Assembly (NCBI GenBank): GCA_009777955.1
Contig: WRKW01000001.1
Coordinates: 21,986 to 85,985, forward strand
DNA from: Alphaproteobacteria bacterium
GTDB taxonomy: Bacteria > Pseudomonadota > Alphaproteobacteria > Rs-D84
Length of the DNA: 64,000 nucleotides
Direction of reading: 5' to 3'
The position numbers and the translations under genes were made by a program. Shown piece by piece: positions 1 to 64,000 of the stretch (its first letter is position 1; each line of letters starts with the position of its first letter). The notes beneath the pieces are model-generated. The model was not told the DNA's origin and searched no databases. It saw only the letters and a list, made by a program, of their open reading frames with translations.

Positions 1-177
1 GATTTGATTACAGAGTCAAAAGTAAAAAAGGGCAAGGAAGTCAAAGCCGAAGTAATAGAACCGAAAGTCAAGTCTGTCACGGCAGTGGCCGATTCTATAC
101 AAATTGATGCCGCATTAGAGCTATTGGAAAAAGCGCGGGCAGAGCTGTCCCAATCCCCAACCCCAAATATTTCATAG
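1..177 (+). CDS. C-terminal fragment of an unidentified protein (gene enters from the left edge)
   Basis: Frame 1 is open from base 1 to TAG at 175-177 (..DAALELLEKARAELSQSPTPNIS*). It is absent from the ORF track because no start lies in the window. No family recognised. Confidence 0.3.
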   Translation, partial: DLITESKVKKGKEVKAEVIEPKVKSVTAVADSIQIDAALELLEKARAELSQSPTPNIS

Positions 178-288
178 TTTCGCTTTATCCCGCACTGAAA
201 GCAGTCTTTTTTATTGCAAATTTAGCCTATGGATATGAAAGGCCTTGCTTTTTGTTTGTTAACGTTTTATAGTCGGGAAAGTTGTTAA

Positions 289-1356
<1,068 letters not shown>

Positions 1357-1548
1357 AACGCTTCGATTTCTTTGTTTTCAAAAGCAGTTTTGCATGCAAA
1401 TTTTTTAACGGCAACTTTGTTGCCGTTAAAGTTTGGCATTGACAAAGGTCGGGCGCGCCGATTAAGTCTTTTTATAATGTTTATTTCTTTACGCTTGCAC
1501 GGGGATTTTTTATGCTTTATATTTCACATGTGAAAAAAAGGAATAATT

Positions 1549-1752
1549 ATGGAACAAAATTCAACACCAGAACTTAGTTTTGAACAAGCACTTTCCCAGT
1601 TGCAGGAATTGGTAAAAAAAATGGAATCCGGGGCACTTCCCCTGGCCGATTCAGTAAAGGCTTATGAACAAGGAATAAAGCTGAAAGCATATCTGGAACA
1701 GGTCTTGAAAGAAGCGGAATTGAAGATAGAAAAAATAAATCCAGAAAACTGA
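1549..1752 (+). CDS. xseB: Exodeoxyribonuclease VII small subunit
   Basis: 67 aa helical protein. LSFEQALSQLQELVKKMESGALPLADSVKAYEQGIKL matches the XseB pattern (FE.al..Le.iv..lE.g.l.L..s...ye.G). AGGA-type SD upstream. Confidence 0.85.
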   Translation: MEQNSTPELSFEQALSQLQELVKKMESGALPLADSVKAYEQGIKLKAYLEQVLKEAELKIEKINPEN

Positions 1753-1861
1753 TTTCTGATTCAGGTGATATATGAAACGTGATAAGTGATGCTTACTTTT
1801 TCGGCAATTTTTAAACAATATCACTTTTTACCTATCTCTTAAAATCAGCAATAATACAAAG

Positions 1862-4324
1862 ATGAGCAAAGAGCAGAAACTTACCCCAGTCATGCAACAA
1901 TACCTGGACATGAAAGCCGAATGTCCCGGGACGATTTTATTGTTCCGTCTGGGCGATTTTTACGAAATCTTTTTCAATGACGCAATAGTGGCCGCGCGTG
2001 CTTTGGATTTGGTTCTTACCAAACGTGGAACCGATGCGGATGGTAACGATATCCCCATGTGCGGTATACCATGGCATGCATCTGAAAATTATATCGGTCG
2101 TCTTGTTCGCGGCGGATTTTCGGTTGCCATCGCGGAACAGCTGGAAACACCGGAAGAAGCCAAAGCACGTGGTCGCAAACAGATAGAACGCGGGATAGCG
2201 CGCGTGCTTACCGCCGGAACCCTGACAGATGAAAACCTTTTGTCGCCAAAAAAATCAAACTTTCTGTTGGCGGTGTTTCCGCAAAAAAGTACCAATCAAA
2301 TAGCGGGTTGTGATATTTCCACCGGCGAATTTTTTATTGGCGAATTGTCAGAAAGCTTGTTTGACGAATTGGCACGGATAAACCCGTCCGAAATAATTTA
2401 CCCAGAATCCACCGCCGAATTACCGGATATTAAAAAAATCCGTGACGCGTTCCGCACCAGTCCGGTATATGACCGTCTTTTTGAACGCGAAAACATAACG
2501 GATACCTGTCGCGCGATTTTCGGAATTGAATCGGCGCAAATTAATCCCGCGATAAGCTTGCTTGCCGGATATCTGGAACTTACCCAGCGCGGTGCGCATC
2601 TTTCATTCCGCGCGCCGTATCGTTTGGGTGGTGGCGCGCGTCTTTTGATTGATGCGGCAACTTGGAAAAGCCTTGAAATTGATGAACCGATACAGGCGGG
2701 CGGGGCGACTTTGTTGGATGTGCTGGACAATACTTGCACGGCGGCCGGGGCGCGCCGGCTTCGCGCTTACCTGCGTGAATTATCGGGCGATATATCCGAA
2801 ATCCGCACACGTCAGGAACATATCGGACATCTTTTACAAAATAACGATGTCGCGAAAGAACTTTGCGCGCTATTATCCAAAGGTTCCGACATAGGCCGCG
2901 CTTTGTCGCGTCTTTTGGCGGGACGCGGCAACCCAAGGGATTTGCGTGGCATAGCAGATTTTGCCGCAAAGCTTCCAGAATTTAAAATTTGCGGGCAAAA
3001 GCTGGATCCAGTGCTTTCCGCAAAATTCAAAGATATGCCGACACAAGATTTTTTGTCCGCGGAATTAAAGCTTGCATTGTCGGATGATATGCCCGCCTTT
3101 TTTCGCGACGGCGGTGTTATCCGCACCGGTTATGACAACGCGTTGGATAATATGAACAGGCTTGCGCACGGCGCAAAAGAGCTTATCGCCGGTCTACAGG
3201 CACAGCATGCGGGTGCGCTTGGCATCAGCACGCTTAAAATCAAATACAACAATATTCTGGGATATCATATAGAGGTTCCGTCCAAACAAGCCGATAAATT
3301 ATTTGCCGCCCCCGGCGAATATATACACCGCCAGACCATGGTGGGCAATGTACGGTTTACCACAAACCGTTTGATAGAACTGGATAATGAAGTCCGTGGT
3401 GCTGCGGAAAAAGCCGCCGCGATAGAATCCCAGATTATTGAAAAGCTTATAGAAATGGTGCGTTCTGTATCGGATGATTTGTTGCGTGCCGCGGATTTGA
3501 TTGCCGATTGCGATGTATGGCTGTCGCTTGCCAAATGTGCGGAAGAATACAAATGGACGCGGCCGAATCTTACAGAAGATCAAACATTCGATATCCAGGC
3601 GGGTCGTCATCCGGTGGTTGAATCAATTCTGCGTGCGCGGGGCGAAGCATTTGTAAAGAATGGCTGCCAACTTTGCCAAAAGCGTATCGCGCTTTTGACC
3701 GGCCCCAATATGGCCGGCAAATCGACATATCTGCGACAGAATGCTTTGATTGTCGTATTGGCGCATTTGGGATCTTTTGTTCCGGCGGATTCTGCTTTGA
3801 TTGGGATATGCGACCAATTATTCAGCCGTGTCGGTGCAAGCGACAATCTGGCAGCGGGACAATCCACATTTATGGTGGAAATGACAGAAACAGCAAATAT
3901 CCTTAACCGCGCCAGTGAAAAATCATTTATAATATTTGATGAAATCGGTCGTGGAACGGCAACTTTTGACGGAATGTCGATTGCCCGGGCGGTTCTGGAA
4001 TTTCTTTGCCGGATTCATCCGCGCACGTTGTTCGCGACACATTATCATGAATTGACCGTGTTGGCGGACAAGATGGAGAATATAAGATGCCTTACCGTTC
4101 AGGTTGCGGAACACAATAACGAAATTATATTCCTGCATAAAATAATGCCCGGTACTGCCGAATCATCATATGGAATTCATGTGGCGAAAATGGCGGGAAT
4201 GCCCGAAAGCGTGGTTATCCGGGCCGAGGAAATATTATCAGAGCTTGAAAATAAAAGCATCGCCCCAAAAAGTAGTGAAAAAGTTGCAGAGCCCCCGCCA
4301 AAATCCCAAATGTCGCTGTTTTGA
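1862..4324 (+). CDS. mutS: DNA mismatch repair protein MutS
   Basis: 820 aa. N-terminal TPVMQQYLDMKAECPGTILLFRLGDFYEIFFNDA, Walker A GPNMAGKSTYLRQ, and STFMVEM / FDEIGRGT / ATHYHEL motifs. Confidence 0.95.
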   Translation: MSKEQKLTPVMQQYLDMKAECPGTILLFRLGDFYEIFFNDAIVAARALDLVLTKRGTDADGNDIPMCGIPWHASENYIGRLVRGGFSVAIAEQLETPEEAKARGRKQIERGIARVLTAGTLTDENLLSPKKSNFLLAVFPQKSTNQIAGCDISTGEFFIGELSESLFDELARINPSEIIYPESTAELPDIKKIRDAFRTSPVYDRLFERENITDTCRAIFGIESAQINPAISLLAGYLELTQRGAHLSFRAPYRLGGGARLLIDAATWKSLEIDEPIQAGGATLLDVLDNTCTAAGARRLRAYLRELSGDISEIRTRQEHIGHLLQNNDVAKELCALLSKGSDIGRALSRLLAGRGNPRDLRGIADFAAKLPEFKICGQKLDPVLSAKFKDMPTQDFLSAELKLALSDDMPAFFRDGGVIRTGYDNALDNMNRLAHGAKELIAGLQAQHAGALGISTLKIKYNNILGYHIEVPSKQADKLFAAPGEYIHRQTMVGNVRFTTNRLIELDNEVRGAAEKAAAIESQIIEKLIEMVRSVSDDLLRAADLIADCDVWLSLAKCAEEYKWTRPNLTEDQTFDIQAGRHPVVESILRARGEAFVKNGCQLCQKRIALLTGPNMAGKSTYLRQNALIVVLAHLGSFVPADSALIGICDQLFSRVGASDNLAAGQSTFMVEMTETANILNRASEKSFIIFDEIGRGTATFDGMSIARAVLEFLCRIHPRTLFATHYHELTVLADKMENIRCLTVQVAEHNNEIIFLHKIMPGTAESSYGIHVAKMAGMPESVVIRAEEILSELENKSIAPKSSEKVAEPPPKSQMSLF

Positions 4325-4402
4325 CGGTTAAGTACGGATAGAAATTATTGACTTGCCCGTTTGCGGTGGTAATATCCGGATGACGGACAAAAGGGGCTTT
4401 CC

Positions 4403-4933
4403 ATGAAATCTTTATTGATACACCCACAGGTGTTTATAAAATTTTCTAATGAATATAATTATCTTGAAAAACACACAAAGGGCAAACTTGTAAAATCAAA
4501 GGCAGATGTCAGGCGTATTGTGAACGATCATAAATTTTACGACAAAGCTGAAATCGGCCGATTTCGAAGCCAGCAGCCACAATGGGTATTTTCGTTGGAC
4601 ATAGCCTATGCGTTCGATTTTAATAATATCGAAGCATACGATACATGGAGCAGTAGGGTTTTTACTATCGGGGATATTATAAACAAAGAACAGGGCATAT
4701 CCCATGGCTTTGTTCAGGATTGTTGGCTGGTAAACGAAGAATATAGCATTATAAAATATCCGAACGGATATATGGATATCATGGGCGACGACATAGTACT
4801 GAAACCCGGAACCTTGCGCCAGATGAACCCCGTAATAAAGACGCAAAAGGAATCAGAGCTGGACAAAGTATTTACAGAATGCAAAAAAGCACCGCTTTAC
4901 GAAATCCATGAAGTAAAGAAGAAAGTTCGGTAA
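4403..4933 (+). CDS. Hypothetical protein (176 aa), no signal peptide
   Basis: ORF fills the mutS-truB gap. Its stop overlaps the truB ATG (TAATGA at 4931-4936), suggesting translational coupling. No family recognised. Confidence 0.5.
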   Translation: MKSLLIHPQVFIKFSNEYNYLEKHTKGKLVKSKADVRRIVNDHKFYDKAEIGRFRSQQPQWVFSLDIAYAFDFNNIEAYDTWSSRVFTIGDIINKEQGISHGFVQDCWLVNEEYSIIKYPNGYMDIMGDDIVLKPGTLRQMNPVIKTQKESELDKVFTECKKAPLYEIHEVKKKVR

Positions 4934-5874
4934 TGAAATCCGGTTGGGTTATTCTTGACAAGCCGGGCGGCATTACATCCCGCACAGCGGGTGGCCGGGT
5001 CGCGCGCATGTTCGGAATTAAAAAGTTTGGACATTTGGGAACGCTTGACCCCATGGCATCCGGTGTGCTTCCCATTGCGCTGGGCGAAGCCACGAAAATG
5101 ATTCCGTATGTGGAAAAGTTTTGGAATGGAAAAAATATCAGTATGGAAAAATCCTATCTTTTTGGGGTGCAATGGGGATTTGAAACAGATACCGGCGATA
5201 TCACGGGTACCGTGATAAAAAAAAATGAAAAACCTTTTCCATGCCATTCCGAAATAAAAAAAACTTTTGGAAAATTGATTGGCGAAATAGAACAGATTCC
5301 GCCGGCATACAGTGCCGTTCATGTGAATGGCCGCCGTGCGTATGAACTTGCGCGGTTGGGTCGGTCGGTCAATATTCCGGCCAGGAAAATAAAAATTGAT
5401 TCATTGCATCTGGTGGAACCCGGCAAAGCCGAAAAGCGCGGGCAAAGGGATGTATTCTATGTAAATTGTTCCACGGGTACTTATGTCCGCAGCCTTGCGC
5501 GGGATATGGGTATTTTGGCGGGCGGGTATTTGGCGACAGTCGATATGATTCGGCGGACGCGGACACATTGTTTTTGGCTGGAAAATATCCCGCAACCAGA
5601 AAATAGTGCTGTTCCCCTTGATTTTCTTGAAAATCTGTATAATAATGACCCGGCTGGTGTACGGAAGTACCTGTACCCGGTGGATTTCGGACTGGACGAC
5701 ATTCTGGTTGCGGAATTGAAAGACGATGACGCGGCATTGTTTACAAACGGCGGCGTTATTATAACAAAAGATGATTCTGTTGGGTTTCGGCGGGTATATT
5801 CGGGCGGGCGGTTTATAGGAATCGGAATGAACGATAAATATGCCATGATGCCAAAGAGAATCGTAAATTATTAA
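4933..5874 (+). CDS. truB: tRNA pseudouridine(55) synthase TruB
   Basis: 313 aa. [13 protein letters not shown]...[24 protein letters not shown] contains the catalytic GTLDP motif. Canonical truB-rpsO adjacency. Confidence 0.9.
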
Positions 5875-5885
5875 AAGGAAAAACA

Positions 5886-6158
5886 ATGTCGATAACGAAA
5901 GTAAAAAAGACAGAACTTATAAAAACCTATAAATCGTCTGATAGTGATAATGGCGGATCGGCTGAATCCCAGGTTGCGGTCTTGACAGAGCGTATACGGA
6001 ATCTGACCGAACACATGAAAAAAATGCCAAAAGACGAACATTCAAAGCGTGGATTGCTTGTCCTGGTAAATCGCCGGAAAAAGTTGTTGGCCTATATCAA
6101 GGGTCGGAATCCGGAAGATTATGAATCCCTGATTAAAAAGTTGGGAATAAGGAAATAA
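5886..6158 (+). CDS. rpsO: 30S ribosomal protein S15
   Basis: 90 aa. [48 protein letters not shown] is the S15 signature region. Confidence 0.95.
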
Positions 6159-6159
6159 A

Positions 6160-6306
6160 GCATCGTGCGCTATGCGCACGATGCCTTATTAAATAGTAGA
6201 TGCCTGCGCCTTGTCGCGCCGGAGCGAAGGCGGAAGGCATGACGATGGTGTCGCGCTTTGCGCGACGCATTAATTATTCATTATTCACTATTCATTATTC
6301 ATTTAG
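6160..6306 (+). repeat. Composite intergenic repeat, 'family C'. Its first hairpin doubles as the likely rpsO terminator.
   Basis: Starts 2 nt after the rpsO stop with hairpin GCATCGTGCGC-tat-GCGCACGATGC. It continues as ..GGCGGAAGGCATGACGATGGTGTCGCGCTTTGCGCGACGCATTAATTATTCATTATTCACTATTCATTATTCATT. A near-identical copy lies in reverse orientation at 42956-43085, with shorter copies at 40441-40535 and 61283-61372. Confidence 0.85.
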
Positions 6307-6354
6307 TTGAAATCCACTGTTCAATAAGACATCGTACGCAAAGCGCACACCATC

Positions 6355-6450
6355 GTCATTGCGAGAAGCGGCGCGACGAAGCAATCCAGTTAATAAAGCG
6401 CGCATCTTATTTTACCGGATTGCCGCGCAAAATATTTTGCTCGCAATGAC
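6355..6450. repeat. Two facing copies of repeat 'family A' (GTCATTGCGAG-[GC-rich palindromic core]-CGAAGCAATC)
   Basis: 6355-6386 reads GTCATTGCGAGAAGCGGCGCGACGAAGCAATC. 6418-6450 is the reverse-orientation copy, GATTGCCGCGCAAAATATTTTGCTCGCAATGAC. Confidence 0.8.
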
Positions 6451-6543
6451 GGGTTTTGGTGTTTGGTCTGATATCTTAACACTTACCGATTTTTCACTTC
6501 ATTTTTTCTTGATTTTCTGATATACTTCTCTTTAAGAGAGAAT

Positions 6544-8556
6544 ATGAAGTTTAGCTTTCGCATTTTTGCCCTGTGCTCTGTACTTTCTATTTTTCGCGCC
6601 GATGGCGCGGTGCCTACTAATTCGCTGACACCCACGATTCAGGGTGGCGGAACCAATAATCTGACCGCGTTTACTGGAAATGTGGGCGCGATGAATAATA
6701 ATGCCTGGAATCAATCCATACAGGGGGATCGGGGTGGCGGCAACAGCGCGACTGCGGATTTTGGAAATTGTCGCGCCGTGATTTCAAGATGCGCTTCGCC
6801 GCGTTGCGGAAATGGCGGATGTACGGATTTTATGGTTGCGGCGGGAATTGTTAATGGTTGTGTACAGTCGAACGCATCTTGTCGACAGTATGGCGACGAC
6901 CTGGTGAATGCCATGGCTGCGGAACTGGTGGCTAATTCTACATCCCGGGCTAACCAGCAACAGGCACAGATGGCACAGCAACAGGCCGCGGCGGCGGCGG
7001 CATCCGATGCCGCGGCGGCGCAACAGATGGCACAGATGCAACAACAAATGGCCACCCAGATGCAGGAAATGCAGGCACAGATGGCCGCACAACAGGCAGA
7101 ATCCGCCGCACGGGTAGAAGCCGCACTGGCCGAACAACGTCAACAGGCCAGCCAGCCCCAGTCCGCACAGTCGGGTACGGATAACCAGCTGGCCCAGGCA
7201 TCTGACGCGGCCGCAAATGCCGCCGCGCTGGGGATTTCTGCGGATGTATTGGTACGTGAACAGGCTTCGGGTCAAATATTATCAAAATTGGATAATGTAA
7301 AGGCGGCGTTAAACCGCGCCAGGGCGGCGATGCAGGAAACTTTTGACTATGCCGGATGTAACAGACAGGGGGATCATTGCGCCGGTGTTCCGCGCGTATC
7401 GGCGTTTAAAGCAAAGGCACAGGCATTTTTCGAACCGTATGATGAAACCATAGATGAAGTATATGACGCATTAATAATGGCACAGGCATTGGGTGTGGAT
7501 ATAACGGATATATATATGATGTTGAATGGAAGCTGTCATGTATGGGGTCAGTATGCGTGTTCAAGCACTCAGGTAGTGAGATATGAATTGTCAGAAACTC
7601 TCGCAGAACGTGAAATTGTTGACGGAAGTTCCACGACGAAAACTAAAAATGGTCTTTGCAGGTGTGACTCAATACCACAAGGCTCTCCGGGGGCTGGTAT
7701 GATCGATATAAATAATTGTACGGATGCGTATGGAAATAAGTGTAAACCCGGTGCGGTTGTACCCATGAATGCGGGTGGGTGTCAATTGATGCAGATGCTG
7801 ACCGATACTTACACAGTGCAACAAAACTTTTTGGATTCATATACTGGAAGTAGCAGTGGTTCCAGAATTGAACTTGCATGTGCATCCGAAGCTCTAGAAC
7901 AGAACAAACTTTTTGCCCGTCGTAAAAAAGGTTCGAATATAGACATAGAATTATTGGAATATATGCTTGCGGTAGAAGCACCGAATTACCAACCGCGGAG
8001 TGGTAATCCAGCGGATAATTTCCAGTTCTGCTCTGCAAAAGATGTTGAAGTATTGCGCCGTGTTGTCCAGACCAAGAGATTGAATGAAAGAAATATATGT
8101 GTGGGGCAAAGTATGTTAAATAAAGGGCAAACCCTGGGTACAGTGGTTGCTGCCGCCCAGCCGATAAATATGATTGAAGTCGATGGGTTTTGTAAAAATT
8201 CGTGCATACAAGACGAAGAAAGTGGAGAATATAATGTAATTACAGATAATAGTGCTAAATTATATAGTGCTTTGCGAGATAATAGTTTTCATGGTGTGAC
8301 GGGAAATATAAGTAAGCTTTTGGGGGATGGTATAGATACCAAAGAAGACTGTGTAAAGGAATGTATTAAAGAAATGGAAAAAAAATTAAAGGACGATTGT
8401 CAGTCGGATGAGCATGGACCAAAAGGTACTTGGGATATTCTCCATTGTTCTTGTCCAAATAATTCAATTCATGTCCCGGACATTAGGGGTTGTAAATGCC
8501 CAACGAATCTTCCTGTTTGGGTAGGAACAGACGGTCCATGTGTGGCAAACGAATAA
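6544..8556 (+). CDS. Large secreted Cys-rich protein with a Gln/Ala/Met-rich coiled-coil-like linker (paralog of 40652-42838)
   Basis: 670 aa. Signal peptide MKFSFRIFALCSVLSIFRADG. Motif NCRAVISRCASPRCGNGGC. Low-complexity QQAQMAQQQAAAAAA..QMQEMQAQMAAQQ. 28 Cys by my count after the signal peptide. C-terminal CPTNLPVWVGTDGPC. AGAGAG SD-like sequence before the ATG. Confidence 0.75.
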   Translation: MKFSFRIFALCSVLSIFRADGAVPTNSLTPTIQGGGTNNLTAFTGNVGAMNNNAWNQSIQGDRGGGNSATADFGNCRAVISRCASPRCGNGGCTDFMVAAGIVNGCVQSNASCRQYGDDLVNAMAAELVANSTSRANQQQAQMAQQQAAAAAASDAAAAQQMAQMQQQMATQMQEMQAQMAAQQAESAARVEAALAEQRQQASQPQSAQSGTDNQLAQASDAAANAAALGISADVLVREQASGQILSKLDNVKAALNRARAAMQETFDYAGCNRQGDHCAGVPRVSAFKAKAQAFFEPYDETIDEVYDALIMAQALGVDITDIYMMLNGSCHVWGQYACSSTQVVRYELSETLAEREIVDGSSTTKTKNGLCRCDSIPQGSPGAGMIDINNCTDAYGNKCKPGAVVPMNAGGCQLMQMLTDTYTVQQNFLDSYTGSSSGSRIELACASEALEQNKLFARRKKGSNIDIELLEYMLAVEAPNYQPRSGNPADNFQFCSAKDVEVLRRVVQTKRLNERNICVGQSMLNKGQTLGTVVAAAQPINMIEVDGFCKNSCIQDEESGEYNVITDNSAKLYSALRDNSFHGVTGNISKLLGDGIDTKEDCVKECIKEMEKKLKDDCQSDEHGPKGTWDILHCSCPNNSIHVPDIRGCKCPTNLPVWVGTDGPCVANE

Positions 8557-8576
8557 AGGTTTTAAAGTTTAGATAT

Positions 8577-9428
8577 ATGAAAAAAATATTAATTTCATTT
8601 TTATCGATTTTATCCATTTTTCTGTTGGTGTTGGGTGGGTCACCGACTGTGGCATATTCCGCTTTATGTAATGTTGATATGTTGGAAGCGGATGGTACCG
8701 GGCAGCAATTTATAAACCCAGACTATGCTTTATGCAGTGTGCATGCGTATAACATTGGACTTGGCCAGAATCCAACAGATGCCGCAAATCAAGAATTGAT
8801 GAGAGAGGTCATAAGGCTTAAAGCCACCATCATCGCCCAGCAAATGAAAAAGCAGTATGACTTTTTGGATGTGACTATAAAAAGGTTTGAAACCCAGTTG
8901 CAAAAAGCCGTTTTGGTATCAAGGCTAGAGGCTGCGGGCGGTGCTTCTTCGGACAGAACCGGTGGTGGTGGCGGACAGTCGGGCAGCAGTTTACAGGGGG
9001 TAAACCAGAATTGTGGTGGCTCTGGGTTGGCCGCGCTTGATTGTTTGTTGTCTAATAACAGGGAAATGCTGAATATACTAAGTCGTGGCAGTGTCAATAC
9101 CCAGATGCGTGATCAAATGATGCGTGATTACAGGGTTTATAGTGGTATTAATAATGGTCTTGGGGGATATAGAATCCAAGATCTCCAGTTCACAAAAGAG
9201 AGGCCTTCTGGGGCATCGACAGGTTGCGAAGCCATATTAAATACGCGGACTAATAATCTCAGTACGTCACAGGCAAGGGAATGTTTACAATTTATGCAAA
9301 CAGATATTAATAATGTTATTAGGGCAGAAACGCGAGTCGATAATCAAGCTAGGGCGGGAGGAATGAGTTTCCAGCCGGTGTATAATCAGCGGAATCAGCA
9401 GCAGAATCAGCCGGAGTCGGATGATTGA
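8577..9428 (+). CDS. Secreted protein, 283 aa, 6 Cys, helical, Gln/Asn-rich tail; probably co-transcribed with 6544-8556
   Basis: The track ORF begins at 8496, but MKKILISFLSILSIFLLVLGGSPTVAYS, a typical signal peptide, starts at ATG 8577, 20 nt after the upstream stop. No family recognised. Confidence 0.65.
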   Translation: MKKILISFLSILSIFLLVLGGSPTVAYSALCNVDMLEADGTGQQFINPDYALCSVHAYNIGLGQNPTDAANQELMREVIRLKATIIAQQMKKQYDFLDVTIKRFETQLQKAVLVSRLEAAGGASSDRTGGGGGQSGSSLQGVNQNCGGSGLAALDCLLSNNREMLNILSRGSVNTQMRDQMMRDYRVYSGINNGLGGYRIQDLQFTKERPSGASTGCEAILNTRTNNLSTSQARECLQFMQTDINNVIRAETRVDNQARAGGMSFQPVYNQRNQQQNQPESDD

Positions 9429-9464
9429 GTTATTGCGAGCCGCAGTAAAAGCTTAACATTCAAT

Positions 9465-9650
9465 CCCGCTTTGCGCGACACCACCGTCATGCCTGTAAAA
9501 GTCAAATAATTCGTGGACATATTCTTAACGGCAACGAAGTTGCCGTCATTCCTGCGAAGGCAGGATCCACTGTTCAATAAGAAATCGTGTGCTTTGCGCA
9601 CGATACATATATTATTCATTATTCACTATTCATTTAAAAAATGTGTCTAT
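9465..9650. repeat. Mosaic of intergenic repeat modules (family C fragment, family B element, hairpin, TTCATTAT-type tail)
   Basis: CCCGCTTTGCGCGACACCACCGTCATGCC. Then TGTAAAAGTCAAATAATTCGTGGACATATTCTTAACGGCAACGAAGTTGCCGTCATTCCTGCGAAGGCAGGATCC. Then AATCGTGTGCTTTGCGCACGAT. Then ATTATTCATTATTCACTATTCATT. Each module recurs elsewhere in the window. Confidence 0.8.
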
Positions 9651-9792
9651 CAACGGAATTTTAATTTTCCCCTTGATTTGGGTATAAAAAATGTTTTATA
9701 CTAGTTTCCGCTTGATTTATCTAAATATTATGGTACCGTGCGCGGGATTATAGTGGCAATAAGGGGCGAATATCACGCAAAAACAGAGTTTT

Positions 9793-9866
9793 AGGGGCGT
9801 AGTTCAACGGTAGAATAGAGGTCTCCAAAACCTTTGGTGAGGGTTCGATTCCTTCCGCCCCTGCCA
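9793..9866 (+). tRNA. tRNA-Trp (anticodon CCA)
   Basis: AGGGGCG/CGCCCCT acceptor stem, anticodon loop CTCCAAA, T-arm GAGGG-TTCGATT-CCTTC, encoded CCA. Canonical position upstream of secE-nusG. Confidence 0.93.
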
Positions 9867-9886
9867 GTAAAACAAAAAATAAAGCA

Positions 9887-10066
9887 ATGAAAAAACTGTT
9901 CGAATATATCAAAGAAGTCCGCCGGGAATGGTTCAAAATAGTATGGCCCAGCCGTGACAACGTCGTCCGTGCCACTATTTTGATTTTCGTGGCCGCTGGA
10001 ATGGTCGCGCTGTTCCTGTTTCTGGTTGACAGCGTGTTGAACGCACTTGTGGGGTGGATATTTTAA
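9887..10066 (+). CDS. secE: Preprotein translocase subunit SecE (59 aa, below the ORF-track cutoff)
   Basis: Hand translation gives MKKLFEYIKEVRREWFKIVWPSRDNVVRATILIFVAAGMVALFLFLVDSVLNALVGWIF*. It has the E..KV.WP motif plus one TM helix and lies between tRNA-Trp and nusG. Confidence 0.88.
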   Translation: MKKLFEYIKEVRREWFKIVWPSRDNVVRATILIFVAAGMVALFLFLVDSVLNALVGWIF

Positions 10067-10143
10067 ATCGTGATACGTAAAGGCACTGTATATTCGCTTT
10101 ACGTCTTGTGTCTTACGCTTTACGGCGAACGAAGAGAGCAAAA

Positions 10144-10662
10144 ATGAATTGGTACATCGTCAATGTTCACACCGGTTGCGAAAACAAAGTCGCAAAGGAA
10201 CTGCGTGAAAAAATCGATACGGCAAAATTGAATCCGTTGTTTGGCGAAATATTGGTTCCGACACGCGAAATTACCGAAATCAAGGGTGGAAAGCGCGTCA
10301 AAACCGAAAAAAAGTTCTTCCCGGGATACATCGTCGTACAGATGACCATGACGAATGAAACATTTTCCCTGGTAAAACTGTTGCCCCAGGTAGTCATGTT
10401 TCTGGGACAGAAAAACCGGCCGGTTCCGATTTCAGAAGATGAAGCCCGGCGTTTAATGCGCCAGATGGAAGAAGGCCCGGTAACATCAGAAGCCGAATAC
10501 GAGGTCGGCCAGGAAATTCACATTATCGACGGTCCGTTCGCGAACTTTAATGGTGTAGTGGCAGAAGTCGATAATTTGAAACAAAAGATGACCGTGACAG
10601 TATTGGTTTTCGGTCGCGAAACAAGCGTCGGGCTGGATTTCAGCCAGGTCGAAAAAGTTTGA
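10144..10662 (+). CDS. nusG: Transcription termination/antitermination factor NusG
   Basis: The start is most likely ATG 10144 (MNWYIVNVHTGCENKV..), where the track starts at 10108. It has FPGYIVVQM and a KOW motif GQEIHIIDGPFANFNGVV, in the secE-nusG-rplK context. Confidence 0.92.
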   Translation: MNWYIVNVHTGCENKVAKELREKIDTAKLNPLFGEILVPTREITEIKGGKRVKTEKKFFPGYIVVQMTMTNETFSLVKLLPQVVMFLGQKNRPVPISEDEARRLMRQMEEGPVTSEAEYEVGQEIHIIDGPFANFNGVVAEVDNLKQKMTVTVLVFGRETSVGLDFSQVEKV

Positions 10663-10667
10663 TTGAT

Positions 10668-10699
10668 GTCATTGCGAGTCACAAAGTGGCGAAGCAATC
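10668..10699 (+). repeat. Repeat family A copy just after the nusG stop
   Basis: GTCATTGCGAGTCACAAAGTGGCGAAGCAATC. A degenerate reverse partner, AAGATTATTTCATCGCAATGA, lies near 10737-10760. Confidence 0.8.
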
Positions 10700-10873
10700 T
10701 TTTTAAGACGGGGAAAATATAAAATCCCGTATATGAAAAGATTATTTCATCGCAATGATAATAATCGAAATGTGATTGTGGAAGCGGTAGCCGCCGCGCA
10801 CCACGAACTCTAATACTGATGAAGATTTTGTTTTCTGAACAAATCAATCATCGGCAATCACACGGAGTGTAAA

Positions 10874-11308
10874 ATGGCAAAAGCAAAAGAAGTAAAGGGA
10901 TACGTTAAACTCGTAGTTCCCGCGAAACAGGCGACACCCGCGCCGCCGATCGGGCCGGCACTGGGTGCCAATGGCGTAAATATCGCAGAATTTACAAAAC
11001 AATTCAATGATGCGACCAAGGACAAGGAAGCCGGTATGCCGATTCCGGTCATAATCACGGTCTATACCGACCGCAGCTTTGAATTTATAATGAAGCTGCC
11101 CCCGGTATCGTATTACATAAAGAAAGCACTGAATCTGAAAACCGGTTCCAAAAAGCCCGGCCGTGATATGGTCGGAACATTATCCCCCGCCCAGGTGCGC
11201 AAGATAGCCGAAGACAAAATGCCGGATTTGAATTGCGATTCCATCGAAGCCGCGATGAAAATCGTCGCCGGTCAATGCCGTTCTATTGGCGTAAAGGTAG
11301 AGGGTTAA
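10874..11308 (+). CDS. rplK: 50S ribosomal protein L11
   Basis: 144 aa. VKLVVPAKQATPAPPIGPALGANGVNIAEFTKQFN is the L11 signature. Confidence 0.96.
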   Translation: MAKAKEVKGYVKLVVPAKQATPAPPIGPALGANGVNIAEFTKQFNDATKDKEAGMPIPVIITVYTDRSFEFIMKLPPVSYYIKKALNLKTGSKKPGRDMVGTLSPAQVRKIAEDKMPDLNCDSIEAAMKIVAGQCRSIGVKVEG

Positions 11309-11311
11309 GAT

Positions 11312-11983
11312 ATGAAAATTACGAAAAAAATGAAAACTTGGGCTGCTTTGGATACCGATAAGATATATACCGTGGCCGATGCTGTCGAAGCTTTGCGTGA
11401 ATATGCGTCAAAAAAATTCGATGAAACGCTTGAAATTGCGGTGCGGCTGGGCATTGATGTGACAAAGGCAGACCAGAATATTCGTCTGATGCTTTCATTA
11501 CCCCATGGCACCGGCAAAAAAGTTCGTGTTGCGGTTGTCACAGAAGATAAGGCAGAAGAAGCCAAAAAAGCCGGGGCCGATGTCATAGGCGGGGAAGAGC
11601 TGATTGATAAAATCGCGGGCGGATTTCTGGAATTCGACCGGGTTATCGCTTCGCCCGACATGATGCCGAAAATGTCAAAAGTCGCGCGCGTTCTGGGGCC
11701 AAAGGGTCTTATGCCGAATCCAAAGCTTGGCACCGTGACAAACAATATTGCAGATGGCGTTAAAACCGCCAAAGCGGGTCAGGTAGAGTTGCGTGCCGAA
11801 AAGAAAGGCATTGTACATGCCGGTGTCGGTAAAATGTCATTCGCGACCGAAAAACTGGCTGAAAATGCGGCGGCCATAGTTGATGCCTTGAAAAAAGCGA
11901 AACCGGCATCCAGCAAGGGTCAATATATCCTGGGCATTTCTGTGTCTACAACACAGGGGCCGGGGTTAAGGGTAAGTGCATAA
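11312..11983 (+). CDS. rplA: 50S ribosomal protein L1
   Basis: 223 aa. FDETLEIAVRLGIDVTKADQNIR and GPKGLMPNPKLGTVT are the L1 motifs. Confidence 0.96.
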   Translation: MKITKKMKTWAALDTDKIYTVADAVEALREYASKKFDETLEIAVRLGIDVTKADQNIRLMLSLPHGTGKKVRVAVVTEDKAEEAKKAGADVIGGEELIDKIAGGFLEFDRVIASPDMMPKMSKVARVLGPKGLMPNPKLGTVTNNIADGVKTAKAGQVELRAEKKGIVHAGVGKMSFATEKLAENAAAIVDALKKAKPASSKGQYILGISVSTTQGPGLRVSA

Positions 11984-12268
11984 GGTATGGGGACGCGGGA
12001 CGTAAAGGTTTATATTCGTCTTTTGTCCTGTGAACTTATGATTTACGAAAGCACGGCTTTGCCGTTTAAAGTAGATTTCTGTCCGAGACTGATGGTGTCC
12101 AAAGGGACTTAATCCCCATCATAGACAAAAGAGATAAAGCTCTTTTGGGACAAGAAAGAGCCCCGTCGGCTGAAAAAAGCAGGCGGAAAGTTAATTATAA
12201 TTGCTGGTATAGGATTTCTGATTTAAATCAAAAATCATAATCAGTAATAAAAAAGGGTATTGCAAAAG
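11984..12268 (+). promoter_or_regulatory. Long structured rplA-rplJ spacer; candidate L10 leader / autoregulatory region
   Basis: A 285-nt non-coding gap precedes rplJ. It contains several complementary segments, for example GGCTTTGCCGTTTAAAG and CCCATCATAGAC/..TGATGGTG. Assigned by position only. An L10(L12)4-binding leader upstream of rplJ is established in other bacteria. Confidence 0.3.
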
Positions 12269-12745
12269 ATGAAAAGAACTGAAAAATCAAATCTTGTTTC
12301 ATCATTGCACGAACTTTTGAAAGATGCGGGCGGTGTGTTCGTTATCGAAAATCACGGTTTGACTGTAAAGCAAACCGAAGATCTTCGCAAACAGCTGAAA
12401 CCAATCGTATCAGTGTTCAAGGTCATCAAAAACCGTCTTTTCAAACTGGCTGTCAAAGACACCGGTTTTGCGGGCGTGGCCGATATGATGAAACGTCCCA
12501 CGGCGGTTGCTATTGCGACCGATCCGCTGGCCGTGACAAAAGTATTGGCGAAATTTGCCACAGACAATCCAAAACTTTCCATCATTGGTGGAAAAATGGA
12601 TGGCGACCTGTTGGATGCAAAAGGTATCGAGCAATTATCCAAACTGCCATCTCTGCTTGAAATTCGCGGTACAATCGCACGCATCCTTATCGAACCGGGT
12701 GCAAGATTGGCACGGGTAAGTGCAGAGTATGGAAAGAAAAATTAA
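12269..12745 (+). CDS. rplJ: 50S ribosomal protein L10
   Basis: The track ORF starts at TTG 12260. ATG 12269 (MKRTEKSNLVSSLHELLKDAGGVFVIENHGLTVKQTEDLRKQLK) fits L10. The start is ambiguous by 3 codons. Confidence 0.93.
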   Translation: MKRTEKSNLVSSLHELLKDAGGVFVIENHGLTVKQTEDLRKQLKPIVSVFKVIKNRLFKLAVKDTGFAGVADMMKRPTAVAIATDPLAVTKVLAKFATDNPKLSIIGGKMDGDLLDAKGIEQLSKLPSLLEIRGTIARILIEPGARLARVSAEYGKKN

Positions 12746-12827
12746 TTTCTGATTATGATTTATGATTGCTGACTTAATTTGGCAAATCAGAAATCGGAAA
12801 TCAGAAATCAGCAATAAAGAGGAAAAA

Positions 12828-13193
12828 ATGGCTGATATTAAGAAACTTGTCGACGAATTGTCAAAGCTGTCGGTTATAGAGGCTGTGGAATTATCCAAAG
12901 CGTTGGAAGAAACATGGGGCGTTTCCGCCGCCGCCGCGGTTGCTGTGGCTGCCGGTCCTGCCGCCGCCGCCGCTGATGAAAAGACCGAATTCGATGTTAT
13001 CCTGGCAGAAGCCGGGGCAAACAAACTGGGCGTTATAAAGGTTGTCAAGGACGTGACCGGGTTGGGTCTTGGCGAAGCGAAAGCATTCGTAGAATCCGCA
13101 CCGAAAGCTGTCAAAGAAGGCGTATCCAAAGAAGATGCAGAAGCTTTGAAAAAGAAGTTAGAGGAAGCCGGAGCAAAGGTCGAAGTGAAGTAA
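12828..13193 (+). CDS. rplL: 50S ribosomal protein L7/L12
   Basis: True start is ATG 12828 after [111 protein letters not shown] is closely alphaproteobacterial in style. Confidence 0.96.
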
Positions 13194-13208
13194 GCACAAT
13201 GCGTTGGA

Positions 13209-13238
13209 CGTAAGGCGCAAGATAATATTCGCCTTACG
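13209..13238 (+). terminator. Hairpin 16 nt after the rplL stop; candidate rplL-rpoB attenuator
   Basis: CGTAAGGCG-caagataatatt-CGCCTTACG, a 9-bp stem, followed by CCCTTTAT (weak U-tract). Related hairpin modules occur after secE (10075-10104) and rplA (about 12001-12028). Confidence 0.4.
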
Positions 13239-13420
13239 CCCTTTATGTGTTAAAGTTTTGATTTCATCATCGACCAAAAGCCGCGTAATTTGAAAAAACA
13301 GATCAGAATTAAACAAAAATTAAAAATACACACCCCGGTATTACCATACTGGGTGTTGTCGCGTAAATAATTATTTTGATTATTGGTTTTGAAATCTGAA
13401 CCAATTATCAAAGTTGATAT

Positions 13421-13553
13421 GTCATTGCGAGCCACAAAGTGGCAAAGCAATCTTTTCAGATACGGGGTTTATGTTCCCAAATTTGTAAAGATTGCTTCGC
13501 GGTCTTTGACCGCTCGCAATGACACAGGGCATTCGCAGAATGCTCGCAATGAC
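13421..13553. repeat. Repeat family A: forward copy, reverse copy and a partial copy upstream of rpoB
   Basis: 13421-13452 is GTCATTGCGAGCCACAAAGTGGCAAAGCAATC. 13490-13523 is GATTGCTTCGCGGTCTTTGACCGCTCGCAATGAC. 13541-13553 is TGCTCGCAATGAC. Confidence 0.85.
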
Positions 13554-13666
13554 ACGAAAAAGATAAAAATAGCTTTTGTGATGACGGCGGACACAAAAGT
13601 TATTCATAAAAATTTATACATAACGCCGGCATTGAACCGAACACTGATACGAAAAAGGATGAACCA

Positions 13667-16600
13667 ATGGCAATCATTCAGAAACTTCGAAAATATTTTG
13701 GAAAAAGTTTTTTACAAACCCCGCTTCCCGACCTGGTCGAAATACAATACGATTCTTACCGCGATTTTCTTCAGGCGGATATAGAACCATCTGCCCGCAA
13801 AAACATCGGGCTTCAGAATGTATTCAAATCCATGTTTCCAATAAAGGACTATGCCGGTATCGCCGATTTGGAATTTGTGGAATACACTTTGGACAAGCCA
13901 CAGTATAACGTAAAGGAAAGCGTGCTGCGCAACATGACCTATGGTGCGCGTCTGAAACTTAAACTGCGCCTTATCATCTGGGACATAGCACCAGATGGTG
14001 GCAAGAAAACCCTGCGCGATATAAAGGAACAGGAAATATTCATGGGTGAAATCCCGCTTATGACCGAACGCGGAACATTTATCGCATCGGGTGTGGAACG
14101 TGTCGTAGTATCCCAAATGCACCGCGCCCAGGGTGTCGTGTTCGGTACTACCAAAGAATCGCGTGTTGCGGGAAATCCCACGACATATACTGCGCGCATC
14201 ATTCCAGAACGTGGTTCATGGATAGATTTTGAAGAAGCAAAAAGCATTGTGTACGTCCGCATTGACCGCCGTCGCAAGATACCGGCAACCGTTTTGATGC
14301 GCGCTTTGCCAACCGCCGAAGACGAAAAAAAGTGGGAGGGGGATAAGCGCAGGGCAAGCGTACGCGGGATGTCCGACACGGAAATTCTTTCCGCATTTTA
14401 TAAAAAGATTCCACTTTCTTTTGATGGAAAATACTGGGTTGGTGATATTGCTTCCTATAAAGATTTGGGTATTTATCGTCTTAATTATGATTTGTTAAAC
14501 CCGAAAGATCAGACTGTCATGGCAACAAAGGGTGAACGTTTAACCGCGAAAAAAATCGAAAAAATTTCCGCACAATCCAAAACATTTGCGATAGATAAAG
14601 AGCACTTGGTCGGCGAATATCTGTTTGATCCGGTCGTGCATCCGTCCGCAAATGGTAAAGTAGAGGCTCAAAGCGAAGAAGTACTGTTCGCATCCGCCGC
14701 CGAAATTACCGAAGAAGTTATTCGCGATTTGGAAAAATTGGGTGTCAAAGAATTATCTTTGATCGCCATCGATAATCTGTCGTATGGCGCGCACATGCGC
14801 AACACGCTTGCCGCGGACAAGACCAGTACCCGGGAAGAAGCGTTAATCGAAATATACAACGTGATACGTCCGGGGGAACGTCCGACGGTGGAAGCCGCCG
14901 CGAATCTTTTCATACACCAGGGATTCGACCATGCCTATTACGATCTTTCTGCTGTGGGTCGATTCAAGATGAACAAGCGTCTGAAAATCGATTCCGGAAA
15001 GCGTCCGGAAGACGAACGTCTTCTTACAAAGTCCGATATTATCATGACTTTGCAGACTTTGGCAAATATCATTGATCGTAAAGATACGGTTGATGACATA
15101 GACAATCTTTCCAATCGTCGCGTCCGCGCGGTTGGTGAATTGCTGGAACAACAGTTCCGTATTGGAATGGCCAGAATCGAACGTCTGGTGCGCGAGAGTT
15201 TATCCAGCCCAAACATAGTAAATATGAAGCCACAGGATGCCATCAATGCAAAGCCACTTATGGCATTGATATCGGAATTTTTTGGAACCAGCCCGCTGTC
15301 ACAGTTTATGGATGCGTACAATCCGCTTGCAGAACTGGAACACAAAAGATTGGTATCCGCGCTGGGACCCGGCGGTTTGAATCGCGAACGGGCAAGTATA
15401 GACGTTCGCGACGTTCATCCGACTCATTATGGCCGGCTTTGTCCGGTGCATACCCCGGAAGGTCCGAATATCGGACTTATAACCCATCTTGCTTCGTATG
15501 CCCGCGTGAATCCCTATGGATTTATCGAAACCCCTTATTATATTGTAAAGAACAGCAAGGTTACAGATGAAATAATATATCTGACAGCGGACGAAGAAGC
15601 GGGGCACAGAATCGCCCAGGGGAACAGCCCAACCACAGCGGCCGGAACATTGACCGAAGAATTGGTGACGGCGCGTGTCGATGGCGAATTCACAATGATA
15701 CCGCGTGAAGAAGTGACGCTTATCGACGTTGCCCCGCGCCAGATTGTGTCCATAGCAACCGGCCTTATACCATTTATTGAAAATGACGACGCAAACCGTG
15801 CCCTTATGGGTTCCAACATGCAGCGTCAGGGTGTGCCTTTGATTCGCAGCGACGCGCCACTTGTTGGTACGGGGATAGAGCGTGAAGTCGCACGCGACAG
15901 CCGCAGCGTAAAGATCGCGAAACATTCGGGCGTAGTCGAATCCGTCGATGCAAGCCGTATTGTGGTAAAGCGCATGAATTCGCGGGGTGTAGTGACCGGG
16001 GTCGATATTTACGATCTGGAAAAATTCGGCCGGTCAAACAGTGAAACGATTATCCATCAAAAGCCGCTTGTAAAAATAGGTGACAGGATCGCGGCGGGCG
16101 ACGTAATTGCCGATGGTGCGTCCACATGTTACGGCGAAATGGCACTGGGTAAAAATGTCATGGTCGCGTTCTTGCCATGGCGCGGATACAATTATGAAGA
16201 TGCGATCGTGATTTCCGAACGCATTTCCCGTGATGACGTATTCACCAGCATCAAAATCGTAGAAAAGGAATTCAAGGCGCGCGATACACAGTTGGGGCCG
16301 GAATCTTTTACCCGCGATATTCCGAATGTGGGCGAAGAAGCGTTGAAAAATCTGGACGAATCCGGAATCATCTATATCGGCGCGCATGTAAAACAGGGGG
16401 ATATTCTGGTCGGCCGCGTTTCGCCAAAGTCAGAAACATTGCTTACACCAGAGGAAGCACTTCTTCGCAACATATTCGGTGAAAAAGCACTTAGCGTGAA
16501 AGATACATCTTTGCGCGTTGGCCCGAATGAAGAGGGTGTTGTAATCGGGGTCAATGTCCTTACCCGTCATGGTGTGAAAAAAGACGAACGCACCCAATTG

Positions 16601-17836
16601 ATAGAGCTGCAAAAAATCGAAATGATAAACAAGAACCGCGAAGAAAAGATGGCAATCATGGAACGCGGTTTTGCCGATCAGATTTTCCAGCTTATCGAAG
16701 GTCATATAATAACGGGTGGTAGCGGAAGTATAAAGCCGTTCATAGGAAAGAAATTGTCCGATGAAATTGCAGAGGCCATTCGTCCGTTCGATGTCAAAAA
16801 GATTTCCGTCAAAAACGATGAAATCCAGTCGAAAGTGGACGAACTGCGCGAAGGACATCTGCGGGTGTTGAAAGAGCTTAACGACAGGGCTGATCATGAA
16901 ATCGAAAAGGTTCGCGAAAGCAATTCGCTGAATGCGGGCGTGTTAAAAGAAATCAAGGTCTATATTGCCCATAAAATGAAGCTGCAACCCGGTGATAAAA
17001 TGGCCGGTCGTCACGGAAACAAAGGCATAGTTTCAAAGGTTGTTCCGATTGAAGACATGCCACACATGGAAGATGGAACCCCGGTTGATATTGTTTTGAA
17101 TCCGCTGGGCGTGCCGTCACGTATGAATGTGGGACAGGTTTTGGAGGTTCATCTTGGCGCGGCAGCGCGGGAATTGGGGAACCAGATAGGCAGTGTTCTT
17201 GACGATATAAAGAACAAATGCGCCGTTACCGACGATCTGCGTGTTGTGATGGGTAAAATCTATGGCAAGGAAACGGCCGAAAAATTGGAAAAAATGACGG
17301 ATACAGATGTTCGCGCCCAGGCAGCGTTGCTTCGCGATGGCGTTCCTATGGCATCCCCGACATTCGACGGCGCGACAATTGAAGATATTCACAAGATGTT
17401 GAAAATGGCAAAATTGCCCGAAACCGGACAGGTAACCCTGGTAGACGGAATTACGGGGGAACCGTTTGCACGTCCAGTTACGGTCGGTATCATGCATATG
17501 CTGAAACTTCATCACTTTGTGGATGAAAAGATTCATGCGCGTTCAGTGGGCAGTTATAGCCTTGTCACCCAACAGCCGTTGTCTGGTAAAGCCCATATGG
17601 GTGGCCAGCGTTTCGGAGAAATGGAAGTATGGACGTTGGAAGCGCACGGGGCAGCACACTTGCTGAAAGAAATGCTGACGGTAAAATCAGATGATATAAC
17701 TGGACGTAACAAGATGTATGAAACCGTAATAAGCGGAAGCACCGATATCCAAACCGGCACGCCCGAAGCATTCAATGTATTCATGCGAGAGCTGCGTGGT
17801 CTTGGACTGGCGATGACACCGAAGAAAATTGATTAA
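13667..17836 (+). CDS. rpoB: DNA-directed RNA polymerase subunit beta
   Basis: 1389 aa. QLSQFMD.YNPLAELEHKRLVSALGPGGL, GRLCPVHTPEGPNIGLI, NMQRQ, and GDKMAGRHGNKGIVSKV. Confidence 0.98.
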   Translation: MAIIQKLRKYFGKSFLQTPLPDLVEIQYDSYRDFLQADIEPSARKNIGLQNVFKSMFPIKDYAGIADLEFVEYTLDKPQYNVKESVLRNMTYGARLKLKLRLIIWDIAPDGGKKTLRDIKEQEIFMGEIPLMTERGTFIASGVERVVVSQMHRAQGVVFGTTKESRVAGNPTTYTARIIPERGSWIDFEEAKSIVYVRIDRRRKIPATVLMRALPTAEDEKKWEGDKRRASVRGMSDTEILSAFYKKIPLSFDGKYWVGDIASYKDLGIYRLNYDLLNPKDQTVMATKGERLTAKKIEKISAQSKTFAIDKEHLVGEYLFDPVVHPSANGKVEAQSEEVLFASAAEITEEVIRDLEKLGVKELSLIAIDNLSYGAHMRNTLAADKTSTREEALIEIYNVIRPGERPTVEAAANLFIHQGFDHAYYDLSAVGRFKMNKRLKIDSGKRPEDERLLTKSDIIMTLQTLANIIDRKDTVDDIDNLSNRRVRAVGELLEQQFRIGMARIERLVRESLSSPNIVNMKPQDAINAKPLMALISEFFGTSPLSQFMDAYNPLAELEHKRLVSALGPGGLNRERASIDVRDVHPTHYGRLCPVHTPEGPNIGLITHLASYARVNPYGFIETPYYIVKNSKVTDEIIYLTADEEAGHRIAQGNSPTTAAGTLTEELVTARVDGEFTMIPREEVTLIDVAPRQIVSIATGLIPFIENDDANRALMGSNMQRQGVPLIRSDAPLVGTGIEREVARDSRSVKIAKHSGVVESVDASRIVVKRMNSRGVVTGVDIYDLEKFGRSNSETIIHQKPLVKIGDRIAAGDVIADGASTCYGEMALGKNVMVAFLPWRGYNYEDAIVISERISRDDVFTSIKIVEKEFKARDTQLGPESFTRDIPNVGEEALKNLDESGIIYIGAHVKQGDILVGRVSPKSETLLTPEEALLRNIFGEKALSVKDTSLRVGPNEEGVVIGVNVLTRHGVKKDERTQLIELQKIEMINKNREEKMAIMERGFADQIFQLIEGHIITGGSGSIKPFIGKKLSDEIAEAIRPFDVKKISVKNDEIQSKVDELREGHLRVLKELNDRADHEIEKVRESNSLNAGVLKEIKVYIAHKMKLQPGDKMAGRHGNKGIVSKVVPIEDMPHMEDGTPVDIVLNPLGVPSRMNVGQVLEVHLGAAARELGNQIGSVLDDIKNKCAVTDDLRVVMGKIYGKETAEKLEKMTDTDVRAQAALLRDGVPMASPTFDGATIEDIHKMLKMAKLPETGQVTLVDGITGEPFARPVTVGIMHMLKLHHFVDEKIHARSVGSYSLVTQQPLSGKAHMGGQRFGEMEVWTLEAHGAAHLLKEMLTVKSDDITGRNKMYETVISGSTDIQTGTPEAFNVFMRELRGLGLAMTPKKID

Positions 17837-17844
17837 TTACTGTT

Positions 17845-17881
17845 ATTGCTTTGTCCGTCTGATGGCGTGACCCGAAATGAC
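17845..17881. repeat. Degenerate family A repeat in the rpoB-rpoC spacer
   Basis: ATTGCTTTGTCCGTCTGATGGCGTGACCCGAAATGAC compared with GATTGCTTCGTCCGCCTGACGGCGTGACTCGCAATGAC at 22754-22791. Confidence 0.6.
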
Positions 17882-17913
17882 AGTAATCAGCAATTGAACC
17901 AAAGGAACGAAAT

Positions 17914-20900
17914 ATGAAAATGTTGCAAAAAATATTTGGTCAGATTGAAACAAAAGAACAGTTTGATGCGTTGCAAATCAAGATTGCGAGCCCGGAAGAA
18001 ATCATGTCCTGGTCGCGCGGCGAAGTCAAAAAGCCAGAAACAATAAATTATCATTCGTTAAAGCCGGAATCTGATGGTCTGTTCTGTCAGCAGATTTTCG
18101 GTCCCGTAAAGGACTATGAATGTGCATGTGGTAAATACAAACGTATAAAATTCCGCGGGGTAATTTGCGAACGTTGTGGGGTCGAAGTTGGAAGTTCTTC
18201 TGTCCGGCGCGAACGTATGGGTCATATTAAACTTGCGACACCGGTATCCCATACATGGTTCCTGCGCGAAGGAAAAATTGCCACCATGTTGAATAACCTG
18301 CCACAAAAAAAGCTGGAACAGGTTATCTATTATGACGCTTATATAGTGACAGAACCGGGTTTGACCAGTCTGAAACTGTATGATGTGATTTCCGAAGACG
18401 AATACCAGGCCGCGTTGGAAGAATTCGGTGCGGATGCATTCCGTGTCGGTATTGGCGCGGATGGGGTTCGTGATGTCATATCCGGGTTGGATATAGGTGA
18501 CGAACGCACGCGTCTGCGCGCAGAACTGTCGGAAACCAAATCCGAATCAAAGCGCAAGGGCATCGTCAAACATCTGAAGCTTGTCGAATCATTTATGGAT
18601 TCAAAGACCGAACCAGCATGGATGTTGCCGGATGTTTTGCCGGTTATTCCGCCGGATATGCGTCCGTTGGTAACGTTGGATGCCGGGCATGTGGCGGCAT
18701 CGGATTTGAACGATCTTTATCGCCGTGTGACTATCCGCAATAACCGTTTGAAAAAGCTGGTTGACCTGCACGCGCCGGAAATCATCATTCGCAACGAAAA
18801 AAGAATGTTACAGGAAGCTGTTGACGCATTGTTTGACAATGGACACAAGACGCGTCCGCTGGTTTCGCAAAACCGTCGTCCGCTTAAATCATTATCAGAT
18901 TCTTTGATTGGAAAAACCGGTCGTTTCCGTATGAATCTTCTTGGAAAGCGTGTAGATTATTCCGGTCGTTCCGTAATCGTGTCTGGCCCCACCCTTAAAC
19001 TGCATCAGATGGGACTTCCGAAAACCATGGCATTGGAATTATTCAAACCATTCGTGTTCGCACGCCTGTTGGCCGGCGATCATGCCAATACTTTGAAAAC
19101 AGCACGCAAGATGGTGGAAGTTGGCGAAGAAATCGTATGGGAAATACTGGATGAAGTTGTGCACCAGCATCCGGTTCTTTTGAACCGCGCACCTACGTTG
19201 CATCGTCTTGGTATCCTTGCATTTGAACCCGTGCTTATCGAAGGAAAGGCCATACGTCTGCACCCGCTGGTATGTAAAGGGTTTAACGCAGACTTTGACG
19301 GGGATCAGATGTCCGTGCATGTTCCTATTTCTTTGGAAGCGCAATTAGAAGCGCGCACGCTGATGCTGTCGACGAACAATGTTCTGTCGCCGGCAAGTGG
19401 CGATCCGATGATTGTTCCGACACAGGACATGGTTCTGGGCATTTACTATATATCCCTGATGGATGGAGAGCATACCGACAAATCCCCCCGCTTTGCGAAT
19501 ATGGACGAAGTCATGCTTGCTTTGCACAACAATGCTATAACATTACATACCCCGATTATCGCGCGATTTGACGATCATGATGGAATCAAGACAGTAAAAA
19601 CAACGGCTGGCCGCATGATGATTGGCGAACTTTTGCCGCGGAAACAGGGAATATCTTTCGAACTGGTAAATCAGTATATGGGAAAGAAACAAATAGAAGC
19701 ATTATTGTCCGCCATTTATGAAAATTGTGGTGACAAGGATATGATAATGCTGGCCGACAATTTGAAAAACCTGGGGTTTGAACAGGCGGCGCGAAGCGGC
19801 ATATCCATCGGATTTGGCGACATCGTGATCCCCGAAGAAAAACAGCGTATGATTGCCGATGCCGAAAAGCAGGTTGAAGAAATCGAAAGCCAGTATCAGA
19901 ACGGTCTGATATCCAACAGCGAACGGTATAACAAGCTGGTTGACATGTGGCAACACGTTACGAATAAAATCGGCGATCTGGCATTTTCGGGTTTGCGCAA
20001 AGCATCCGGGGCGAATTGGAATTCCATCATCATGATGGCTGACAGTGGTGCCCGTGGTTCAAAAACCCAGATTCAACAGCTGGCCGGAATGCGCGGTGTT
20101 ATGCAGAAACCGAATGGGGATCTTATCGAAGTTCCGATTATATCGAACTTTAAAGAGGGGCTTACCATGTCGGAATACTTTACTTCGACACACGGCGCGC
20201 GCAAGGGGCTTTCAGATACCGCGCTTAAAACAGCGGAAGCGGGATACCTTACCCGTCGTTTGGTGTCTATGGCGCATAATACTGTTATTACCGAACATGA
20301 TTGCGGTACCCGGGAATTTGTAACGGCATTGCCGGTATATACCGGAAGCGTATTGTCCGTATCGCTGGGCAGTGTTGTATTGGGTCGCACCGTTGCGAAA
20401 GATATTATTCATCCTATTTCGGGAAATGTAATAGTGAAAGACGGCGAAATCATAACGAAAGTGCTTGCGAAAGAAATCGATGCCAGCGGTTTGCCATCTG
20501 TTGATATACGCAGTGTGCTTACCTGTCAATCCGATGGTCTTTGCGCGAAATGCTATGGTATGGATTTGTCGCGCTCTGCGCTGGTTCATGTCGGCGAAGC
20601 CGTCGGCGTTATTGCCGGCCAATCGATTGGGGAACCGGGAACACAGCTTACACTTCGTACCTTTCACGTCGGCGGTGTCGCATCGGGCGGCGGCGCGGCG
20701 GGTCACTTTATAGAAACCCCTGTAAATGGCACTGTAAAGCTTGATGGGGTCAATACGATTGTGAATTCTGCGGGTCGTACGGTGGTATTATCCCGCAATG
20801 CAAGAATCGCGGTCATGGACAGCAAGGGTGTGGAATTGTTCAGCGAAAAACTGCCCTATGCATCGATGCTTGTGGTGACTGATGGTCTTGTTGTTGAAAA

Positions 20901-22041
20901 GGGCGCAAAGCTTGCAGAATGGGATCCATATTCCAATACCATCATTGCGGAAAAATCGGGCAAGGCTGTTTTCCAGGATCTTGTCGAAAATGTTTCGTAT
21001 TCCGAAGATCTGGATGCAACCACGGGAATTACAACACGTAAAGTCACCAATTGGAAAGCCGTGACCAAAAAGCCATTGAAACCATCAATAGCTTTGGTTG
21101 GCGAAGATGGAAAAGTTTTGCATCTTGGCGGAAAGAAAGAAGCGGAATATATGTTGCCCATGTACGCGGTATTGGCGGTTTCCGATGGACAAATGGTTCA
21201 TGGTGGTGATGTTCTTGCGCGTATTCGTGTCGAAACAAAAAAGACAAGCGATATTACCGGCGGTCTGCCGCGTGTAAACGAACTGTTGGAAGTACGGCGT
21301 TCTTCCCGTCCCGCGATACTTGCAGAGATAGATGGTGAAATCGAAATCATAGACGAGGGCAAGGTAAAGATCATAGTTCGCATATTGCCGACAGACGGTA
21401 CGGCACCGGTAGAATATGCCGTGCCAAAGGGCGTGAATTTGCTGGTGCGTGCGGGCGACATAGTGAAAAAAGCCGAAATGCTGGTTGATGGCGACCCGGT
21501 ACCCCAGGATATTTTACGCATACTTGGGCAAAAAGAATTGGCACAGTTTATGGTGGAACAGATTCAACAGGTTTATCGTTTGCAGGGCGTTACAATCAAT
21601 AACAAGCATGTTGAAATCCTTATCCGTGAAATGACGCGCCGCGTCGAAATAGTGAATCCGGGTGATACATCGTTCCTTACCGGGCATGTAATTGACCGGG
21701 TTGTGTTCGAAGAAGAAAACGAACGCGTAATAAAAGACGGCGGAAAGCCTGCGGAAGCAAGCAGGATTCTGGTCGGCCTTACACGCGCATCGCTTACCAG
21801 CCGGTCGTTTATATCGAATGCGTCGTTCCAACAGACTACAAAGGTTCTTGTGGATGCGGCTATTTCCGGTGCGACGGACAAGCTGGTCGGTATTAACGAA
21901 AACCTGATGGTTGGGCGTTTGATTCCGGTCGGCACTGGTGCGTATGTCCGCCGCGTGCGTGAAATCGCGAAAGACGAAGAACGTGCAGAACAGCTGGCGC
22001 GGGATAACGCCGGGGGCGAACAACAGATGTTGGCGATATAA
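17914..22041 (+). CDS. rpoC: DNA-directed RNA polymerase subunit beta'
   Basis: 1375 aa. Zn finger [23 protein letters not shown], catalytic [12 protein letters not shown], and [12 protein letters not shown]. Confidence 0.98.
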
Positions 22042-22043
22042 GA

Positions 22044-22066
22044 ATGCGCCGAAAGGCGCATTTTTA
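22044..22066 (+). terminator. Rho-independent terminator after rpoC
   Basis: ATGCGCC-gaaa-GGCGCAT followed by TTTTT, starting 3 nt after the rpoC stop. Confidence 0.8.
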
Positions 22067-22083
22067 AATTAAGGAATAAATTA

Positions 22084-22482
22084 ATGAACAAAAAACCAGC
22101 TATTTTTTGCGACATTGACGGGGTGGTTACGAAAAAATTCGCACTGCCCGATTGGGACAGATTCGGGGAACCCAATCAACCCATGGTTCGCATTTTGAAA
22201 ACTCTTGCGAAAGACTTTATGATAATATTTATTACCGGTCGTTGGGCAATGGGACAAGAAAAGGTAACGGCGTATATAAAATCATTCTTGCCGGACATAG
22301 ATTGTCGAATATTTTGCAAACCGCATGATTATCCGGGCACTACCGCTGAATACAAGCTGGCGAAGATAAAGGAACTGGAATCGGAAGGATACGAATTCTT
22401 TATGGGTTTTGATGACCACAGTGCTGTTATCGGTCTGTTACATAATCACGGAATGTTCGTGGCAGAAGTAATCGCAGATTAA
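22084..22482 (+). CDS. Small HAD-superfamily phosphatase-like protein
   Basis: 132 aa. The N-terminal IFCDIDGVV is HAD motif I (DxDx[TV]), and GFDDH is a possible motif IV. Specific substrate unknown. Confidence 0.55.
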   Translation: MNKKPAIFCDIDGVVTKKFALPDWDRFGEPNQPMVRILKTLAKDFMIIFITGRWAMGQEKVTAYIKSFLPDIDCRIFCKPHDYPGTTAEYKLAKIKELESEGYEFFMGFDDHSAVIGLLHNHGMFVAEVIAD

Positions 22483-22567
22483 GCATGGGGCGATATTCTA
22501 TATAAATTCTAACGACTAGCTACTACCGACTACCGACCGGCTCTGTTTACGGGTCTCGGCCTTTAAT

Positions 22568-22840
22568 GTCATTGCGAGTCGCGTCACCGCTTGCGGTGAC
22601 GGACGAAGCAATCGTTTCCGATATTTCGTGTCATTGCGAGTGGTCAAAGACCGCGAAGCAATCGTTTCCGATATTTCGTGTCATTGCGAGCCACAAAGTG
22701 GCGAAGCAATCTTTTCCAACAAAGGGAAGTATAAGAATTCCATCGCCTGGAAAGATTGCTTCGTCCGCCTGACGGCGTGACTCGCAATGACACGGAATGC
22801 TGGAAAGATTGCTTCGCGGTCTTTGACCGCTCGCAATGAC
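22568..22840. repeat. Cluster of five family A repeats: three head-to-tail forward copies, then two reverse copies
   Basis: Forward copies at 22568-22613, 22630-22663 and 22680-22711, the first two followed by the 16-nt spacer GTTTCCGATATTTCGT. Reverse copies at 22754-22791 and 22807-22840. Termini GTCATTGCGAG / CGAAGCAATC are conserved and the cores differ. Confidence 0.9.
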
Positions 22841-22890
22841 AAGAAATGTTATAAAAAATTGTCTTTTGAAATTTTCGGGGTAACAGATCT

Positions 22891-23337
22891 TTAACCTATC
22901 TTAAAATTCGGTCGGGATGCACGCAGTGCGGCCAGGGATTTTTCCTGGGCCGCTTTGAACGCGCCCGGTTCCCATATCTGAAAAGAATTGCCACGGCCAA
23001 CAAATACTGCCTTGTCCTTTATTCCCGCGTGTGTCAAAAGATCTGTCGGAATCACTACGCGGCCGGTAACATCAAACAAAAGCGGGCGGGCATCAGCAAA
23101 CAACATCGCGGATAGATCGTCCAGCTCTGCATCAAAAACACCCATCTGATCGGTAGCTGTTGCCATTTTTTCCATACGTGACATCGAAAGGCCTTCTATG
23201 CAGGGGGCTGTAAATGAACGATAAAGGACTATGCCGGAAAAATTTTCTTGATTAACAGACGAACGGAACGGGGCCGGTATTGAAATTCGACCCTTTGTAT
23301 CCAGGTGATTTTCATAAGTGGAGAGAAATAATGGCAT
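22891..23337 (-). CDS. mraZ: Transcriptional regulator MraZ
   Basis: 148 aa. MPLFLSTYENHLDTKGRISIPAPFRS, then a second repeat FDVTGRVVIPTDLLTHAGIKDKAVFVGRGNSFQIWEP, giving the two SpoVT/AbrB-type half-domains typical of MraZ. Confidence 0.9.
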   Translation of the reverse strand: MPLFLSTYENHLDTKGRISIPAPFRSSVNQENFSGIVLYRSFTAPCIEGLSMSRMEKMATATDQMGVFDAELDDLSAMLFADARPLLFDVTGRVVIPTDLLTHAGIKDKAVFVGRGNSFQIWEPGAFKAAQEKSLAALRASRPNFKIG

Positions 23338-23481
23338 GTCCGTTCCGATTCGTCCCTTTATTTATATCATGGCAAAAACTGGGTGTCAATGACAATCTGT
23401 AATTATTTTATGGGATTTTATGGTTTGTATATATAAAAACGATAAAAATTTAATAAAGTTGAAATAAAATTAACTTTTTAC

Positions 23482-23511
23482 TTGACTGCCGATTCGTTTT
23501 TTTATTAAGAT
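23482..23511 (+). promoter_or_regulatory. Candidate sigma70-type promoter for 23593-23928
   Basis: TTGACT (23482-23487), an 18-nt spacer, then TAAGAT (23506-23511), about 80 nt upstream of the ATG in an AT-rich divergent region. Pattern match only. Confidence 0.25.
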
Positions 23512-23592
23512 TTGTATATACAAAGCGGATGAAAGCGATAAATTCGCAGAAATCTGGGGAAAAATTAACAATAACTAACCAAGGAGAGTGGG

Positions 23593-23928
23593 ATGTCGAA
23601 AAATTTAAAGGAAATAATGGCGGCGTTAGACAAAGTTCTTAATACGACCGTCTGGGTCAATACCGATCGCCAGATTGTGTCCCTTGCGGACGAACTGAGT
23701 GTCGGTGCGGGCAATAGTCCCCGGACTATAGAAGATTTGTCACGCGCGTCGCTTACCGGCGCGTATGTTTCTTTGCAGATTCGCAGCGATAACTTCAGCG
23801 TTGCGGCCGAAGGTTTGGAAACCACCGATCTGGCCGCGCGTGTAAAAGATATGGTCTTTGTGGAAGCCAAGAAAATACTGGATGAAGCATCCGGTGTGAC
23901 GACCGAAAAAATTGCTATGGCGGCATAA
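23593..23928 (+). CDS. Hypothetical protein (111 aa)
   Basis: ORF preceded by AAGGAGAG SD 5 nt upstream and followed by a strong terminator. No family recognised. Confidence 0.55.
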   Translation: MSKNLKEIMAALDKVLNTTVWVNTDRQIVSLADELSVGAGNSPRTIEDLSRASLTGAYVSLQIRSDNFSVAAEGLETTDLAARVKDMVFVEAKKILDEASGVTTEKIAMAA

Positions 23929-23979
23929 TATATCTTTGTCGCATTAAAAGTTTCCGGTATAACCGGAAGGAAGGGAGAA

Positions 23980-24010
23980 CCCGCAGAATGTAAAATTCTG
24001 CGGGATTTTT
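23980..24010 (+). terminator. Rho-independent terminator
   Basis: CCCGCAGAAT-gtaa-AATTCTGCGGG followed by ATTTTTGTT. Confidence 0.8.
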
Positions 24011-24052
24011 GTTGCTTGCAAATTCAGGAAATGGAATATAAAATGGCGCGTC

Positions 24053-24128
24053 GTCCCCATAGTTCAATTGGATAGAACAAGTTCCTCCTAAGAATTAGAT
24101 CCTGGTTCGATTCCGGGTGGGGACGCCA
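24053..24128 (+). tRNA. tRNA-Arg (anticodon CCT)
   Basis: Acceptor GTCCCCA/TGGGGAC, D-arm GTTC-AATTGGATA-GAAC, anticodon loop CTCCTAA, T-arm CCTGG-TTCGATT-CCGGG, encoded CCA. Confidence 0.9.
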
Positions 24129-24147
24129 CCAAATACCCCCGACGGCA

Positions 24148-25395
24148 TCAAAACTGTGACGGACTGACGCTGGATATGATTTTTACCCCGGGGGTTGGCG
24201 CGTTATTCCACACCGGCGCACATCGTTTTCGCACGAACAATAACGACCATAATCCAATGATTGTAACCAGCGTGCCCATTATTGCAACGCTGGCCCACCA
24301 TCCACCTATGAACGCACCGAATCCGACGATTCCCGCCCCGGCCGCATAACAGATCTGATTTGATATGGAAAACAGCGACAATGCCACCGGTCGGTATTGT
24401 TCGGGGACGGATTCCTGGAACTTTGCATAGGTTGCAACATCGATAATGGAAAACATTGTGTATGCCACGCCCAATATTGCCAGTGCCCAAATAGAATACA
24501 GCCATGCGAATGCAATAAACGTCAGACCCGCGACCATGATCATACCGTACAGATATACATCGCGCAATTTGTACATCTTGTGCGCGACCATCTGCCCGGC
24601 TATTTTGCATATCATCAGGAATATTGTCAGACCCCCGACATATTCGATTGGCACGCCGATATCCAATCCCATGGGGCCGAAATAATCGTCCAGATATGCC
24701 AGATTTCCGACCATGGTGCATAACAGTGTCATATATACAACGCATGGATTTCTAAGAACCATCTTGGATCCGATGGTCAGCGTCTTCCAAAATGCGACCC
24801 CGGCCGATTTAACGCGCTGTTTAACCGGATTACATTTTGCCCGAATTTTTATCCGCGATATAAAATATAAACTGGCCGCCAGTGGCACCAATGTCGCGAA
24901 CAATATAAAATCATATCCGATATACAATAACAGCGAACCCGCCGCGGACAGTCCGCCGGCCATCGTCGTTATTGCCATCCTGTGTCCCAGAACCTTGGCG
25001 TAAACGGCCTTGTGTTTTCGCGCGGCCAGCTCGTCATACAATAAACTTTCGTATGAAATATTATATATGGCACCCTGTACCCCCCACATTACCATACCCA
25101 ACGCAAATCCCCAGTATGTCGGCCAAACGAACCACAACACAAATGAAAACATTTTTATGAATTGCCCGATTGCGATCGCCCACTTTTGACCCGCCTGCCG
25201 GTTCAGCCATACGGACGGAAGTTGCGCGGCGACTACACCGACGGCCCACATCATGAATATTGTGGTCAATGCGACATCCGATACACCGTTCTCTTGGAAA
25301 AAGATGGCATAGACCGGCATCAAGACCATCAGCGCGTTAAAAAATGCAAAAAAATATATATTACGCACAAAACTGCGCAGGTCGGATTTTTTCAT
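24148..25395 (-). CDS. MFS-type transporter (about 12 predicted hydrophobic segments)
   Basis: 415 aa, highly hydrophobic throughout, with the periodic TM pattern and short basic loops typical of the major facilitator superfamily. Substrate unknown. Confidence 0.65.
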   Translation of the reverse strand: MKKSDLRSFVRNIYFFAFFNALMVLMPVYAIFFQENGVSDVALTTIFMMWAVGVVAAQLPSVWLNRQAGQKWAIAIGQFIKMFSFVLWFVWPTYWGFALGMVMWGVQGAIYNISYESLLYDELAARKHKAVYAKVLGHRMAITTMAGGLSAAGSLLLYIGYDFILFATLVPLAASLYFISRIKIRAKCNPVKQRVKSAGVAFWKTLTIGSKMVLRNPCVVYMTLLCTMVGNLAYLDDYFGPMGLDIGVPIEYVGGLTIFLMICKIAGQMVAHKMYKLRDVYLYGMIMVAGLTFIAFAWLYSIWALAILGVAYTMFSIIDVATYAKFQESVPEQYRPVALSLFSISNQICYAAGAGIVGFGAFIGGWWASVAIMGTLVTIIGLWSLLFVRKRCAPVWNNAPTPGVKIISSVSPSQF

Positions 25396-25555
25396 CAGTG
25401 CATTATATCATAAACCGATACTATAATAAATATAAGTAAAGGCTATGGGCTTTTTGGTTTGCCCCGCTTTTACCCTGTGATATCTGGCGGATAAATTTCA
25501 TAAATACCCTATTTAATAGTTGATTTTTGTGTAATTTTCTTTTTAAGTAGGTCAC

Positions 25556-26119
25556 ATGAAAAAAATAGTTTCGTTTTTGTTAGCAACAATCGTATATAGC
25601 GGCTATGCGCATGCGGATATTTACAACCCTTTCTTTGGGGAACATCGGCATCAGGTGGCGTTTGGCCTGGGTACGGGTGTGGATACGGGGTTTATAGTTC
25701 CGCCCCCGGCCAGGTTTGTGCCTTTTACAGAGGCTCATATTCAATATTCTATACCATCAACAATGTTTTATTTGCCGTCGCGCTTTTCTTTTAATATTTC
25801 CCATACAATCGGATTTGGCGAAAGATACGGTTGGGAATGGCAGCGGTTTTCCATTCCGATTATTTATTTGACCGAAGATGTCGCCTTGCTTCACACCAAA
25901 CGCTGGTACTTTGGCGCGGGGCCGGGGATGGGATTCCAGATGCATGAAAATATACGCATCGGATCAAAGCTGGTTTTTACATTGAAAGTTTTCACAGGAT
26001 ACAGATTCACTGAATCATTTGGTATGGAAATTTATGCGAAACATTTTTCAAATGGAAACACAGCACCTGAAAACAATTCTTATGCTTTTTATGGATTGTC
26101 GGCTACATATAGTTTCTGA
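25556..26119 (+). CDS. Outer-membrane acyloxyacyl hydrolase / lipid A 3-O-deacylase (PagL)-like beta-barrel
   Basis: 187 aa. Signal peptide MKKIVSFLLATIVYSGYAHA, alternating beta-strand pattern, HFSNG near the C-terminus (the His-x-Ser catalytic motif of the PagL family) and terminal ..SATYSF. Confidence 0.6.
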   Translation: MKKIVSFLLATIVYSGYAHADIYNPFFGEHRHQVAFGLGTGVDTGFIVPPPARFVPFTEAHIQYSIPSTMFYLPSRFSFNISHTIGFGERYGWEWQRFSIPIIYLTEDVALLHTKRWYFGAGPGMGFQMHENIRIGSKLVFTLKVFTGYRFTESFGMEIYAKHFSNGNTAPENNSYAFYGLSATYSF

Positions 26120-26178
26120 ATATGTGCGCCTTTATATATTTTGCTTGCTCAAAGTTTTTCATGGTGTAGAATACAGGC

Positions 26179-26301
26179 ATGAAAAAATTATTTATATTTT
26201 TTGTTTTTTGTTCTTTGTTTTTCGTCGCGGCATGCGGCGTAAAGTCAGAATTAAATCATCCAGATGGTAAAAGCTTTCCGCGAAAGTATCCGGTTTATTA
26301 A
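26179..26301 (+). CDS. Small lipoprotein (40 aa; below the ORF-track cutoff)
   Basis: Hand translation gives MKKLFIFFVFCSLFFVAACGVKSELNHPDGKSFPRKYPVY*, with a lipobox FVAAC. Confidence 0.5.
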   Translation: MKKLFIFFVFCSLFFVAACGVKSELNHPDGKSFPRKYPVY

Positions 26302-26310
26302 GCATAAAAA

Positions 26311-26388
26311 TGGGGCGAATGACGGGATTTGAACCCGCGACTTCCAGTACCACAAACTGGCGCTCTAACCAACTGAGCTACATCCGCC
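26311..26388 (-). tRNA. tRNA-His (anticodon GTG) with genomically encoded G-1
   Basis: The reverse complement is G-GCGGATG-TA-GCTC-AGTTGGTTA-GAGC-G-CCAGT-TTGTGGT-ACTGG-AAGTC-GCGGG-TTCAAAT-CCCGT-CATTCGC-C-CCA. The extra 5' G lies opposite discriminator C73. Confidence 0.9.
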
Positions 26389-26488
26389 GTAACCCGCATA
26401 TTTTATATTCGTACAACTTAAAAGTCAAATTTAATTTCATATTGAACAAATGTGCCGGTTATGTAATTATGCGCAAAAGGAGATCTTT

Positions 26489-27391
26489 ATGAAACCAACA
26501 CTTTTTATTCTTGCGGCGGGCATGGGATCCAGATACGGCGGTTTGAAACAGCTGGATGGCGTTGGGGTCGGCGGCGAAACCATAATGGACTATTCCGTGT
26601 ATGACGCGGTAAAGGCCGGATTCGGCAAAGTCGTATTTGTTATCGGAAAGCATTTCGAGAACGATTTTCGACAAAAAGTGTTAAGCAAATACCAAAACCA
26701 TGTTGAAACTGTGGTTGTATTCCAATCTATTGATATTTTACCGGACGGTTTTGCTGTGCCGGTTGGACGTGAAAAACCATGGGGGACAAATCATGCTGTC
26801 ATTATGGCAAAGGATGTTATAAAAGAACCGTTTCTGGTAATTAATGCAGATGATTTTTATGGATATGATACTTTCAAAAAGGCCGCTGAATTCTTGTCCG
26901 GGGATCTTCCGGGCAACGAATATTGTATGATCGGGTTCAAACTGTGCAACACTTTGTCTGAAACCGGTGCTGTATCGCGCGGGGTATGCGAAGTCGGCAC
27001 AGATGGATATTTGAAAAAAATTACGGAACGCAAAGAAATTATAAAATCGGGCGATACAATACAATTCAAAGACGAAAACGGGGGCATGCATCCTGTGCCC
27101 AGCGATGCGATTGTATCGATGAATGCATGGGGCTTTACAAAAGATTATTTTGAACATTCAGAAAAATACTTTCGTGATGTGTTTCTGCCAAAGAATATGG
27201 AAAATCCAAAGTCGGAATTTTTTATCCCGCTTATGGTGGATGATTTGATAAACAGCGGCACGGCGACTGTTCGGTGCATTGATACCGATGCGGATTGGTT
27301 CGGGGTGACATACGCCGAAGATCGTCCCAGCGTGGTTCAAAAACTGAAAAATCTGGTTGATAGCGGGGAATATCCGAAGAAGTTGTTTTAG
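26489..27391 (+). CDS. Sugar-phosphate nucleotidyltransferase family protein
   Basis: The likely start is ATG 26489 (MKPTLFILAAGMGSRYGGLKQLDGVG), after AAAGGAGA SD. The LAAGxGSR(F/Y)GG motif is the NTP-transferase P-loop. The track ORF starts at 26450. Confidence 0.75.
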   Translation: MKPTLFILAAGMGSRYGGLKQLDGVGVGGETIMDYSVYDAVKAGFGKVVFVIGKHFENDFRQKVLSKYQNHVETVVVFQSIDILPDGFAVPVGREKPWGTNHAVIMAKDVIKEPFLVINADDFYGYDTFKKAAEFLSGDLPGNEYCMIGFKLCNTLSETGAVSRGVCEVGTDGYLKKITERKEIIKSGDTIQFKDENGGMHPVPSDAIVSMNAWGFTKDYFEHSEKYFRDVFLPKNMENPKSEFFIPLMVDDLINSGTATVRCIDTDADWFGVTYAEDRPSVVQKLKNLVDSGEYPKKLF

Positions 27392-27461
27392 AGATTGGGT
27401 ACCTGCGTTCCAGCTTTTTATTTGACTTTCATTGTGGTTGATTATAAAATGCGGGCTCAGT

Positions 27462-27538
27462 GGGGTTGTAGCTCAATTGGTTAGAGTACCTGCATGGCAT
27501 GCAGGGGGTTGTCGGTTCGAGTCCGATCAGCTCCACCA
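27462..27538 (+). tRNA. tRNA-Ala (anticodon GGC)
   Basis: Acceptor GGGGTTG/CAGCTCC with the G3:U70 alanine identity pair, anticodon loop ATGGCAT, T-arm GTCGG-TTCGAGT-CCGAT, encoded CCA. Confidence 0.88.
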
Positions 27539-27710
27539 TTTATAACTGCGGCACCAAAAAGGTGCCGTTTTTCATATCTGCCTTATCTTTGGGTTAGTTC
27601 GATTTTAAATTTTTTCAAAAATCGCTGCTTTTCATTCAATATCGAACTAAAAATTAAATTTTCTATAAAAACTAAGGCTGTTATGATATAATCGCTCGAA
27701 AGGAGAGATT

Positions 27711-28040
27711 ATGAAAATTATCTTATCGACACTTATCGCAACAATAATTTCAGTTCCTGTTATGGCAGAAATCATTAATTTAAGATGTCTTGCATCTGTA
27801 AATGACGGCCCATTTGATGTTTCTGTAAGAATGTTAGACAATATAGCTCTGTTAACCATTGATGGAAATGAAATTGGCCTGAGCAGAGATGACCAAGCAA
27901 ATGATTATATTGCGTTTTATCGTTTTGATCCTTGGTATAGGTTGACGATTGACTGGCCACAATTTGCACCGCAAAGATATATGCTGGGAATACCAACCGA
28001 TGGTGACTCAGCTTTTTATGCAAATTGTGAAGAAATATAA
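27711..28040 (+). CDS. Small secreted protein (109 aa)
   Basis: Signal peptide MKIILSTLIATIISVPVMAE, GGAGAG SD upstream, two Cys. No family recognised. Confidence 0.5.
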   Translation: MKIILSTLIATIISVPVMAEIINLRCLASVNDGPFDVSVRMLDNIALLTIDGNEIGLSRDDQANDYIAFYRFDPWYRLTIDWPQFAPQRYMLGIPTDGDSAFYANCEEI

Positions 28041-28328
28041 TTGTTCTTAAAGTTTTTGATTTTATTTGCTAAAATCTGAAAGTCGGTGGAGTTATTAGTT
28101 CGATACTCGTTCAGAATCTCCCACCACCAATTTTCACCAAGCGAAGCGAGGGCTGAAAATTGAGTGCCAGCCATAGCCCGCAGGGCAAAGGCTGGGCAAT
28201 TTTTCATACCAGTCTTATCCCGCGTCCATTTCAAAATCAAGTAAACAAAAAACTGGCATATTTCATCCAGTTTCGATAACAACAGCCATGTACCCAACGT
28301 CATTTAAATACAAGAACATTTTAAGTCT

Positions 28329-29405
28329 TTAAACAACCGCGTTTTCAATTATTGAAACTGTTTTTTCGGTTGTGTTTATTTCAACCATCGCGCCAAAAGG
28401 CAATATCAGCTGTGGTACAGTATGCCCAAAATCCATATTGGTTACAATTGGAATATCTGTGCATTCATATTCTTTGCAAGCTCGTAATAATACCTTGTCA
28501 TATTTTTCATAATCAGCAATCCATTTTTCTGATGCGTCTTTATTCTCGATCGGAAACTCTCCACCGGGTCGTGCAAATAATATTCCGTTAATACGGTTCA
28601 AAATTCCTTGGGCTCCGAAATTACGCAACCAGAACAGCACTTGTTCCGGCGATGGCATACCTTCTGCGGTCTCTAAAAATAAAATAACATCATTCCATTC
28701 ATCAATATCTGGCCAAATGTTTGTCCCGTTTATCATATCCAATGATTCTATACAGCCACCAAGTAAGCGTCCTTTGGCTGTTTTGTTACCTTGAATATAT
28801 CTGTGTCCAGAATTTTTAAATCTTGGTCTTGGGATATTATTCTCTGTGGCCCAATCCAATCGGTTTATCATGAATTCGTCACTTGCAGACAAAACGCCAA
28901 TAGGCTTAGTTTCAAATAATGTTTTTTTTGTGTTTTCAATTATGAATTTTGGAATGCCACAGTTTTCAGCATAGCCATACATCAATGAAGGGCTATAAAA
29001 CGATGCTATGCCGGCATGAAAGCACATAAAGTGATTTGCTGTTGTATCCGACATACCTAGAAATATTTTTGGATTATTTTTAATAATTTCAAAATGTTCT
29101 TTATTCATATGGCGCAACAATCGAATAGTATCGTTACCGCCAATATTGGTCAGGATAGCTTTTATATCTGGATTTTTGAAAGCTTCCATAAGGTCGTTCA
29201 ATCTCCATTCTGGATTTTCATATAATTCGGAAGGAGACTTTAAAGTGTTTGTCATTTCAACAATTTTTACGCCGAAAGCATCCTGGAATTGTTTTTTGCC
29301 CTGTTCATATCTTTCGTGTAAAAGACCGGCCCCACCCCAGGATAAAGACACGGTCGCAACCAAGTCATTTTTTTTCAAAGCAGTTGGTTTTATTAGAGAT
29401 TTCAT
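28329..29405 (-). CDS. S66-family LD-carboxypeptidase (LdcA / MccF-like)
   Basis: 358 aa. LKKNDLVATVSLSWGGAG at the N-terminus, nucleophile elbow FLGMSDTTANH (G-x-S-D), and C-terminal NMDFGHTVPQLILPFG (catalytic His). Confidence 0.8.
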   Translation of the reverse strand: MKSLIKPTALKKNDLVATVSLSWGGAGLLHERYEQGKKQFQDAFGVKIVEMTNTLKSPSELYENPEWRLNDLMEAFKNPDIKAILTNIGGNDTIRLLRHMNKEHFEIIKNNPKIFLGMSDTTANHFMCFHAGIASFYSPSLMYGYAENCGIPKFIIENTKKTLFETKPIGVLSASDEFMINRLDWATENNIPRPRFKNSGHRYIQGNKTAKGRLLGGCIESLDMINGTNIWPDIDEWNDVILFLETAEGMPSPEQVLFWLRNFGAQGILNRINGILFARPGGEFPIENKDASEKWIADYEKYDKVLLRACKEYECTDIPIVTNMDFGHTVPQLILPFGAMVEINTTEKTVSIIENAVV

Positions 29406-29535
29406 ACTTATATCCTTTGGGTAAATTATAATAAGGTTTGTATAAAAGTCCAGGAATTTAATGTCTGGCGTAACAGTGTATAGAAATTAAAAAGTCGTTG
29501 AAAATAATATGCAATATTACGCGTTGACGATTAAA

Positions 29536-30867
29536 TTAAGTTCCGCGTTGCTTATTACGTTTGTTATTCTGGAATTTGCCCCCGGTTATTCTATTATTGC
29601 CTTTTGATTTGTGACTGTATGGCACGGTTTTTTTCAAAAGATCGATCTCTTTTTGCTTGCGCTGTCTCCACTTATAGTCTTTTAATTTATCAATCATCTT
29701 TTCATGTTCGAATTCTTCAAGGCTGTATTTCATCAGTGCCAGATTTTCGTTCTTCATCGTTACAGAACCCTCGGATGCAAGTAAAAGGCCTTTTGCCGAT
29801 TGGTGCAGCCGCGCCAGCATGCCCGGTTGTTTCATAATATCATTGGCGACCACTTTCGTATAGCTGGTTGTCATTTTAACAATATAATCTAAAATATGTT
29901 TTTCCGCATTTATTCCCATACAGGAAAGTTCATCAGCGATTTTTTCTGGAAACTTGTTTTGGGAAAGGGGTTCCCTTTCCCCGGAAGCCAAAGGAACCAG
30001 AACCATGTTGTTCGCAAAATTAAACGCAAGCGATGTGACCGGAATATTTTTCAGTTGTTCGAAACTATCATTGTTTTCTATCTGGGCATTAACGCATTCT
30101 TGCAGACATTCGACAAAATGTCCGCAAGACGGCACGATTTTTTCAACGAAAGTCAGCATAAAAGAAACAGCGTCATTTGCACTTTCATGCGCTGCGGTAT
30201 TGTAATAATGGGAAAGCCATTCCAGTGCGTCGGTTTTTAAAAGACTGCTGGGTTCTTTCATCAACAATTCCTTTAAGGGTTCGTTCTTTTCAAATGCTTT
30301 TTGTTCATTGTATGTGATTTCCATCTCTTGTGAATTATCCAGATAGTCGTCTATATAAATGCTTAGCGAAAAGTATATGTCTTCCAAATCCCTGATATCC
30401 GGGGTATAAAGTTGATTTTCTTCGGCGGTTATGGCAAGTTCTTCCAAACGATCTATGCTGGGTGGATTCTTTGAAAAATTCACAGGCTTTGCAAAGGAAA
30501 GCACTTTATGCCCCTGGCGTATGGCATTCAGTATTATTGCGGCATCGCTGGCCGTATAGTAAATGCCAAGGGATAGCGGCGGCGCATAATATAATTCTTC
30601 ATCGTTCATAACTTGAAATACCGTTTCTATGACATTCCGGTAATTGTACGCGCTTTTGTATGTCATATTGGCCCAGGATTTAAACGTATGGGCCAGTACT
30701 TCACGAATTGGGTATTTATTAAGATTGTGTGATTCGTAATCTGTCACGCATGGTTTCATTATCTTATAAAACGCTTTGTCGCGCTCTGTTCCATGTATTT
30801 TTACAAATTGTTTGGTAAGATTAGATCCCAGATATTTGTGTAATTCTTGTTCTGTGAAATATGGCAT
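29536..30867 (-). CDS. Hypothetical cytoplasmic protein (443 aa) with a strongly basic C-terminal tail
   Basis: The track ORF starts at 30915. ATG 30867 (MPYFTEQELHKY) is preceded by AGAGGA SD. There is no signal peptide, and the tail reads ..KWRQRKQKEIDLLKKTVPYSHKSKGNNRITGGKFQNNKRNKQRGT. No family recognised. Confidence 0.55.
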   Translation of the reverse strand: MPYFTEQELHKYLGSNLTKQFVKIHGTERDKAFYKIMKPCVTDYESHNLNKYPIREVLAHTFKSWANMTYKSAYNYRNVIETVFQVMNDEELYYAPPLSLGIYYTASDAAIILNAIRQGHKVLSFAKPVNFSKNPPSIDRLEELAITAEENQLYTPDIRDLEDIYFSLSIYIDDYLDNSQEMEITYNEQKAFEKNEPLKELLMKEPSSLLKTDALEWLSHYYNTAAHESANDAVSFMLTFVEKIVPSCGHFVECLQECVNAQIENNDSFEQLKNIPVTSLAFNFANNMVLVPLASGEREPLSQNKFPEKIADELSCMGINAEKHILDYIVKMTTSYTKVVANDIMKQPGMLARLHQSAKGLLLASEGSVTMKNENLALMKYSLEEFEHEKMIDKLKDYKWRQRKQKEIDLLKKTVPYSHKSKGNNRITGGKFQNNKRNKQRGT

Positions 30868-30976
30868 TTTGAATCCTCTTGGTGTTGAATTTAGCAAAAT
30901 GGTTAAGTTTGTCAATAAGAAATATTATGTTGTTTTTTTGTTCCGTCGTTGTTATTATTTTTAAAAGGAGTTTGAC

Positions 30977-31537
30977 ATGGATTATGCCATTATAAAAGCG
31001 GAAGCTGAACAAAAAGCTTTGGCCACCATTGAAGTATTAAAGGGCGAATATAACGGTCTGCGTACGGGGCGCGCATCAGTGCATTTGCTGGATGGGGTTC
31101 GCGTTCCTGCATACGGGGCAGAAATGCCCATAGACCAATTGGCAACGGTCAGTACGCCCGAAGCCCAGGTAATATCTGTATCTGTTTGGGATATATCAAA
31201 TGCGGCCGCGGTTGAAAAAGCAATCCGGGAATCCGGACTGGGGCTGAATCCCATGACTGCGGGTGGTGTAATACGCCTTAACCTGCCGCCGCTTACCGAA
31301 GAACGCCGCAAAGAGATTGTAAAGGTTGCGAAAAAATATGCCGAAGAAGCACAGATCGCATTACGCAATGTACGTCAAGATTTAATGCAGAGAATAAAAC
31401 GCGCTGTCACGGACAAGGAAATTTCCGAAGATGATCAAAAGCGTTTCTCCGAAGATCTGCAAAAAGTCTTTGATGCAAAAAGCGATGACATAGATGCCGT
31501 TGCGAAACAGAAAGAAAGCGATATAATGAGCGTATAA
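30977..31537 (+). CDS. frr: Ribosome recycling factor
   Basis: 186 aa. LKGEYNGLRTGRASVHLLDGVRV.AYG....IDQLATVS.PEA, LNLPPLTEERRKEIVK and ALRNVRQD. Confidence 0.95.
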   Translation: MDYAIIKAEAEQKALATIEVLKGEYNGLRTGRASVHLLDGVRVPAYGAEMPIDQLATVSTPEAQVISVSVWDISNAAAVEKAIRESGLGLNPMTAGGVIRLNLPPLTEERRKEIVKVAKKYAEEAQIALRNVRQDLMQRIKRAVTDKEISEDDQKRFSEDLQKVFDAKSDDIDAVAKQKESDIMSV

Positions 31538-31585
31538 GAAACGCCCAAGTTATCTTTTACCAAATTAATATCTATTTGTCACCCT

Positions 31586-31658
31586 TGTAAAAGTCAAAAA
31601 TTTCGTGGATAAATTCTTAACGGCAACACAGTTGCTGTCATTCCTGCGCAGGCAGGAA
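31586..31658 (+). repeat. Repeat 'family B' element
   Basis: TGTAAAAGTCAAAAATTTCGTGGATAAATTCTTAACGGCAACACAGTTGCTGTCATTCCTGCGCAGGCAGGAAT. It is near-identical to 9494-9568. Partial copies occur at 1405-1432, 35763-35800, 40535-40590 (reverse), 53388-53425 and 56318-56350. Confidence 0.85.
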
Positions 31659-31696
31659 TACATATTATCGTGAATCGTAATGCTTGATACTATGAT

Positions 31697-32593
31697 TTAT
31701 GTTTCGCGGGTTACCATATAATCCATTAATTCGCGCAAGTTATCTGCGCGATTGTCGAATATGGATAATGCGTTCTTTGCCCTGTCAGACAATTCCCGTG
31801 CCTTTGCACGCGCGCCTTCAACCCCGTATAACGAAACATAAGTGGCCTTGCCGGACGCACCAGCCGCCGCATCTTTGCGAAGGGTTTTTCCGACTTTATC
31901 CTGATCTCCGACAGCATCCAGAATATCGTCTGTGATTTGAAAACACAAACCCATCGCATCAACAAAGTCATCCAACGCAAGAATTTGTTCGTTTGATGGT
32001 TTTTCTTTGGCCAGGATTGTTCCAAATCTTATGCAGGCCCAAAATATTTGACCGGTTTTTAAAGCCTGGATTTCATTTACTTCTGATTCTGTTTGAAATC
32101 TGCCGGATTCCGCCTGTATGTCCATCCATTCCCCAAGCAACATGCCGTTGGTTGCAGAAGACAGGGCTTTTATCAGCATTATTCTTTGTAAATAATCCGG
32201 TGCAATCCGCGAATCGTCGGCCAGGATTTTATATGCATGATTCAACAGAAAATCCCCGGCAAGAACCGCGTTGCTTTCGCCATATTTTGCCCATACGCTG
32301 GGTCGACCGCGGCGAAGAGTGTCGTTATCAATACAGGGCAGGTCGTCATGTATAAGCGAAAAATTATGGACAAGCTCTATTACCGCGCCCGCCCGCAAAG
32401 CCGCATCGTATGAAACATCGAACAAACCGGCGGCCTGGACGGTCAAAAATGTCCGAAGCCTTTTTCCCGCATCCAACGTAGCATATCGTGCCGCGTCGGT
32501 TGGTGCACCGCTATGTTCCTGTCGGGGCAACATTTCATCCAGGACTTTTTCCACATCCGCTGCGATGCGCGATAATTCTTGTTTGAACGGCAT
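31697..32593 (-). CDS. ispA: Polyprenyl (farnesyl/geranylgeranyl) diphosphate synthase
   Basis: 298 aa. First Asp-rich motif LIHDDLPCIDND, second FQITDDILD. Chain-length specificity cannot be told from the sequence. Confidence 0.85.
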   Translation of the reverse strand: MPFKQELSRIAADVEKVLDEMLPRQEHSGAPTDAARYATLDAGKRLRTFLTVQAAGLFDVSYDAALRAGAVIELVHNFSLIHDDLPCIDNDTLRRGRPSVWAKYGESNAVLAGDFLLNHAYKILADDSRIAPDYLQRIMLIKALSSATNGMLLGEWMDIQAESGRFQTESEVNEIQALKTGQIFWACIRFGTILAKEKPSNEQILALDDFVDAMGLCFQITDDILDAVGDQDKVGKTLRKDAAAGASGKATYVSLYGVEGARAKARELSDRAKNALSIFDNRADNLRELMDYMVTRET

Positions 32594-32709
32594 TATACTC
32601 TCCTTTGTATCAGGCCGGATGATATTTTATAAAAATTGAAAACGCAAGAACAAACCCCTTGAATTTGTATATGTGCCGGTGCTATTATGCAATTCTGAAA
32701 AGGAATGTC

Positions 32710-33429
32710 ATGTTTGGTTTTATGAAAAAAACGTCCGCTGTCCCTGCTGTTGTCCCCGCGCACATCGCATTTATTTGCGATGGCAACCGTCGCTGGGCCA
32801 AGATGCGTGGTATGCCGTCAATGGAAGGCCATCGCGAAGGCGCGAAATCTGTGGATAAAACGGTAGAACATCTGTTGGCTTTGGGTGTCAGTACCATGTC
32901 TTTTTTCGTTTTTTCCACCGATAACTGGGGGCGTGAAAAGCGCGAAGTTGATTTTTTAATAAACTTTGTCCTTACTGAAATGCCAAAACGGAAAAAAATG
33001 GCGATGGAAAAAAACGTGCGAATAAAGTTTATCGGTCGTCGTAATGTATTGCCACCAAAGATAATAAAAATGTGCGAAAAGCTGGAATACGAAACTTCGG
33101 AAAATACCGCCGGAACAATATGTTTTGCTTTCGATTACAGCGGAACTGATGAAATTGTTCGCGCAGCCCGCGCAGCAATTGAATCCGGCATCGCGCCCGA
33201 TGCATTGGATCGCGAAACTTTTGAAACATTTTTGGATTCTGGTGAATTGCCCCCGATAGACCTGGTTGTGCGCACCAGTGGGGAATCGCGGATATCGGAT
33301 TTTATGCTTTGGAAACTTGCATACGCGGAATTATCTTTTGTTTCAGATTTATGGCCCAGCATGAATCCGAAGATTCTGGACAGGGTTCTTGCCGACTATG
33401 GCAAAAGAAAAAGAAGGTTCGGGAAATGA
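32710..33429 (+). CDS. uppS: Undecaprenyl diphosphate synthase (cis-prenyltransferase)
   Basis: The likely start is ATG 32710 (MFGFMKK..PAHIAFICDGNRRWA). It has DGNRRWA, VRTSGE.R.SDF.LW and AYAEL motifs. The track ORF starts at 32659. Confidence 0.92.
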   Translation: MFGFMKKTSAVPAVVPAHIAFICDGNRRWAKMRGMPSMEGHREGAKSVDKTVEHLLALGVSTMSFFVFSTDNWGREKREVDFLINFVLTEMPKRKKMAMEKNVRIKFIGRRNVLPPKIIKMCEKLEYETSENTAGTICFAFDYSGTDEIVRAARAAIESGIAPDALDRETFETFLDSGELPPIDLVVRTSGESRISDFMLWKLAYAELSFVSDLWPSMNPKILDRVLADYGKRKRRFGK

Positions 33430-34085
33430 GCAACAATACAAAAAAAAGAATACTGGTTGCCGGTGTGATGGTAATGGTCGCGGGTATCGCAGTGTTATTA
33501 GAATATTTGAATATTCCCGCCGTGCGATGGCTGGCGGTTGCGGTGGCATGCGGAATGGTGGCTGAATTTGCATTGTGCGTGCGCAAAGGAACAAAGAACA
33601 AAGACAAGAGTATAAAAAAATTCGCATCCAGAACGATCTGGTTCTTGGTTCCTTATTCCATTCTGCTTGTTATGGCGGCTTATTTTGTCGGCACGCGGCC
33701 TTGGATAATTCTGTTGATGTTACTTGTAATATCTGCGGCGGACATAGGCGCGTGGTTTTTCGGACGGCTTATCGGCGGTGATAAAATGTGGCCTGAATTG
33801 TCGCCCGGTAAAACATGGTCCGGGCAAATTGCCGGAATCCTTTGCGGAACCATGGCTGCGGTACTGTATGGTCTTTTGGGCACCGACAGATTCATGCCCC
33901 AGCTGATGTGGATAGGAATGTCCGTAGCACTGATGTCGCAATACGGGGATCTTACCGCGTCGTGGTTAAAGCGACGGTTTGGTGTAAAAGACTTTTCAAA
34001 TATATTGCCTGGCCACGGCGGCATTGTCGACAGGTTTGATGGCTGGATCTATGCTTTGCCAATAGTGTGGCTGGTTTTATTATAA
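33426..34085 (+). CDS. cdsA: Phosphatidate cytidylyltransferase
   Basis: The likely start is ATG 33426, overlapping the uppS stop (ATGA). Signature SWLKRRFGVKDFSNILPGHGGIVDRFD. Multi-TM protein. Confidence 0.9.
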   Translation: MSNNTKKRILVAGVMVMVAGIAVLLEYLNIPAVRWLAVAVACGMVAEFALCVRKGTKNKDKSIKKFASRTIWFLVPYSILLVMAAYFVGTRPWIILLMLLVISAADIGAWFFGRLIGGDKMWPELSPGKTWSGQIAGILCGTMAAVLYGLLGTDRFMPQLMWIGMSVALMSQYGDLTASWLKRRFGVKDFSNILPGHGGIVDRFDGWIYALPIVWLVLL

Positions 34086-34101
34086 TAAAAAGGAATAAAA
34101 A

Positions 34102-35151
34102 ATGTTTTGGACAATCGCCGGATTTTTAATTGTTCTGGGCATCGTTATAATAGTGCACGAACTGGGGCACTATTGGGCTGCACGTATTGCGGGGGTACGG
34201 GTCAGGACTTTTTCCATCGGTTTCGGAAGGGCGATTGTAAAATGGACTGCAAAGGGTGGTACAGTTTGGAAAATCGCGTTGTTGCCCCTTGGCGGATATG
34301 TTTCGCTTTATGGCCACGAAGATATATTCGACCGTAAAAAATTTGAATCCTTGCCCCCAGAAAAAAAGAAAGGACATTATCTTTCGGCTTCGGGATGGAT
34401 GCAGGCAATGATTTCCGCCGCCGGTGTCATATTGAACTTTGTATTGGCCTTTGTGATTTATACTGTTCTGTCCATAGGATGGCCGCGTCAGGTACAGCTT
34501 CCAGTTATAGGCCAGGTTATCCAAAATTCGGTCGCGTATAATGCCGGTGTCCGCGCGGGCGATGTAATTGCGCGTATAGATGGTGCGAAAATTGGAAACT
34601 GGGGTGACATAATAATTGCGAAAGAGCTGGCCGCGAGCCGCGATGCAAAAATAGCGATTATTCGCGGTGAAAAACTGGTACAGGTGCAGCTTTCTCCGGC
34701 AGAACGCTGGGGGCTGATCGCCGATGGTGCGAAAACAGAAATGCAAAGAAAAAATATCTGGACCGGGATACGCGCCGGTGCCAGAGAAGTATGGATTCAA
34801 ACCAAGACAATCATTACCGTGTTGAAACAAATAATTACGGGGGAAAGATCTTCAAAACAGCTGGGATCTTTCATACTTATCGCACAGATGTCGGGACAGG
34901 CATTGGCAGCGGGGATTGCCGCCCTGTTATCACTGACGGCGTTGTTGTCCATCAATCTTGGGATACTTAATCTTTTGCCTTTGCCGGTTTTGGATGGCGG
35001 TCATCTGTTGATTCGTGGAATAGAAGGGATTACACGCAGAAAGCTGCAAGGCAAAGCGATGGAATATATATTTATATCCGGCTGGATATTTATCGGACTT
35101 TTGTTCATTATGACCATGAAGAATGATATATTCAGGGTGCTTGGTTGGTAA
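34102..35151 (+). CDS. rseP: RIP zinc metalloprotease RseP (site-2 protease)
   Basis: 349 aa. HELGHY at the N-terminus, a central PDZ-like GDVIARIDGAKI segment, and C-terminal NLLPLPVLDGGHL. Confidence 0.92.
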   Translation: MFWTIAGFLIVLGIVIIVHELGHYWAARIAGVRVRTFSIGFGRAIVKWTAKGGTVWKIALLPLGGYVSLYGHEDIFDRKKFESLPPEKKKGHYLSASGWMQAMISAAGVILNFVLAFVIYTVLSIGWPRQVQLPVIGQVIQNSVAYNAGVRAGDVIARIDGAKIGNWGDIIIAKELAASRDAKIAIIRGEKLVQVQLSPAERWGLIADGAKTEMQRKNIWTGIRAGAREVWIQTKTIITVLKQIITGERSSKQLGSFILIAQMSGQALAAGIAALLSLTALLSINLGILNLLPLPVLDGGHLLIRGIEGITRRKLQGKAMEYIFISGWIFIGLLFIMTMKNDIFRVLGW

Positions 35152-35152
35152 T

Positions 35153-35500
35153 ATGAAAAAGAATGCACACCGGTCTGGACTTTTCGCCGAATGGCTGGCG
35201 CGGCAGTACCTGTATCTGCATGGGTACAAAATCTTAGAATCCAGATTTGTTACCGGACGGCATACGGGCAGGGCAGAGATAGATATAATCGCCCGCCGCG
35301 GAAATACCATTGTGTTTATAGAGGTTAAAAAACGTCCTGATGCAGCCGTGGGGTTGCGCGCGGTAACATTTGGCCAGGGTGTACGGCTTCGCCGCGCTGC
35401 TGATACTTTTCTGACCCGCATGCGTTGGACTGGTAATGCCCGGTTCGATATTATCATAGTTTCGGGTTTGCGGATAAGATGGTTCAAAAATTCTATTTAA
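35153..35500 (+). CDS. yraN: YraN-family (UPF0102) endonuclease-like protein
   Basis: The likely start is ATG 35153 (MKKNAHRSGLFAEWLARQYL..). AEIDIIARRGNTIVFIEVKKR is the family core. Confidence 0.8.
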   Translation: MKKNAHRSGLFAEWLARQYLYLHGYKILESRFVTGRHTGRAEIDIIARRGNTIVFIEVKKRPDAAVGLRAVTFGQGVRLRRAADTFLTRMRWTGNARFDIIIVSGLRIRWFKNSI

Positions 35501-35566
35501 TCGTTTGACAATCAAATCGTCCATTGATAAAATTGGGTTCAGGTTCAAACCAAAAAGGAGACCCTT

Positions 35567-35704
35567 ATGAAAAAATTGTTACTATTGGGCTTTGCTGTCC
35601 TGACATTGGCTGCTTGCACCGGTTCTTATAAAGACGGAAAGTGCGACTATGATTATCTGTTGCATCCGAAAATTTCGGTAACCCGCGTTGTCGGATGTTC
35701 ATAA
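35567..35704 (+). CDS. Small lipoprotein (45 aa; below the ORF-track cutoff)
   Basis: Hand translation gives MKKLLLLGFAVLTLAACTGSYKDGKCDYDYLLHPKISVTRVVGCS*. AAGGAGA SD 7 nt upstream, lipobox LAAC. Confidence 0.55.
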   Translation: MKKLLLLGFAVLTLAACTGSYKDGKCDYDYLLHPKISVTRVVGCS

Positions 35705-35857
35705 TAAGTGCCGCGAAAGCGGCATTTATTATGACTGAAAGTCGGTAGTCGATGGAATTTCTAATTATTTAACGGCAACGCAGTTGCCGTCATTTCTGCC
35801 TTTGGTATTATAATCTTATAAATTGTTATAATCTGTCCTTTTTGTTATAATGTTTTT

Positions 35858-36865
35858 ATGAGGAAATTTTTTACATTCGCTTTCATCGCCATATTTTTTT
35901 GTTATTCCGGAACTTCTTTCGGCGACATGGGTGGAATCCGTATAGAATATTTTTCCGCAATTACCGGCGCGCAAATAGGATTTCCCGGCATATCAAGGTG
36001 GGAACTGGACAGATTGCGCCGTCAGGAATATACCAAATATCTTGAATTTATAAAAAGACGCGCTTTGGAACAAGATGATTCCACGGATCCGGTAATAGAA
36101 CCGGCACCTATGCCAAAATCGGATATGCCGCCGCCCCACATAGATTTTCCGGATGATCTTCCCCCTGTACCCCAACCATTGCCCCCGGCGGATATAAAGC
36201 CAATAGTTTATAAATCATATGAATGGTTGAAAATAAAAACTGATGAAAAACTTAACAATAAATCACCAAGAGAAGAAATAAAGCGTGCGGTTCTGGAAGT
36301 CGCTAGATTTATCAGCTTTTCTACAAATTATGCCGACGGATTGGCCACCGGCGATGACAGCTGGGCTATGCAGGGCATGCGTGAAGTATGGGTTGGTATA
36401 AAGCCCAAAGATGTAGAAGCCCGTCTTACCGAAGATACAAAAAGAAAAGTCGAAGTGTTGCGGGATTATGCTTTTAATCGCGGCGAAATGGTGTGCGCAG
36501 GCTATGCGACAGTGCTTTGGCAGGCTTTGCAGGAAAAGTTTCCCAATCTGCGGATAAGTTATATCACTAATAATGAACATGCATGGTTGCGTGTTACAGA
36601 GACCGCAATAGATATAGAACCCACGCTGAATTTTTATTATGTGAATATTGATGATAAAAGCGATCAGCCTGATTTGATAAAAAAGTATGAAGAAAATTTA
36701 TTCAGCAGGGAAGATGAAAGGCACAGCCGGAACATATTTGAAGATAAAGCACCCAGCGATGTCCAGCTTTATATTTATTCCGGGGTTCTTGATGCAATGA
36801 CACGGGATACCGGATTTTGGAAATCACGCCGCGATACCAGGTACAAGATGGCGAACGATAATTAA
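35858..36865 (+). CDS. Secreted transglutaminase-like (Cys-His-Asp fold) protein with a Pro-rich linker
   Basis: 335 aa. Signal peptide MRKFFTFAFIAIFFCYSGTSFG, linker PAPMPKSDMPPPHIDFPDDLPPVPQPLPPADIKP, and the core motif order GEMVCAGYATVL ... NEHAWLRV ... IDIEPT, which is the C / HAW / D-P-T arrangement of the transglutaminase-like superfamily. Confidence 0.6.
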   Translation: MRKFFTFAFIAIFFCYSGTSFGDMGGIRIEYFSAITGAQIGFPGISRWELDRLRRQEYTKYLEFIKRRALEQDDSTDPVIEPAPMPKSDMPPPHIDFPDDLPPVPQPLPPADIKPIVYKSYEWLKIKTDEKLNNKSPREEIKRAVLEVARFISFSTNYADGLATGDDSWAMQGMREVWVGIKPKDVEARLTEDTKRKVEVLRDYAFNRGEMVCAGYATVLWQALQEKFPNLRISYITNNEHAWLRVTETAIDIEPTLNFYYVNIDDKSDQPDLIKKYEENLFSREDERHSRNIFEDKAPSDVQLYIYSGVLDAMTRDTGFWKSRRDTRYKMANDN

Positions 36866-36963
36866 TAACTATCAAGTATCTGGGGCAATCAGTATTTTGT
36901 TATTGAATTTAGAAACTCTCTTGGCTAGAATCTGCCTTGGAGAGACTACAAAAAGGCGATAAT

Positions 36964-38184
36964 ATGTCTGACAAATATGCAAGTCTTGGGGTGTCATCTT
37001 CCAAAGAAGCCGTTCACCGGGCAACCAGAAATAACAGCAAAGGGTTGTTTCCCTATGCGTTTTGCAAGATAGATTCTTATGATTATTCCCCCAAATGGCT
37101 TAATAATATCGCCAAATTATTCGGACATCGCCAGGTTGGGATTTCACATGCCGATGGTGCGGGAACAAAGACATCGCTGGCATATATTTACTGGAAAGAA
37201 ACCGGTGATATGTCTGTATGGCGTGGTGTAGTGCAAGATTCCATCGCAATGAATATAGATGATGTTGCGTGTGTCGGCGGGTTAACCGGGCGGATGTTTT
37301 TAACATCCAGTATAGACCGCAACAGCCATCGGATTCCAGATGAAGTTATTGCCGAACTGATTAATGGCGAAAATATATTTCTTGATATGCTGCGTGCATA
37401 CGAAATCGACATAACCGGTCAATCCGGGGAAACCGCGGATGTATCTGATCTGGTACGGACTGTTACTGTGAATAATTCCTTGTTCTGTCAGATGCCATAT
37501 AAGAATGTAATCGACAATGCGAATATAAAGCCGGGTAATTTTATTGTCGGACTTTCTTCGGATGGTTGCGCGCTATATGAAAGCAAATACAACGGTGGTA
37601 TGGGCAGCAATGGATTAACACTTGGCCGGCATGGGGTATTTGCGCCGGAATACCGCAAAAAATATCCGGAAAGTTTTGAATCTTTGATAGATGCCGGTTC
37701 AAATGGCGTACAATCATATACCGGAACAAAAAAGCTTGATGAAAAGGTAAACGCATGGGGTGTTTCATATGGAGAAATGGTATTATCGCCGACACGTACG
37801 TATGCGCCGGTAATTAAAAAATATCATGATTTGCATCTTGATCGCGAAATTTCCGGCATGGTGCATTGCAGCGGTGGCGGTCAGACAAAGGTTTTAAATT
37901 ATCTATCCAACCCGATGACCGTAACAAAGTATGATATGTTCGATATACCGCAATTATTTAATATCATACAAAAAGAGTCGGGTCAGCCCTGGGAACATAT
38001 GTACAAAACATTTAATATGGGACATCGTATGGAGATCTATACTCCGTCAAAAGATGCGGCGGAAAAAATGATAGATGTTTCAAAGTCATTCGGTGTTGAG
38101 GCAAAAATTATCGGATGTGTAGAACGCGGGGCAAAAAGACTGTTGATTAAAAGTCCGCATGGCAGGTTTGAATATTCGCGATAG
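36964..38184 (+). CDS. purM: Phosphoribosylformylglycinamidine cyclo-ligase (AIR synthase), long Bacteroidetes-like form
   Basis: The likely start is ATG 36964 (MSDKYASLGVSSSKEAVHRA..GLFPYAFCKI...HADGAGTKTSLAYIYWKETGD.SVW....QDSIAMNIDD). It also has GGMGSNGLT, LSPTRTYAPVIKK, MVHCSGGGQTKV and FNMGHRMEIY. The track ORF starts at TTG 36937. Confidence 0.75.
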   Translation: MSDKYASLGVSSSKEAVHRATRNNSKGLFPYAFCKIDSYDYSPKWLNNIAKLFGHRQVGISHADGAGTKTSLAYIYWKETGDMSVWRGVVQDSIAMNIDDVACVGGLTGRMFLTSSIDRNSHRIPDEVIAELINGENIFLDMLRAYEIDITGQSGETADVSDLVRTVTVNNSLFCQMPYKNVIDNANIKPGNFIVGLSSDGCALYESKYNGGMGSNGLTLGRHGVFAPEYRKKYPESFESLIDAGSNGVQSYTGTKKLDEKVNAWGVSYGEMVLSPTRTYAPVIKKYHDLHLDREISGMVHCSGGGQTKVLNYLSNPMTVTKYDMFDIPQLFNIIQKESGQPWEHMYKTFNMGHRMEIYTPSKDAAEKMIDVSKSFGVEAKIIGCVERGAKRLLIKSPHGRFEYSR

Positions 38185-38229
38185 GGGTAATTTAGTCGAA
38201 AGTCGATAGAAATTCTATTTGCTTTCGAC

Positions 38230-38622
38230 TTATTTGCTGTTTGAAAAAATCTGCAAGATAAAATAGCTGCCCGCCCCCTTAAAGGTAACTCTTCCGCCTT
38301 CTTGTACATCAATTCCGGCTTGTTGGAAATGTTCCCGCATTCCTCTGGAAAAAAGGATTCGATTAGTATTTGGTTCTACATTTACTGGAAAAATTTTTTC
38401 CGCTTTTGTTTCGCCGTTCTGTTTCAGATAATTTTCAATATAAGCATACGGCCGAACCTGTATAATATTTTCATTTTCTATAAATATGAATATATTTTCC
38501 AGGCTCCAGCCAGAAGCCTTTATCCAAACCATAAAATCTTCTGGAATGCGTACGCGGTATTTATGATCGATTTTTGCCGTTAATGATCCGAAGAAATTGA
38601 ATTGGCGCGGTAACGTGTCCAT
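38230..38622 (-). CDS. Divergent MraZ/AbrB-like two-repeat protein
   Basis: 130 aa. First half FFGSLTAKIDHKYRVRIPEDF, second half VNVEPNTNRILFSRGMREHFQQAGI..GRVTFKGAGSYFILQIF. This mirrors the MraZ architecture (xLDxKGRxxIPxxFR ... GRIxIPxxLRxxAGL..vxxvGxxxxfEIW). It starts 17 nt after the yidC stop. Confidence 0.55.
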   Translation of the reverse strand: MDTLPRQFNFFGSLTAKIDHKYRVRIPEDFMVWIKASGWSLENIFIFIENENIIQVRPYAYIENYLKQNGETKAEKIFPVNVEPNTNRILFSRGMREHFQQAGIDVQEGGRVTFKGAGSYFILQIFSNSK

Positions 38623-38639
38623 ATTATATTCTTTATTAA

Positions 38640-40346
38640 TTACGCGTTTCGACTATTGTTTCTTTTTATCATCCACATTTGCCCTATGCCAAACAGATTG
38701 GAAACTGTCCAGTACAGGACCAGTCCCGCCGGCATCCAGGCAAACATTACGGTAAATATCAACGGCAACCATTTCATCATCTTTTGCATTTGTGCCGCTG
38801 GATTCGAAGAGTCTGTGTTGGCGGCAGTTATCTGTAAATGTTGTTGCAGCCACATGGTTGCACCCATAGCTATGGGCAGCACAAAATACGGATCCATTAC
38901 CGACAAATCGGAAATCCAAAGAAAGCCCGCCTGCCGCATGGGTACCGATATCAGCAATGCTTTATACAGCGCGAAGAATATCGGGATTTGCAAAAGCATA
39001 GGCAAACAGCCGCCCATGGGGTTGGTCTTATTGGTTTTATACAGATTCAGCATTTCCGCCTGCATACGTGTTTTATCGTCTGCGTATTGTTTTTGAATCC
39101 GTTGCATTTCCGGTTGCATTTTTTGCATGGCGGCCATGGAAGAAAATGATTTTTTGGTAAGGGGCCACATGAACATACGCAGTATGATTGTAAGTATGAT
39201 TATCGCAACACCATAGTTTCCAACCAGATCATGCAAAGCGTTAAGTGCCCAAAGAAAAGGTCGTGCCAAAAACCAAAACCATCCGTAATCAATTGTTTCT
39301 TCTATGCCTGGGATAAGATGCGCAGCGGCAGAAAGGTCGGATTGATTCTTTGGCCCTGCATAAATAATGGATGTCCAGCTGTATTCTGTACCTGGCTGTA
39401 TGGCATAGGTTTCTATGACATTATCCGCCTGGAACATTCCGTCGGAACGTTGACGCATGCGCAGGGTCTGATCCTGGCCATCGGGGGTCATTATGCGGAC
39501 AATTGTTTGCCAGTACTGATCCGTGAATCCGACAAACCCATCGCTGGTATGAAAGCTGTGTGGTTTTTTGGTCAGTGATTTCCAGCTTTCACGTTCTATT
39601 TCGCCATTTGCACGGGCAATTCCGCCCGTTTCAACCATCATTTGCGGGGTTTCGCCCGCATTGCGGACTATGCGCGCGTACTGGCCGACTGAAACCGGGG
39701 TTTTGCCATGATTTACAACGGTATCATGGGTCGATATGACATAGTTGGTTGATATGGATATACTGCGCCTGAATTCCACGTTTTCCGGCGATTTCCATGA
39801 CATTTCAATGGGATTGCCAGATGTTGCGCGGTTAATTTTCCACAGTGTTCCGGGCAGGGGAACAGATGTGCCGGTTCCCAAAAATCCGATTTCCAAAAAT
39901 TCATTATCATCGGAAAGAAGAATCATGTTAAAGGTATCATTCCCGGGGGATTGAGTTTGCGTAAAATTATCTGGAATATTTTCTATTTCCTTGTCCTTTC
40001 CAGATTCCGGGTTCGCGCCTTGCGCGCCCCGGAATGACATATCTGCTTTATAATTTTTTAATTCTATGTTTGAAATTCGCAATCCTTGGACTTTTGCTGT
40101 AACTTTTTCGCTGATCAGGGATTGTGCCGGAACGTCCGCAACGTTATCTGTTTTGGTTGTGACATTTGGTGTTTGGTTCTCGTTTTTTGATTCATTGCCC
40201 GGTACCAGCCAGCCAGAAATCAGCCAGCCACAAAGCAAAGCAATAGCAACCCAGATAAAGATACTTCCCTTGACGGGCTTTTTGGCATCACGTGCAGCCA
40301 TAAATTGTTGAAACCCGGAACCACCGTTATTCATATACTGTACCAT
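38640..40346 (-). CDS. yidC: Membrane protein insertase YidC
   Basis: The likely start is ATG 40346 (MVQYMNNGG..), preceded by AAAGGAGA. It has an N-terminal TM, a large periplasmic domain and a C-terminal core GNYGVAIIILTIILRMFMWPLTKKSFSSMAAMQKMQPEMQRIQKQYADDK...NPMGGCLPMLLQIPIFFALY. The track ORF starts at 40442. Confidence 0.93.
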   Translation of the reverse strand: MVQYMNNGGSGFQQFMAARDAKKPVKGSIFIWVAIALLCGWLISGWLVPGNESKNENQTPNVTTKTDNVADVPAQSLISEKVTAKVQGLRISNIELKNYKADMSFRGAQGANPESGKDKEIENIPDNFTQTQSPGNDTFNMILLSDDNEFLEIGFLGTGTSVPLPGTLWKINRATSGNPIEMSWKSPENVEFRRSISISTNYVISTHDTVVNHGKTPVSVGQYARIVRNAGETPQMMVETGGIARANGEIERESWKSLTKKPHSFHTSDGFVGFTDQYWQTIVRIMTPDGQDQTLRMRQRSDGMFQADNVIETYAIQPGTEYSWTSIIYAGPKNQSDLSAAAHLIPGIEETIDYGWFWFLARPFLWALNALHDLVGNYGVAIIILTIILRMFMWPLTKKSFSSMAAMQKMQPEMQRIQKQYADDKTRMQAEMLNLYKTNKTNPMGGCLPMLLQIPIFFALYKALLISVPMRQAGFLWISDLSVMDPYFVLPIAMGATMWLQQHLQITAANTDSSNPAAQMQKMMKWLPLIFTVMFAWMPAGLVLYWTVSNLFGIGQMWMIKRNNSRNA

Positions 40347-40440
40347 GAAATCTCCTTTGTACCGGGGAAGTATAACAGGAAATGGCATAGTGTAAAGGGA
40401 ATTGTACATGTCAAAAATTTCGTGAACAGAATTATAACCC

Positions 40441-40590
40441 AAACGGCTCTTTTAAAAGAGCCGTCATGCTTTCCGTTTTTTTGAATGAATAATTAATGCG
40501 TCGCGCAAAGCGCGACACCGACATTGTTATGACGGTAACTGCGTTGCTGTTAAGAATTTGTTTATGGGATTATTGAATTTTACAGTAATA
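40441..40590 (-). repeat. Mosaic repeat (hairpin, family C core, family B fragment) between the Cys-rich gene and yidC
   Basis: AAACGGCTCTTTTAAAAGAGCCGT hairpin. Then ..TTTTTTTGAATGAATAATTAATGCGTCGCGCAAAGCGCGACACC... Then GACGGTAACTGCGTTGCTGTTAAGAATTTG. All are matched elsewhere (43000s, 61300s, 9500s). Confidence 0.8.
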
Positions 40591-40598
40591 ACACATAT

Positions 40599-40628
40599 AA
40601 CAAAACTGCGCGGGGTTGCCGCGCAGCT
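40599..40628 (-). terminator. Rho-independent terminator of the 40652-42838 gene
   Basis: On the minus strand: CTGCGCGGC-aacc-CCGCGCAG followed by TTTTGTT, about 25 nt after the stop. Confidence 0.75.
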
Positions 40629-40651
40629 GTTTTAAATTTTATTAATTCAAG

Positions 40652-42838
40652 TTACTGTGTGATTGTACATGTACTACCAACCCATGTGCCGCTTTTATTT
40701 TGACACCACATTTCATCCATAAAATTGTCTTCGCTTGCACTATTACTTGTTACTGTACCTCTAGTGACGCTTAAACAGGTTTTTGAAATAGATCTGCATG
40801 CATCTCTTGCGATAGATTGGGGGCGCGCATCATCTTGTTTCCCGCCACTATTCTGGTTTAAACATGTTATAACATCCATGACGCAGTTTTCAGCATGACT
40901 TGCGATTACTTCATCTTGTTTAGTTTTTATTTGAAAAAATACACGTTTCAAAAATTCTTTTGTTCCCATGTTATCTGGCTTGAATACTCTTCTGTTTGCT
41001 GGACCTCTAAATGATACATTTTGGCATTTATTCAATACGGATATGCACATGCCATGACTTTTTCCATCTTTCTCGTTTACCCAACCAATTTTGTTCATCA
41101 TGGAAACCAACAACACAGATGCTTGAGGAATGTGAGGGTCAAACCCTTTAGCAGGATCCGATGGAGTAAGCTCATTAAGTTTATCCAACATATCATCTAT
41201 AGTACCAGCACCGTTTCCGCTTAGCCAAGGATTGGCAGATGTTCTACTTGTTCCATAACTCCAGACTTTATAAATTCCTTCGCTGGCAGGCGATGTAACA
41301 GTATCAAAATTACCTGGCATACTTCCCGGCACAAGAGCTCCATTAACTATGAATTTACCTGTCGGATCAAGGCAGTTTTCATAATCGCTGCCACAAACGA
41401 AATCATTCTGCATACAGGCATCAAGTGCGTTTACACAACCTTTCATATCATACATATTCTTGCTTTGTGCAACTGCAAGACGTGCGCGTTCCAATACTGT
41501 CTTTGCATTTTTTACAGTCCGGCGCATATTGGTGTTCGCATCGTCCAGACTGCGTTCGTATACTATGCATTGGCGGTCGATTTCAAGATCGTACGAATTG
41601 GAAAGTATTGTAGTGTCGACACCCTGGCGGCGACAATTTTCAAGAACAGACCGTTTGCATTGGGTAGACGCGCTTTTGTACAGTTCCGCCCCGCGCATAT
41701 TTATAATGTTGCCCCCCCCGCCGAAATTAAACAAAGAGCCAAGGTCGAAACCAAAATCAGAATCAAACGACATCTCAAAATCCAGTGACAGACCTTCGTC
41801 TGAAAATGTCGCGCTGGTCGGCTTTAAATCAAGAACCAACCTTCCAATGCGTGCTATATCGGCCGCATTCTGTGTGGAATCCACGGTGCCGGCCATTGCT
41901 GCTTCGGCTTCTGTTGCGCTGAACAGACTTATGACTTCATCTTTGGTAAGGCCGATATATTGTATTTTACGCGCAACATCTTGTAATTCTTCGGTGGCTT
42001 GTTTAAGGGTACTTTCCAGATTTCTGTATTTTGTTACGCTGGCACTGCATGAACAACGACCCTGGTTGTCATCAAGCACCGCGCAGTATCCATCCATACA
42101 TGAAAAATATTGTGCCCGACAGAAATCTGACAGCTGTGCAATTTCTTCCATTGTGGGTCCGGACATCTGCATTTGTCCCTCTGCACTGCGTGCAGTGCTA
42201 TTGCCAAGGCTGCCGCCGCCTATGCTGCTGTTCCTGCGTATCGGTGTGCCGCGGGCAATCCCACTGCGTTCAGTATTTGCCGGGGTATAAAGAGATCCGC
42301 CGGCGGCTTGGGTAACACCGGAACGCGCCGTATTTACGTTTTGTATTGGTTGTCTGGGGGTGGTTGCCTGTGCCGTTGGTGCGTTTTGCGCCGGTACAGC
42401 CTGTGCCCCGCCGGCCGCACTGCGCATGGCGGATGCAGATCCGCCCGTTGCCATTGCACGGGATGTTTGGGCACCCGAACCCTGGGCATTTATTATATTT
42501 CCAGCGGTAGTTACAGGAACCGCAGAACGCGAAGCCACAGCACGTGTTTGTACTGTGTTCCCCGATCTATCCGCTGGGCGTGTCGCACCCTGAACACCGG
42601 GCACCGCACCGCCACCCCGTGCCACATTGCGATTGATTGTCGCACGTGGATTAATATTTACAGGTTTTGCCGCAACCGGGGCAGTGGATGTTGATGCAGA
42701 TTCAAGCTCTGCCGTTTCTTCTATGGGTTCAACTTCGTCCGCGTATTCATCGGCATACCCGAAATATTGGGCGGGCGAAATCTCTGCAACCGCAGGAAAT
42801 GCAAGCAGTCCAAGCATAGCGAACAAATATTTTTTCAT
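40652..42838 (-). CDS. Large secreted Cys-rich protein with an Arg/Ala/Gly/Ser/Thr-rich N-terminal linker (paralog of 6544-8556)
   Basis: 728 aa. Signal peptide MKKYLFAMLGLLAFPAVAE, about 200 aa of low complexity, then FCRAQYFSCMDGYCAVLDDNQGRCSCS, helical segments, KGCVNALDACMQNDFVCGSDYENC, and C-terminal WCQNKSGTWVGSTCTITQ. 20 Cys by my count. Confidence 0.75.
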   Translation of the reverse strand: MKKYLFAMLGLLAFPAVAEISPAQYFGYADEYADEVEPIEETAELESASTSTAPVAAKPVNINPRATINRNVARGGGAVPGVQGATRPADRSGNTVQTRAVASRSAVPVTTAGNIINAQGSGAQTSRAMATGGSASAMRSAAGGAQAVPAQNAPTAQATTPRQPIQNVNTARSGVTQAAGGSLYTPANTERSGIARGTPIRRNSSIGGGSLGNSTARSAEGQMQMSGPTMEEIAQLSDFCRAQYFSCMDGYCAVLDDNQGRCSCSASVTKYRNLESTLKQATEELQDVARKIQYIGLTKDEVISLFSATEAEAAMAGTVDSTQNAADIARIGRLVLDLKPTSATFSDEGLSLDFEMSFDSDFGFDLGSLFNFGGGGNIINMRGAELYKSASTQCKRSVLENCRRQGVDTTILSNSYDLEIDRQCIVYERSLDDANTNMRRTVKNAKTVLERARLAVAQSKNMYDMKGCVNALDACMQNDFVCGSDYENCLDPTGKFIVNGALVPGSMPGNFDTVTSPASEGIYKVWSYGTSRTSANPWLSGNGAGTIDDMLDKLNELTPSDPAKGFDPHIPQASVLLVSMMNKIGWVNEKDGKSHGMCISVLNKCQNVSFRGPANRRVFKPDNMGTKEFLKRVFFQIKTKQDEVIASHAENCVMDVITCLNQNSGGKQDDARPQSIARDACRSISKTCLSVTRGTVTSNSASEDNFMDEMWCQNKSGTWVGSTCTITQ

Positions 42839-42955
42839 GAAAACCCTTCCTGATGTAATCTATTTTATCACAATAGCGATGAAAATAAAAGCGAAAAGGT
42901 AACTTTTGGAAATTATAGTGGAATATCGCGGTTTATGATATCTATTAAGGGTCGT

Positions 42956-43085
42956 TATGCCTTTCGTTTTTTTGAATGAATAATGAATAGTGAATAATGA
43001 ATAATTAATGCGTCGCGCAAAGCGCGACACCATTGTCATGCCTTCCGCTGTATGATAAGGCATCGTGCACATAGCGCACGATACA
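42956..43085 (-). repeat. Family C composite repeat (reverse orientation). Its hairpin doubles as the likely tig terminator.
   Basis: The reverse complement begins 6 nt after the tig stop with GTATCGTGCGCTATGTGCACGATGC. It continues GGAAGGCATGACAATGGTGTCGCGCTTTGCGCGACGCATTAATTATTCATTATTCACTATTCATTATTCATTCAAAAAAACGAAAGGCAT, almost identical to 6160-6306. Confidence 0.85.
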
Positions 43086-43090
43086 AAGTT

Positions 43091-44365
43091 TTAGTTTTTT
43101 TGTTTAAAAAGCTCTTCGGGATTTACGTTTTTTTCTTTGTGACGGACATGGTTAAGCATTGCGTCCAAAGCTTTTTGTTCAAACAACATTCCGCGAACCA
43201 ATGACATAGCATTGCGGTTCTTGTTATAGAAATCAAACACCTGTTGCGGATTTGGATGACGCGATGCTTCGGCCCATACAGCTTTTTGAAGATCTTCATT
43301 CGTAACATTCACACCGTTCTGGTTGCCCCATTCCGCCAGTATCAATCCAAGTTTTACACGGCGTTCTGCATCCTTTTGCTCTTTTTTTTCATCCCACTTT
43401 ACGTTATGTTTTTCGGCCTCGGTTTTTGCCATTTCAAGTTCCTGTGACACCAAATTTTCGGGCAGATCCAGCTTTATTTTTTCGGCCAGGATATCAAGAA
43501 GTTCGTTCCGCATTTCACGCTTTGATGCTTCTTCATATTGTTCGGCCAGGATTTTTGCAATATGCCCGCGCAATGCCGTCATATTTTCCATACCCACCGA
43601 TTTTGCAAGATCATCATTAAGTTCGGGCAGTATGGGACGGCGGATTTCATGAATCTCGATTTCAAACCTGGCTTTTTTTCCGACCAGTTTTTCAGAATGA
43701 TATTCTTTTGGAAAAGTTGTTTCTATATCGAACTTATCACCGGCTTTATGTCCGATAATTTTTTCTTCGAACCCGGGAATAAATGATCCGCTGCCCAGAT
43801 TCAGATGATGTTTTTTCGCTTCGCCGCCTTCGAATGCTTCGGTTCCCAAAAAGCCTTTGAAGTCTATAACCGCGATGTCCCCATCTTGCGCTTTGCAATC
43901 GGCTTCTTGTTTTTCGGCCTGTGCCCGTGATTTACGCAAATTTTCAAGAGATTTTTCAATTTCGGATTCGGGAACTTCCGTAAGTTTTTTTGTGACTATA
44001 AAGCTATCAAGATTAATTTTTTGCAATTCGGGCAATATGTCGAATTCCAGGGTGTATTCTATATCCTGACCCATTTCGAACTTTGCAACTTCCGCCTTTG
44101 GGGCACCGGCCAGTCTTAACTTTTTCTCTTTCGCGAATTTGTCCATATCCGTGTTCATAAGGTTGTCCACAGCCTCGCTAAGTGCGGCGGCACCATATCT
44201 TCTGCGTAATTCCGAAATCGGAACATGCCCCTTGCGAAATCCCGGAATCGAAACTTTTTCGCCATGGCGGGTCAAAATTTTATCTGCCGCTGTTTGTATT
44301 TCATCTGCCGTCAAGACACCTGTAACCGAATAATGCAAATCTTTGATTTTTTCTTTTTTGAACAT
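43091..44365 (-). CDS. tig: Trigger factor
   Basis: 424 aa. N-terminal ribosome-binding GFRKGHVP motif, a central FKBP-like segment DGDIAVIDFKGF..GG and a C-terminal helical arm. Confidence 0.93.
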   Translation of the reverse strand: MFKKEKIKDLHYSVTGVLTADEIQTAADKILTRHGEKVSIPGFRKGHVPISELRRRYGAAALSEAVDNLMNTDMDKFAKEKKLRLAGAPKAEVAKFEMGQDIEYTLEFDILPELQKINLDSFIVTKKLTEVPESEIEKSLENLRKSRAQAEKQEADCKAQDGDIAVIDFKGFLGTEAFEGGEAKKHHLNLGSGSFIPGFEEKIIGHKAGDKFDIETTFPKEYHSEKLVGKKARFEIEIHEIRRPILPELNDDLAKSVGMENMTALRGHIAKILAEQYEEASKREMRNELLDILAEKIKLDLPENLVSQELEMAKTEAEKHNVKWDEKKEQKDAERRVKLGLILAEWGNQNGVNVTNEDLQKAVWAEASRHPNPQQVFDFYNKNRNAMSLVRGMLFEQKALDAMLNHVRHKEKNVNPEELFKQKN

Positions 44366-44463
44366 AGCAACCCCTTTTTTCAGCCCGGTAATTATATCCG
44401 TGTTTTTCCGTAATGCAAATATTTTTGTTTACATAACGGCCTGTTTTGCGCTAGATTGCCTTT

Positions 44464-45558
44464 ATGAGAAAATTGTTGGCATTATTTGCCCTGTGTCTTG
44501 CGCCATATGCCCTGTCCGCTGCGGAATACAGTGCCGCGCTGGTTGCAGATATGGATACGGGAACGGTGCTTTTCAAAGACCGCGCAGATGATTTGAATTA
44601 TCCGGCCAGCCTTACCAAAATAATGACACTTTACCTTACGTTCGATGCATTAGAGCATGGGCGGCTGAATCTGAACGATCATTTGATAGTATCTGTGGCC
44701 GCAGCAAGTGCAAAGCCGGTAAAACTGGGACTTTCTGCGGGTTCTAAAATTTCAGTAGAAGATGCGATAAAGGCCGTTGCGGTTCATTCTGCCAATGATG
44801 TTGCGCGGGTTTTGGCCGAAAATCTGAAAGGTGGCAAAGAAGGAAATTTCGCATCGCTTATGACCGATGTCGCAAGGCAAATAGGCCTTTCAAAAACCAA
44901 TTTCGAAAATGCGTCGGGTCTGCCGGATGAAGATCATCTTTCCAGCGCGCGCGATATCGCATTGCTATCAATGGCGACGTACAAACATTTTCCACAATAT
45001 TGGAAGTATTTTGGATTGAAAAGCTTTACCTATGGCGGCAAGACATACAGCAACAGCAATAAACTTTTGGGCGTTTATCCCGGTATGGATGGAATGAAAA
45101 CAGGCTTTACAAATAGTGCCAAATATTGTCTGGTTGCTACTGCAAAACGTGACGGGCGGCGCATAATGGCGGTGGTTTTGGGCGCACCGACCAGGGAAGC
45201 GCGAAGCAACGCGGTACGTCGGTTGTTGGACAGGGGATTCGGAAGAGAAAATAATTTGGCCGCAGTTGAAAATCCCGCACCCGCGCCAACGCCATCGGTA
45301 CAAAAACCGTCTGTCATAGTGGCGAAAAATAACGATGGCGGTGGCAAATCGGGTGTACAGTTCGGCGCATTCGGATCAAGGAATGCTGCGGAAACCCAGG
45401 TTAAGAAAGTACAGACTGTGTTCGGATTAAAACCCGTGATAGAGCAATCATCCAACAAAATGTTCCGTGTACGGGTTGGTGGGATGTCTTTGGGTTCGGC
45501 GCAACAGATAGCGTCGCAATGCAAGTCAAAGGGAATAGACTGTTTTGTGTTCAGATAA
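44464..45558 (+). CDS. D-alanyl-D-alanine carboxypeptidase (PBP5/6-like, S11) with a C-terminal SPOR domain
   Basis: 364 aa. Signal peptide; SLTK (SxxK), SAND (SxN) and KTG motifs. The C-terminus GVQFGAFGSRNAAETQVKKV...MFRVRVGGMSLGSAQQIASQCKSKGIDCFVFR fits the SPOR pattern. Confidence 0.88.
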   Translation: MRKLLALFALCLAPYALSAAEYSAALVADMDTGTVLFKDRADDLNYPASLTKIMTLYLTFDALEHGRLNLNDHLIVSVAAASAKPVKLGLSAGSKISVEDAIKAVAVHSANDVARVLAENLKGGKEGNFASLMTDVARQIGLSKTNFENASGLPDEDHLSSARDIALLSMATYKHFPQYWKYFGLKSFTYGGKTYSNSNKLLGVYPGMDGMKTGFTNSAKYCLVATAKRDGRRIMAVVLGAPTREARSNAVRRLLDRGFGRENNLAAVENPAPAPTPSVQKPSVIVAKNNDGGGKSGVQFGAFGSRNAAETQVKKVQTVFGLKPVIEQSSNKMFRVRVGGMSLGSAQQIASQCKSKGIDCFVFR

Positions 45559-46145
45559 TGAATTCTAAGATTGAAAAACTTATCAAACAATTTGCAAAGT
45601 TGCCCCGCGTCGGGGGGCGTGCCGCACAACGCATTGTTCTGGCTTTGTTACAGGACAAGACCGGGCGTGCCGCGATGCTGGCCGCGGCACTTATCGATGC
45701 TGCGGAAACAATAAAGCCTTGTTCTATATGTGGGTGCCTTGCGGATTCTGATGTTTGCGAATTCTGCCGCGATATGTCCCGCGCAGATGGCCGACTTTGT
45801 ATAGTACGCGATCTGGGTGATGTATGGACAATTGAAAAATCTGGTGTGTTTCGCGGTCGGTATCATATTATCGGTGGTCTTTTGTCTGCCGCTGCTGGTA
45901 CTATTCCCGAAGATCTTAATATCTCTAATATTCCCGCACGTATAGCGGACGAGAAAATTGCAGAAGTAATTTTTGCACTTCCCAATACTGTTGAAGGAAA
46001 AACCACACAACATTTCATCATAAACAAAGTACAGGGTATAGCGCGATTTTCCGAACTGGCAAGTGGTGTGCCACTTGGCGGGGATCTGGACTATATCGAC
46101 GATGGTACATTGTCGATTGCATTCGATGAAAGAAAGCAGATATAG
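45558..46145 (+). CDS. recR: Recombination protein RecR
   Basis: The likely start is ATG 45558, overlapping the upstream TAA (TAATG). LPRVGGRAAQRI (helix-hairpin-helix), Zn finger CSICGCLADSDVCEFC and a Toprim segment LCIVRDLGDV. Confidence 0.92.
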   Translation: MNSKIEKLIKQFAKLPRVGGRAAQRIVLALLQDKTGRAAMLAAALIDAAETIKPCSICGCLADSDVCEFCRDMSRADGRLCIVRDLGDVWTIEKSGVFRGRYHIIGGLLSAAAGTIPEDLNISNIPARIADEKIAEVIFALPNTVEGKTTQHFIINKVQGIARFSELASGVPLGGDLDYIDDGTLSIAFDERKQI

Positions 46146-46199
46146 GCACAAGGCGCAAGTGCTTTAAGCAAATTTAGTTGCGTGTTTTAATTACAGTAT

Positions 46200-46709
46200 C
46201 TAACGTTTATGCACAAATTTATTCCCGGCCGCTTTTTTAAGCCGATAATATTCATACGCCGCATGTGCCGATATGCCACCGGTTAACGCGGTTACGGATC
46301 CAAAAAGTATACATGCCAGTGGTACGTCTATAATATCCCTTGCCACTGTTGCCGCATAAACGATGATAAAGGCACCCAATATGGTTGGTATCGCGTATAC
46401 CATTGCTTTGACTTTGCAACTATACATATCGTTTTCATAGAATATATGGAATCTTTCATAATACTTGTCTTTCCATTCCCGGTTCTGGTTCATATATGCT
46501 TCGCGGACGGCAAATTCATCAAATCCGTCTTTTGATGGCGAATGCTTGCACAGGAAATTCATCGCATCCCCCAATTTCTGAAATTCTTCTTTGCTTCCGC
46601 CGTGATCAGGATGGTGAATTTTCGCTTTTGTGCGATATGCTTTTTTAAGATCTTTTAACGATGCGTCGCGTGACAGTCCCAAAATATCGTATGCTTCTAT
46701 ATAGTTCAT
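46200..46709 (-). CDS. J-domain protein with two C-terminal transmembrane helices
   Basis: 169 aa. YDILGLSRDASLKDLKKAYRTKAKIHHPDHGG contains the HPD motif. The C-terminal hydrophobic stretches are AMVYAIPTILGAFIIVYAA and LACILFGSVTALTGGISA. Confidence 0.75.
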   Translation of the reverse strand: MNYIEAYDILGLSRDASLKDLKKAYRTKAKIHHPDHGGSKEEFQKLGDAMNFLCKHSPSKDGFDEFAVREAYMNQNREWKDKYYERFHIFYENDMYSCKVKAMVYAIPTILGAFIIVYAATVARDIIDVPLACILFGSVTALTGGISAHAAYEYYRLKKAAGNKFVHKR

Positions 46710-46805
46710 GTTATTTCCTTTTTACAGGAATATTATATGTCTAAATTATCCTTTGTCAAGTTATTTACGGTGGAAAAATATTATGGATTCAAGCATAATG
46801 TGATT

Positions 46806-47693
46806 ATGGCTGAAAAATTAAATTCTTTACCACCAGTTGCGGAAATGATGCGCGGCGCGGGTCTGGAGCCCAAAAGGCAGCTGGGGCAGAATTTTCTTTT
46901 CGACCTTAACCTTACCCTGCGTATCGCGCGCGCGGTGCCGGATATAGAAAACACAACTGTAATAGAAGTCGGTCCAGGACCGGGCGGCCTTACCCGCGCG
47001 TTGTTATCTTTGGGTGCAAAGCGTGTCATTGCAATTGAAAAAGATAAAACGACTGCGTCCATTCTTGAACAGATTTCGGCGGCAAGCGATGATCGGTTGG
47101 AAATTATTTTTGCAGATGCATTGAAGTTATTCGAGCCATTGCAAGAAGAGTGTGGTAAGGGGGTATTTCACGTGTCTGAAAAGATTGCTTCGTCCGTCAT
47201 CGCAAGCGGTAGTGCGACTCGCAATGACATTCATAATAAATACGCCATTTGTTCCAATCTTCCATATAATATAGGGACAGAGCTATTAATCCGCTGGCTA
47301 CGCATGGATAATATTTCATCCATGACATTGATGTTCCAGCGTGAAGTCGCACAGCGTATAGTTGCAAAGGTTGGCAATCCACAGTATGGACGATTGTCAG
47401 TGCTGACATCATTAACCGCAGATGCAAAAATTTTATTTGATGTTCCGAATACGGCTTTTGTTCCGCGTCCCAAAGTTCAAAGTGCGGTTGTCCAAATTTT
47501 TCCCAGATCCAGGATTGAATGTATAACGAAAGTTGAAAGGCTGACCGCGAAACTGTTCGGCCAAAGGCGCAAGATGATACGCGGAATAATGCCGGATATA
47601 AATTGGCCGGAATTTGGATTAACCGGACGGGAACGCGCCGAAGAACTGTCACCTGAAAAATTTGCCGAAATCGCCGCCAAGATTATGATATAA
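46806..47693 (+). CDS. rsmA: 16S rRNA (adenine1518/1519-N6)-dimethyltransferase RsmA/KsgA, carrying an in-frame repeat insertion
   Basis: GQNFLFD, VIEVGPGPGGLT (SAM-binding) and SNLPYNIGTELL. The likely start is ATG 46806 (MAEKLNS..), where the track starts at 46737. The segment ..SEKIASSVIASGSATRNDIH.. is encoded by a family A repeat. Confidence 0.9.
   Translation: MAEKLNSLPPVAEMMRGAGLEPKRQLGQNFLFDLNLTLRIARAVPDIENTTVIEVGPGPGGLTRALLSLGAKRVIAIEKDKTTASILEQISAASDDRLEIIFADALKLFEPLQEECGKGVFHVSEKIASSVIASGSATRNDIHNKYAICSNLPYNIGTELLIRWLRMDNISSMTLMFQREVAQRIVAKVGNPQYGRLSVLTSLTADAKILFDVPNTAFVPRPKVQSAVVQIFPRSRIECITKVERLTAKLFGQRRKMIRGIMPDINWPEFGLTGRERAEELSPEKFAEIAAKIMI
47178..47230. repeat. Family A repeat inserted in-frame within rsmA
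   Basis: GAAAAGATTGCTTCGTCCGTCATCGCAAGCGGTAGTGCGACTCGCAATGACAT. Its reverse complement matches copy 22568-22613 (GTCATTGCGAGTCGCGTCACCGCTTGCGGTGACGGACGAAGCAATC) with 3 core mismatches. Confidence 0.85.
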
Positions 47694-47714
47694 TGTCGTC
47701 AAACGGAGAAAAAA

Positions 47715-49421
47715 ATGAATACTTCCATTCTTATATTCCTGGGCATAGCTTTCGCGCTTGTATATTTTCTGCGTATGGCGCGTATCGGTACATTACTTGC
47801 ATTCCTGATCGCCGGATTCATTGCTGGGCCGCATGGATTAAAGCTTTGGGAGATAACAGAAATATGGTCGTTTCTTGGCGAAATTGGAATCACATTTCTT
47901 TGGTTCGGAATGGGGCTTGAACTGAATGTACGTCGGCTATGGCAAATGCGAACCACAATATTTGGGTTTGGTGCCGGCCAAGTGCTTATGGTTGCGGCAA
48001 TGTTGTTTCCGATACTGTTCGGCATTGCCCCATGGACGATACTTGGGACGGTGATGGTCTGTCTTTTGCTTTCGATGTCATCCAGTTCTGCCGATTTGGG
48101 CATACTTGCCGATAGGAATGAATTGCAAACCAGTCTTGGCAGACAGACGTTTTCCATACTGTTGTTTCAAGATCTTCTGGCGTTGCCGCTTCTTGCCATG
48201 ATTCCGATTTTTTCAGGCCGTTCTTTCAGTCTGGGTGCGGAAATCATAGATATTCTGGTAATGTCCGCCGGTCTTTTACTGGGTGTTGTGGTGGTTGGGC
48301 GGTGGCTTTTGAACCCGTTGATGAAGCGTGTGTCACGTATGAAATCCAAAGAAGCGTTCCTGATGGCGGTTCTTTTGAATCTGGCGTTGTGGGCGGTTGT
48401 TGCGGAACTTGTCGGGCTTCCGCCGGCAATCGGCGCATTCCTTGCCGGTATGCTTTTATCCGAAACCGTATATCGCCACCAGGTTCAGGCAGACATAGAT
48501 CCATATCGCACTTTGTTCCTTGCATTCTTTTTCATCGCGCTGGGCATGGGTATGAATCTGCCACTTTTGGCATTGAATTGGTGGGTGGTTATCGCGGGCG
48601 CAATCGGATTGGTAATTATAAAATTCTTTGCGATATTTATTGTCGCGCGCGTACGCAAAGTTCCATCGCGTGAAGCGTCGCTTATCGCGCTTATTCTGGC
48701 ACAGGGGGGGGAATTCGGTCTTTTGGTACTTCAAACCATGAAGTCAACGGGTATAGAGGCAATACCGCTTCCGCATTCCGAAATACTTATGGCTGTTATT
48801 ATTCTATCCATGATGACCACGCCGATTTTGCTGGCCATTTATGATCGGTTGTATGAATCCGGGAAACTTGTGTCAAACACGCGCGCGAAAAAGATTAATA
48901 TAAAAAAAGCCGATAAAAATTCCGAAGTTATTATATGTGGATTCGGACGGGTAGGGCAGACCATAGCAAGAATGCTTGAATCGCAAAATATTCCGTATGC
49001 GGCAATTGATATGAATGTTGATCAGGTAGTTCGTGGCCGGTCAGAAGGTTTCAACGTGTTTTATGGGGATACGACCAAAAAGGCGGTATTGGCGGACATA
49101 GGCCTTGTTCCGCGTCGTGTCCGTGCGGTTGTTATCGCATTGGATAATGCACATATCGCGAAAAGTACGGTACGCGCTGTGCGCGCATTGACACCCGGGG
49201 TTCGAATATTCGCGCGCGCAAGAAATCTGAACGAAGCTTCGATATTAAAGAAAGAAGGCGCAAAACTGGCTTTACCCGAGACTATAGAATCGTCATTCAT
49301 GCTGGGGGAACAGGTGTTGAGTAACCTTGGCGTAAATCGGGACAAGATTGATATCCTTATGTCGCGCATGCGCGGGAATAATTACGAAACATTATCAGGA
49401 ATTTTAAACAGGAATAAGTGA
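47715..49421 (+). CDS. Kef-type (CPA2) monovalent cation:proton antiporter with a C-terminal RCK/TrkA-N domain
   Basis: 568 aa. About 12 TM segments, then VIICGFGRVGQTIARML (a Rossmann GxGxxG motif of the RCK domain). Confidence 0.85.
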   Translation: MNTSILIFLGIAFALVYFLRMARIGTLLAFLIAGFIAGPHGLKLWEITEIWSFLGEIGITFLWFGMGLELNVRRLWQMRTTIFGFGAGQVLMVAAMLFPILFGIAPWTILGTVMVCLLLSMSSSSADLGILADRNELQTSLGRQTFSILLFQDLLALPLLAMIPIFSGRSFSLGAEIIDILVMSAGLLLGVVVVGRWLLNPLMKRVSRMKSKEAFLMAVLLNLALWAVVAELVGLPPAIGAFLAGMLLSETVYRHQVQADIDPYRTLFLAFFFIALGMGMNLPLLALNWWVVIAGAIGLVIIKFFAIFIVARVRKVPSREASLIALILAQGGEFGLLVLQTMKSTGIEAIPLPHSEILMAVIILSMMTTPILLAIYDRLYESGKLVSNTRAKKINIKKADKNSEVIICGFGRVGQTIARMLESQNIPYAAIDMNVDQVVRGRSEGFNVFYGDTTKKAVLADIGLVPRRVRAVVIALDNAHIAKSTVRAVRALTPGVRIFARARNLNEASILKKEGAKLALPETIESSFMLGEQVLSNLGVNRDKIDILMSRMRGNNYETLSGILNRNK

Positions 49422-49422
49422 T

Positions 49423-49941
49423 ATGAAAAAAACGTTCAAAATTATAGCAATAATTTCCGGTATACTTTTGGTCGATCAAGTGACAAAGGGATATATGTTG
49501 TATTTGCTTACCGGTGGGATTCCTTTGGCTGGCCGTGCATTTGATCTGGTACCGCATCCATATATCATGATGCGGGTTACGGATTTCTTTAATATAGTTT
49601 TCACTTGGAATCCCGGAACATCTTTTTCCATGTTCCGATCATTGGGTGAAACCGCGCCGCTGGTTCTTATAATTATCACGGGAATAATAATCGGCTTTTT
49701 CGGTCATATGCTGTTTTTCAAGACGCGGGATAATCTTGAAAAATTGGGGCTTAGCTTGATAATCGGCGGGGCTGTTGGGAACCTTGTCGATCGCGTGCGT
49801 TTTGGTGCGGTAATTGATTTTCTGGATTTTTATTGGAAAGCATTGCATTGGCCGGCGTTTAATATCGCAGACATTTGTATCACTGTCGGGGTTGGGTTGT
49901 ATATCTTTGCAATTATTTTGCAAAAACTTCGATCACGGTAA
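49423..49941 (+). CDS. lspA: Lipoprotein signal peptidase (signal peptidase II)
   Basis: 172 aa. NPGTSFSM, GGAVGNLVDR and FNIADICITVG. It starts 1 nt after the upstream stop. Confidence 0.9.
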   Translation: MKKTFKIIAIISGILLVDQVTKGYMLYLLTGGIPLAGRAFDLVPHPYIMMRVTDFFNIVFTWNPGTSFSMFRSLGETAPLVLIIITGIIIGFFGHMLFFKTRDNLEKLGLSLIIGGAVGNLVDRVRFGAVIDFLDFYWKALHWPAFNIADICITVGVGLYIFAIILQKLRSR

Positions 49942-49986
49942 ATATTGTTTTATGCATCATCACGACTTGTGCGGAAGATAAAATTG

Positions 49987-50484
49987 CTATTGTTTATTCG
50001 TATCCATTATTGCGGTAAATGTCGCTTCAGAGACTTTTTTTCCACCGACCAGTGCGACACCATGGAATTTATACAGTCTCATCTTGCTCATCAATAATTC
50101 CACATGCAGTTCCAACGTGTCACCTGGCTTTACCATGTGATGAAATTTGATTTTTTCCATAGTTGTAAAATAGCCCAGGGTTTTGCCGTCTTCTACCCCC
50201 ATCGATTTCAATGCTATAAAACATGCGGTTTGTGCCATGGCCTCTACTTGCAATACCCCCGGCATAATCGGACTGTCTGGAAAATGTCCCGCGCACCAGA
50301 ATTCGTCCGGACGAACATGGCGGATACCCACGCCGCTTGTGTCATGGTATTCGCGAATTTCGTCTATCAACAACATGTTGCCGCGATGCGGAATTACTTT
50401 TTCGATACCTTTTCTATCAACCACCTTTTCACTCCTTATAAAAGACCTATGCGATTTTATGTTTTCAACTGTTTTTTTACCCAT
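49987..50484 (-). CDS. fabZ: 3-hydroxyacyl-ACP dehydratase FabZ
   Basis: 165 aa. IPHRGNMLLIDEI and GHFPDSPIMPGVLQVEAMAQ. It lies immediately downstream of lpxD and overlaps it by 28 nt. Confidence 0.93.
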   Translation of the reverse strand: MGKKTVENIKSHRSFIRSEKVVDRKGIEKVIPHRGNMLLIDEIREYHDTSGVGIRHVRPDEFWCAGHFPDSPIMPGVLQVEAMAQTACFIALKSMGVEDGKTLGYFTTMEKIKFHHMVKPGDTLELHVELLMSKMRLYKFHGVALVGGKKVSEATFTAIMDTNKQ

Positions 50485-51500
50485 GCGTGCATACGCATGC
50501 TGAATATCGCGCTTTCTGCGGGGTATCCGAATACCCTTTCGCCCGGGGGAATATTACGGAATACACCGGAAAGGGCACCCATTTCAGCATCATCGCCTAT
50601 TTTGATTCCGTTGGTAATGCCGACTTTGCCGCCGAACATCACCCGATCGCCGGCAACCACGCCGCCCGCGACTCCGACACCAGATGCCATAAAGCATTCT
50701 TTTCCTATAATCACTCCGTGCGCTATCTGAACCAGATTGTCTATCTTTGTTCCTTCGCCTATGACGGTATCTGCTATCATTCCGCGGTCGATACAGCTGT
50801 TTGCGCCAACAGAAACCCGGTCGCCCAAAATTACTCGTCCTGCGTGGGGAATAAAAACATTTTTGCCTTTTTGTTTTGTAAATCCAAACCCGTCTTTTCC
50901 AATGGCTGCACAGGCATAAATCACACAGTCCGCACCCAATGTAGCGTTGTCGATAAAAGCGTTCGGTCCTATGGCAGTGTTTGCGCCAATAATAGCTGTA
51001 CCGCCGATAAATGCGCCGGATTCGATTTTAACGTTTGGTTCTATGACTGCCCCGCTGCGGATAACAGCATTCGGAGCCACATAAACAGATTTTCGATCAC
51101 GGAAAAATACCCCACGTTCAATTATGGCACGGCGGCTTATACCAATACGCGTTGGCGGTGCATATATATCTCCGATTATTTTTACCATGGCACTGCGCGG
51201 GCTGTCGGTAATCAAAAGGGTTGCTCCGCGTGGGGCTTTGTCCGCATTTTCAGGTTGAACCACTATTACGGATGCCTTTGTTTTTTGCAGGGTTTCAATA
51301 GGCAAAATTCGGAACACAGAAACATTTGTTTCCGTAGAATAGAATGTAAGATGACCGGATGTGGCATCCGCAATCGGTGCGATGCCGCTTATTACTGTAT
51401 CGCCATTACCGCGCAGTTCCATGCCGAATTTTTCGGCCAAAGCTTTGGCAGTTGTCTTTGTCGCCTTTGGGGCGAATAAAAATTGAAATATCTTTTTCAT
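50457..51500 (-). CDS. lpxD: UDP-3-O-acylglucosamine N-acyltransferase LpxD
   Basis: Hexapeptide-repeat (left-handed beta-helix) body, N-terminal ..LAEKFGMELRGNGDTVISGIAPIADATSGHLTFYS. The likely start is ATG 51500 (MKKIF..), where the track starts at 51518. Confidence 0.88.
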   Translation of the reverse strand: MKKIFQFLFAPKATKTTAKALAEKFGMELRGNGDTVISGIAPIADATSGHLTFYSTETNVSVFRILPIETLQKTKASVIVVQPENADKAPRGATLLITDSPRSAMVKIIGDIYAPPTRIGISRRAIIERGVFFRDRKSVYVAPNAVIRSGAVIEPNVKIESGAFIGGTAIIGANTAIGPNAFIDNATLGADCVIYACAAIGKDGFGFTKQKGKNVFIPHAGRVILGDRVSVGANSCIDRGMIADTVIGEGTKIDNLVQIAHGVIIGKECFMASGVGVAGGVVAGDRVMFGGKVGITNGIKIGDDAEMGALSGVFRNIPPGERVFGYPAESAIFSMRMHAWVKKQLKT

Positions 51501-51539
51501 AAAGGGATTATAGAGCAAAAAATAACAAATAGCAAATTT

Positions 51540-52547
51540 TTACGGACATGTGGAAAGCAGGTGTATAACCGTCGCAACATCATCGCGTATGGATACGGTT
51601 CTTTCGCGACGTAATCCGTCGTAATAAGTGTAATTCAATGGTTGTTCTTCAAATTCAGGCGTGGCATGCGCTATCTGGGCAAATGGTGCAAGCATGGCAT
51701 CAAAAAATTTGCGGCTTCGGCACAGACAGGTGTCGCGGACGCTTGCGACAAGCTCTGCCGTTGTCTGGTCGGGGGCATGTTCGTACAGATAGTTATCCTG
51801 CATCATCAGGCATCTTTCACTGAAATGAAAAAAGTTGGCATCATCCAAAATGAATTTATATATAAAATCGTTTGACGCGCCAGCACGTTTTAACTGGTAC
51901 ACAATACCATCCATGCAGCAAGCGCGCGAACTTGCCATCAAAGTCTTGTATCTGTTCAGCAGGGGTCTGACACCCGGTGCATTCGCGTCGATTTCTTGTC
52001 CGGCTTTTGAGAACGATGATAATGCCATCACGCTTCCAGAATCTATTTTTCGGGGCATTGGCGCGACAGTTTCGCGAAAGTGCGGTTTTGTTTTCCAAAT
52101 CGTACATTCCGTTTCAAATTCAAAAGGACAACCATCGGTTCGTGTAAAAGTTTTGTTTCCATCCGTGTCAAAGAATTCACCGGTTTTTACTTCCATTATT
52201 CCAAACCGGCTGCCACCGTGTTGTCCAGTGGCCAAAAGCTCCTCTATCAGACGTTCTGTTTCAAAATCGCGATTTTCCAGCCTTAGAATTTTTTCACGTT
52301 TTTCGGGCAGGCTTGTTATCCGAACGGCTTTTGGTGTCTGGTCGTTTTCAGACAGAGAGATATTTGAAAGTTCAGATGATTCCTGAGTGTCGTCGTGATA
52401 AAATTCTCCGCGGGACCAAAAATCCCAATCGTCCGATGCATAAGCGGACACAACCGGGAACAGATAAAAAATAATATAAAAGGAGAACAGCCCGCAACTT
52501 AATGAACGGGCAAAAGGATGAAAATTTTTATTATCAGCCGCATTCAT
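51540..52547 (-). CDS. Hypothetical exported/anchored Cys-containing protein inserted between the Skp-like gene and lpxD
   Basis: 335 aa. N-terminal hydrophobic segment GLFSFYIIFYLFPVVSAYA. Motifs DGCPFEFETEC, SSRACCMDGIVY and RDTCLCRS. No family recognised. Confidence 0.6.
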   Translation of the reverse strand: MNAADNKNFHPFARSLSCGLFSFYIIFYLFPVVSAYASDDWDFWSRGEFYHDDTQESSELSNISLSENDQTPKAVRITSLPEKREKILRLENRDFETERLIEELLATGQHGGSRFGIMEVKTGEFFDTDGNKTFTRTDGCPFEFETECTIWKTKPHFRETVAPMPRKIDSGSVMALSSFSKAGQEIDANAPGVRPLLNRYKTLMASSRACCMDGIVYQLKRAGASNDFIYKFILDDANFFHFSERCLMMQDNYLYEHAPDQTTAELVASVRDTCLCRSRKFFDAMLAPFAQIAHATPEFEEQPLNYTYYDGLRRERTVSIRDDVATVIHLLSTCP

Positions 52548-52612
52548 GAATTATTAATATATTTTACTATTATTTGATTCTTGCGGGTCATGCCCGCAAG
52601 AATTGTAAAATC

Positions 52613-53269
52613 TTAAAAGCCCTTTGGCTTTGCCATTTGATATTTTGACACTTTTTTATTCATAGAACTGATCACATCAGAAGTAACATCCAGTTCAGCC
52701 GGTGCGTTTTCCGACACGCGAGCAAAACGTCCGTCTATGACCAGCGAAAGATTCTTTCTTGCTATTATGCCTTCGATAATTGGATCCAAATCACGTTTTT
52801 GGATTTCGTTAAGGGCCTTTTGGAATTCCATCTCTATCGATTGGGCGCGTTCTGTAACATCGCGTTGCAGATTGTTAACTTTCTGTTGGTATTCCGTGAC
52901 GCGGCGGTGCAGGGCTTCGCGTGACAGCACTTCTTGGGATTTTTCTATTTCAGCTTTTTCTTTTTCAAGCGATTTTTGTGTCTTGGTCAGTTCGTCGCGC
53001 AAGCGGGATTCAAAGGATTCTTTTTGTTTGCGCAAATCGACAAGAACATCCGCATTTGCCTGTATTTCGTCCATGCGTATGACCGCGATGCGAAGATCCG
53101 CCGCAGATACCGCGCCGGTTGATATACCGGACAACGCGCTTTCAAGGGAAGCACCGCTGCGCATCGAAGATATGCCCCACGCACCCAATGCTGCGACAAC
53201 CACGACCGCACCGGCAATGATGCCCATTTTTACATAATTTTTTTGCGTGAATTTATTTTCTTTTGACAT
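52613..53269 (-). CDS. Skp/OmpH-like periplasmic chaperone (coiled-coil)
   Basis: 218 aa. N-terminal anchor/signal segment, then a long heptad-like region (LRKQKESFESRLRDELTKTQKSLEKEKAEIEKSQ...). It sits upstream of lpxD-fabZ as in the canonical skp-lpxD-fabZ arrangement. The call rests mainly on context and architecture. Confidence 0.55.
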   Translation of the reverse strand: MSKENKFTQKNYVKMGIIAGAVVVVAALGAWGISSMRSGASLESALSGISTGAVSAADLRIAVIRMDEIQANADVLVDLRKQKESFESRLRDELTKTQKSLEKEKAEIEKSQEVLSREALHRRVTEYQQKVNNLQRDVTERAQSIEMEFQKALNEIQKRDLDPIIEGIIARKNLSLVIDGRFARVSENAPAELDVTSDVISSMNKKVSKYQMAKPKGF

Positions 53270-53496
53270 GTTTTGTCCTTTTGGTTTTGCTTAGAAAAAT
53301 TATAGCGTAAAAAATATTGCAAAGGCAATGATTATTTTTCCAGTTTATCCCCGATTATAGCATGCAGATTAAGGTGCGAAACGAACATTTTCTTAACGGC
53401 AACTGCGTTGCTGTCATTCCCGCTTCAATGTTTATATAAGCCGTTTGCGGGCAAAGCCCGCGAATACAAATATGTCGGTGTGTTTATTACACAGTA

Positions 53497-54123
53497 TTAT
53501 CTTGTCACAGGAGAAATTCTTATTTCAACACGACGGTTCATAAGTCGTCCTATGTTCGTCTGATCTGATATAGGCCGTGCGCTGCCCCTTCCCACAACGA
53601 ACATGCGGACTGGTTTTACTTTGTGTTGAGCCATGAATAAAGCCACGCGTTCCGCCATGTCAAAACTGAACGCGATTGCAGAGTTTTGATCGCGCATGGC
53701 ATCGGAATAGCCAGCTATTTCAATATAAGTCCGGTCGTATTTCGCCAGGACTTTGGAAAGTTGGTTCAGGGTGTCGGCACCGTCACTGGAAATATCCGGA
53801 TGATCAAGCGACATGAATGCGTCGCGCACCATGACAACCAACGCGTCTCCGCCTATGCGGGTAATCTGAATCCCCGGTTTTCGTAAAGAATCCGAAAGTT
53901 CTATTTCCAATGCGGACATATAGGTCGCGACTTCTTGCTGTTCAAGTGTTTTGCCGCCGGCACCCAAATAAATAGGTTTTTTTGCTACCTTTGATGTTTC
54001 CGTCATTGCCCCAAAGCTTGCGCCTTTTAAGATGGTATCCCAGGTTCCGCGTTCCGGTGTTTTGTATCCGCCGCAAGAGCAGAGCATGGTTAACAAAGCA
54101 CAGAGTATAGATATTTTTTTCAT
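53497..54123 (-). CDS. OmpA/MotB-domain peptidoglycan-associated lipoprotein
   Basis: 208 aa. MKKISILCALLTMLCSCGG is a lipobox-like sequence. The C-terminal IEIAGYSDAMRDQNSAIAFSFDMAERVALFM....VGRGSARPI......RLMNRRVEIRI is the OmpA-C-like motif set. Confidence 0.8.
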   Translation of the reverse strand: MKKISILCALLTMLCSCGGYKTPERGTWDTILKGASFGAMTETSKVAKKPIYLGAGGKTLEQQEVATYMSALEIELSDSLRKPGIQITRIGGDALVVMVRDAFMSLDHPDISSDGADTLNQLSKVLAKYDRTYIEIAGYSDAMRDQNSAIAFSFDMAERVALFMAQHKVKPVRMFVVGRGSARPISDQTNIGRLMNRRVEIRISPVTR

Positions 54124-54124
54124 T

Positions 54125-54619
54125 TTATTTCACCACGAATGTTACTTTGTTTTTTTCATCACGCTTGCAATTTTCGGCGGGCAGTCCTTCGTAAAAGTCG
54201 TTTATCCGGATGTCTGTGACCCAATCGAAATGTTGTGTCGCAGCCCAAGAGCAGTCGGCAAAGCTGACACCATGAAGATTAATTTGAAAAACACTGCCCT
54301 CCTGTTCGGGAAAAAGGTCGAATTCACTTGCTATGGATATCGCGGCACCAGTTTTCAGCGCGCCCATTTTTATAAGATAACCGACAGATATTCCAGTATA
54401 GTTGTTTTTTCCGGCGAATAAAAGTCGGCTGTTGCGCGCGATATCTTTAAGATCTTCTGCTGCTATCATACGATCCTTGCGAACCTGTACAGATTGATAC
54501 ACTTGGAATGTTCCGGCAATCATAATCGCACCCAGAGCCATGACACCAACAACTTCTATCAAAGATCTGCCGCTTTCAGCTGTATGAGATGTAAAGCGTG
54601 ATATATTGTTTTTAATCAT
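54125..54619 (-). CDS. Type IV pilin / pseudopilin-like protein (atypical prepilin leader)
   Basis: 164 aa. Leader MIKNNISRFTSHTAESG, then RSLIEVVGVMALGAIMIAGTF with Glu at +5 after the Gly. This is followed by an amphipathic helix, a beta-rich body and a C-terminal Cys pair (..FADCSW....AENCKRD) resembling a pilin D-region. The stop lies 1 nt from the next gene's start. Confidence 0.5.
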   Translation of the reverse strand: MIKNNISRFTSHTAESGRSLIEVVGVMALGAIMIAGTFQVYQSVQVRKDRMIAAEDLKDIARNSRLLFAGKNNYTGISVGYLIKMGALKTGAAISIASEFDLFPEQEGSVFQINLHGVSFADCSWAATQHFDWVTDIRINDFYEGLPAENCKRDEKNKVTFVVK

Positions 54620-54657
54620 TATCTTATACTCCCTTTATAAAAAATTTGGTTTATAAT

Positions 54658-56214
54658 TTATGATGTTTTTACTATTTCCGCACCTTCAAACAAACCCAGC
54701 GCGCCCGCAACCAAAGGATCTGCCGCCGCTGTGGCTATTGATTGTTCTTTGGCAGAAGGCAGTCCCGTTGATTCCGTAATTTGTTCAAGCTGCCATTGTT
54801 TACCCGTGTTATCAAACAGCCATTTGCCTAATTTTATTGCAAAATCTTTATCGCCTTTGCGATTAAAAAACTTAATGCGGCCGTTCACGAATTCAGAAAT
54901 TTCGATATTGTTGTTAAAATCCGACAACAACAGTATCTCTTTTGCAATATCCAGTGCTGTGGCAAGATCAGCGGCAGAATTAATATTGGCAAGATTATTG
55001 GTCGTCAAACTTTCGGTTCCGATATCATTTGGTTTTGTATCTTTATTTGCAATGATTTTTGTTTTGCTTTCTTCGCTTTGTTGTAACAATGTTGCTATTG
55101 GTGGCATATCCGCGATATGCATAAGACGTACTACCAGCATATCAAAGCATTGTTTCTGGTTTCCTGACTTTTGCATTTCTTCGACAGATGCGACCATAAC
55201 CTGCCACAGGCGTGACAAGGTGTTCAATGATACTTCAGCACACAGGCTTTGCATCTGTTCGCGATGATCTGCGGAAAAAGGTGCGCTTGCAATGCTGCCC
55301 GCACGAAGACTTGGGTGCATACGTGTGCACCAGTGTGTCCATTCCATCATATCGCCAAGCAACAATGATAAATCCGCCCCGTTTGCATAAAGAGTATCTG
55401 CTTTCGCAAGTGCCGCCGCAGTGTCATTTGAAAGCAGAGTCTTCATGAAATCCACAACCACGCCGCGATCTGCGCGCTTTAACATGTCCAATACTGCCGT
55501 GCGGTCAACCTTGCCGCCCGTTTGTGCAATCGCTTGGTCAAGAAGCGACAATCCATCGCGGACGGAACCATCCGCCGCGCGTGCAATCAGTTCATTTGCA
55601 TCTTCGGATAATTCGACTTTTTCCTGATCCGCAATCCATGCAAAATGTTTTTTCAATGTTTCAACAGCCACACGAACCAGATCAAACCGTTGGCATCGCG
55701 ACAAAATTGTTACCGGCACTTTTCTTATTTCTGTTGTTGCGAGTATGAATATGATGTGTGCTGGTGGTTCTTCCAATGTCTTCAACAGGGCATTGAATGC
55801 AGATGTCGATAGCATGTGGACTTCGTCTATGATATATACTTTGTATCGTCCGTTGGTCGGGCGATATTGCGCCGCATCCAATATGTCGCGCATGTTGTCC
55901 ACACCCGTATGCGAAGCCGCATCGATTTCCAGCACGTCGATATGCTGACCCGCCGCGATTGCAAGACAATTTTCGCAAATACAGCAGGGACTTGCGGTCG
56001 CTTTTGCACCGGAAAGACAGTTCAGGGCTTTGGCCAGAATGCGAGCCGTAGATGTTTTTCCAGTCCCGCGAATTCCAGTAAATATATATGCATGTGCAAT
56101 GCGGTCTGTGTTTATTGCAGTGGTAAGTGTTTTTACCAGAACATCTTGACCCATCAGAGTGTTGAAATCTTGGCTGCGGTATTTCCGCGCGAGTACGGTG
56201 TAATTTTCGCTCAT
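54658..56214 (-). CDS. dnaX: DNA polymerase III subunit gamma/tau
   Basis: 518 aa. Walker A GIRGTGKTSTARILAK, Zn module CLSGAKATASPCCICENC, and the DEVHML and SRCQRFDL motifs. Confidence 0.93.
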   Translation of the reverse strand: MSENYTVLARKYRSQDFNTLMGQDVLVKTLTTAINTDRIAHAYIFTGIRGTGKTSTARILAKALNCLSGAKATASPCCICENCLAIAAGQHIDVLEIDAASHTGVDNMRDILDAAQYRPTNGRYKVYIIDEVHMLSTSAFNALLKTLEEPPAHIIFILATTEIRKVPVTILSRCQRFDLVRVAVETLKKHFAWIADQEKVELSEDANELIARAADGSVRDGLSLLDQAIAQTGGKVDRTAVLDMLKRADRGVVVDFMKTLLSNDTAAALAKADTLYANGADLSLLLGDMMEWTHWCTRMHPSLRAGSIASAPFSADHREQMQSLCAEVSLNTLSRLWQVMVASVEEMQKSGNQKQCFDMLVVRLMHIADMPPIATLLQQSEESKTKIIANKDTKPNDIGTESLTTNNLANINSAADLATALDIAKEILLLSDFNNNIEISEFVNGRIKFFNRKGDKDFAIKLGKWLFDNTGKQWQLEQITESTGLPSAKEQSIATAAADPLVAGALGLFEGAEIVKTS

Positions 56215-56362
56215 AATCTATTCTCTTTTTTATCTGGAAAATGATAGCAGATAAAAAGAAAGTGTAAAGTGAAAAAGTGGAAAACTGTCAGGTTATTAGA
56301 CCAGATGCCAAAACCCGTCATAGCTTCGTCGTCGTTGTTGTAAAAGTCAATTAATTATAAAC

Positions 56363-56390
56363 CAAACGGCTCTCTTAACGAGAGCCGTTC
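56363..56390 (-). terminator. Hairpin terminator after the VirB10-like gene
   Basis: On the minus strand: AACGGCTCTCG-ttaa-GAGAGCCGTT followed by TGGTTTAT, about 35 nt after the stop. The same hairpin module occurs at 40441-40465 and 61353-61372. Confidence 0.6.
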
Positions 56391-56423
56391 AGGTTATAAT
56401 TCTGTCTGACAGTATCGGGACAA

Positions 56424-58901
56424 TTACAATATCGGTGGGAAGCAGTCGCCGTCGCCGGATGCAGGACAGCAAGAACCAGTGGGTGAATCGGGGCTGGTAA
56501 CGCTTGGGTCGAATACTTCACCCATGCTTGCACAACAGCCTTCATGATCCGGTGGGCTTCCGTCATCACAGCTTATACCCATAGAAACAGCGGGTGGTGG
56601 CGGTGGTGGTTTTTCAAATGGGTTTTTCAGCATGGTGCCGGCATCATTATATTGCAGTCCCAAAATCTGTTGATTATATTCCTGGGAACTCGGGGCCAAT
56701 ATTTGACCGCTTTGTGTGGTTATTCCGCCACGATTGCTTAAATCTTGCCAATAAGTGTTATATGCGGCTTGGGTTCTGCCCTGGTACATGTTTGATTTGC
56801 ACCAGAATTCCGCAGCCCGATAATCCAGGCCTTTTGCTTGTAATTGAGCTGCATCAAGTGCAACTTCGCCGGTATTGTTGCCATTATTATCTGTTTCACA
56901 AACGCCTTGCATGCTGGTGGTAAACGCGCGAACCTGTCCCATCCATTCTTCGGGGTTGTTTGACATTTTCAGTTGGTTGCTTGGATTTACATAAGGTCTG
57001 TAAAATTCGCTGGGGGCATGGATTGCACATTTTTTATTTTCGATACCTTCCTCGCCGCATGTTACTACCAGATCGGTTGGCGAAAATACTGTTATTCTGG
57101 TTCCGGCTGCGATAGAGAATGGCGGGGTGGTATTTTCCAACATATCCATGGTAAGTTTTTGCACAACCTTGTTCCAGGTGGATATTATTTCCTGTTTTGC
57201 AAGTTCGCTGGAACGAACTTGTCCGGACTGTGTCACTGTATTGTTATCAAGATCAATCTGATTCACGAACCTGTCCGATATAGGCGCGATAAGGTTAACG
57301 GCCGCAGGAACCACAGCTGTTATCATGGGCATAAGCATACTTTCTATATAGTCTGTGGTTCCGTATCCTGGCACTCCGGCACGACCCTGGCTGTCGGCGG
57401 AAAACGGTTCTTGATCGCCTGCAAAATTAAATTCCACGCCATCCGGTCGTACAAATCGGTACCATTTTATATCCATTCGTCCTATGGATCTGTATGGCCC
57501 TGGCAGTTCGCCCGTCATGAAACCCAACATCATGGTTCCGGCCGGAACTATTATTGTGCGGCCGTTATCGGAATATACGTGGCGATCGACAGTTGCTGTG
57601 ACCGGCAGATGCGACATGCGCTTTGGATCCGCGCGAATTTCTGAAACGATTGTCGCCGGTATAGGCTTGAACTGGCGCAGGACAAATGTACGGTCGTGTG
57701 GAACGCTGGATACGGTCGCTTCGGCACCTATGGAAGATGGCAAAAGACTGCTGACTGTTCTTTGTTCTCTCATTTCTATACGGGTGGCTTCGCCTGCCGC
57801 CGGGGTTGGGGCTGATGATTGTTGCGCCCTGTTTATTGTGCGACCGCTTCTTGCGCTGGAAAGATTTGGCAGGGCAAGATTTGCAGTAACACTGCGTGCA
57901 CCGATACGTTCTGAATCAGAGCCGATTGTCTTTGATTTATTCTTTATGTCATAAATCAGACCAGTATCCGGATTGTATTCGCCCGTGGGATTATTGCAAT
58001 CTCTGTCACTGAACGGATGGTACATATACCGACCGCCGTCTGCACGAATCCATCCAGAATGTCTTCCAGATAAATTATATCCAGCAAATGCGAATTCGTA
58101 ACACAGCTCTGCCGCTGGTGTAGCATCAATGATTACATCATTGGAAACTGGGGCTTGGGGACGGGGTTCCGGCACAGGCAACGGTTCTGGTTCGAATTCG
58201 GGTTCAAATTCTTGTTCGTACTCTGGTTCGAAAGGCAAATCTTCTTCAAAAGTAAGATCCGGTTCCAATGAATCAAAAACAGGGTCGATTTCTTCAAAAA
58301 TAAATGTTGGTTCCGGTTCTGTTATGCTGAACGGTTCTGTGTTTTCTATATTCGTTAATGTTTCCGGTTGGCGGGCGGGTATATTTTCATTTTTTGATTC
58401 TTTCGCCGATAACAGAACTGGTAACTTTTCCATTTCCGACATGCTTGCCGGTTGGGTTGCCGAATGATATATTATCTGGATTTCCGCACCAGTATCTTTC
58501 AGCGGAACATCCGGTTTGAATTCCAATGTTATGTTGCATGGAACTTTTGGCGAAATTACCCCCATGTTAGTGCAAGTGGAACGCTGGGTCAGCCCATGAG
58601 AATCGGGATCTTCCAATCCGGCGATTTTAACATCTGCAATCTTTACATCCGTTGTTGCTGAAACTTCGATTCTTTGGGTTCTGGTATCGCCGACCGTGAC
58701 ATCGCGCCATTCTATTTCAGTCGTATCCAGCACAATACCGATTTTTACAGCGGTGGTTGTTCTTTGCGTTTTTTTCGGACTGGATAATACTAGCAAAAGT
58801 AAAATCACTACTACCAGAAACGCCGCGAACAAAAGCAACCATTGCACATGAACAGGCAACTGTTGTCTAAGATTTGTGAAAAATTCTTTAAGTTTGCTCA
58901 T
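56424..58901 (-). CDS. virB10: VirB10/TrbI-family type IV secretion core protein with an extra N-terminal module and a Cys/Pro-rich C-terminal extension
   Basis: 825 aa. N-terminal TM WLLLFAAFLVVVILLLLVL, acidic/Pro-rich EPEFEPEPLPVPEPRPQAP, and TrbI-like core IPATIVSEIRAD..VTATVDRHVYSDNGRTIIVPAGTMMLGFMTG...GRMDIKWYRFVRPDGVEF...SQGRAGVPGY...AGTRITVFSPTDLVV. A tail of about 212 aa with 10 Cys and PPPPPP follows. Confidence 0.8.
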   Translation of the reverse strand: MSKLKEFFTNLRQQLPVHVQWLLLFAAFLVVVILLLLVLSSPKKTQRTTTAVKIGIVLDTTEIEWRDVTVGDTRTQRIEVSATTDVKIADVKIAGLEDPDSHGLTQRSTCTNMGVISPKVPCNITLEFKPDVPLKDTGAEIQIIYHSATQPASMSEMEKLPVLLSAKESKNENIPARQPETLTNIENTEPFSITEPEPTFIFEEIDPVFDSLEPDLTFEEDLPFEPEYEQEFEPEFEPEPLPVPEPRPQAPVSNDVIIDATPAAELCYEFAFAGYNLSGRHSGWIRADGGRYMYHPFSDRDCNNPTGEYNPDTGLIYDIKNKSKTIGSDSERIGARSVTANLALPNLSSARSGRTINRAQQSSAPTPAAGEATRIEMREQRTVSSLLPSSIGAEATVSSVPHDRTFVLRQFKPIPATIVSEIRADPKRMSHLPVTATVDRHVYSDNGRTIIVPAGTMMLGFMTGELPGPYRSIGRMDIKWYRFVRPDGVEFNFAGDQEPFSADSQGRAGVPGYGTTDYIESMLMPMITAVVPAAVNLIAPISDRFVNQIDLDNNTVTQSGQVRSSELAKQEIISTWNKVVQKLTMDMLENTTPPFSIAAGTRITVFSPTDLVVTCGEEGIENKKCAIHAPSEFYRPYVNPSNQLKMSNNPEEWMGQVRAFTTSMQGVCETDNNGNNTGEVALDAAQLQAKGLDYRAAEFWCKSNMYQGRTQAAYNTYWQDLSNRGGITTQSGQILAPSSQEYNQQILGLQYNDAGTMLKNPFEKPPPPPPAVSMGISCDDGSPPDHEGCCASMGEVFDPSVTSPDSPTGSCCPASGDGDCFPPIL

Positions 58902-58940
58902 TTTTCATAAGGCGCAATATGACAAGTCTGTCATATTGCG

Positions 58941-60437
58941 TTATTGTATTCTTACCACATGACAGGCGACCGATTGGAACTTTTGCAATTGGTTGCAAAG
59001 CGTCTGAGCCTGATCTATGCCCGCCAACGGGCCGATACGCAGACGGTACAGTCGGGCAGAGCTGTTACCACCACCCAAATCGCCAACACCTTGTTCATCT
59101 ATTGCGAAGAACACTTTATCCCTGTAAGGAGTCAAGATTCCCGCGCCCTCATCACCGCTGAACTTTGCAAGCATCGTAGTCCAGTAATCATTAAGTGCCT
59201 TTACCGATGTGTCGGATCGCAATTCTACCGCGACACCAGCCTGATTGCTTGTAATCAGCGGTATGTTTGTTTGTGGCAGATATGATCCCGCAGTATTGCG
59301 TTGTTGTGGTACCATGTTCAGACCCGGGCTGCCCAAAGGCATAGTTGTTGGCGCACCGTGCATTTGTTGCATCGGCATCATCGGAACTTGTTGCATTCCG
59401 TACATCTGCTGCATCTGCATCATTCCACCATCCATCACAGGCATGCCAAAATAGCCAACATTGTTAAGTGATTGGGACGAATGCATGCTGCGTGCGACAT
59501 TTGCTTCTGCCAGGGCCATTACGCTTGCGGTATCTGCGATCAAGAATGGCTTTTCACGTTTCTTGATGCATACAAGCCGTTGACCGCTGCGCAGAACCAT
59601 ATCGCCGACCGCTTCGACGATAAGCAGGCGACCGTGTTCTCCATCAGTCCTGAACCCTACTGGACTTTCACCGCCTTCGATCAATATTGATACAACGGGT
59701 CGCTGTGTCATAGCGATGACTTTGTCTCCGAAATCGATATAGGTGAATATGCGGTCGCGCCATACGCGTTCCGGGGCAATAACATAATCGTCGGGATTTG
59801 GAACGAATATATCCAGATCGAACCGGAATTCTGATGGATCTATTTTCATTGTTTTTATCCAGCCATAATCTTCGCCGTCTGCCCCAATTGTATTGGTTCC
59901 GGCACCACTTTTTCTGGGAAATATTGAATTCATTCCGCCGCCGCTTGTTTGTCCGGCAGATGCAAAATTAACGGGCATGCTTGAATTGCCATCCAGTACA
60001 ACATCGACCTGGGTATATGTGATTTCCGATGAATTCGATGGTTCGGATCGCAAATAGAACAGGTATATGTTCCCGGATTTTCCGGTGACGATAAGGTTTG
60101 TGTCAGACCCCATATTATTTTCCAGCGGGGATATAAGCATTGTGCGACTGCCTTTTTGGACATCAAACTTGAACAGGCCATCACTTCCAATATCCCCCGC
60201 TTCAATCGCTTCCCCCTGGGGCAGATTTACCATGGTAACCATTCCAGTGCGCAGTTTTATTGGCAAGATTGTGCCAGAGCTCCAGGTAAGCCTTGCATAT
60301 CCGGGTTTCAGTGAACCGGCGGCCATGTTGGCTTCTGGGTGATCCCATGCCTCTTGGATATTTGCGTGCGCCTTTCCGATAAATATGGAAAAGCAAAACG
60401 CAAGGCACAAGGCGCAAAGCATAGATAGTTTTTTCAT
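58941..60437 (-). CDS. virB9: VirB9/TrbG/CagX-family type IV secretion core protein fused to a Met/Gln-rich linker and a SPOR-like domain
   Basis: 498 aa. Signal peptide MKKLSMLCALCLAFCFSIFIGKAHA. N-domain ..LPIKLRTGMVTMVNLPQGEAIE...TNLIVTGKSGNIYLFYL. C-domain IAPERVWRDRIFTYIDFGDKV..RPVVSILIEGGESPVGFR..LLIVEAVGDMVLRSGQRLVCIKK. Then MMQMQQMYGMQQVPMMPMQQM, and finally ..LYRLRIGPLAGIDQAQTLCNQLQKFQSVACHVVRIQ. Confidence 0.8.
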   Translation of the reverse strand: MKKLSMLCALCLAFCFSIFIGKAHANIQEAWDHPEANMAAGSLKPGYARLTWSSGTILPIKLRTGMVTMVNLPQGEAIEAGDIGSDGLFKFDVQKGSRTMLISPLENNMGSDTNLIVTGKSGNIYLFYLRSEPSNSSEITYTQVDVVLDGNSSMPVNFASAGQTSGGGMNSIFPRKSGAGTNTIGADGEDYGWIKTMKIDPSEFRFDLDIFVPNPDDYVIAPERVWRDRIFTYIDFGDKVIAMTQRPVVSILIEGGESPVGFRTDGEHGRLLIVEAVGDMVLRSGQRLVCIKKREKPFLIADTASVMALAEANVARSMHSSQSLNNVGYFGMPVMDGGMMQMQQMYGMQQVPMMPMQQMHGAPTTMPLGSPGLNMVPQQRNTAGSYLPQTNIPLITSNQAGVAVELRSDTSVKALNDYWTTMLAKFSGDEGAGILTPYRDKVFFAIDEQGVGDLGGGNSSARLYRLRIGPLAGIDQAQTLCNQLQKFQSVACHVVRIQ

Positions 60438-60511
60438 ACTCTTTCCTTTAACAAATGTTTCAAGAGAGTTTCAGACATCCGGTATATACGGAAATTTATG
60501 CCTTTTGCTCT

Positions 60512-61192
60512 CTAAAAATCCAGCGGATCCCTGCCACCTTCAACCGTATATTCCGACACAAATATACCCAGCGGGTTTTCAAGACGACTTGCCCATTTTA
60601 TGGTATTATCGTCATTACGGTTAATTTTGAAATCTATTCCTATGATAATTGTATAATCTTTTCGGCCTATTTGTAAAGCATTATCCTCGCAGAAATATTT
60701 GAAATTTACTTCGTATGTCGAATTTCCCCTTTCGCCGCGTTTCAAAAGACTTACGGGGCGATCCGCAAATTCGACCCGGCACACCAGCCTTGAATCCGGC
60801 ACGTTGGTCATTATCGACTGGAACATCCTTGTCTGTGTGAATGCGTTATAGACTTCGGAACTGGACCATATGTTGACCATTCCGTTTTCACCCGTCCACC
60901 ATTTCCGTCGCATGACATTGATATTTGGTATGATTTCATTGCGGACTTTTATATATTCCCTTACAAAGTTTTCCTTGAATTCTTCGATATTCGCATCATT
61001 CGGAAAATAAGATCGCACGGTTATATGGCTGTCTGCGCGTGGTTCAGTGGTAAGAATGAAAATTTGGGTTTTCGACAGGGGCAAAATGTTGGACAAAGTC
61101 ACGACCAGTGCGACAACGGTCGCGAGCGCGGTCGCGAACACGAATGTCAGGATTCTGGACATTAAAATAGGCGGTTCTATGGTATTCATCAC
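60512..61192 (-). CDS. virB8: VirB8/TrbF-family type IV secretion inner-membrane protein
   Basis: 226 aa. Single N-terminal TM ILTFVFATALATVVALVVTL, FVREYIKVRNEI (family-typical F...Y...re.y) and C-terminal ENPLGIFVSEYTVE (NPLGF.V..Y motif). Confidence 0.7.
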   Translation of the reverse strand: MMNTIEPPILMSRILTFVFATALATVVALVVTLSNILPLSKTQIFILTTEPRADSHITVRSYFPNDANIEEFKENFVREYIKVRNEIIPNINVMRRKWWTGENGMVNIWSSSEVYNAFTQTRMFQSIMTNVPDSRLVCRVEFADRPVSLLKRGERGNSTYEVNFKYFCEDNALQIGRKDYTIIIGIDFKINRNDDNTIKWASRLENPLGIFVSEYTVEGGRDPLDF

Positions 61193-61282
61193 TCCCCCAT
61201 GCGGGGAGTGTAGTAAAAACCACTAACCCTTGGCAAGTGCTTTTTTAATTGCCGGATGTGCTTCAAATCATAATCCACAGCG

Positions 61283-61372
61283 GCAGGCATGACGATGGTG
61301 TCGTGCTTTACGCGACGCATTAATTGTTCATTCAAAAAAACGAAAGGCATGATGGCTCTCTTGCGAGAGCAG
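61283..61372 (+). repeat. Family C repeat plus hairpin between the giant repeat-protein gene and the VirB8-like gene
   Basis: GGCAGGCATGACGATGGTGTCGTGCTTTACGCGACGCATTAATTGTTCATTCAAAAAAACGAAAGGCATGATGGCTCTCTTGCGAGAGC. Confidence 0.8.
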
Positions 61373-61383
61373 TTCGGGTTATA

Positions 61384-64000
61384 TCATGTCAATTGTTTAT
61401 CGATCATTTGGATTTGTTTACTAACTTCTTCCTGCTCTTTAATAGATTGCTTTTGGCTAGTTTTCTTTTCTTTTTTCAACTTATTAATTTTAAGTTGTGA
61501 TGCCTTGGCAGCTTTGGCTTTTTCGGCCTTTTCTTTTTTGATTTCTGCTTCTAATTCGTCGTCTTTTTTCGTTCCTTTCTCTTTTACTATTTCCATCTTT
61601 TGTGTCAGCCTTCTTTTCGCTTCTTTGATAAGTTCCTCTTTATGCTTAGACACTTCTTTTTTAACAATGTTTTTCGATGCTTCGATGTTGTATCTGGCAC
61701 TGTCGTTATCCATTATCTGTTTAATAGTTAAGCTTTTAGCATGGTTGATTCCCGGTTGATGTTTTTTTAGTTCCGTAATTGTTTTTGGATCTGTTACCCG
61801 CATCCTTTGTTCAGCAAGTTGGTTGATCATTTCAGGGGTCGGATTTTGACCCAGCATCTCTAACAATTCGTTCAGAAGTTTTTCAACAGTCTGAAAATTC
61901 TTTACATTATTTAATACTTCCATTAAGTTTCCGGCTTGTTTTATCTGTTCCAGCGTAAGGCTTTGGATATTTACACCATCTATATCCAATGTCTTTTTTA
62001 ATTTATCCAGTGTTTCTCTTTCATTGTCCGAGAATTGTCCTATACCAAATAATTTCCTTAACTTTTCGGCGCGTTCAGATTCTTCTTTCGAAAGATTCGG
62101 GTCGTCTTTCATGGCAAGTATGTTTTTTAATGCTTCCGATATATTTGCGGCTTTTTTACGATCCCAGTCCCCATCTCTCAGTTGAATTTTTAATTCTTCA
62201 GCGTGTTTCAGGTCTTCTGATGTAAGAGATCCAGATATGCTTCCTTTATTCAGTATTCCTTTTAATTCTTTTTTTACCGTTTGTTCAAAATCATCTAAAT
62301 GATGCTCGCTTAATTCATTTCTTAATTTTTCGGCATCAATTTCAACACGTTGAAGTTGCTTCGGTGTAAGGCCGGATCTGTTCCCTTTTCTTAAAACTTC
62401 TTCCAATTCTTTCAGTTCTTTTAATTTTTTGTCCAGCTGTATTTGCTTAATGCGATTGTTTTCTTCGATAGATTCCCTTTTGGGATCATCCAGGATGGGT
62501 TTTTCATCTGGGTTATCTATATCTGGGGCATCAACCCTGTCATCTGGTGTTAATGGCTCATCTTCGGATATTTCACTTTGGCTATCTATATCGTCGGATT
62601 TATCGGTGCCCGGTTCTGGCATACCGTCTATATCTGGGGCATCAACCCTATCATCTGGTGTTAATGGCTCATCTTCGGATATTTCACTTTGGCTATCTAT
62701 ATCGTCGGATTTATCGGTGCCCGGTTCTGGCATGCCGTCTATATCTGGGGTATCAACCCTGTCATCTGAGATTATAATAGGGATAGATGAGTCCCCACTA
62801 TCATTTGAGATTACAATAGGAATAGGTAATGGAACAGGTGGTTCTTTATCATTATCGGTTTCAACGTTTACGTTTTTTCTCCATATCTCAGAAAATTTTT
62901 GGATTTTTGTTGTCTTATAAACTTTTTCTTTTTCCTCTTCTGAAAGTTGCGCAAAGGCAGTTTCATAAATTTTTCCGATTTCAGGATTCAGATCTTTACC
63001 CATATTCGCAAAATTTTCAATATAATCTTTATCATCAAAAGCATCCTCTCCTATAAGATGATCGAATAGCATTGGTTTGTTATTTACCATTGCGCATATG
63101 TCATCAATGTAATATCCGAATTTGTCGTTATATAAGATGATAATATCTTTCCAATCTTTCGAAAGTTCCGGTTCAGCAGTTTTTTCCACACTTTTTTCCC
63201 AAAAATATTCGGAATCAAAAAGTTTGTTCTTTTTTTCGATCTCTTTTTTCAAATTCTCGATAGCCTTTTTGTCACCGGCCATTGCATCATCAAACAATTC
63301 TTTTGCAGATTTATTTTTGCCGGGATTATCGAAAAATTTCTTTATCTCGGCGGCTTTATCTTTTAACTTGTTACCAATTTTTTTGGCTTCATTTATACCC
63401 CTATCAATTAAACCGTCGGGTTGTTTTTTTTCTGTTTGATCATGCTGAGAGTCCTCTTCGTTTGTTTTGTCGTCTATGTCTCCGGGGCCTATGCGATATT
63501 TGTTATTTTCTGGGTCTTTGGGCCATTTATTCACACTGGTCATTATCATGTTAAAAAATTGCTTAAATTCTTTTTTTTCAGATTTTTCAGATGCATCGTC
63601 TTCTGCACGCCAGCTTTTCAGAAAACGGTGAATTCTATTGTGGTTGCTGGTTATCTGTATCGCACCGTTAAATACTTCGTATCCATAGTCATCCCCAGAG
63701 AAATTTATATATATAGCATTGGGATAAATATGTATTTCTGATTTTTTATCTTTCAAGTCAGATTTTAATTGATTCATAAACTTTTGATAAGGAATATTTT
63801 CGTAATGTTTTTGAATCTTTCTATCGGTATCATCTTCTTGGCGAACTTTTTCCATAATTTTATAAAGATCAACATTGCCATCTTTTTGGGCTTCCAAAAC
63901 TTTTTGTATAAAATCCCTTGTTCGCCCGGGGGCAAAAGTCAATTTTTTTCCGGAAGTTTTGGCTTCTAAATGTGTGCATATTGATACGACTTCGTCAAAA
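61384..64000 (-). CDS. Very large Lys/Glu/Asp-rich repeat-containing protein (N-terminus probably outside the window)
   Basis: The track ORF is 852 aa from TTG 63942, but the frame stays open to base 64000 (..FDEVVSICTHLEAKTSGKK-LTFAPG..). There is no TM or signal peptide in the visible part. It has acidic 37-aa tandem repeats, recurring '(K/T)(P/L)EQ..(L/I)xxAExL' helical units and a poly-Lys/Glu C-terminus. Confidence 0.7.
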   Translation of the reverse strand, partial: FDEVVSICTHLEAKTSGKKLTFAPGRTRDFIQKVLEAQKDGNVDLYKIMEKVRQEDDTDRKIQKHYENIPYQKFMNQLKSDLKDKKSEIHIYPNAIYINFSGDDYGYEVFNGAIQITSNHNRIHRFLKSWRAEDDASEKSEKKEFKQFFNMIMTSVNKWPKDPENNKYRIGPGDIDDKTNEEDSQHDQTEKKQPDGLIDRGINEAKKIGNKLKDKAAEIKKFFDNPGKNKSAKELFDDAMAGDKKAIENLKKEIEKKNKLFDSEYFWEKSVEKTAEPELSKDWKDIIILYNDKFGYYIDDICAMVNNKPMLFDHLIGEDAFDDKDYIENFANMGKDLNPEIGKIYETAFAQLSEEEKEKVYKTTKIQKFSEIWRKNVNVETDNDKEPPVPLPIPIVISNDSGDSSIPIIISDDRVDTPDIDGMPEPGTDKSDDIDSQSEISEDEPLTPDDRVDAPDIDGMPEPGTDKSDDIDSQSEISEDEPLTPDDRVDAPDIDNPDEKPILDDPKRESIEENNRIKQIQLDKKLKELKELEEVLRKGNRSGLTPKQLQRVEIDAEKLRNELSEHHLDDFEQTVKKELKGILNKGSISGSLTSEDLKHAEELKIQLRDGDWDRKKAANISEALKNILAMKDDPNLSKEESERAEKLRKLFGIGQFSDNERETLDKLKKTLDIDGVNIQSLTLEQIKQAGNLMEVLNNVKNFQTVEKLLNELLEMLGQNPTPEMINQLAEQRMRVTDPKTITELKKHQPGINHAKSLTIKQIMDNDSARYNIEASKNIVKKEVSKHKEELIKEAKRRLTQKMEIVKEKGTKKDDELEAEIKKEKAEKAKAAKASQLKINKLKKEKKTSQKQSIKEQEEVSKQIQMIDKQLT
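62516..62768. repeat. 111-bp tandem repeat (2.3 copies) inside the giant gene
   Basis: Units start at 62516, 62627 and 62738 (TCTATATCTGGGGCATCAACCCT..), differ by a few substitutions and encode DRVD(T/A)PDIDGMPEPGTDKSDDIDSQSEISEDEPLTPD on the minus strand. Confidence 0.9.

Follow-up and report, generated by a model that had tools for sequence, protein, structure and literature searches.

Genes A and B, adjacent in a 64,000-nt stretch of DNA from an alphaproteobacterium (GCA_009777955.1 WRKW01000001.1:21986-85985; "the window" hereafter), encode two Cys-rich proteins predicted to be exported. Comparison of homologous sequences indicates that A and B are functionally coupled, and that the pair is vertically conserved in one lineage of gut bacteria and restricted to it, with no relatives outside. 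We see about an even chance that A and B are the subunits of a single structural complex in the envelope, exported through Sec, specific to the lineage and located in the periplasm, in the outer membrane or on the surface. Since the two genes remain adjacent or fused throughout a whole order of uncultured gut Alphaproteobacteria with small genomes, their products probably form part of the envelope or surface.

The features of the pair and of related genes in the window are listed in Table 1. The original prediction of a two-gene module of exported Cys-rich proteins was confirmed by the open reading frames, the N-terminal signals and the homologues, export being predicted. Its counts were also correct when repeated: 28 Cys in A after the signal peptide (29 in total, with C11 in the signal peptide), 6 in B, and 20 nt between the stop codon of A and the ATG of B. 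A longer overlapping reading frame for B opens at 8496, inside A, and was rejected as the start because every B homologue starts at the MKK... position. A and B are real genes and no chance reading frames, since homologues reach E values of 1e-149 for A and 1e-66 for B. The scan for promoters and terminators detected no terminator-like site in the gap between A and B, thus an operon fits, and it gave no clear signal besides the rpsO hairpin and the hairpins of the repeats. At a rumen MAG locus (L014), low-depth contigs of three bovine-gut metatranscriptomes map within the A homologue, which is weak evidence for its transcription, and DNA carry-over is a possible source of the contigs.

Table 1. 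Coordinates of the gene pair, its protein regions, its spacers and related genes in the window.
Feature	Position	Strand	Detail
Spacer rpsO–A	6154..6543	+	Terminator-like rpsO hairpin at 6154-6190
Gene A	6544..8556	+	670-aa exported protein (predicted), 28 Cys in mature part
A, Sec-type signal peptide, residues 1-22	6544..6609	+	MKFSFRIFALCSVLSIFRADGA; read from sequence and alignment
A, conserved N-terminal domain, residues 35-135	6646..6948	+	AF2 pLDDT 79-91
A, Q/A/M-rich coiled-coil region (predicted), residues 136-270	6949..7353	+	AF2 and family alignment
A, conserved core 2, residues 271-520	7354..8103	+	Alignment and AF2
A, Cys-rich C-terminal tail, residues 521-670	8104..8553	+	Sequence and length vary
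Gene B	8577..9428	+	283-aa exported protein (predicted), 6 Cys, start MKKILISF
B, most conserved part, residues 46-120	8712..8936	+	Motif LALCSVHAYNIG..NP, then ~50-residue heptad-patterned helix
B, helical bundle, residues 146-260	9012..9356	+	Conserved C146, C156, C217, C236
Spacer B–tRNA-Trp	9429..9792	+	Pieces of same dispersed repeat: 9464-9494 inverted, 9565-9634 direct
tRNA-Trp	9793-9866		365 nt downstream of pair
Cys-rich exported protein	40652..42838	-	728 aa, 20 Cys, seven C-x6-C pairs
c2-family exported protein	51540..52547	-	335 aa, 9 Cys, no Pfam match, between skp and lpxD
VirB9	58941-60437		CagX at E 2e-18

The coupling of the two genes was counted in 80 species-level genomes, mostly smaller than 1 Mb, from Candidatus Enterousia / order Rs-D84 and relatives, which are uncultured gut Alphaproteobacteria. 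The pair was found at all 80 loci and was complete at 78. In 66 of them B comes immediately after A on the same strand, and in 12 it is joined to the C-terminus of A as a fused domain that replaces the A tail. For example, residues 37-236 of B match residues 547-749 of a 789-aa A homologue (P0045; BLASTP E 1e-32). The A family holds more than 1,100 clusters at 90% identity. An exhaustive profile search showed the B family to be closed, with about 250 representatives at 50% identity, the members of which are next to A, fused with A, or carry an N-terminal CarboxypepD_reg-like extension. Identity to the homologues in the related genome L002 is 44.5% for A and 42.6% for B, against 59-72% for housekeeping proteins. 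Such a rate pattern, with fast divergence and a hypervariable tail, is what envelope or surface proteins typically show. Genomes as small as about 0.7-1 Mb have kept the pair, and their lineage includes the complete chromosome OZ246409.1 of 716 kb. The pair also offers a specific marker gene for the lineage.

The pair had been described as a module interrupting a housekeeping stretch and bracketed by repeats. The first part of this description was not borne out, as the pair is vertically conserved in at least 80 species-level genomes and was not inserted. Repeats are indeed present in both spacers. The rpsO–A spacer has a copy of a dispersed intergenic repeat at about 6159-6303, with the hairpin GTCGCGC-ttt-GCGCGAC and TTATTCA heptamers, and more repeat pieces to about 6350; the intervals 6154-6350 and 9464-9634 have four sub-repeats in common at 83-94% identity, plus inverted copies. 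However, the same elements recur in the window at 42975-43090 and 61285-61306, and their only match among the 86 loci fetched is L001, the window's own sequence. They thus appear to be dispersed intergenic repeats of this genome alone and do not mark module boundaries. A mobile island, acquired recently, bracketed by the repeats and inserted beside tRNA-Trp, would account for the related repeats on either side, the nearby tRNA gene and the location of the pair, which varies between genomes. The chance of such an island is negligible: the pair occurs in every sampled species genome, its divergence tracks but exceeds that of housekeeping genes, integrase and transposase genes are absent, the repeats stand at two further sites, and the GC content (0.48 and 0.42 in two 2-kb bins) is unremarkable against a window range of 0.36-0.50. 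As the origin of the pair, an island is effectively refuted, since the distribution is not patchy, there are no mobility genes and the repeats are not specific to an element. Repeat-mediated relocation of the pair within the genome is possible.

The order of features in A was as originally described: a hydrophobic N-terminal signal, a Gly/Asn-rich stretch, a Cys cluster (NCRAVISRCASPRCGNGGCTDF..GCVQSNASC, residues 75-113), an Ala/Gln/Met-rich stretch and a Cys-studded C-terminus with the last residues CKCPTNLPVWVGTDGPC. Read from the sequence and the homologue alignment, the Cys of the signal peptide is not conserved and a lipobox is absent. The AF2 model of A is moderately confident (pLDDT 65.5, pTM 0.36). 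Within residues 35-135 the N/G-rich motif NLTAF.GN.GA.NNN.WN is followed by a helical module in which six Cys are invariant (C76-x6-C83, C88-x4-C93 and C106-x6-C113). Core 2 contains the motifs FDYAGC-x6-C and FFEPY..LDEVYDALI.AQ.LGVDITDIYMMLNG.C.VWG, a mixed alpha/beta Cys-containing part and the invariant residues C272, C279, C331, C339, C413 and C446. In the family alignment the core of 480 residues is conserved and the C-terminal tail is hypervariable. Besides twelve invariant Cys, about four others reach a conservation of 90% or more. These conserved Cys form an even set, thus the Cys pattern of A fits disulfides. Three conserved C-x6-C pairs (C76/C83, C106/C113 and C272/C279) lie in or beside predicted helices.

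The Gln/Ala/Met-rich stretch had been taken for mere low complexity. Of residues 136-250, 36 are Ala, 29 Gln and 7 Met, but positions 166, 169, 173, 176 and 180 are Met or other hydrophobic residues in 65 homologues, with the 3-4-3-4 spacing of a heptad core. AF2 places a single long helix at residues 111-202 (about 90 residues) and return helices at 212-270, and the low-complexity tip at about residues 200-225 varies in length. Alignment and model together argue that this stretch forms a coiled coil, conserved in the family, in which Met takes heptad core positions. The same residues could be read as ligands: A would then be a periplasmic metal-binder, of Cu(I) for example, that uses the MxxM/MxxxM stretch and the Cys clusters. 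Met-rich periplasmic copper proteins exist, and A has a conserved M-x2-M-x3-M and many Cys. However, Met falls exactly at the a/d positions of the predicted long helix, as is characteristic of a coiled-coil core, the conserved Cys are an even set, and A has no His-rich motifs. In addition, Pfam and NCBIfam gave no match to copper-resistance families of the CusF/CopC/PcoC type, and the scanned neighbours (a subset of the recurrent ones) include no metal-handling gene. Metal binding is therefore a very improbable function for A.

In B, the most conserved part ends in a helix with the consensus ..VVALKTT.ITQQMKKQYD.LE.T.KRFKTQLEKA.L..KLEAAG. Residues 75-117 show the heptad pattern, and the AF2 model of B contains a helix of about 50 residues. 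The helical bundle comes after a linker rich in Gly and Ser (residues 121-145). Four Cys are invariant in the B family and two more are at least 90% conserved. The AF2 model of B is moderately confident (pLDDT 71.9, pTM 0.47). Each of the two proteins has a hydrophobic N-terminal signal that is conserved as a feature in homologues, and no membrane segment beyond this signal was seen in A, B or their homologues. Read by eye, the signal region of B (MKKILISFLSILSIFLLVLGGSPTVAYSALC) and of its homologues (consensus ..AADNGC) has no L-[AS]-[GA]-C lipobox. No envelope anchor in the form of a lipobox, a beta-barrel or a peptidoglycan-binding domain is recognisable in either protein.

The original prediction recognised no family, and profile, PDB-sequence and Foldseek searches were likewise negative. 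A and B had no significant match in Pfam, NCBIfam, PADLOC or PHROGs. At E<=1, Pfam returned only two low-complexity chance matches for A (Membralin and TFIIA) and none for B. The sequence profile search of the PDB gave coiled-coil noise only for A (lamin and plectin, E ~0.2) and a sole, weak match for B, residues 137-231 with 3gi7 (DUF1311 / LprI-like, E 0.3); DUF1311 was not reported for B by Pfam, and 3gi7 was absent among the 50 Foldseek matches listed. Foldseek found nothing significant for the A model in the PDB or BFVD (best E 0.3 in BFVD), and for the B model (m1647c3aa03bf) the best PDB match had an E value of 3.1, none of the 50 matches listed being a T4SS protein. On these sequence and model searches A and B appear to be without match to any known family or fold. 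A role as anti-phage defence or phage proteins found no support, there being no PADLOC or PHROGs matches and no significant BFVD match.

The genomic context of the pair in relatives is, judged from gene content, frequently though not universally envelope-related. At 50 of the 80 loci, the pair is no more than 6 kb away from skp, lpxD, fabZ or the gene for the exported Cys-rich protein c2. The position of the pair differs among genomes, the commonest neighbours being skp/lpxD/fabZ or c2. In L002, for example, the co-directional order is virB8-9-10-skp-c2-lpxD-fabZ-A-B. In genomes of the Enterousia type, the genes near the pair encode a BspA-type LRR protein, a 37-Cys protein of 1,040 aa and a protein resembling an outer-membrane beta-barrel. 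The window is an exception, in that the pair sits between rpsO and tRNA-Trp. A check of synteny around truB-rpsO found the pair at this place in one other sampled genome only (L080), and its position varies elsewhere. In the window, virB8-9-10 lie close upstream of the skp-c2-lpxD-fabZ cluster on the same strand. The c2-family gene of this cluster is likely to be associated with A and B, as a c2 homologue is found no more than 6 kb from the pair in 46 of 82 related loci checked.

The gene at 40652-42838 is possibly associated with A and B as well. Its product is related to the c5 family (hhalign probability 85%, E 6e-6), which is found upstream of A and B in about 30 related genomes, and the dispersed repeat precedes this gene as it precedes gene A. 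This product is not VirB9-like: the CagX/VirB9 domain (PF03524) is absent from it, as from A and B. The genuine VirB9 of the window does have a Met/Gln-rich stretch, as had been noted, and its likeness to that of A is one of composition only. An alignment of A with the 40652-42838 product showed the two to be unrelated (BLASTP E 0.043 over 63 residues; hhalign profile-profile probability 1.4%), thus paralogy was rejected. Paralogy of A with the c5, c2 and c6 families was also rejected, with hhalign probabilities all below 25% and most below 2%.

The virB genes bear on two further explanations. First, A and B could be accessory or pilus-type parts of the VirB T4SS, with B for example a VirB5-like minor pilin or tip and A a surface subunit. 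VirB5/TraC proteins are helical, of about 250 aa and carry a Sec signal, and B is similar in size and class. The L002 pair ends a co-directional run begun by virB8-9-10, and the same-strand virB8-9-10 genes of the window are near skp-c2-lpxD-fabZ. However, Pfam recognised no VirB5/TraC domain in A or B, the B model has no better PDB match than the one given above (E 3.1), the genes that recur near the pair at the 80 loci include no virB gene, and in the window about 47 kb separate the pair from virB8-10. A place in this secretion system is thus distinctly improbable.

Secondly, A and B could be effector-like or toxin-like proteins that pass through Sec to the periplasm, fold oxidatively and are released onto or into a partner cell, perhaps via the VirB T4SS, as pertussis toxin exits through Ptl. 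The Sec signals and many Cys of both proteins agree with this explanation, as do the virB8, virB9 and virB10 genes in the genome, the variable tail of A and the partner-dependent lifestyle proposed for the lineage (PMC12306168). However, Pfam, NCBIfam, PADLOC and PHROGs gave no catalytic or toxin domain, and the long coiled coil and obligatory coupling of two subunits look structural. Effectors are usually patchy in distribution, whereas the pair is single-copy core and the 480-residue core of A is conserved in all sampled species. Besides its distance from virB in the window (about 47 kb), the pair is linked elsewhere to skp, lpxD and fabZ and not to virB as such. For these reasons an effector role is considered unlikely.

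The structural envelope complex is the preferred explanation, with hosts that are probably partner-dependent and include termite-gut relatives of Candidatus Enterousia / order Rs-D84. A and B would cross the inner membrane by their signal peptides. Intramolecular disulfides would then staple the helical modules, with i/i+7 Cys pairs on one helix face. The Met-zipper helix of A and the ~50-residue helix of B may assemble into an extended coiled-coil rod, with the conserved globular parts at one end and the fast-diverging Cys-rich tail or tip exposed. Such a complex would serve envelope architecture, attachment to a partner cell, or both. The disulfides, the physical interaction of A with B, their final location in the cell and their biological role are what we infer. 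A crude motif scan covered the window and about 1 Mb of flanking sequence from relatives, a minor fraction of each genome, and gave no convincing DsbA-like reading frame.

Rs-D84 / Candidatus Enterousia is widespread in human, livestock, rodent, bird and termite guts, has genomes below about 1 Mb and is thought to depend on a partner organism (PMC12306168). The lineage is reported to have lost most biosynthesis and to be without respiratory chains (PMC12306168). A pair of about 950 codons that is kept in all sampled species, predicted to be exported, fast-evolving and found only in the lineage is thus a prime candidate for a lifestyle-enabling structure. It is a target for antibodies or FISH-coupled imaging, structure determination and interaction screens. 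If it were a plain periplasmic scaffold, its importance would be modest. A broader proposal, which we regard as rather unlikely, is that A and B, c2, the c5/728-aa family of C-x6-C repeats and the BspA-type LRR protein form an undescribed disulfide-cross-linked coiled-coil apparatus of the surface or envelope, which defines Rs-D84 / Enterousia and mediates attachment to partner cells or survival between partners.

Four known systems may be compared with the pair. First, B resembles the VirB5/TraC minor pilins in size, Sec signal and helical class, and a T4SS is encoded in the genome. However, B has no profile or fold match to them and lies outside the virB genes; it always occurs beside A or fused to it, and no T4SS component corresponds to A. 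Secondly, Lpp (Braun lipoprotein) and the hairpins of HlyD-type adaptors have, like A, a long heptad-patterned helix in an exported protein, and the HlyD hairpin 5c22 was among the weak Foldseek matches for A (E 5.1, not significant). A and B differ from these in having no lipobox, C-terminal Lys, lipoyl or beta-barrel adaptor domains and no significant structural match, and the predicted coiled-coil core of A is Met-rich with a tip of variable length. Third, twin-CX9C (CHCH) helical hairpins and the disulfide-bridged helix pairs of the Sel1-like repeats in Helicobacter Hcp proteins share with A Cys pairs placed at whole helical turns. By analogy, the three conserved C-x6-C pairs of A, and the seven C-x6-C pairs of the 728-aa protein, could staple adjacent helices. 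The spacing is x6 in A and x9 in CHCH, there is no Sel1 or CHCH profile match, and the compartment would be a different one, the bacterial periplasm or surface.

Lastly, OmcB and OmcA of Chlamydia, an obligately host-dependent bacterium with a small genome, are Sec-exported, Cys-rich envelope proteins encoded by adjacent genes. A and B are likewise adjacent, Cys-rich and predicted to be Sec-exported, and a disulfide-stabilised envelope is proposed for both. The two pairs have no sequence similarity (Chlam_OMP6 was unmatched in Pfam) and belong to unrelated lineages. OmcA is a lipoprotein, whereas B is without a lipobox, and A and B, unlike OmcB and OmcA, are predicted to be mainly alpha-helical coiled coils. 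If the broader apparatus proposed above were real, it would correspond in function to the chlamydial Cys-rich outer membrane complex or be a new type of adhesion fibre, and its folds would be novel.

Two adjacent genes, A and B, encode exported, Cys-rich coiled-coil proteins. Both open reading frames are present in the window as the original prediction described them (see the table of positions below), with 20 nt between the stop codon of A and the ATG of B. The cysteine counts also held, at 29 in A (one inside the signal peptide) and six in B. A scan of the window sequence found no terminator-like site within the 20-nt gap, and GC content at A-B is unremarkable against the window. A longer frame for B, starting at 8496, was rejected because the MKK... 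position is the start of all homologues. Further downstream lie secE, nusG, rplK and rplA.

Positions of A, B and other features in the window
Feature	Coordinates	Strand	Remarks
mutS	1862-4324		upstream of A-B
176-aa ORF	4403-4933	+	between mutS and truB, its end being the truB start; no Pfam match, no homologue in related loci
truB	4933-5874		upstream of A-B
rpsO	5886-6158		upstream of A-B
repeat unit	6159-6303	+	after rpsO
gene A	6544-8556	+	670 aa
gene B	8577-9428	+	283 aa
repeat piece	9464-9494	-	
repeat piece	9565-9634	+	
tRNA-Trp	9793-9866		downstream of A-B
region with two ORFs after frr-uppS-cdsA-rseP	34102-38184	+	ORFs of 335 aa (no Pfam match) and 415 aa (AIR-synthase-related)
728-aa protein gene	40652-42838	-	signal peptide, 20 Cys; no Pfam match
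repeat unit	43090-42975	-	after tig
lpxD	50457-51518		
c2 family gene	51540-52547	-	exported, 335 aa, 9 Cys; between skp and lpxD, within the outer-membrane biogenesis cluster
skp	52613-53269		
164-aa ORF	54125-54619	-	between dnaX and an OmpA-family gene
virB10	56424-58901	-	825 aa
virB9	58941-60437	-	the true VirB9
virB8	60512-61192	-	
repeat piece	61285-61306	+	
852-aa ORF	61384-63942	-	upstream of virB8; K/E/D-rich, highly charged, no Pfam match

The original prediction recognised no family for either protein, and A and B are unmatched to characterised families or folds. Pfam and NCBIfam gave compositional noise only, PADLOC and PHROGs returned no match to A or B, and sequence profile searches of the PDB with both proteins gave nothing significant. 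Foldseek gave no significant match to the PDB with either model (best E-values 2.1 and 3.1) or to BFVD with the A model (best E-value 0.3), where the moderate confidence of the models means that a fold match may have been missed.

More than 1,110 homologues of A were identified at E<=1e-3 among 8,000 scored candidates (best E-value 1e-149; lengths 550-800 aa), typically with 40-45% identity over 73-80% of the query. Nearly all are nameless or annotated as "hypothetical protein" and come from uncultured Alphaproteobacteria or "Rickettsiales" MAGs. For B, a word-indexed search gave 55 homologues, and HMMER, run exhaustively with a profile against 1.84 billion representatives, gave 257 relatives at E<=1e-3, with 247 below 1e-10 and 214 below 1e-30. 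Therefore, B forms a sharp-edged family without distant relatives. It occurs in three architectures only: stand-alone (~230-290 aa), fused to A (~700-780 aa) and with an N-terminal CarboxypepD_reg-like extension (~350-370 aa). In proteins P0155-P0170, from another alphaproteobacterial lineage, the extension fused to the B-like domain is a CarboxypepD_reg-like beta-sandwich (PF13715/PF13620); one such gene (locus L086, 8001-9107) is flanked by argS and rplM and has no adjoining A gene.

One genome per GTDB species was scanned, giving 106 loci with A relatives, of which 80 were kept. These derive from MAGs of termite, ruminant, horse, chicken, mouse and human guts, and the window sequence is itself present in a termite gut metagenome. 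The genus label, where given among the 80 loci, is "Candidatus Enterousia", which NCBI taxonomy places in Alphaproteobacteria incertae sedis. A 2025 paper assigned this genus to GTDB order Rs-D84, whose members have reduced genomes (~0.67-1.6 Mb, mostly <1 Mb), no respiration, no flagella and few transporters and are probably obligate symbionts or parasites (PMC12306168). Judging from the relatedness of its housekeeping proteins to those of a termite-gut MAG locus, the genome of the window probably belongs to Rs-D84 as well.

Open reading frames were called in the 80 species loci and then searched with the A and B profiles. In 66 loci B is the next gene after A, on its strand and in many cases touching or overlapping it, and in 12 others B is fused in frame to the A C-terminus. 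B was undetected in the remaining two of the 80, one of which (L079) is cut short by the end of its contig. The fusions are genuine, as indicated by P0045, a 789-aa A homologue in which residues 547-749 match B 37-236 with 37% identity (E 1e-32). In fused loci, the B domain stands in place of the variable C-terminal tail of A. Together, adjacency and fusion provide classical Rosetta-stone evidence, which suggests that A and B are members of a physical or functional complex.

The structure of A was analyzed using family alignments A1 and A2 and AF2 model m8ee5be9d1493 (mean pLDDT 65.5, pTM 0.36). The signal peptide has no lipobox, and its Cys is unconserved. It is followed by the conserved motif NLTAF.GN.GA.NNN.WN, with invariant N39, N52, W55 and N56, and by a helical module (pLDDT 79-91) containing six invariant cysteines, C76-x6-C83, C88-x4-C93 and C106-x6-C113. 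The Q/A/M-rich region was originally described as low complexity. It is predicted to form a ~90-residue helix (111-202) and return helices (212-270), and positions 166, 169, 173, 176 and 180 are hydrophobic, mostly Met, in 65 homologues. This 3-4-3-4 spacing indicates that the region is largely a conserved Met-core coiled coil, and only the distal part, ~200-225, varies in length. The second conserved core (271-520) contains FDYAGC-x6-C, a nearly invariant block, FFEPY..LDEVYDALI.AQ.LGVDITDIYMMLNG.C.VWG, and a mixed alpha/beta part with Cys; residues 521-670 are a hypervariable Cys-rich tail. Twelve cysteines are invariant in the family alignment and ~4 more are at least 90% conserved. Such cysteines could also be read as metal ligands, and metal binding by A is very unlikely.

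B (alignments A3 and A4; model m1647c3aa03bf, pLDDT 71.9, pTM 0.47) starts with a signal peptide, and its motif LC.(V)H.YN is invariant. The protein also has a ~50-residue helix with a heptad pattern, a Gly/Ser linker and a helical bundle in which C146, C156, C217 and C236 are conserved.

A-B was originally proposed to interrupt a housekeeping stretch. This did not hold, as gene order around A-B varies between genomes, and truB-rpsO stands upstream in only one other locus of the 80 (L080). In the termite-gut MAG locus L002 the order is virB8-virB9-virB10-skp-c2-lpxD-fabZ-A-B...yidC-lspA-nhaP-ksgA, while in the window fabZ adjoins lspA and A-B stands after rpsO. One or more of skp, lpxD, fabZ and c2 (a family of exported Cys-rich proteins) lie within 6 kb of A-B in 50 of the 80 loci. 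The flanking repeats are real on both sides, but they belong to a dispersed element of the genome and do not delimit a mobile module; near-identical units of ~115-150 nt follow both rpsO and tig. L001, the window sequence itself, is the only one of the 86 fetched loci that they match. Thus, A-B is not an island, and a mobile island is extremely improbable. The dispersed repeats may have mediated a rearrangement. The element could be MITE-like or a shared terminator/promoter cassette. It carries two hairpins, GCATCGTGCGC-tat-GCGCACGATGC and GTCGCGC-ttt-GCGCGAC, and after them the heptamer TTATTCA in three or four copies. It lies close upstream of both gene A and the 728-aa protein gene, with the same orientation at each, directly after the rpsO and tig stop codons.

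The recurrent neighbours of A-B include several lineage-specific or envelope genes, a context that points to the envelope. In 46 of 82 related loci checked, a c2 family gene (335-430 aa, 9-14 Cys, no Pfam match) lies no more than 6 kb from A-B, and a c5 family gene (~1,040 aa, 37 Cys, C-terminal hydrophobic segments) lies just upstream in ~30 Enterousia-type genomes. The others are a BspA-type LRR_5 protein, an OmpA-like lipoprotein and a Cys-free protein of ~310 aa ending ...MYRF that resembles an outer-membrane barrel. These neighbours indicate that the lineage has an exported Cys-rich set around an outer-membrane biogenesis cluster. In Proteobacteria, bamA usually comes next after frr-uppS-cdsA-rseP; in the window the 335-aa and 415-aa ORFs take that place, and bamA was not seen among those window ORFs that were scanned against Pfam.

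The 728-aa protein appears to have been taken originally as VirB9-like, which is incorrect, as it has no CagX/VirB9 domain. It has no detectable homology to A (BLASTP E 0.043, hhalign probability 1.4%) and is related to the c5 family (hhalign probability 85%, E 6e-6), with seven C-x6-C pairs where an estimated ~0.5 would be expected by chance. The linker likeness between A and VirB9 is one of composition only, although an M/Q-rich stretch, GMPVMDGGMMQMQQMYGMQQVPMMPMQQMHG, is indeed present in VirB9. A type IV secretion accessory or pilus subunit, for which the virB genes near A-B in L002 might speak, is an improbable role for A-B. In VirB9 the linker spans ~residues 331-362 and the C-terminus is weakly SPOR-like; VirB10 carries a long extension at its N-terminus and ends in a Cys-rich tail, ..CDDGSPPDHEGCCASMGE..SCCPASGDGDC. 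The virB cluster is followed directly by dnaX instead of virB11 or virD4. In the 852-aa ORF, an acidic 38-aa unit (DRVDAPDIDGMPEPGTDKSDDIDSQSEISEDEPLTPD) is repeated in tandem ~2.3 times, and the 164-aa ORF has a weakly pilin-like N-terminus (N_methyl E 0.026 and PilS E 0.005, neither reaching its curated threshold).

Housekeeping proteins of the window are 59-72% identical to those of L002/L017, VirB8 and VirB10 52% and c2 50% to those of L002, compared with 44.5% for A and 42.6% for B. A conserved core joined to a quickly diverging tail is consistent with exposure to the outside. Contigs of depth 2-4 in three bovine-gut metatranscriptomes fall within gene A of L014, a sheep-rumen MAG locus, with similar depths over the adjoining genes; they are a weak sign of A expression, with DNA carry-over possible. 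The end of this locus (11265-11536) is the start of an rRNA gene, where depth reaches thousands versus 0-4 elsewhere, indicating little mRNA signal for this organism in the RNA runs examined.

The export signals would also suit a secreted effector, which is unlikely. The best-supported reading, with about an even chance, is that A-B is an exported, two-subunit, disulfide-stabilised coiled-coil envelope or surface complex, structural and/or adhesive, that is specific to this partner-dependent lineage; any specific role for the complex is less probable than that. A-B is a well-defined, lineage-defining pair of a clade that is widespread in guts. So read, A-B would have an analogue in chlamydial OmcA/OmcB, an exported, Cys-rich envelope protein pair in a host-dependent bacterium with a reduced genome.

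Follow-up and report, generated by a model that had tools for sequence, protein, structure and literature searches.

How does the gene for an RNA-modifying enzyme come to contain, in the middle of its catalytic domain, a segment that recurs as a repeat between genes, and what has the segment done to the enzyme? The 64-kb stretch of DNA analysed here (the window) presents both questions at the following gene.

46806 to 47693, plus strand: rsmA (ksgA) coding sequence, 16S rRNA A1518/A1519 dimethyltransferase, assigned by Pfam RrnaAD, PDB match, model and synteny.

The mechanical open reading frame around rsmA is longer (46737–47693, plus strand), but the true start is probably M24, at 46806. Ortholog proteins begin in the alignment at the Met encoded there, and a 12/12 sigma-70 consensus belonging to the divergent gene is located at 46759–46732. 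The ORF matches RrnaAD (PF00398) at 3.7e-46 over residues 46–313, and a PDB sequence search returned 39 KsgA/Dim1/TFB1M/Erm matches, the best being RsmA of R. bellii (4jxj, 4.8e-48; 38% identity). The AF2 model, with an overall pLDDT of 83.9, displays the two-domain KsgA fold, and Foldseek gives it target-normalised TM-scores of 0.84 to 4jxj and 0.79–0.82 to E. coli KsgA entries. The class I methyltransferase motifs are present (G79/G81/G84, E101, D127-A128 of DAL, and N174-L175-P176-Y177-N178), their retention following by construction from the choice of columns that are invariant over all 26 aligned sequences. The 296-codon frame is open throughout, and RsmA with its insert would presumably still be active. 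An earlier, sequence-only reading of this DNA had called the gene "essential rsmA". The gene name holds; the adjective is overstated, since the KsgA family, universally conserved, is nevertheless described in a passage of PMC2807437 as "generally not essential for growth".

Within this frame the minus strand from 47228 to 47183 reads GTCATTGCGAG-TCGCACTACCGCTTGCGATGACGGA-CGAAGCAATC, a complete repeat unit. Its parts and surroundings are these.

47170 to 47231, minus strand: full span of similarity to other copies in alignments, a solo palindromic unit with the in-frame reading (H)VSEKIASSVIASGSATRNDI.
47218 to 47228, minus strand: 5' box GTCATTGCGAG, an exact match; the sense strand encodes ..T-R-N-D..
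47193 to 47217, minus strand: interior, a decayed hairpin TCGC-ACTACCGC-TT-GCGATGAC-GGA, from stem comparison and DNA fold.
47183 to 47192, minus strand: 3' box CGAAGCAATC, an exact match; the sense strand encodes ..I-A-S..
47170 to 47182, minus strand: 3' tail TTTTCAGACACGT, matching the tail of the copy at 13421 (TTTTCAGATACG) and tails and linkers in the 22568–22840 cluster.
47167 to 47170, no strand: TTCA, left member of the direct repeat bounding a 63-nt (21-codon) insert, read from the sequence.
47230 to 47233, no strand: TTCA, right member of the direct repeat, read from the sequence.

The presence of a reverse-orientation copy within the ORF, already proposed from the sequence, is confirmed by the two exact boxes and by the over-representation of the family relative to shuffled sequence. 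The limits first assigned to it (47178–47230) need revision, the similarity running from about 47170 to 47231. Translation passes through the copy as ..HVSEKIASSVIASGSATRNDIH.. with neither stop nor frameshift, again as proposed, and four of the six frames of the unit are open. Removal of 47167–47229 restores ..EECGKGVFHNKYAICSNLPYN.. and brings the loop to a length inside the range of the orthologs. The flanking 4-nt TTCA pair could represent a target-site duplication, microhomology or chance.

The copy is a solo arm with no inverted partner. GCCATTGCAAG at 47138–47148, which matches the 5' box at 9 of 11 positions and has the orientation of a doublet partner, was considered as a decayed second arm and judged a chance match: it has no partner 3' box, its spacing is unsuitable, and its codons align with those of orthologs (EECGKGV against DELGI).

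The closest relative of the rsmA copy in the window is the unit at 22568–22613, with 42 of 46 bases identical. The core substitutions separating the two number four, where three had been counted earlier, and all lie in the hairpin stem; they cut the 8-bp stem of the sister copy to about four pairs (DNA fold z of –0.74 for the rsmA copy against –2.95). The rsmA copy has kept its two boxes unaltered (21 of 21 bases), which could reflect a recent insertion or some constraint on the boxes. In addition, 47176–47196 is 95% identical to 22747–22767, and the tail TTTTCAGACACG and the base or bases 5' of the box are also common to the rsmA copy and other units.

The family unit is thus defined as GTCATTGCGAG, a small, GC-rich hairpin of variable sequence and CGAAGCAATC. 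The window holds 12 such paired-box units and one degenerate copy, where about 0.15 are expected and 20 shuffles gave 0–1. The 5' box, with at most one mismatch, occurs 13 times against 1.2 expected (0 of 100 shuffles reach 13), and the 3' box 9 times against 0.63. All units other than the rsmA copy are intergenic.

22568 to 22613, plus strand: closest sister copy, first of a five-unit intergenic cluster; 42/46 identity, equal 25-nt interior, perfect 8-bp stem, fold z –2.95.
22630 to 22840, both strands: remaining units of the cluster at 22630–22663 (+), 22680–22711 (+), 22754–22791 (–) and 22807–22840 (–), between a HAD-like gene after rpoC and mraZ.
13421 to 13553, both strands: inverted doublet 13421–13452 (+) / 13490–13523 (–) with an extra 5' box at 13543–13553 (–), between rplL and rpoB; fold z –8.1.
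10668 to 10699, plus strand: solo unit 6 nt past the nusG stop, before rplK.
6355 to 6450, both arms: inverted doublet, the second arm with a 2-mismatch 3' box, downstream of rpsO; fold z –3.6.
17844 to 17881, minus strand: degenerate unit with 2+2 box mismatches, in the rpoB–rpoC spacer.

Inside the cluster the 22680/22791 pair forms an inverted doublet, and 22675–22795 folds with a z of –9.7. Most intergenic units have four to five of six frames open, and two units have three. The units in this genome carry a T-rich tail on the 3' side, and their usual direction is away from the gene upstream.

The segment in rsmA is missing from 25 of 25 close RsmA homologs in the alignment (65–76% identity), and R. 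bellii RsmA has 6 residues where window RsmA has 34. Because the orthologs and the R. bellii protein lack it, the segment is an insertion, of about 63 nt bounded by TTCA. The sequence-only reading had looked to orthologs for the limits of an insertion and to distant lineages for a homologous segment; the alignment supplies the limits, and the R. bellii protein has no homologous segment. The gene order recR-rsmA-kefB is seen in five related contigs, and two relatives (L001 and L003) have loop DNA that lacks the repeat. The connector from DAL to NLPY measures 14–21 residues in two uninserted relatives, up to 24 in the alignment, and 44 in window RsmA. The RsmAs that come closest, none above 76% identity, belong to metagenome-assembled genomes labelled as uncultured "Alphaproteobacteria/Rickettsiales bacterium"; the nearest database protein found is about 76% identical over aligned columns.

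The insert lies between strand β3 (motif III, DAL) and strand β4 (motif IV, NLPYN) of the Rossmann fold, in agreement with its proposed site between the SAM-binding fold and the NLPYN motif. In the AF2 model residues 131–170 have pLDDT values of 57–66, with confident strands on either side (121–125 and 169–173) and a helix predicted for residues 146–156. The model supports the earlier suggestion of a surface loop, in that the inserted peptide appears as an excursion from an otherwise confident KsgA fold; because the insert itself is modelled at low confidence, this description rests on topology, not on confident structure. The connector of human TFB1M, as aligned, is likewise longer at this position. 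Within the KsgA/Dim1/TFB1M family, mitochondrial TFB1M exceeds bacterial KsgA in connector length, and among RsmAs of the host clade the connector varies from 14 to 24 residues, so that the β3–β4 site evidently accepts extra residues. The extensions in TFB1M and KsgA are not derived from repeats in the DNA, whereas the window insert is, with its 42/46 identity to an intergenic unit.

The box pair is widespread: it occurs in over 15 phyla and is common in viral contigs, with up to 6 units on IMG/VR contigs. Among cross-phylum units, 119 of 181 have an inverted partner within 80 nt; the interiors contain variable stems with GAA/GCA-type loops, and bias outside the box is confined to positions –1 and –2, where it extends the palindrome. 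Across 120 loci the element is not accompanied by any conserved neighbour gene. The possibility that the boxes mark the ends of a gene cassette (IVS protein, GxxExxY, DUF559) was rejected from clustering of 971 ORFs within 400 bp of copies at those loci, which gave only spurious repeat-derived ORFs and unrelated housekeeping genes. In-frame copies occur in five or six genes of other genomes: in other phyla, guaA, purL, the gene of an ATP-dependent DNA ligase and that of a PfkB kinase hold the same box-defined element in their reading frames, and the enzymes that carry the 21-nt box pair in frame belong to Patescibacteria, Gammaproteobacteria, Bacteroidota and Omnitrophota. The view that the family is, or was, mobile gains support from its dispersed copies and from these independent in-frame copies in genes of other phyla.

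We consider, with a probability of about 0.8, that the rsmA insert is a solo hairpin unit of an RPE-like or REP/REPIN-like family that was inserted in frame and is tolerated as a loop. The repeated occurrence of such inserts, in RsmA as well as in other proteins, speaks for this reading. A unit of about 63 nt would have entered the rsmA connector, possibly with a 4-nt TTCA duplication or microhomology, in an orientation antisense to rsmA, and would be read in one of its four stop-free frames. Because that frame is free of stops and the length is a multiple of three, rsmA stays open and gains about 21 residues (..HVSEKIASSVIASGSATRNDI..), which would stand out from an otherwise intact KsgA fold as a flexible or short-helical stretch at the surface. 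The hairpin has since decayed through the four stem substitutions, with the catalytic motifs of RsmA all kept. The insert is most likely a tolerated passenger rather than a functional module, and is presumably neutral. In its behaviour the family resembles REP/REPIN elements or RPEs: most copies lie between genes, some alone, some in tandem and some as inverted doublets whose folds are long hairpins of the cruciform type. As a conjecture, the unit may have moved as single-stranded hairpin DNA through the action of a trans-acting enzyme that is absent from the window.

Selection might instead have kept the insert, either because the peptide gives RsmA an interaction surface or a means of regulation or because the hairpin acts on the mRNA through stability, pausing or antisense termination. 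RsmA has indeed been struck repeatedly. Three orthologs carry different palindromic elements in frame in loops, one of them (P0015) in the same loop as the window protein, the others being P0041 and P0033; the DNA of these inserts has fold z values of –10.4, –7.7 and –3.7, respectively. Palindromic loop inserts are therefore present in four members of the alphaproteobacterial clade, the window included, and a Patescibacteria RsmA has an in-frame copy of the same box-defined element, in the orientation and frame seen in window RsmA. At least five independent inserts are known in RsmA. (A 14-mer match at about position 1450 of locus L125 was considered as a further copy of the P0041 insert but falls in ordinary mutS coding sequence.) This recurrence, the intact boxes (21/21 bases) and the helix modelled at residues 146–156 could all be read as signs of function. 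The RsmA inserts, however, differ in family, position and peptide, a pattern that fits tolerance and not a shared function. Moreover, the hairpin of the rsmA copy is degraded (fold z –0.74), the pLDDT of the insert is low, and the segment occurs in no ortholog, so that there is no sign of conservation. We regard exaptation as unlikely.

It is more doubtful still that the insertion inactivated RsmA, leaving a pseudogene that merely looks intact, or an allele of reduced activity, in a genome able to do without KsgA. The insert does lie inside the catalytic domain, between motifs III and IV, and enzymes of the KsgA family are in general dispensable (PMC2807437). Yet the 296-codon frame is fully open, every alignment-invariant position is kept, and the fold outside the loop is modelled at high confidence; the connector, besides, is naturally variable in length, from 14 to about 24 residues in relatives, and in TFB1M.

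The contig is metagenome-assembled and the genome is rich in near-identical short repeats, circumstances in which an assembler or a chimeric read might splice a repeat unit into rsmA. We find such an artefact very improbable. The rsmA unit is identical to no other window copy, having four private differences, and colinear rsmA sequence continues on both flanks. A length that keeps the frame and a position exactly at the variable loop would be rare for a random mis-join, and in-frame copies of the same kind are present in independent assemblies of other organisms. The reading of the segment as an ancestral RsmA loop, resembling the repeat by chance or itself the source of the repeats, has the variable connector length as its sole point in favour and can be set aside almost with certainty, being refuted by the homolog alignment (absence from 25 of 25 close homologs), by the comparison with R. 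bellii RsmA and by the 42/46 identity to an intergenic unit with exact boxes and a common tail, where about 0.15 paired boxes are expected per window; the family also occurs in phyla without this rsmA allele.

The favoured account, in-frame entry of a tolerated hairpin unit, invites comparison with known element classes. The Rickettsia palindromic elements (RPE-1 to RPE-10; Ogata et al. 2000, 2002; summarised in PMC10969869) supply the documented example of palindromes that often insert in frame, and their peptides are thought to sit at the protein surface, in unrelated housekeeping genes (PMC10969869). The parallel drawn in the sequence-only reading is apt as an analogy. Both are interspersed palindromic repeats of an alphaproteobacterium, often stop-free and in frame within ORFs. 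The present family is multi-copy (12 units in 64 kb) and folds into hairpins, and its rsmA copy is in frame, in a loop, with comparable inserts recurring in orthologs. As an indirect lead, exact-box units of the family occur, beside other hairpin units of the GTCAT type, on the contig of a Rickettsia endosymbiont (L124) and on a chromosome of Tisiphia (L084). RPEs are, however, described as about 150 bp long (in a range of about 100–150 bp), whereas the solo unit here spans 46–62 nt, with an rsmA core of 46 nt and an insert of 62–63 nt; only the intergenic doublets, at about 100–115 nt, reach RPE length. The host, moreover, is not of the genus Rickettsia, and RPEs are treated as a Rickettsia feature, in contrast to a box pair that spans over 15 phyla as well as viral contigs.

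REP and REPIN elements are mobilised by REP-associated tyrosine (RAYT) transposases (Bertels and Rainey; Nunvar et al.). The units described here resemble them in being short (30–46 nt), with a conserved head and an imperfect hairpin; in being overwhelmingly extragenic, frequently just 3' of operons; and in their arrangement, which may be single, in tandem clusters or as inverted doublets with long hairpins, the two clean doublets of the window having no target-site duplication. They differ in the head, (Y)(Y)GTCATTGCGAG, that is GTCA, which in REPs is of the GTAG/GTGG type. A Pfam scan of the window's ORFs showed no RAYT gene, nor did one appear next to copies at 120 loci. REPs are as a rule confined to one species, whereas these boxes recur unchanged in different phyla. 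To our knowledge, REPs are not noted for copies that lie in frame within genes.

A third comparison is with small MITE-like repeats (ERIC, BOX, QMITE1, Anabaena MITEs), some of which have open frames and give translational fusions on insertion (PMC10969869). The family is likewise a small non-autonomous repeat, and its doublets end in terminal inverted repeats (GTCATTGCGAG / CTCGCAATGAC). No parent insertion sequence is seen in the 64-kb window, however, where a Pfam scan of the ORFs found no transposase or RAYT gene. There is also no consistent target-site duplication: no direct repeat surrounds the window doublets at 6355–6450 or 13421–13523, and the 4-nt TTCA occurs at the rsmA copy only. 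Finally, solo and tandem arms belong to the family too, alongside units enclosed by terminal inverted repeats.

The repeat is no known RNA family. Rfam gave no family at the gathering threshold over the window, and at permissive E-values the two richest clusters gave generic long-hairpin miRNA matches only, far below gathering. A role as terminator finds no support: a consensus terminator scan flags no unit, and its total equals that in shuffles.

A full-text literature search on the box strings and six repeat-encoded peptides found no paper describing the element. In-frame palindromic inserts have so far been treated mainly as a Rickettsia curiosity, and a 2024 review still regards such insertion outside Rickettsia as only "conceivable" (PMC10969869). 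The rsmA case is a clean one outside that genus, in which donor family, acceptor loop and orthologs without the insert can all be seen. Inserts of this kind are natural experiments in loop tolerance, and they point to a widespread hairpin element. For annotation, the family yields many spurious ORFs (RHCEERSDEAIQ, LDCFASLAMT, SLRAKRSNP, VIASEAKQS) as well as unexpected loop insertions.

A bolder interpretation, which we offer tentatively and would not bet on, is that the unit belongs, as one lineage, to a class of "GTCAT-stem-loop-stem-ATC" hairpins that spreads horizontally through bacteria at large, maybe including the RPE units. Such a class would be stop-poor in most frames and would repeatedly add peptides of 10–50 residues to surface loops of housekeeping enzymes, with RsmA as a recurrent acceptor and a hairpin-DNA mobilisation system, possibly carried between hosts by phages, as the means of spread. 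Were this true, "protein-coding palindromes" would be general in bacteria and no peculiarity of Rickettsia.

The open reading frame that carries the repeat copy encodes RsmA (KsgA): it matches Pfam RrnaAD at 3.7e-46, and among PDB sequences R. bellii RsmA matches it best (4jxj, 4.8e-48). An AF2 model built on a 26-sequence alignment has a mean pLDDT of 83.9; in Foldseek its target-normalised TM-score is 0.84 against 4jxj and 0.79-0.82 against entries for E. coli KsgA. Upstream lies recR and downstream a Na+/H+ exchanger gene with a TrkA_N domain (kefB-like); since five related contigs also have the order recR-rsmA-kefB, the proteins compared here are orthologs. Judged from sequence, translation probably does not cover the first 23 codons of the mechanical ORF. 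Alignment places the ortholog start at the Met encoded at 46806, and the mechanical N-terminal extension contains a perfect TTGACA-16-TATAAT sigma-70 consensus (46759-46732), the promoter for a divergent DnaJ-domain gene. That gene lies between recR and rsmA, which overlap directly in the five related contigs, and its product is hydrophobic in the C-terminal half. The sequence-only reading had called rsmA essential, which is too strong; a passage of PMC2807437 describes KsgA as generally dispensable for growth.

Features of the rsmA region
46200-46709 (-), DnaJ-domain gene
46737-47693 (+), mechanical rsmA ORF
46806-47693 (+), probable rsmA coding sequence
47183-47228 (-), repeat unit
about 47170-47231, element-derived stretch

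A repeat unit consists of a 5' box (head), a variable hairpin interior and a 3' box (tail box). Read directly in the region 46600-47900, the minus strand from 47228 to 47183 is GTCATTGCGAG TCGCACTACCGCTTGCGATGACGGA CGAAGCAATC, bearing out the proposed reverse-orientation copy; the ORF stays open and is translated straight through as ..GKGVFHVSEKIASSVIASGSATRNDIHNKYAICSNLPYN.., and the unit is stop-free in four of its six frames. It shares an unusual 25-nt interior with the unit at 22568-22613, from which it differs at 4 of 46 positions, not the three first counted. In alignment, and in repeat family D12, the likeness to other units goes on beyond the 3' box (TTTTCAGACACG in the rsmA copy, TTTTCAGATACG at 13453), so that the element-derived stretch is wider than the 47178-47230 originally assigned.

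The hairpin of the rsmA unit is degraded. Its intergenic sister at 22568 folds as single-stranded DNA into a perfect 8-bp stem (fold z -2.95), whereas of these 8 pairs the rsmA unit keeps about 4 (z -0.74). All four differences fall within the 16 stem positions, for which we calculate a chance of C(16,4)/C(46,4), or about 0.011. A decayed doublet partner, that is, a second unit in inverted orientation, was sought in GCCATTGCAAG at 47138-47148, which matches the 5' box at 9 of 11 positions in the expected orientation and lies upstream of the unit's 3' box by 34 nt and of the similarity span by 24 nt. It has no partner 3' box, and its codons line up with ortholog residues, so the match is probably due to chance.

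Sequence comparison marks the segment as an insertion, as had been claimed, rather than an ancestral part of RsmA. A database search returned 8000 RsmA homologs, the nearest of which, from metagenome-assembled genomes of uncultured Alphaproteobacteria/Rickettsiales, are 65-76% identical over aligned columns. The segment is absent from all 25 of the nearest homologs aligned and from R. bellii RsmA, which has 6 residues opposite 34 in the window protein. The connector from the DAL to the NLPYN motif comprises 44 residues in window RsmA, 14 and 21 in the uninserted relatives on contigs L001 and L003, and by our count at most 24 in any uninserted sequence of the alignment. Removal of the 63 nt at 47167-47229 restores ..EECGKGVFHNKYAICSNLPYN.. 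and an ordinary connector length. TTCA marks the two ends of this segment, at 47167-47170 and 47230-47233, and the pair could represent a 4-nt target duplication, microhomology or chance.

The predicted model agrees with the proposed placement between the SAM-binding fold and the NLPYNI motif. Residues 131-170 have pLDDT values of 57-66, against 93-96 on either side, and lie between the strands of motif III (DAL, 121-125) and motif IV (NLPYN, 169-173). In this stretch a helix is predicted for 146-156 and another, short one for 162-166. Low confidence between confident strands suggests that the insert forms an excursion from the connector that joins strands three and four of the Rossmann fold. 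Human TFB1M naturally has a longer connector at the same site in the alignment, and thus the site accepts extra length. All alignment-invariant columns are retained (true by construction), the GPG..G, E101, D127 and NLPYN positions among them. A solo repeat unit is present, in frame, in a predicted surface connector of variable length, and RsmA is intact apart from it.

Within the window the 11-nt head occurs 13 times with at most one mismatch (where 1.19 would be expected and no shuffle out of 100 gives as many), and the 10-nt tail box nine times (0.63 expected). When both boxes are required 3-45 nt apart with at most two mismatches each, there are 12 units and one degenerate copy, against 0-1 in 20 shuffles. 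The rsmA unit aside, every one is intergenic; some stand alone, others are in tandem, separated by a 16-nt linker, or paired as inverted doublets.

Intergenic units in the window
6355/6450, inverted doublet downstream of rpsO, fold z -3.6
10668, solo unit 6 nt after nusG
13421/13523, inverted doublet in the rplL-rpoB spacer, fold z -8.1
17844-17881, degenerate unit in the rpoB-rpoC spacer
22568-22840, cluster of five units flanked by mraZ and the HAD-like gene that follows rpoC, doublet fold z -9.7

As single-stranded DNA the doublets take a four-way shape, in which the heads form an outer stem, the tail boxes a central stem, and two small hairpins the arms. Most units are stop-free in 4-5 of six frames (3 in two units), so that a frame-keeping insertion has a good chance of remaining open.

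The box pair is not confined to this organism. When one genome per GTDB species was scanned for the exact pattern, at least 120 loci emerged, in complete isolate genomes and metagenome-assembled genomes. Among the matches listed are Alphaproteobacteria (many Bradyrhizobium, Sphingomonadales, Rickettsiales, a Tisiphia chromosome and a Rickettsia endosymbiont), Gammaproteobacteria, Deltaproteobacteria, Chloroflexota, Bacteroidota, Patescibacteria, Nostoc, Planctomycetota, Zixibacteria, Omnitrophota, Armatimonadota, Helicobacter rodentium and others. IMG/VR viral contigs contributed at least 120 rows, with up to 6 units per contig among the matches listed (L127-L206, e.g. L141, L162, L202). From the listed loci 192 units were extracted, the commonest being GTCATTGCGAG-GAGCGAAGCGA-CGAAGCAATC-CAG and the short arm GTCATTGCGAG-CGAAG-CGAAGCAATC; 119 of 181 have an inverted partner within 80 nt. 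The interiors are diverse; many are stems capped by loops of GAA or GCA type, and 40 of 113 distinct interiors have a perfect stem 4 bp or longer. Around these units the only bias outside the head is for pyrimidines at positions -1 and -2, no target duplication is evident, and no recurrent gene family adjoins them; apparent families consist of spurious ORFs that read across the repeat (RHCEERSDEAIQ, LDCFASLAMT, SLRAKRSNP, VIASEAKQS). No Rfam family matches the repeat, and neither boxes nor derived peptides were found in open-access papers.

Long ORFs in the 120 listed loci were screened for units at least 50 codons from either end, with a Pfam check.

In-frame units in other proteins
RsmA, Patescibacteria L105: unit 1229-1268, ORF 870-1811, RrnaAD 4.4e-45, peptide ..KPDGIASSLPGVAPRNDIEIW..
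GuaA, Gammaproteobacteria L053: unit 4513-4543, guaA 4145-5746, GATase domain 1.5e-42 across insert, full doublet, fold z -2.75
PurL, Bacteroidales L093: unit 5290-5320 between domains, purL 2355-6245
ATP-dependent DNA ligase, Curtissbacteria L097: unit 2015-2050, ORF 1187-3094, adenylation domain split into two stretches
PfkB kinase, Omnitrophica L116: unit 947-978, ORF 690-1664, minus strand, domain across insert, ..SLRGAKRRSNL..
TrwB/NUDIX protein, Pseudomonadales (MAG label) L025: unit 3375-3409 in linker

In view of these Pfam-supported cases, in-frame residence belongs to the family as such and is no isolated event. The L105 insert has the orientation and frame of the window copy and lies between the second strand/helix and the third strand; it is a second independent RsmA insertion, in another loop. 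Different palindromes also interrupt RsmA, all in frame, in related uncultured Alphaproteobacteria.

Other palindromes in RsmA
P0015, L004:414-1370: 123-nt palindrome TTCCCCTCCTTTGGAGGGG...CCCCTCCAAAGGAGGGGAA, same connector as the window insert, DNA fold z -10.4
P0041, L125:6797-7792: about 150-nt doublet GTCATCCCGGG...TCCGGGATGAC, later loop, DNA fold z -7.7
P0033, L126:10001-10951: single GTCACCCCGGCGAAGGCCGGGGCTC hairpin, third loop, DNA fold z -3.7

Together with the window copy these give at least four independent placements in RsmA loops in this clade. In-frame palindromic insertions clearly recur. The inserted peptide is probably a tolerated passenger, with selection acting as no more than a filter for insertions that keep the frame, lack stops and land in loops.

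REP/REPIN elements, which are moved by RAYT (REP-associated tyrosine) transposases as single-stranded hairpins, are closest in architecture: a head plus hairpin, present as singlets, clusters and inverted doublets, without evident target duplication and with an extragenic bias. The present family differs in its head and in boxes that, unlike those of REPs, are identical across phyla; no transposase or RAYT-type gene is seen among the window ORFs. Rickettsia palindromic elements (RPEs), compared here by description, are closest in outcome but differ in size and host; the likeness drawn earlier stands for the in-frame outcome, with the correction that the rsmA copy is a solo unit, not a 150-bp RPE. 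With these small corrections the sequence-only observation is confirmed and its interpretation supported. As an instance, the rsmA case is of a kind already known; what merits follow-up is that the box pair is spread across phyla and repeatedly lies in frame, in RsmA twice.

In the Rickettsia endosymbiont of Pyrocoelia pectoralis (L124, about 190-280 and 6690-6860), exact-box units stand beside other GTCAT...ATC-type hairpin units. These include GGATCCCGTGGACAAGCCACGGGATGA, which we take to resemble RPE sequences, and one that encodes a ..LDPVDKPRDD.. type peptide, presumably as in RPEs. As a lead only, this hints at a shared design within a wider superfamily. At least three further families of small intergenic palindromes occur in the window, several with a GTCAT-stem-loop-stem design.

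Examples of other palindromic families in the window
1398-1435, 9486-9565, 31578-31657, 35762-35799, 53386-53423
6144-6354, 9566-9607, 43044-43085
6230-6282, 40484-40519, 42996-43031, 61280-61332
Example sequences: TTAACGGCAAC..GTTGCCGTCATTCCTGCGAAGGCAGGA; CATCGTGCGC..GCGCACGATG; GTCGCGCAAAGCGCGAC

A 438-aa RsmA homolog from another metagenomic organism (P0065) is recorded with additional DUF559 (PF04480) and REase_MTES_1575 (PF18741) domains, so that RsmA there bears a module of nuclease type, as a fusion or as an insertion. YidC of the window (38640-40442, minus strand) has 600 aa, against 518-542 aa in L001 and L003, and may contain another insertion. The genome is repeat-rich and has a type IV secretion cluster as in Rickettsiales (56424-61192, minus strand), encoding VirB10/TrbI-like (825 aa, unusually long), VirB9/CagX-like (498 aa) and VirB8-like (226 aa) proteins. 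Adjoining virB8/virB9/virB10, an 852-aa ORF without a Pfam match (61384-63942, minus strand) contains, at 62516-62768, a repeat of 111 nt (37 codons) in three tandem copies with 97-98% identity.

What the first reader, a model, noticed from the sequence alone, without database searches (positions are those of the whole stretch)
56424..61192. Stand-alone VirB8-VirB9-VirB10-like operon with no ATPase, VirB6 or VirB2-type pilin gene in 64 kb
Three consecutive minus-strand genes, separated by gaps of 74 and 39 nt, carry family-diagnostic motifs:
- VirB8: TM helix, then ..ENPLGIFVSEYTVE.
- VirB9/TrbG/CagX: ..IFTYIDFGDKV..VSILIEGGESPVGFR..MVLRSGQRLVCIKK.
- VirB10/TrbI: Pro-rich spacer, then ..VTATVDRHVYSDNGRTIIVPAGTMMLGF..RMDIKWYRFVRPDGVEF..

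The B8->B9->B10 order is canonical for P-type, F-type (TraE/K/B) and Dot/Icm-type (DotI/H/G) systems. Here the operon ends in a hairpin and the next gene is dnaX. Nothing resembling VirB4, VirB11, VirD4, VirB6, VirB2, VirB3 or VirB5 is present among any ORF in the window. All three subunits also carry non-canonical additions, described in separate findings.

Two readings fit:
- One island of a scattered, Rickettsiales-rvh-style T4SS.
- An envelope-spanning core complex used without the usual motor. This would be new.
Basis: partly seen in the sequence, partly recalled or inferred. Interest (0 to 1): 0.85.

Follow-up and report, generated by a model that had tools for sequence, protein, structure and literature searches.

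The report
Stand-alone VirB8-VirB9-VirB10 secretion scaffold operon
A tiny-genome gut bacterium (order Rs-D84, relatives of Candidatus Enterousia) keeps only the three envelope-spanning scaffold genes of a type IV secretion machine as a strongly conserved operon of its own, and it is still open whether the motor genes lie elsewhere in the genome or the scaffold now works without them.

Summary
Three minus-strand genes (60512-61192, 58941-60437, 56424-58901) pass the Pfam cut-offs for VirB8, CagX/VirB9 and TrbI/VirB10. Their predicted folds match solved T4SS core complexes. A promoter-like site and a terminator hairpin bracket them. No other T4SS gene lies in the window or in 20 kb of added flank.

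The window comes from an Rs-D84 alphaproteobacterium (Ca. Enterousia relatives, genomes under 1 Mb). The same trio stands alone, between changing housekeeping neighbours, in all 80 related species genomes and 80 metagenome contigs examined. VirB9 is as conserved as LpxD.

In a rough tree these operons group with four other stand-alone lineages, next to complete chromosomal T4SSs of other gut Alphaproteobacteria. The lineage lost VirB7. VirB11 looks deleted in place.

I put a dispersed T4SS at about 0.48 and a motor-less, repurposed core at about 0.40. The rvh analogy is not supported in detail. Either way this is an undescribed variant of a T4SS.

The parts
61207..61295 (-). Promoter-like sigma-70 hexamer pairs upstream of VirB8. 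A hairpin plus T-run at about 61335-61375 ends the upstream 972-aa gene.
   Evidence: Consensus scan and direct reading of the sequence. These are consensus matches only, not shown to function.
60512..61192 (-). VirB8-like bitopic inner-membrane protein (226 aa from the GTG, 225 aa from the ATG at 61189). It has an N-terminal TM helix at about aa 8-26 and a periplasmic VirB8 domain.
   Evidence: Pfam VirB8 37.4 bits against a cut-off of 23.2. Profile hits to solved VirB8/TrwG/TraE structures, best E 1e-9. TM helix predicted. Orthologue adjacent to VirB9 in all 80 species loci.
58941..60437 (-). VirB9-like protein (498 aa). It has a signal peptide, VirB9 N- and C-terminal domains (aa 30-295), a disordered Gln/Met/Pro-rich linker (aa 320-398) and a C-terminal SPOR-like domain.
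   Evidence: Pfam CagX 67.3 bits against a cut-off of 34.2. AF2 pLDDT above 90 for both VirB9 domains. Foldseek matches X. citri VirB9 (5e-17), TrwF, DotH, TraK, CagX and TraO. Residues 200-325 are 83-99% identical, by 25-residue block, across 81 sequences.
58944..59240 (-). SPOR-like, probably peptidoglycan-binding, C-terminal domain of VirB9 (aa 400-498).
   Evidence: Pfam SPOR 20.2 bits, just under the cut-off of 21. Confident AF2 model with four strands and three helices, a mixed alpha/beta topology I read as SPOR-like; no fold match to a SPOR structure was obtained. The tail motif is shared with VirB9 of complete T4SSs. Peptidoglycan binding is inferred.
56424..58901 (-). VirB10-like protein (825 aa). 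It has a short cytoplasmic tail, a TM helix (aa 17-39), an ASH/PapD-like Ig domain, an acidic/Pro-rich spacer, a small beta domain (aa 271-330), a TrbI barrel with two long helices, and a Cys-rich C-terminal extension (aa 615-825).
   Evidence: Pfam TrbI 59.8 bits against a cut-off of 35. NCBIfam VirB10 and ComB10 hits fall far below their equivalog cut-offs. AF2 model. Foldseek matches CagY, TrwE, X. citri VirB10 and TraF/3jqo.
58401..58736 (-). ASH/PapD-like Ig domain in the periplasmic N-terminal part of VirB10 (aa 56-167).
   Evidence: AF2 pLDDT about 90. Foldseek matches the CEP192 and HYDIN PapD-like domains. Weak ASH/Ig Pfam hits in the VirB10 of L167, L170 and L173. No ASH hit was returned at E <= 0.01 for the giant VirB10 of the complete relative L150.
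57069..57665 (-). TrbI/VirB10 barrel (aa 413-611). It includes the two long helices (aa 516-549 and 564-589) that correspond to the outer-membrane 'antenna' of solved VirB10s.
   Evidence: The helices and the loop between them are 79% identical across 73 sequences. Outer-membrane insertion is inferred from the solved homologues.
56362..56392 (-). Intrinsic-terminator-like hairpin (13-bp stem, 7 G-C pairs) after the VirB10 stop codon. dnaX starts 150 nt further on.
   Evidence: Consensus match only.

Best explanation
**What the genes encode.** The three genes encode the envelope-spanning scaffold of a P-type (VirB-like) type IV secretion system.
- VirB8 sits in the inner membrane.
- VirB9 forms the periplasmic and outer-membrane ring. 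It carries an extra SPOR-like domain that probably ties the ring to peptidoglycan.
- VirB10 is anchored in the inner membrane, crosses the periplasm and probably lines an outer-membrane pore with its two conserved long helices.

**Where the operon came from.** It is chromosomal, transcribed on its own and vertically inherited throughout the order Rs-D84 (Ca. Enterousia and relatives). It descends from the complete chromosomal T4SS family still found in other gut Alphaproteobacteria.

**How it most likely works.** My most likely reading is that it is still the core of a working T4SS whose VirB4-type ATPase, and any other inner-membrane parts, are encoded at unlinked sites. On that reading these partner-dependent bacteria use it to exchange macromolecules with a host or partner cell.

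**Shown versus inferred.**
- Shown: family and fold membership, operon autonomy, conservation, evolutionary origin, and local absence of the other parts.
- Inferred: ring and pore assembly, peptidoglycan anchoring, the existence of unlinked ATPase genes, and the substrate.
For: **Family and fold:**

**Own transcription unit:**

**Lineage identity:** VirB9 orthologues at 62-73% identity in 80 species genomes named Ca. Enterousia, Alphaproteobacteria or Rickettsiales MAGs. The order has genomes under 1 Mb and a partner-dependent lifestyle (PMC12306168).

**Trio always together with changing neighbours:**
- dnaX in the window.
- secE-nusG and yidC on a 797-kb contig.
- rpsB-tsf in L171.
- ATP-synthase genes and secD in L173.

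**Purifying selection:**
- VirB9 is 62-73% identical, against 64-71% for LpxD in the same loci.
- The VirB9 C-terminal domain is 83-99% identical by block.
- The VirB10 barrel and long helices are 62-84% identical.

**Origin:** a rough neighbour-joining tree puts all stand-alone lineages in one clade, sister to complete T4SSs.

**For dispersal specifically:**
- VirB4 is the only ubiquitous T4SS protein (PMC4027160).
- In 17 loci of the sister clade a DEAD-box helicase, not the VirB4 half, lies directly upstream of VirB8'-B7-B8-B9-B10. VirB11 is seen downstream in the 15 of these loci that extend far enough. So splitting has occurred in the closest relatives.
- VirB8 and the inner-membrane anchor of VirB10 are retained. 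The VirB10 N-terminal tail is better conserved than the adjacent Ig domain (40% against 25%).
Against: **No motor or inner-membrane partner seen locally.** No VirB4, VirB11, VirD4, VirB2, VirB3 or VirB6 was found in any of the following:
- About 84 kb of this genome, roughly a tenth of it.
- Within 10 kb of the trio in 80 species genomes.
- 80 metagenome contigs.
- Four other stand-alone lineages.

**Signs of loss rather than relocation.**
- VirB11, which directly follows VirB10 in the sister clade, is missing in every stand-alone lineage.
- In L171 and L173 a small secreted protein abuts VirB10. In the complete relative L150 its homologue follows VirB11. This looks like deletion of VirB11 in place.
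- The VirB7 lipoprotein is present next to VirB8 in the complete relatives and in L167. It is undetectable in the Rs-D84 loci.
- L170 has VirB9-VirB10 with no VirB8 within 10 kb upstream.

**Weak evidence from the literature.** The one held genome study of Rs-D84 reports pili and competence genes for another lineage. It reports no secretion apparatus for Rs-D84.
Confidence: 0.48

Rival explanations
1. Motor-less, repurposed core. The Rs-D84 ancestor kept only the VirB8-VirB9-VirB10 scaffold of its T4SS and lost VirB4, VirB11, VirD4, the pilus and VirB6. The complex now works without a dedicated ATPase. Possible roles are a peptidoglycan-anchored inner-to-outer-membrane conduit or large pore for uptake or exchange, or an envelope tether or attachment structure.
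For: - Both flanks of the ancestral cluster are gone in all stand-alone lineages.
- VirB11 looks deleted in place between VirB10 and a retained small accessory gene.
- VirB7 is lost.
- L170 retains only VirB9-VirB10 locally.
- There are clade-specific additions: an ASH/PapD-like Ig domain in VirB10 across the stand-alone clade, and in Rs-D84 a Cys-rich tail with invariant cysteines.
- The loop between the two long VirB10 helices is unusually conserved (79%).
- Rs-D84 genomes are reported to lack standard transporters for sugars, amino acids and peptides, and no secretion system is reported for them (PMC12306168).
- From established knowledge, VirB7/9/10 core complexes of pKM101 assemble without the ATPases (3jqo is among the fold matches).
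Against: - No T4SS without VirB4 is known (PMC4027160).
- VirB8 and the VirB10 membrane anchor normally serve the inner-membrane complex, and both are kept.
- The closest relatives show that the cluster can split while keeping VirB11.
- Whole-genome absence was not tested. Only about 9% of this genome was seen.
- The B11-deletion argument rests on one complete relative, L150.
Confidence: 0.4
2. Decaying remnant. The trio is what is left of a dead conjugative or effector T4SS and has no function.
For: Genome reduction is pervasive in Rs-D84. The other T4SS genes are missing locally.
Against: - All three ORFs are intact in the 73 to 81 orthologues per gene that could be aligned. HMMs find VirB9 in all 80 further metagenome contigs, VirB8 in 77 and VirB10 in 54 of these often short contigs.
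- VirB9 is as conserved as LpxD. Its C-terminal domain is 83-99% identical by block.
- The operon survives many rearrangements of its flanks.
- Genomes under 1 Mb with about 90% coding density do not carry 4.7 kb of junk across an order.
Confidence: 0.03
3. ComB-like DNA-uptake system. As in Helicobacter, a comB8-9-10-type operon works with a separately encoded ComB2-4 set to import DNA. In bacteria that cannot make nucleotides this would serve as a nutrient source.
For: - ComB10 and CagY are the only solved VirB10 relatives detectable by sequence.
- NCBIfam ComB10 gives 49.5 bits.
- Rs-D84 lacks nucleotide biosynthesis.
- From established knowledge, the split-operon layout resembles H. pylori comB.
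Against: - The ComB10 score is far below the family cut-off (49.5 against 300) and lower than the generic VirB10 score.
- VirB8 and VirB9 are closest to Bartonella, Brucella, R388 and X. citri proteins.
- The nearest relatives by sequence are alphaproteobacterial T4SSs with VirB11, and in Microvirga with a relaxase and VirD4.
- No competence genes are reported for Rs-D84.
- This reading also requires an unseen VirB4/ComB4.
Confidence: 0.05

Closest known systems
Outer-membrane core complex plus VirB8 of P-type (VirB/VirD4, MPF-T) T4SSs: R388 TrwG/F/E, pKM101 TraE/O/F, Xanthomonas citri VirB8/9/10
   Same: The same three protein families in the same gene order. Both VirB9 domains, the VirB10 barrel and the long VirB10 helices are present.
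   Different: - No VirB7 lipoprotein, VirB4, VirB11, VirD4, VirB2/3/5/6 or relaxase at the locus.
- VirB9 has a SPOR-like tail.
- VirB10 has an ASH/PapD-like Ig domain and a 210-aa Cys-rich tail.
- Sequence identity to solved proteins is 15-27%.
Chromosomal T4SS of other gut Alphaproteobacteria MAGs ('group 1', e.g. loci L109, L150, L152) and the Microvirga plasmid pMVF16-3 T4SS (NZ_CP069357.1)
   Same: Closest relatives by sequence: VirB9 is 38-43% identical to group 1 representatives and about 32-33% to the Microvirga VirB9. They share the VirB9 C-terminal SPOR-like tail. Some group 1 loci are also flanked by housekeeping genes.
   Different: - These relatives carry VirB4, VirB7, a second VirB8 and VirB11. 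Microvirga also has VirB2, VirB3, VirD4 and a MobA relaxase.
- VirB10 in group 1 is a giant (2332 aa) with beta-flower repeats.
Rickettsiales vir homologue (rvh) T4SS
   Same: A vertically inherited chromosomal T4SS of genome-reduced, host-dependent Alphaproteobacteria, split over several loci (established knowledge; PMC10847448).
   Different: - rvh keeps virB8-9-10-11-virD4 together and has duplicated B4, B8 and B9 and multiple B6 (established knowledge). Here B11 and D4 are absent from the locus.
- No paralogue was seen within the sequence examined.
- The Rickettsia VirB8 structure is a weaker match than the best VirB8 entry, 4mei.
- No rvh sequences were placed in a tree here.
Helicobacter pylori ComB DNA-uptake T4SS (comB6-10 and comB2-4 operons) and Cag CagX/CagY
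   Same: A B8-B9-B10 operon separate from the ATPase operon (established knowledge). CagY and ComB10 are the only solved VirB10s detectable by sequence.
   Different: Scores are far below the ComB10 family cut-off. VirB8 and VirB9 are closer to alphaproteobacterial and plasmid systems. No ComB4 was seen.

Membership tests
Type IV secretion system (P-type / MPF-T) | VirB4-family ATPase, the only ubiquitous T4SS protein | tested here: inconclusive
   Absent from the window plus 20 kb of flank, from 80 species loci, from 80 metagenome loci and from 4 other lineages, by tblastn and profile HMM. Whole genomes could not be searched.
Type IV secretion system (P-type / MPF-T) | VirB8 (PF04335): bitopic inner-membrane protein with a periplasmic NTF2-like domain | tested here: met
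   37.4 bits against a cut-off of 23.2. TM helix at aa 8-26. Profile hits to 11 solved VirB8/TrwG/TraE sequences.
Type IV secretion system (P-type / MPF-T) | VirB9 (PF03524) with N- and C-terminal beta-sandwich domains | tested here: met
   67.3 bits against a cut-off of 34.2. Foldseek 5e-17 to X. citri VirB9. Domain TM-scores of 0.77-0.80 to the TrwF N-terminal domain and the TraO C-terminal domain.
Type IV secretion system (P-type / MPF-T) | VirB10 (PF03743): N-terminal TM anchor, Pro-rich spacer, C-terminal barrel with two-helix antenna | tested here: met
   59.8 bits against a cut-off of 35. TM helix aa 17-39, acidic/Pro-rich spacer, barrel and helices 516-549 and 564-589 in the model. Fold matches to the VirB10 C-terminal domains of CagY, TrwE, X. 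citri and TraF. The monomer model has low confidence in the helices.
Type IV secretion system (P-type / MPF-T) | VirB7 lipoprotein stabilising the outer-membrane core | tested here: not met
   A 54-aa lipoprotein sits just upstream of VirB8 in most complete relatives and lies three genes upstream in L167. It has no detectable homologue in any Rs-D84 locus or in the window, even at E <= 10. Very short proteins can escape detection.
Type IV secretion system (P-type / MPF-T) | VirB11 and VirD4 ATPases, VirB2 pilin, VirB3, VirB5, VirB6 | tested here: inconclusive
   None found at the locus or in about 2.7 Mb of related sequence around it. The genome-wide status is unknown.
Rickettsiales rvh-type dispersed T4SS | virB8-virB9-virB10-virB11-virD4 kept as one cluster | tested here: not met
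   VirB10 is followed by a terminator and dnaX here. In the related lineages it is followed by other housekeeping or small genes. There is no T2SSE or VirD4 hit.
Rickettsiales rvh-type dispersed T4SS | Duplicated VirB4/B8/B9, multiple VirB6, and phylogenetic affinity to rvh | not tested
   No paralogue was seen within the loci examined. No rvh sequences were available for a tree. The only indirect datum is that the Rickettsia typhi VirB8 structure scores 27 bits, against 41 for the best VirB8 entry, 4mei.
ComB DNA-uptake T4SS | ComB10 equivalog score; ComB2-4 and ComEC present | tested here: not met
   NCBIfam ComB10 gives 49.5 bits against a cut-off of 300. ComB4 and ComEC are not testable genome-wide.
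SPOR-domain peptidoglycan-binding proteins (for the VirB9 tail only) | PF05036 match and RNP-like beta-alpha-beta-beta repeat fold | tested here: inconclusive
   20.2 bits against a cut-off of 21. The confident AF2 domain at aa 400-498 has four strands and three helices. No SPOR structure appeared among the top whole-chain Foldseek matches.

The most novel reading that the evidence does not exclude
A whole order of genome-reduced gut Alphaproteobacteria, plus at least four other lineages that share the same ancestral event, has kept only the VirB8-VirB9-VirB10 scaffold of a type IV secretion system. In one lineage only VirB9-VirB10 is seen locally. On this reading the scaffold is used without VirB4 or any other T4SS ATPase, as a peptidoglycan-anchored, double-membrane-spanning channel or attachment device. 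This would be the first T4SS-derived machine that works without the universal VirB4 motor.
Probability: 0.4. Interest if true: 0.88.

Novelty: new variant of a known kind. Interest (0 to 1): 0.62.

Why it matters
VirB4 is regarded as the one indispensable T4SS component. A scaffold-only system conserved across an order of bacteria with about 850 genes would show that the core complex can have a function of its own. It would also point to how these transporter-poor, partner-dependent gut bacteria feed or attach.

Even if the ATPases turn up elsewhere, three things remain:
- This is the first secretion apparatus noted for Rs-D84/Ca. Enterousia, a prevalent but uncultured gut lineage.
- It is a second, independent example beside Rickettsiales of a vertically inherited, fragmented T4SS.
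- It has an unusual architecture: no VirB7, a SPOR-like anchor on VirB9, and an Ig domain and a Cys-rich tail on VirB10.

The question can be settled with one HMM search of public complete genomes.

Tried and rejected
1. **VirB4 scan of species genomes.** I scanned the species-genome collection with a VirB4 alignment from the nearest complete systems. It did not recover even the known group 1 positives, so it is uninformative.
2. **Window orphans as divergent T4SS parts.** I tested the ORFs of 670, 310, 728, 459, 335, 335, 176 and 130 aa, and the 852-aa window part of the upstream 972-aa gene. None has a Walker A motif, a polytopic TM profile or a T4SS Pfam hit.
3. **The 1089-aa protein of L167 as VirB4 or VirB6.** It has one glycine-zipper-like hydrophobic stretch and no homologue in any other locus held. 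The single Walker-A-pattern match sits at residues 4-11, and no P-loop ATPase family was hit.
4. **Nearest intermediate lineages.** I looked for an adjacent VirB4 near P0123, P0124, P0140 and L173. All are flanked by housekeeping genes. The L167 contig starts just upstream of the operon, so its 5' side is unknown.
5. **Metagenome scan for L167-like contigs.** It returned only more Rs-D84-type loci.
6. **Literature.** Searches for 'Enterousia', 'Rs-D84', VirB8/9/10 without VirB4, incomplete T4SS in reduced genomes, and rumen/ciliate endosymbionts found no description of this operon. The 2023 Enterousia paper is not held. The supplements of PMC12306168 and PMC10847448 hold no T4SS presence table.
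7. **ComB membership and the decaying-remnant reading.** Both are rejected on scores and conservation.

Full report
**1. The observation**

The window holds three consecutive minus-strand ORFs at 60512-61192 (226 aa), 58941-60437 (498 aa) and 56424-58901 (825 aa).

All three pass Pfam's curated thresholds:

| Protein | Pfam family | Score (bits) | Cut-off (bits) |
|---|---|---|---|
| 226 aa | VirB8 | 37.4 | 23.2 |
| 498 aa | CagX/VirB9 | 67.3 | 34.2 |
| 825 aa | TrbI/VirB10 | 59.8 | 35 |

The NCBIfam equivalog models for VirB9, VirB10 and ComB10 are hit only far below their cut-offs. These are therefore divergent members, not orthologues of the model systems.

Single-sequence searches of PDB sequences find only CagY and ComB10 for VirB10, and nothing for VirB8 or VirB9. 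Profiles built from orthologues reach further:
- The VirB8 profile reaches eleven solved VirB8/TrwG/TraE sequences.
- The VirB9 profile reaches X. citri VirB9, R388 TrwF and pKM101 TraO.

AlphaFold models built with orthologue alignments give confident VirB9 N- and C-terminal domains (pLDDT above 90). They also give a VirB10 with the following layout:
- a TM helix (aa 17-39);
- an Ig-like domain (aa 56-167);
- a disordered acidic/Pro-rich spacer;
- a small beta domain;
- a barrel with two long helices (aa 516-549 and 564-589);
- a Cys-rich tail.

Foldseek matches VirB9 to X. citri VirB9 (5e-17), TrwF, DotH, TraK, CagX and TraO. It matches VirB10 to the C-terminal domains of CagY, TrwE, X. citri VirB10 and TraF. 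The N-terminal Ig domain matches ASH/PapD-like domains.

**2. Operon boundaries and the rest of the window**

A 13-bp-stem hairpin with a T-rich tail follows the VirB10 stop codon, and then comes dnaX. Upstream, the preceding gene ends in its own hairpin plus T-run, and promoter-like hexamers precede VirB8. The likelier VirB8 start is the ATG at 61189, behind GGGGGAG.

The window belongs to a 187-kb contig of ENA assembly ERZ27257348. Precomputed Pfam calls cover window -3.4 kb to +6.4 kb. They show housekeeping genes and several orphans, but no secretion ATPase. The housekeeping genes include:
- gyrA, mreB and mutS;
- the rplK-rpoC region;
- uppS, cdsA, rseP and yidC;
- tig, recR, lspA, fabZ, lpxD and skp;
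- an OmpA-like lipoprotein and dnaX.

The orphans have no Walker A motif, no polytopic membrane profile and no T4SS Pfam hit.

**3. Whose genome this is**

The VirB9-like protein has orthologues at 62-73% identity in 80 species-representative genomes. All are uncultured gut, rumen or termite Alphaproteobacteria, many named Candidatus Enterousia and a few labelled Rickettsiales. Ca. Enterousia belongs to the GTDB order Rs-D84 (PMC12306168). According to that paper:
- Members have genomes mostly under 1 Mb.
- They lack amino-acid, nucleotide and lipid biosynthesis and respiration.
- They lack standard transporters for sugars, amino acids and peptides.
- They are thought to depend on a partner organism.

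That paper reports type IV pili and competence genes for another lineage. It never mentions a secretion system for Rs-D84. No held paper describes this operon.

**4. The trio is a conserved, autonomous module**

tblastn shows VirB8, VirB9 and VirB10 in the same order in all 80 species loci, while the flanks differ. dnaX is adjacent only in the window and two relatives. On a 797-kb contig (GCA_964320355.1) the trio lies between secE-nusG and yidC.

VirB9 is as conserved as LpxD in the same loci: 62-73% identical against 64-71%. Conservation per region is as follows:

| Region | Identity |
|---|---|
| VirB9 residues 200-325 (by 25-residue block) | 83-99% |
| VirB10 barrel | 62-84% |
| VirB10 long helices and the loop between them | 79% |
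| VirB10 Ig domain | about 25% |
| VirB8 | 21-60% |

The trio is therefore functional, not a relic.

Profile HMMs for VirB2, B3, B4, B5-like, B6-like, B11, D4 and relaxase were built from the nearest complete systems. They find nothing in about 1.6 Mb of these loci or in a further 80 metagenome contigs, while the VirB8, VirB9 and VirB10 HMMs hit throughout.

**5. Where it came from**

An exhaustive search of 1.84 billion representative proteins finds only 469 relatives of this VirB9. The nearest ones outside Rs-D84 are 38-43% identical. They map to other gut Alphaproteobacteria MAGs, which I call 'group 1'.

| Group | Layout found |
|---|---|
| Group 1, about 30 species | Contiguous: VirB4, four further genes, VirB8', VirB7, VirB8, VirB9, a giant VirB10 (2332 aa in L150, with beta-flower repeats), VirB11 |
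| Group 1, 17 further loci | A DEAD-box helicase and other housekeeping genes lie directly upstream of VirB8'. The VirB4 half is unlinked or lost. VirB11 is seen downstream in the 15 loci that extend far enough |
| Microvirga plasmid pMVF16-3 (more distant) | Full conjugative set: MobA, VirB2, B3, B4, B7-B11 and VirD4 |

The C-terminal SPOR-like tail of VirB9 is shared with these complete systems.

**6. Other stand-alone lineages**

| Locus | Source | Layout |
|---|---|---|
| L171/L174 | MAG W7 | rpsB-tsf, then VirB8-B9-B10, then a 135-aa secreted protein |
| L173 | MAG Im510_bin77 | ATP-synthase genes, then VirB8-B9-B10, a 119-aa homologue of that protein, then secD |
| L170 | JGI metagenome | VirB9-VirB10 with no VirB8 within 10 kb upstream |
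| L167 | Logan assembly | 1089-aa protein, VirB7 lipoprotein, three VirB8 paralogues, VirB9, a VirB9-N-like protein, VirB10, then lspA. The contig begins just upstream |

A rough neighbour-joining tree of VirB9 puts Rs-D84 and these four lineages in one clade, sister to group 1. This suggests a single ancestral event.

Within that clade:
- VirB10 carries an ASH/Ig-like N-terminal domain.
- VirB7 survives only in L167.
- The small secreted protein that abuts VirB10 in L171 and L173 has its only other homologue directly after VirB11 in the group 1 locus L150. This suggests VirB11 was deleted in place. The inference rests on that one relative.

**7. How it most likely works**

By homology with solved core complexes:
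- VirB9 and the VirB10 barrel should form the periplasmic and outer-membrane ring.
- The two conserved VirB10 helices should line the outer-membrane pore.
- VirB10 should span the periplasm from its inner-membrane anchor.
- VirB8 should sit at the inner membrane.
- The SPOR-like tail on a flexible linker of about 80 residues probably pins the ring to peptidoglycan, and may make up for the missing VirB7.

All of this is inferred.

What drives the complex is open. Three points favour a dispersed T4SS:
- VirB4 is universal in T4SSs (PMC4027160).
- Cluster splitting is demonstrated in the sister clade.
- The inner-membrane elements are retained.

Several points favour a motor-less, repurposed core:
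- Both flanks of the ancestral cluster are lost in every lineage.
- VirB11 appears deleted in place.
- VirB7 is lost.
- L170 has only VirB9-VirB10 locally.
- There are clade-specific domain additions.
- The only genome study of the order is silent on secretion systems.

I rate the readings at about 0.48 and 0.40. A ComB-like uptake system (0.05) is a special case of the first. A dead remnant (0.03) is contradicted by the conservation data.

**8. What could not be done**

No tool allowed a whole Rs-D84 genome to be scanned. 

**9. Verdict**

Both readings remain open, but the rvh analogy does not hold in detail.
- This is a new variant of a known kind of system. It is undescribed for a prevalent gut lineage, and there is a substantial chance (about 0.4) that it is a T4SS core working without its universal ATPase.

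Noticed in passing
window 53497-54619 (-): Directly after dnaX, on the same strand, lie two almost abutting genes. One is a 164-aa protein with a type-IV-pilin-like leader (..SG|RSLIEVVGVMALGAI..). Its N_methyl and PilS hits are weak, both below the cut-offs. The other is an OmpA-family lipoprotein. The pair recurs next to skp-lpxD in several related genomes. No pilus machinery was seen in the window.
   Followed up: partly
window 61384-64000 (-), continuing beyond the window (972 aa in L001:6136-9054): A large, very acidic, Lys/Glu-rich protein lies immediately upstream of VirB8. It has a 111-bp tandem repeat (62516-62768, 2.3 copies, 97% identical). It has no homologue in any of the 80 related loci and no Pfam hit. 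It may be a lineage-specific surface or secreted protein.
   Followed up: partly
L150:11359-18357 (and other 'group 1' loci L093-L155): The closest complete T4SS relatives, in other gut Alphaproteobacteria MAGs, encode a giant VirB10 (2332 aa in L150). It has many 5-fold and 4-fold beta-flower repeats ahead of the TrbI barrel, reminiscent of CagY. In 17 loci this cluster is cut off from its VirB4 half by housekeeping genes.
   Followed up: partly
L085:12775-13122 and 65 other Enterousia loci: A 115-aa protein with no Pfam hit follows VirB10 by about 300 bp in 66 Enterousia loci and is about 70% identical among them. It is absent next to the trio in this window. It could be a lineage-specific partner or regulator.
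   Followed up: partly
L167:570-11153: An early-branching stand-alone lineage has an eight-gene operon: a 1089-aa protein, a VirB7-like lipoprotein, three VirB8 paralogues, VirB9, a 283-aa VirB9-N-like protein and VirB10. It is followed by lspA and has no ATPase in view. The contig starts just upstream.
   Followed up: partly
L170:9548-13566: In one lineage (JGI 3300037826) VirB9-VirB10 has no VirB8 within 10 kb upstream. A ribosome hibernation factor gene on the other strand directly precedes VirB9.
   Followed up: partly
window 6544-9428 (+), 40652-42838 (-), 35858-36865 (+): There are several orphan proteins with signal-peptide-like N-termini (670, 310, 728 and 335 aa). The first is Cys-rich. 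None has a Pfam hit. They are candidates for the 'hypothetical membrane-bound proteins' noted for this order.
   Followed up: no
window 56427-57059 (-), VirB10 aa 615-825: The C-terminal 210 residues of VirB10 end in an invariant Cys-rich motif: C778, CC789-790, CC811-812 and C820-F-P-P. It is modelled with pLDDT of about 85. The long tail is specific to Rs-D84: 122 aa in L171 and about 20-40 aa in L167, L170 and L173.
   Followed up: partly
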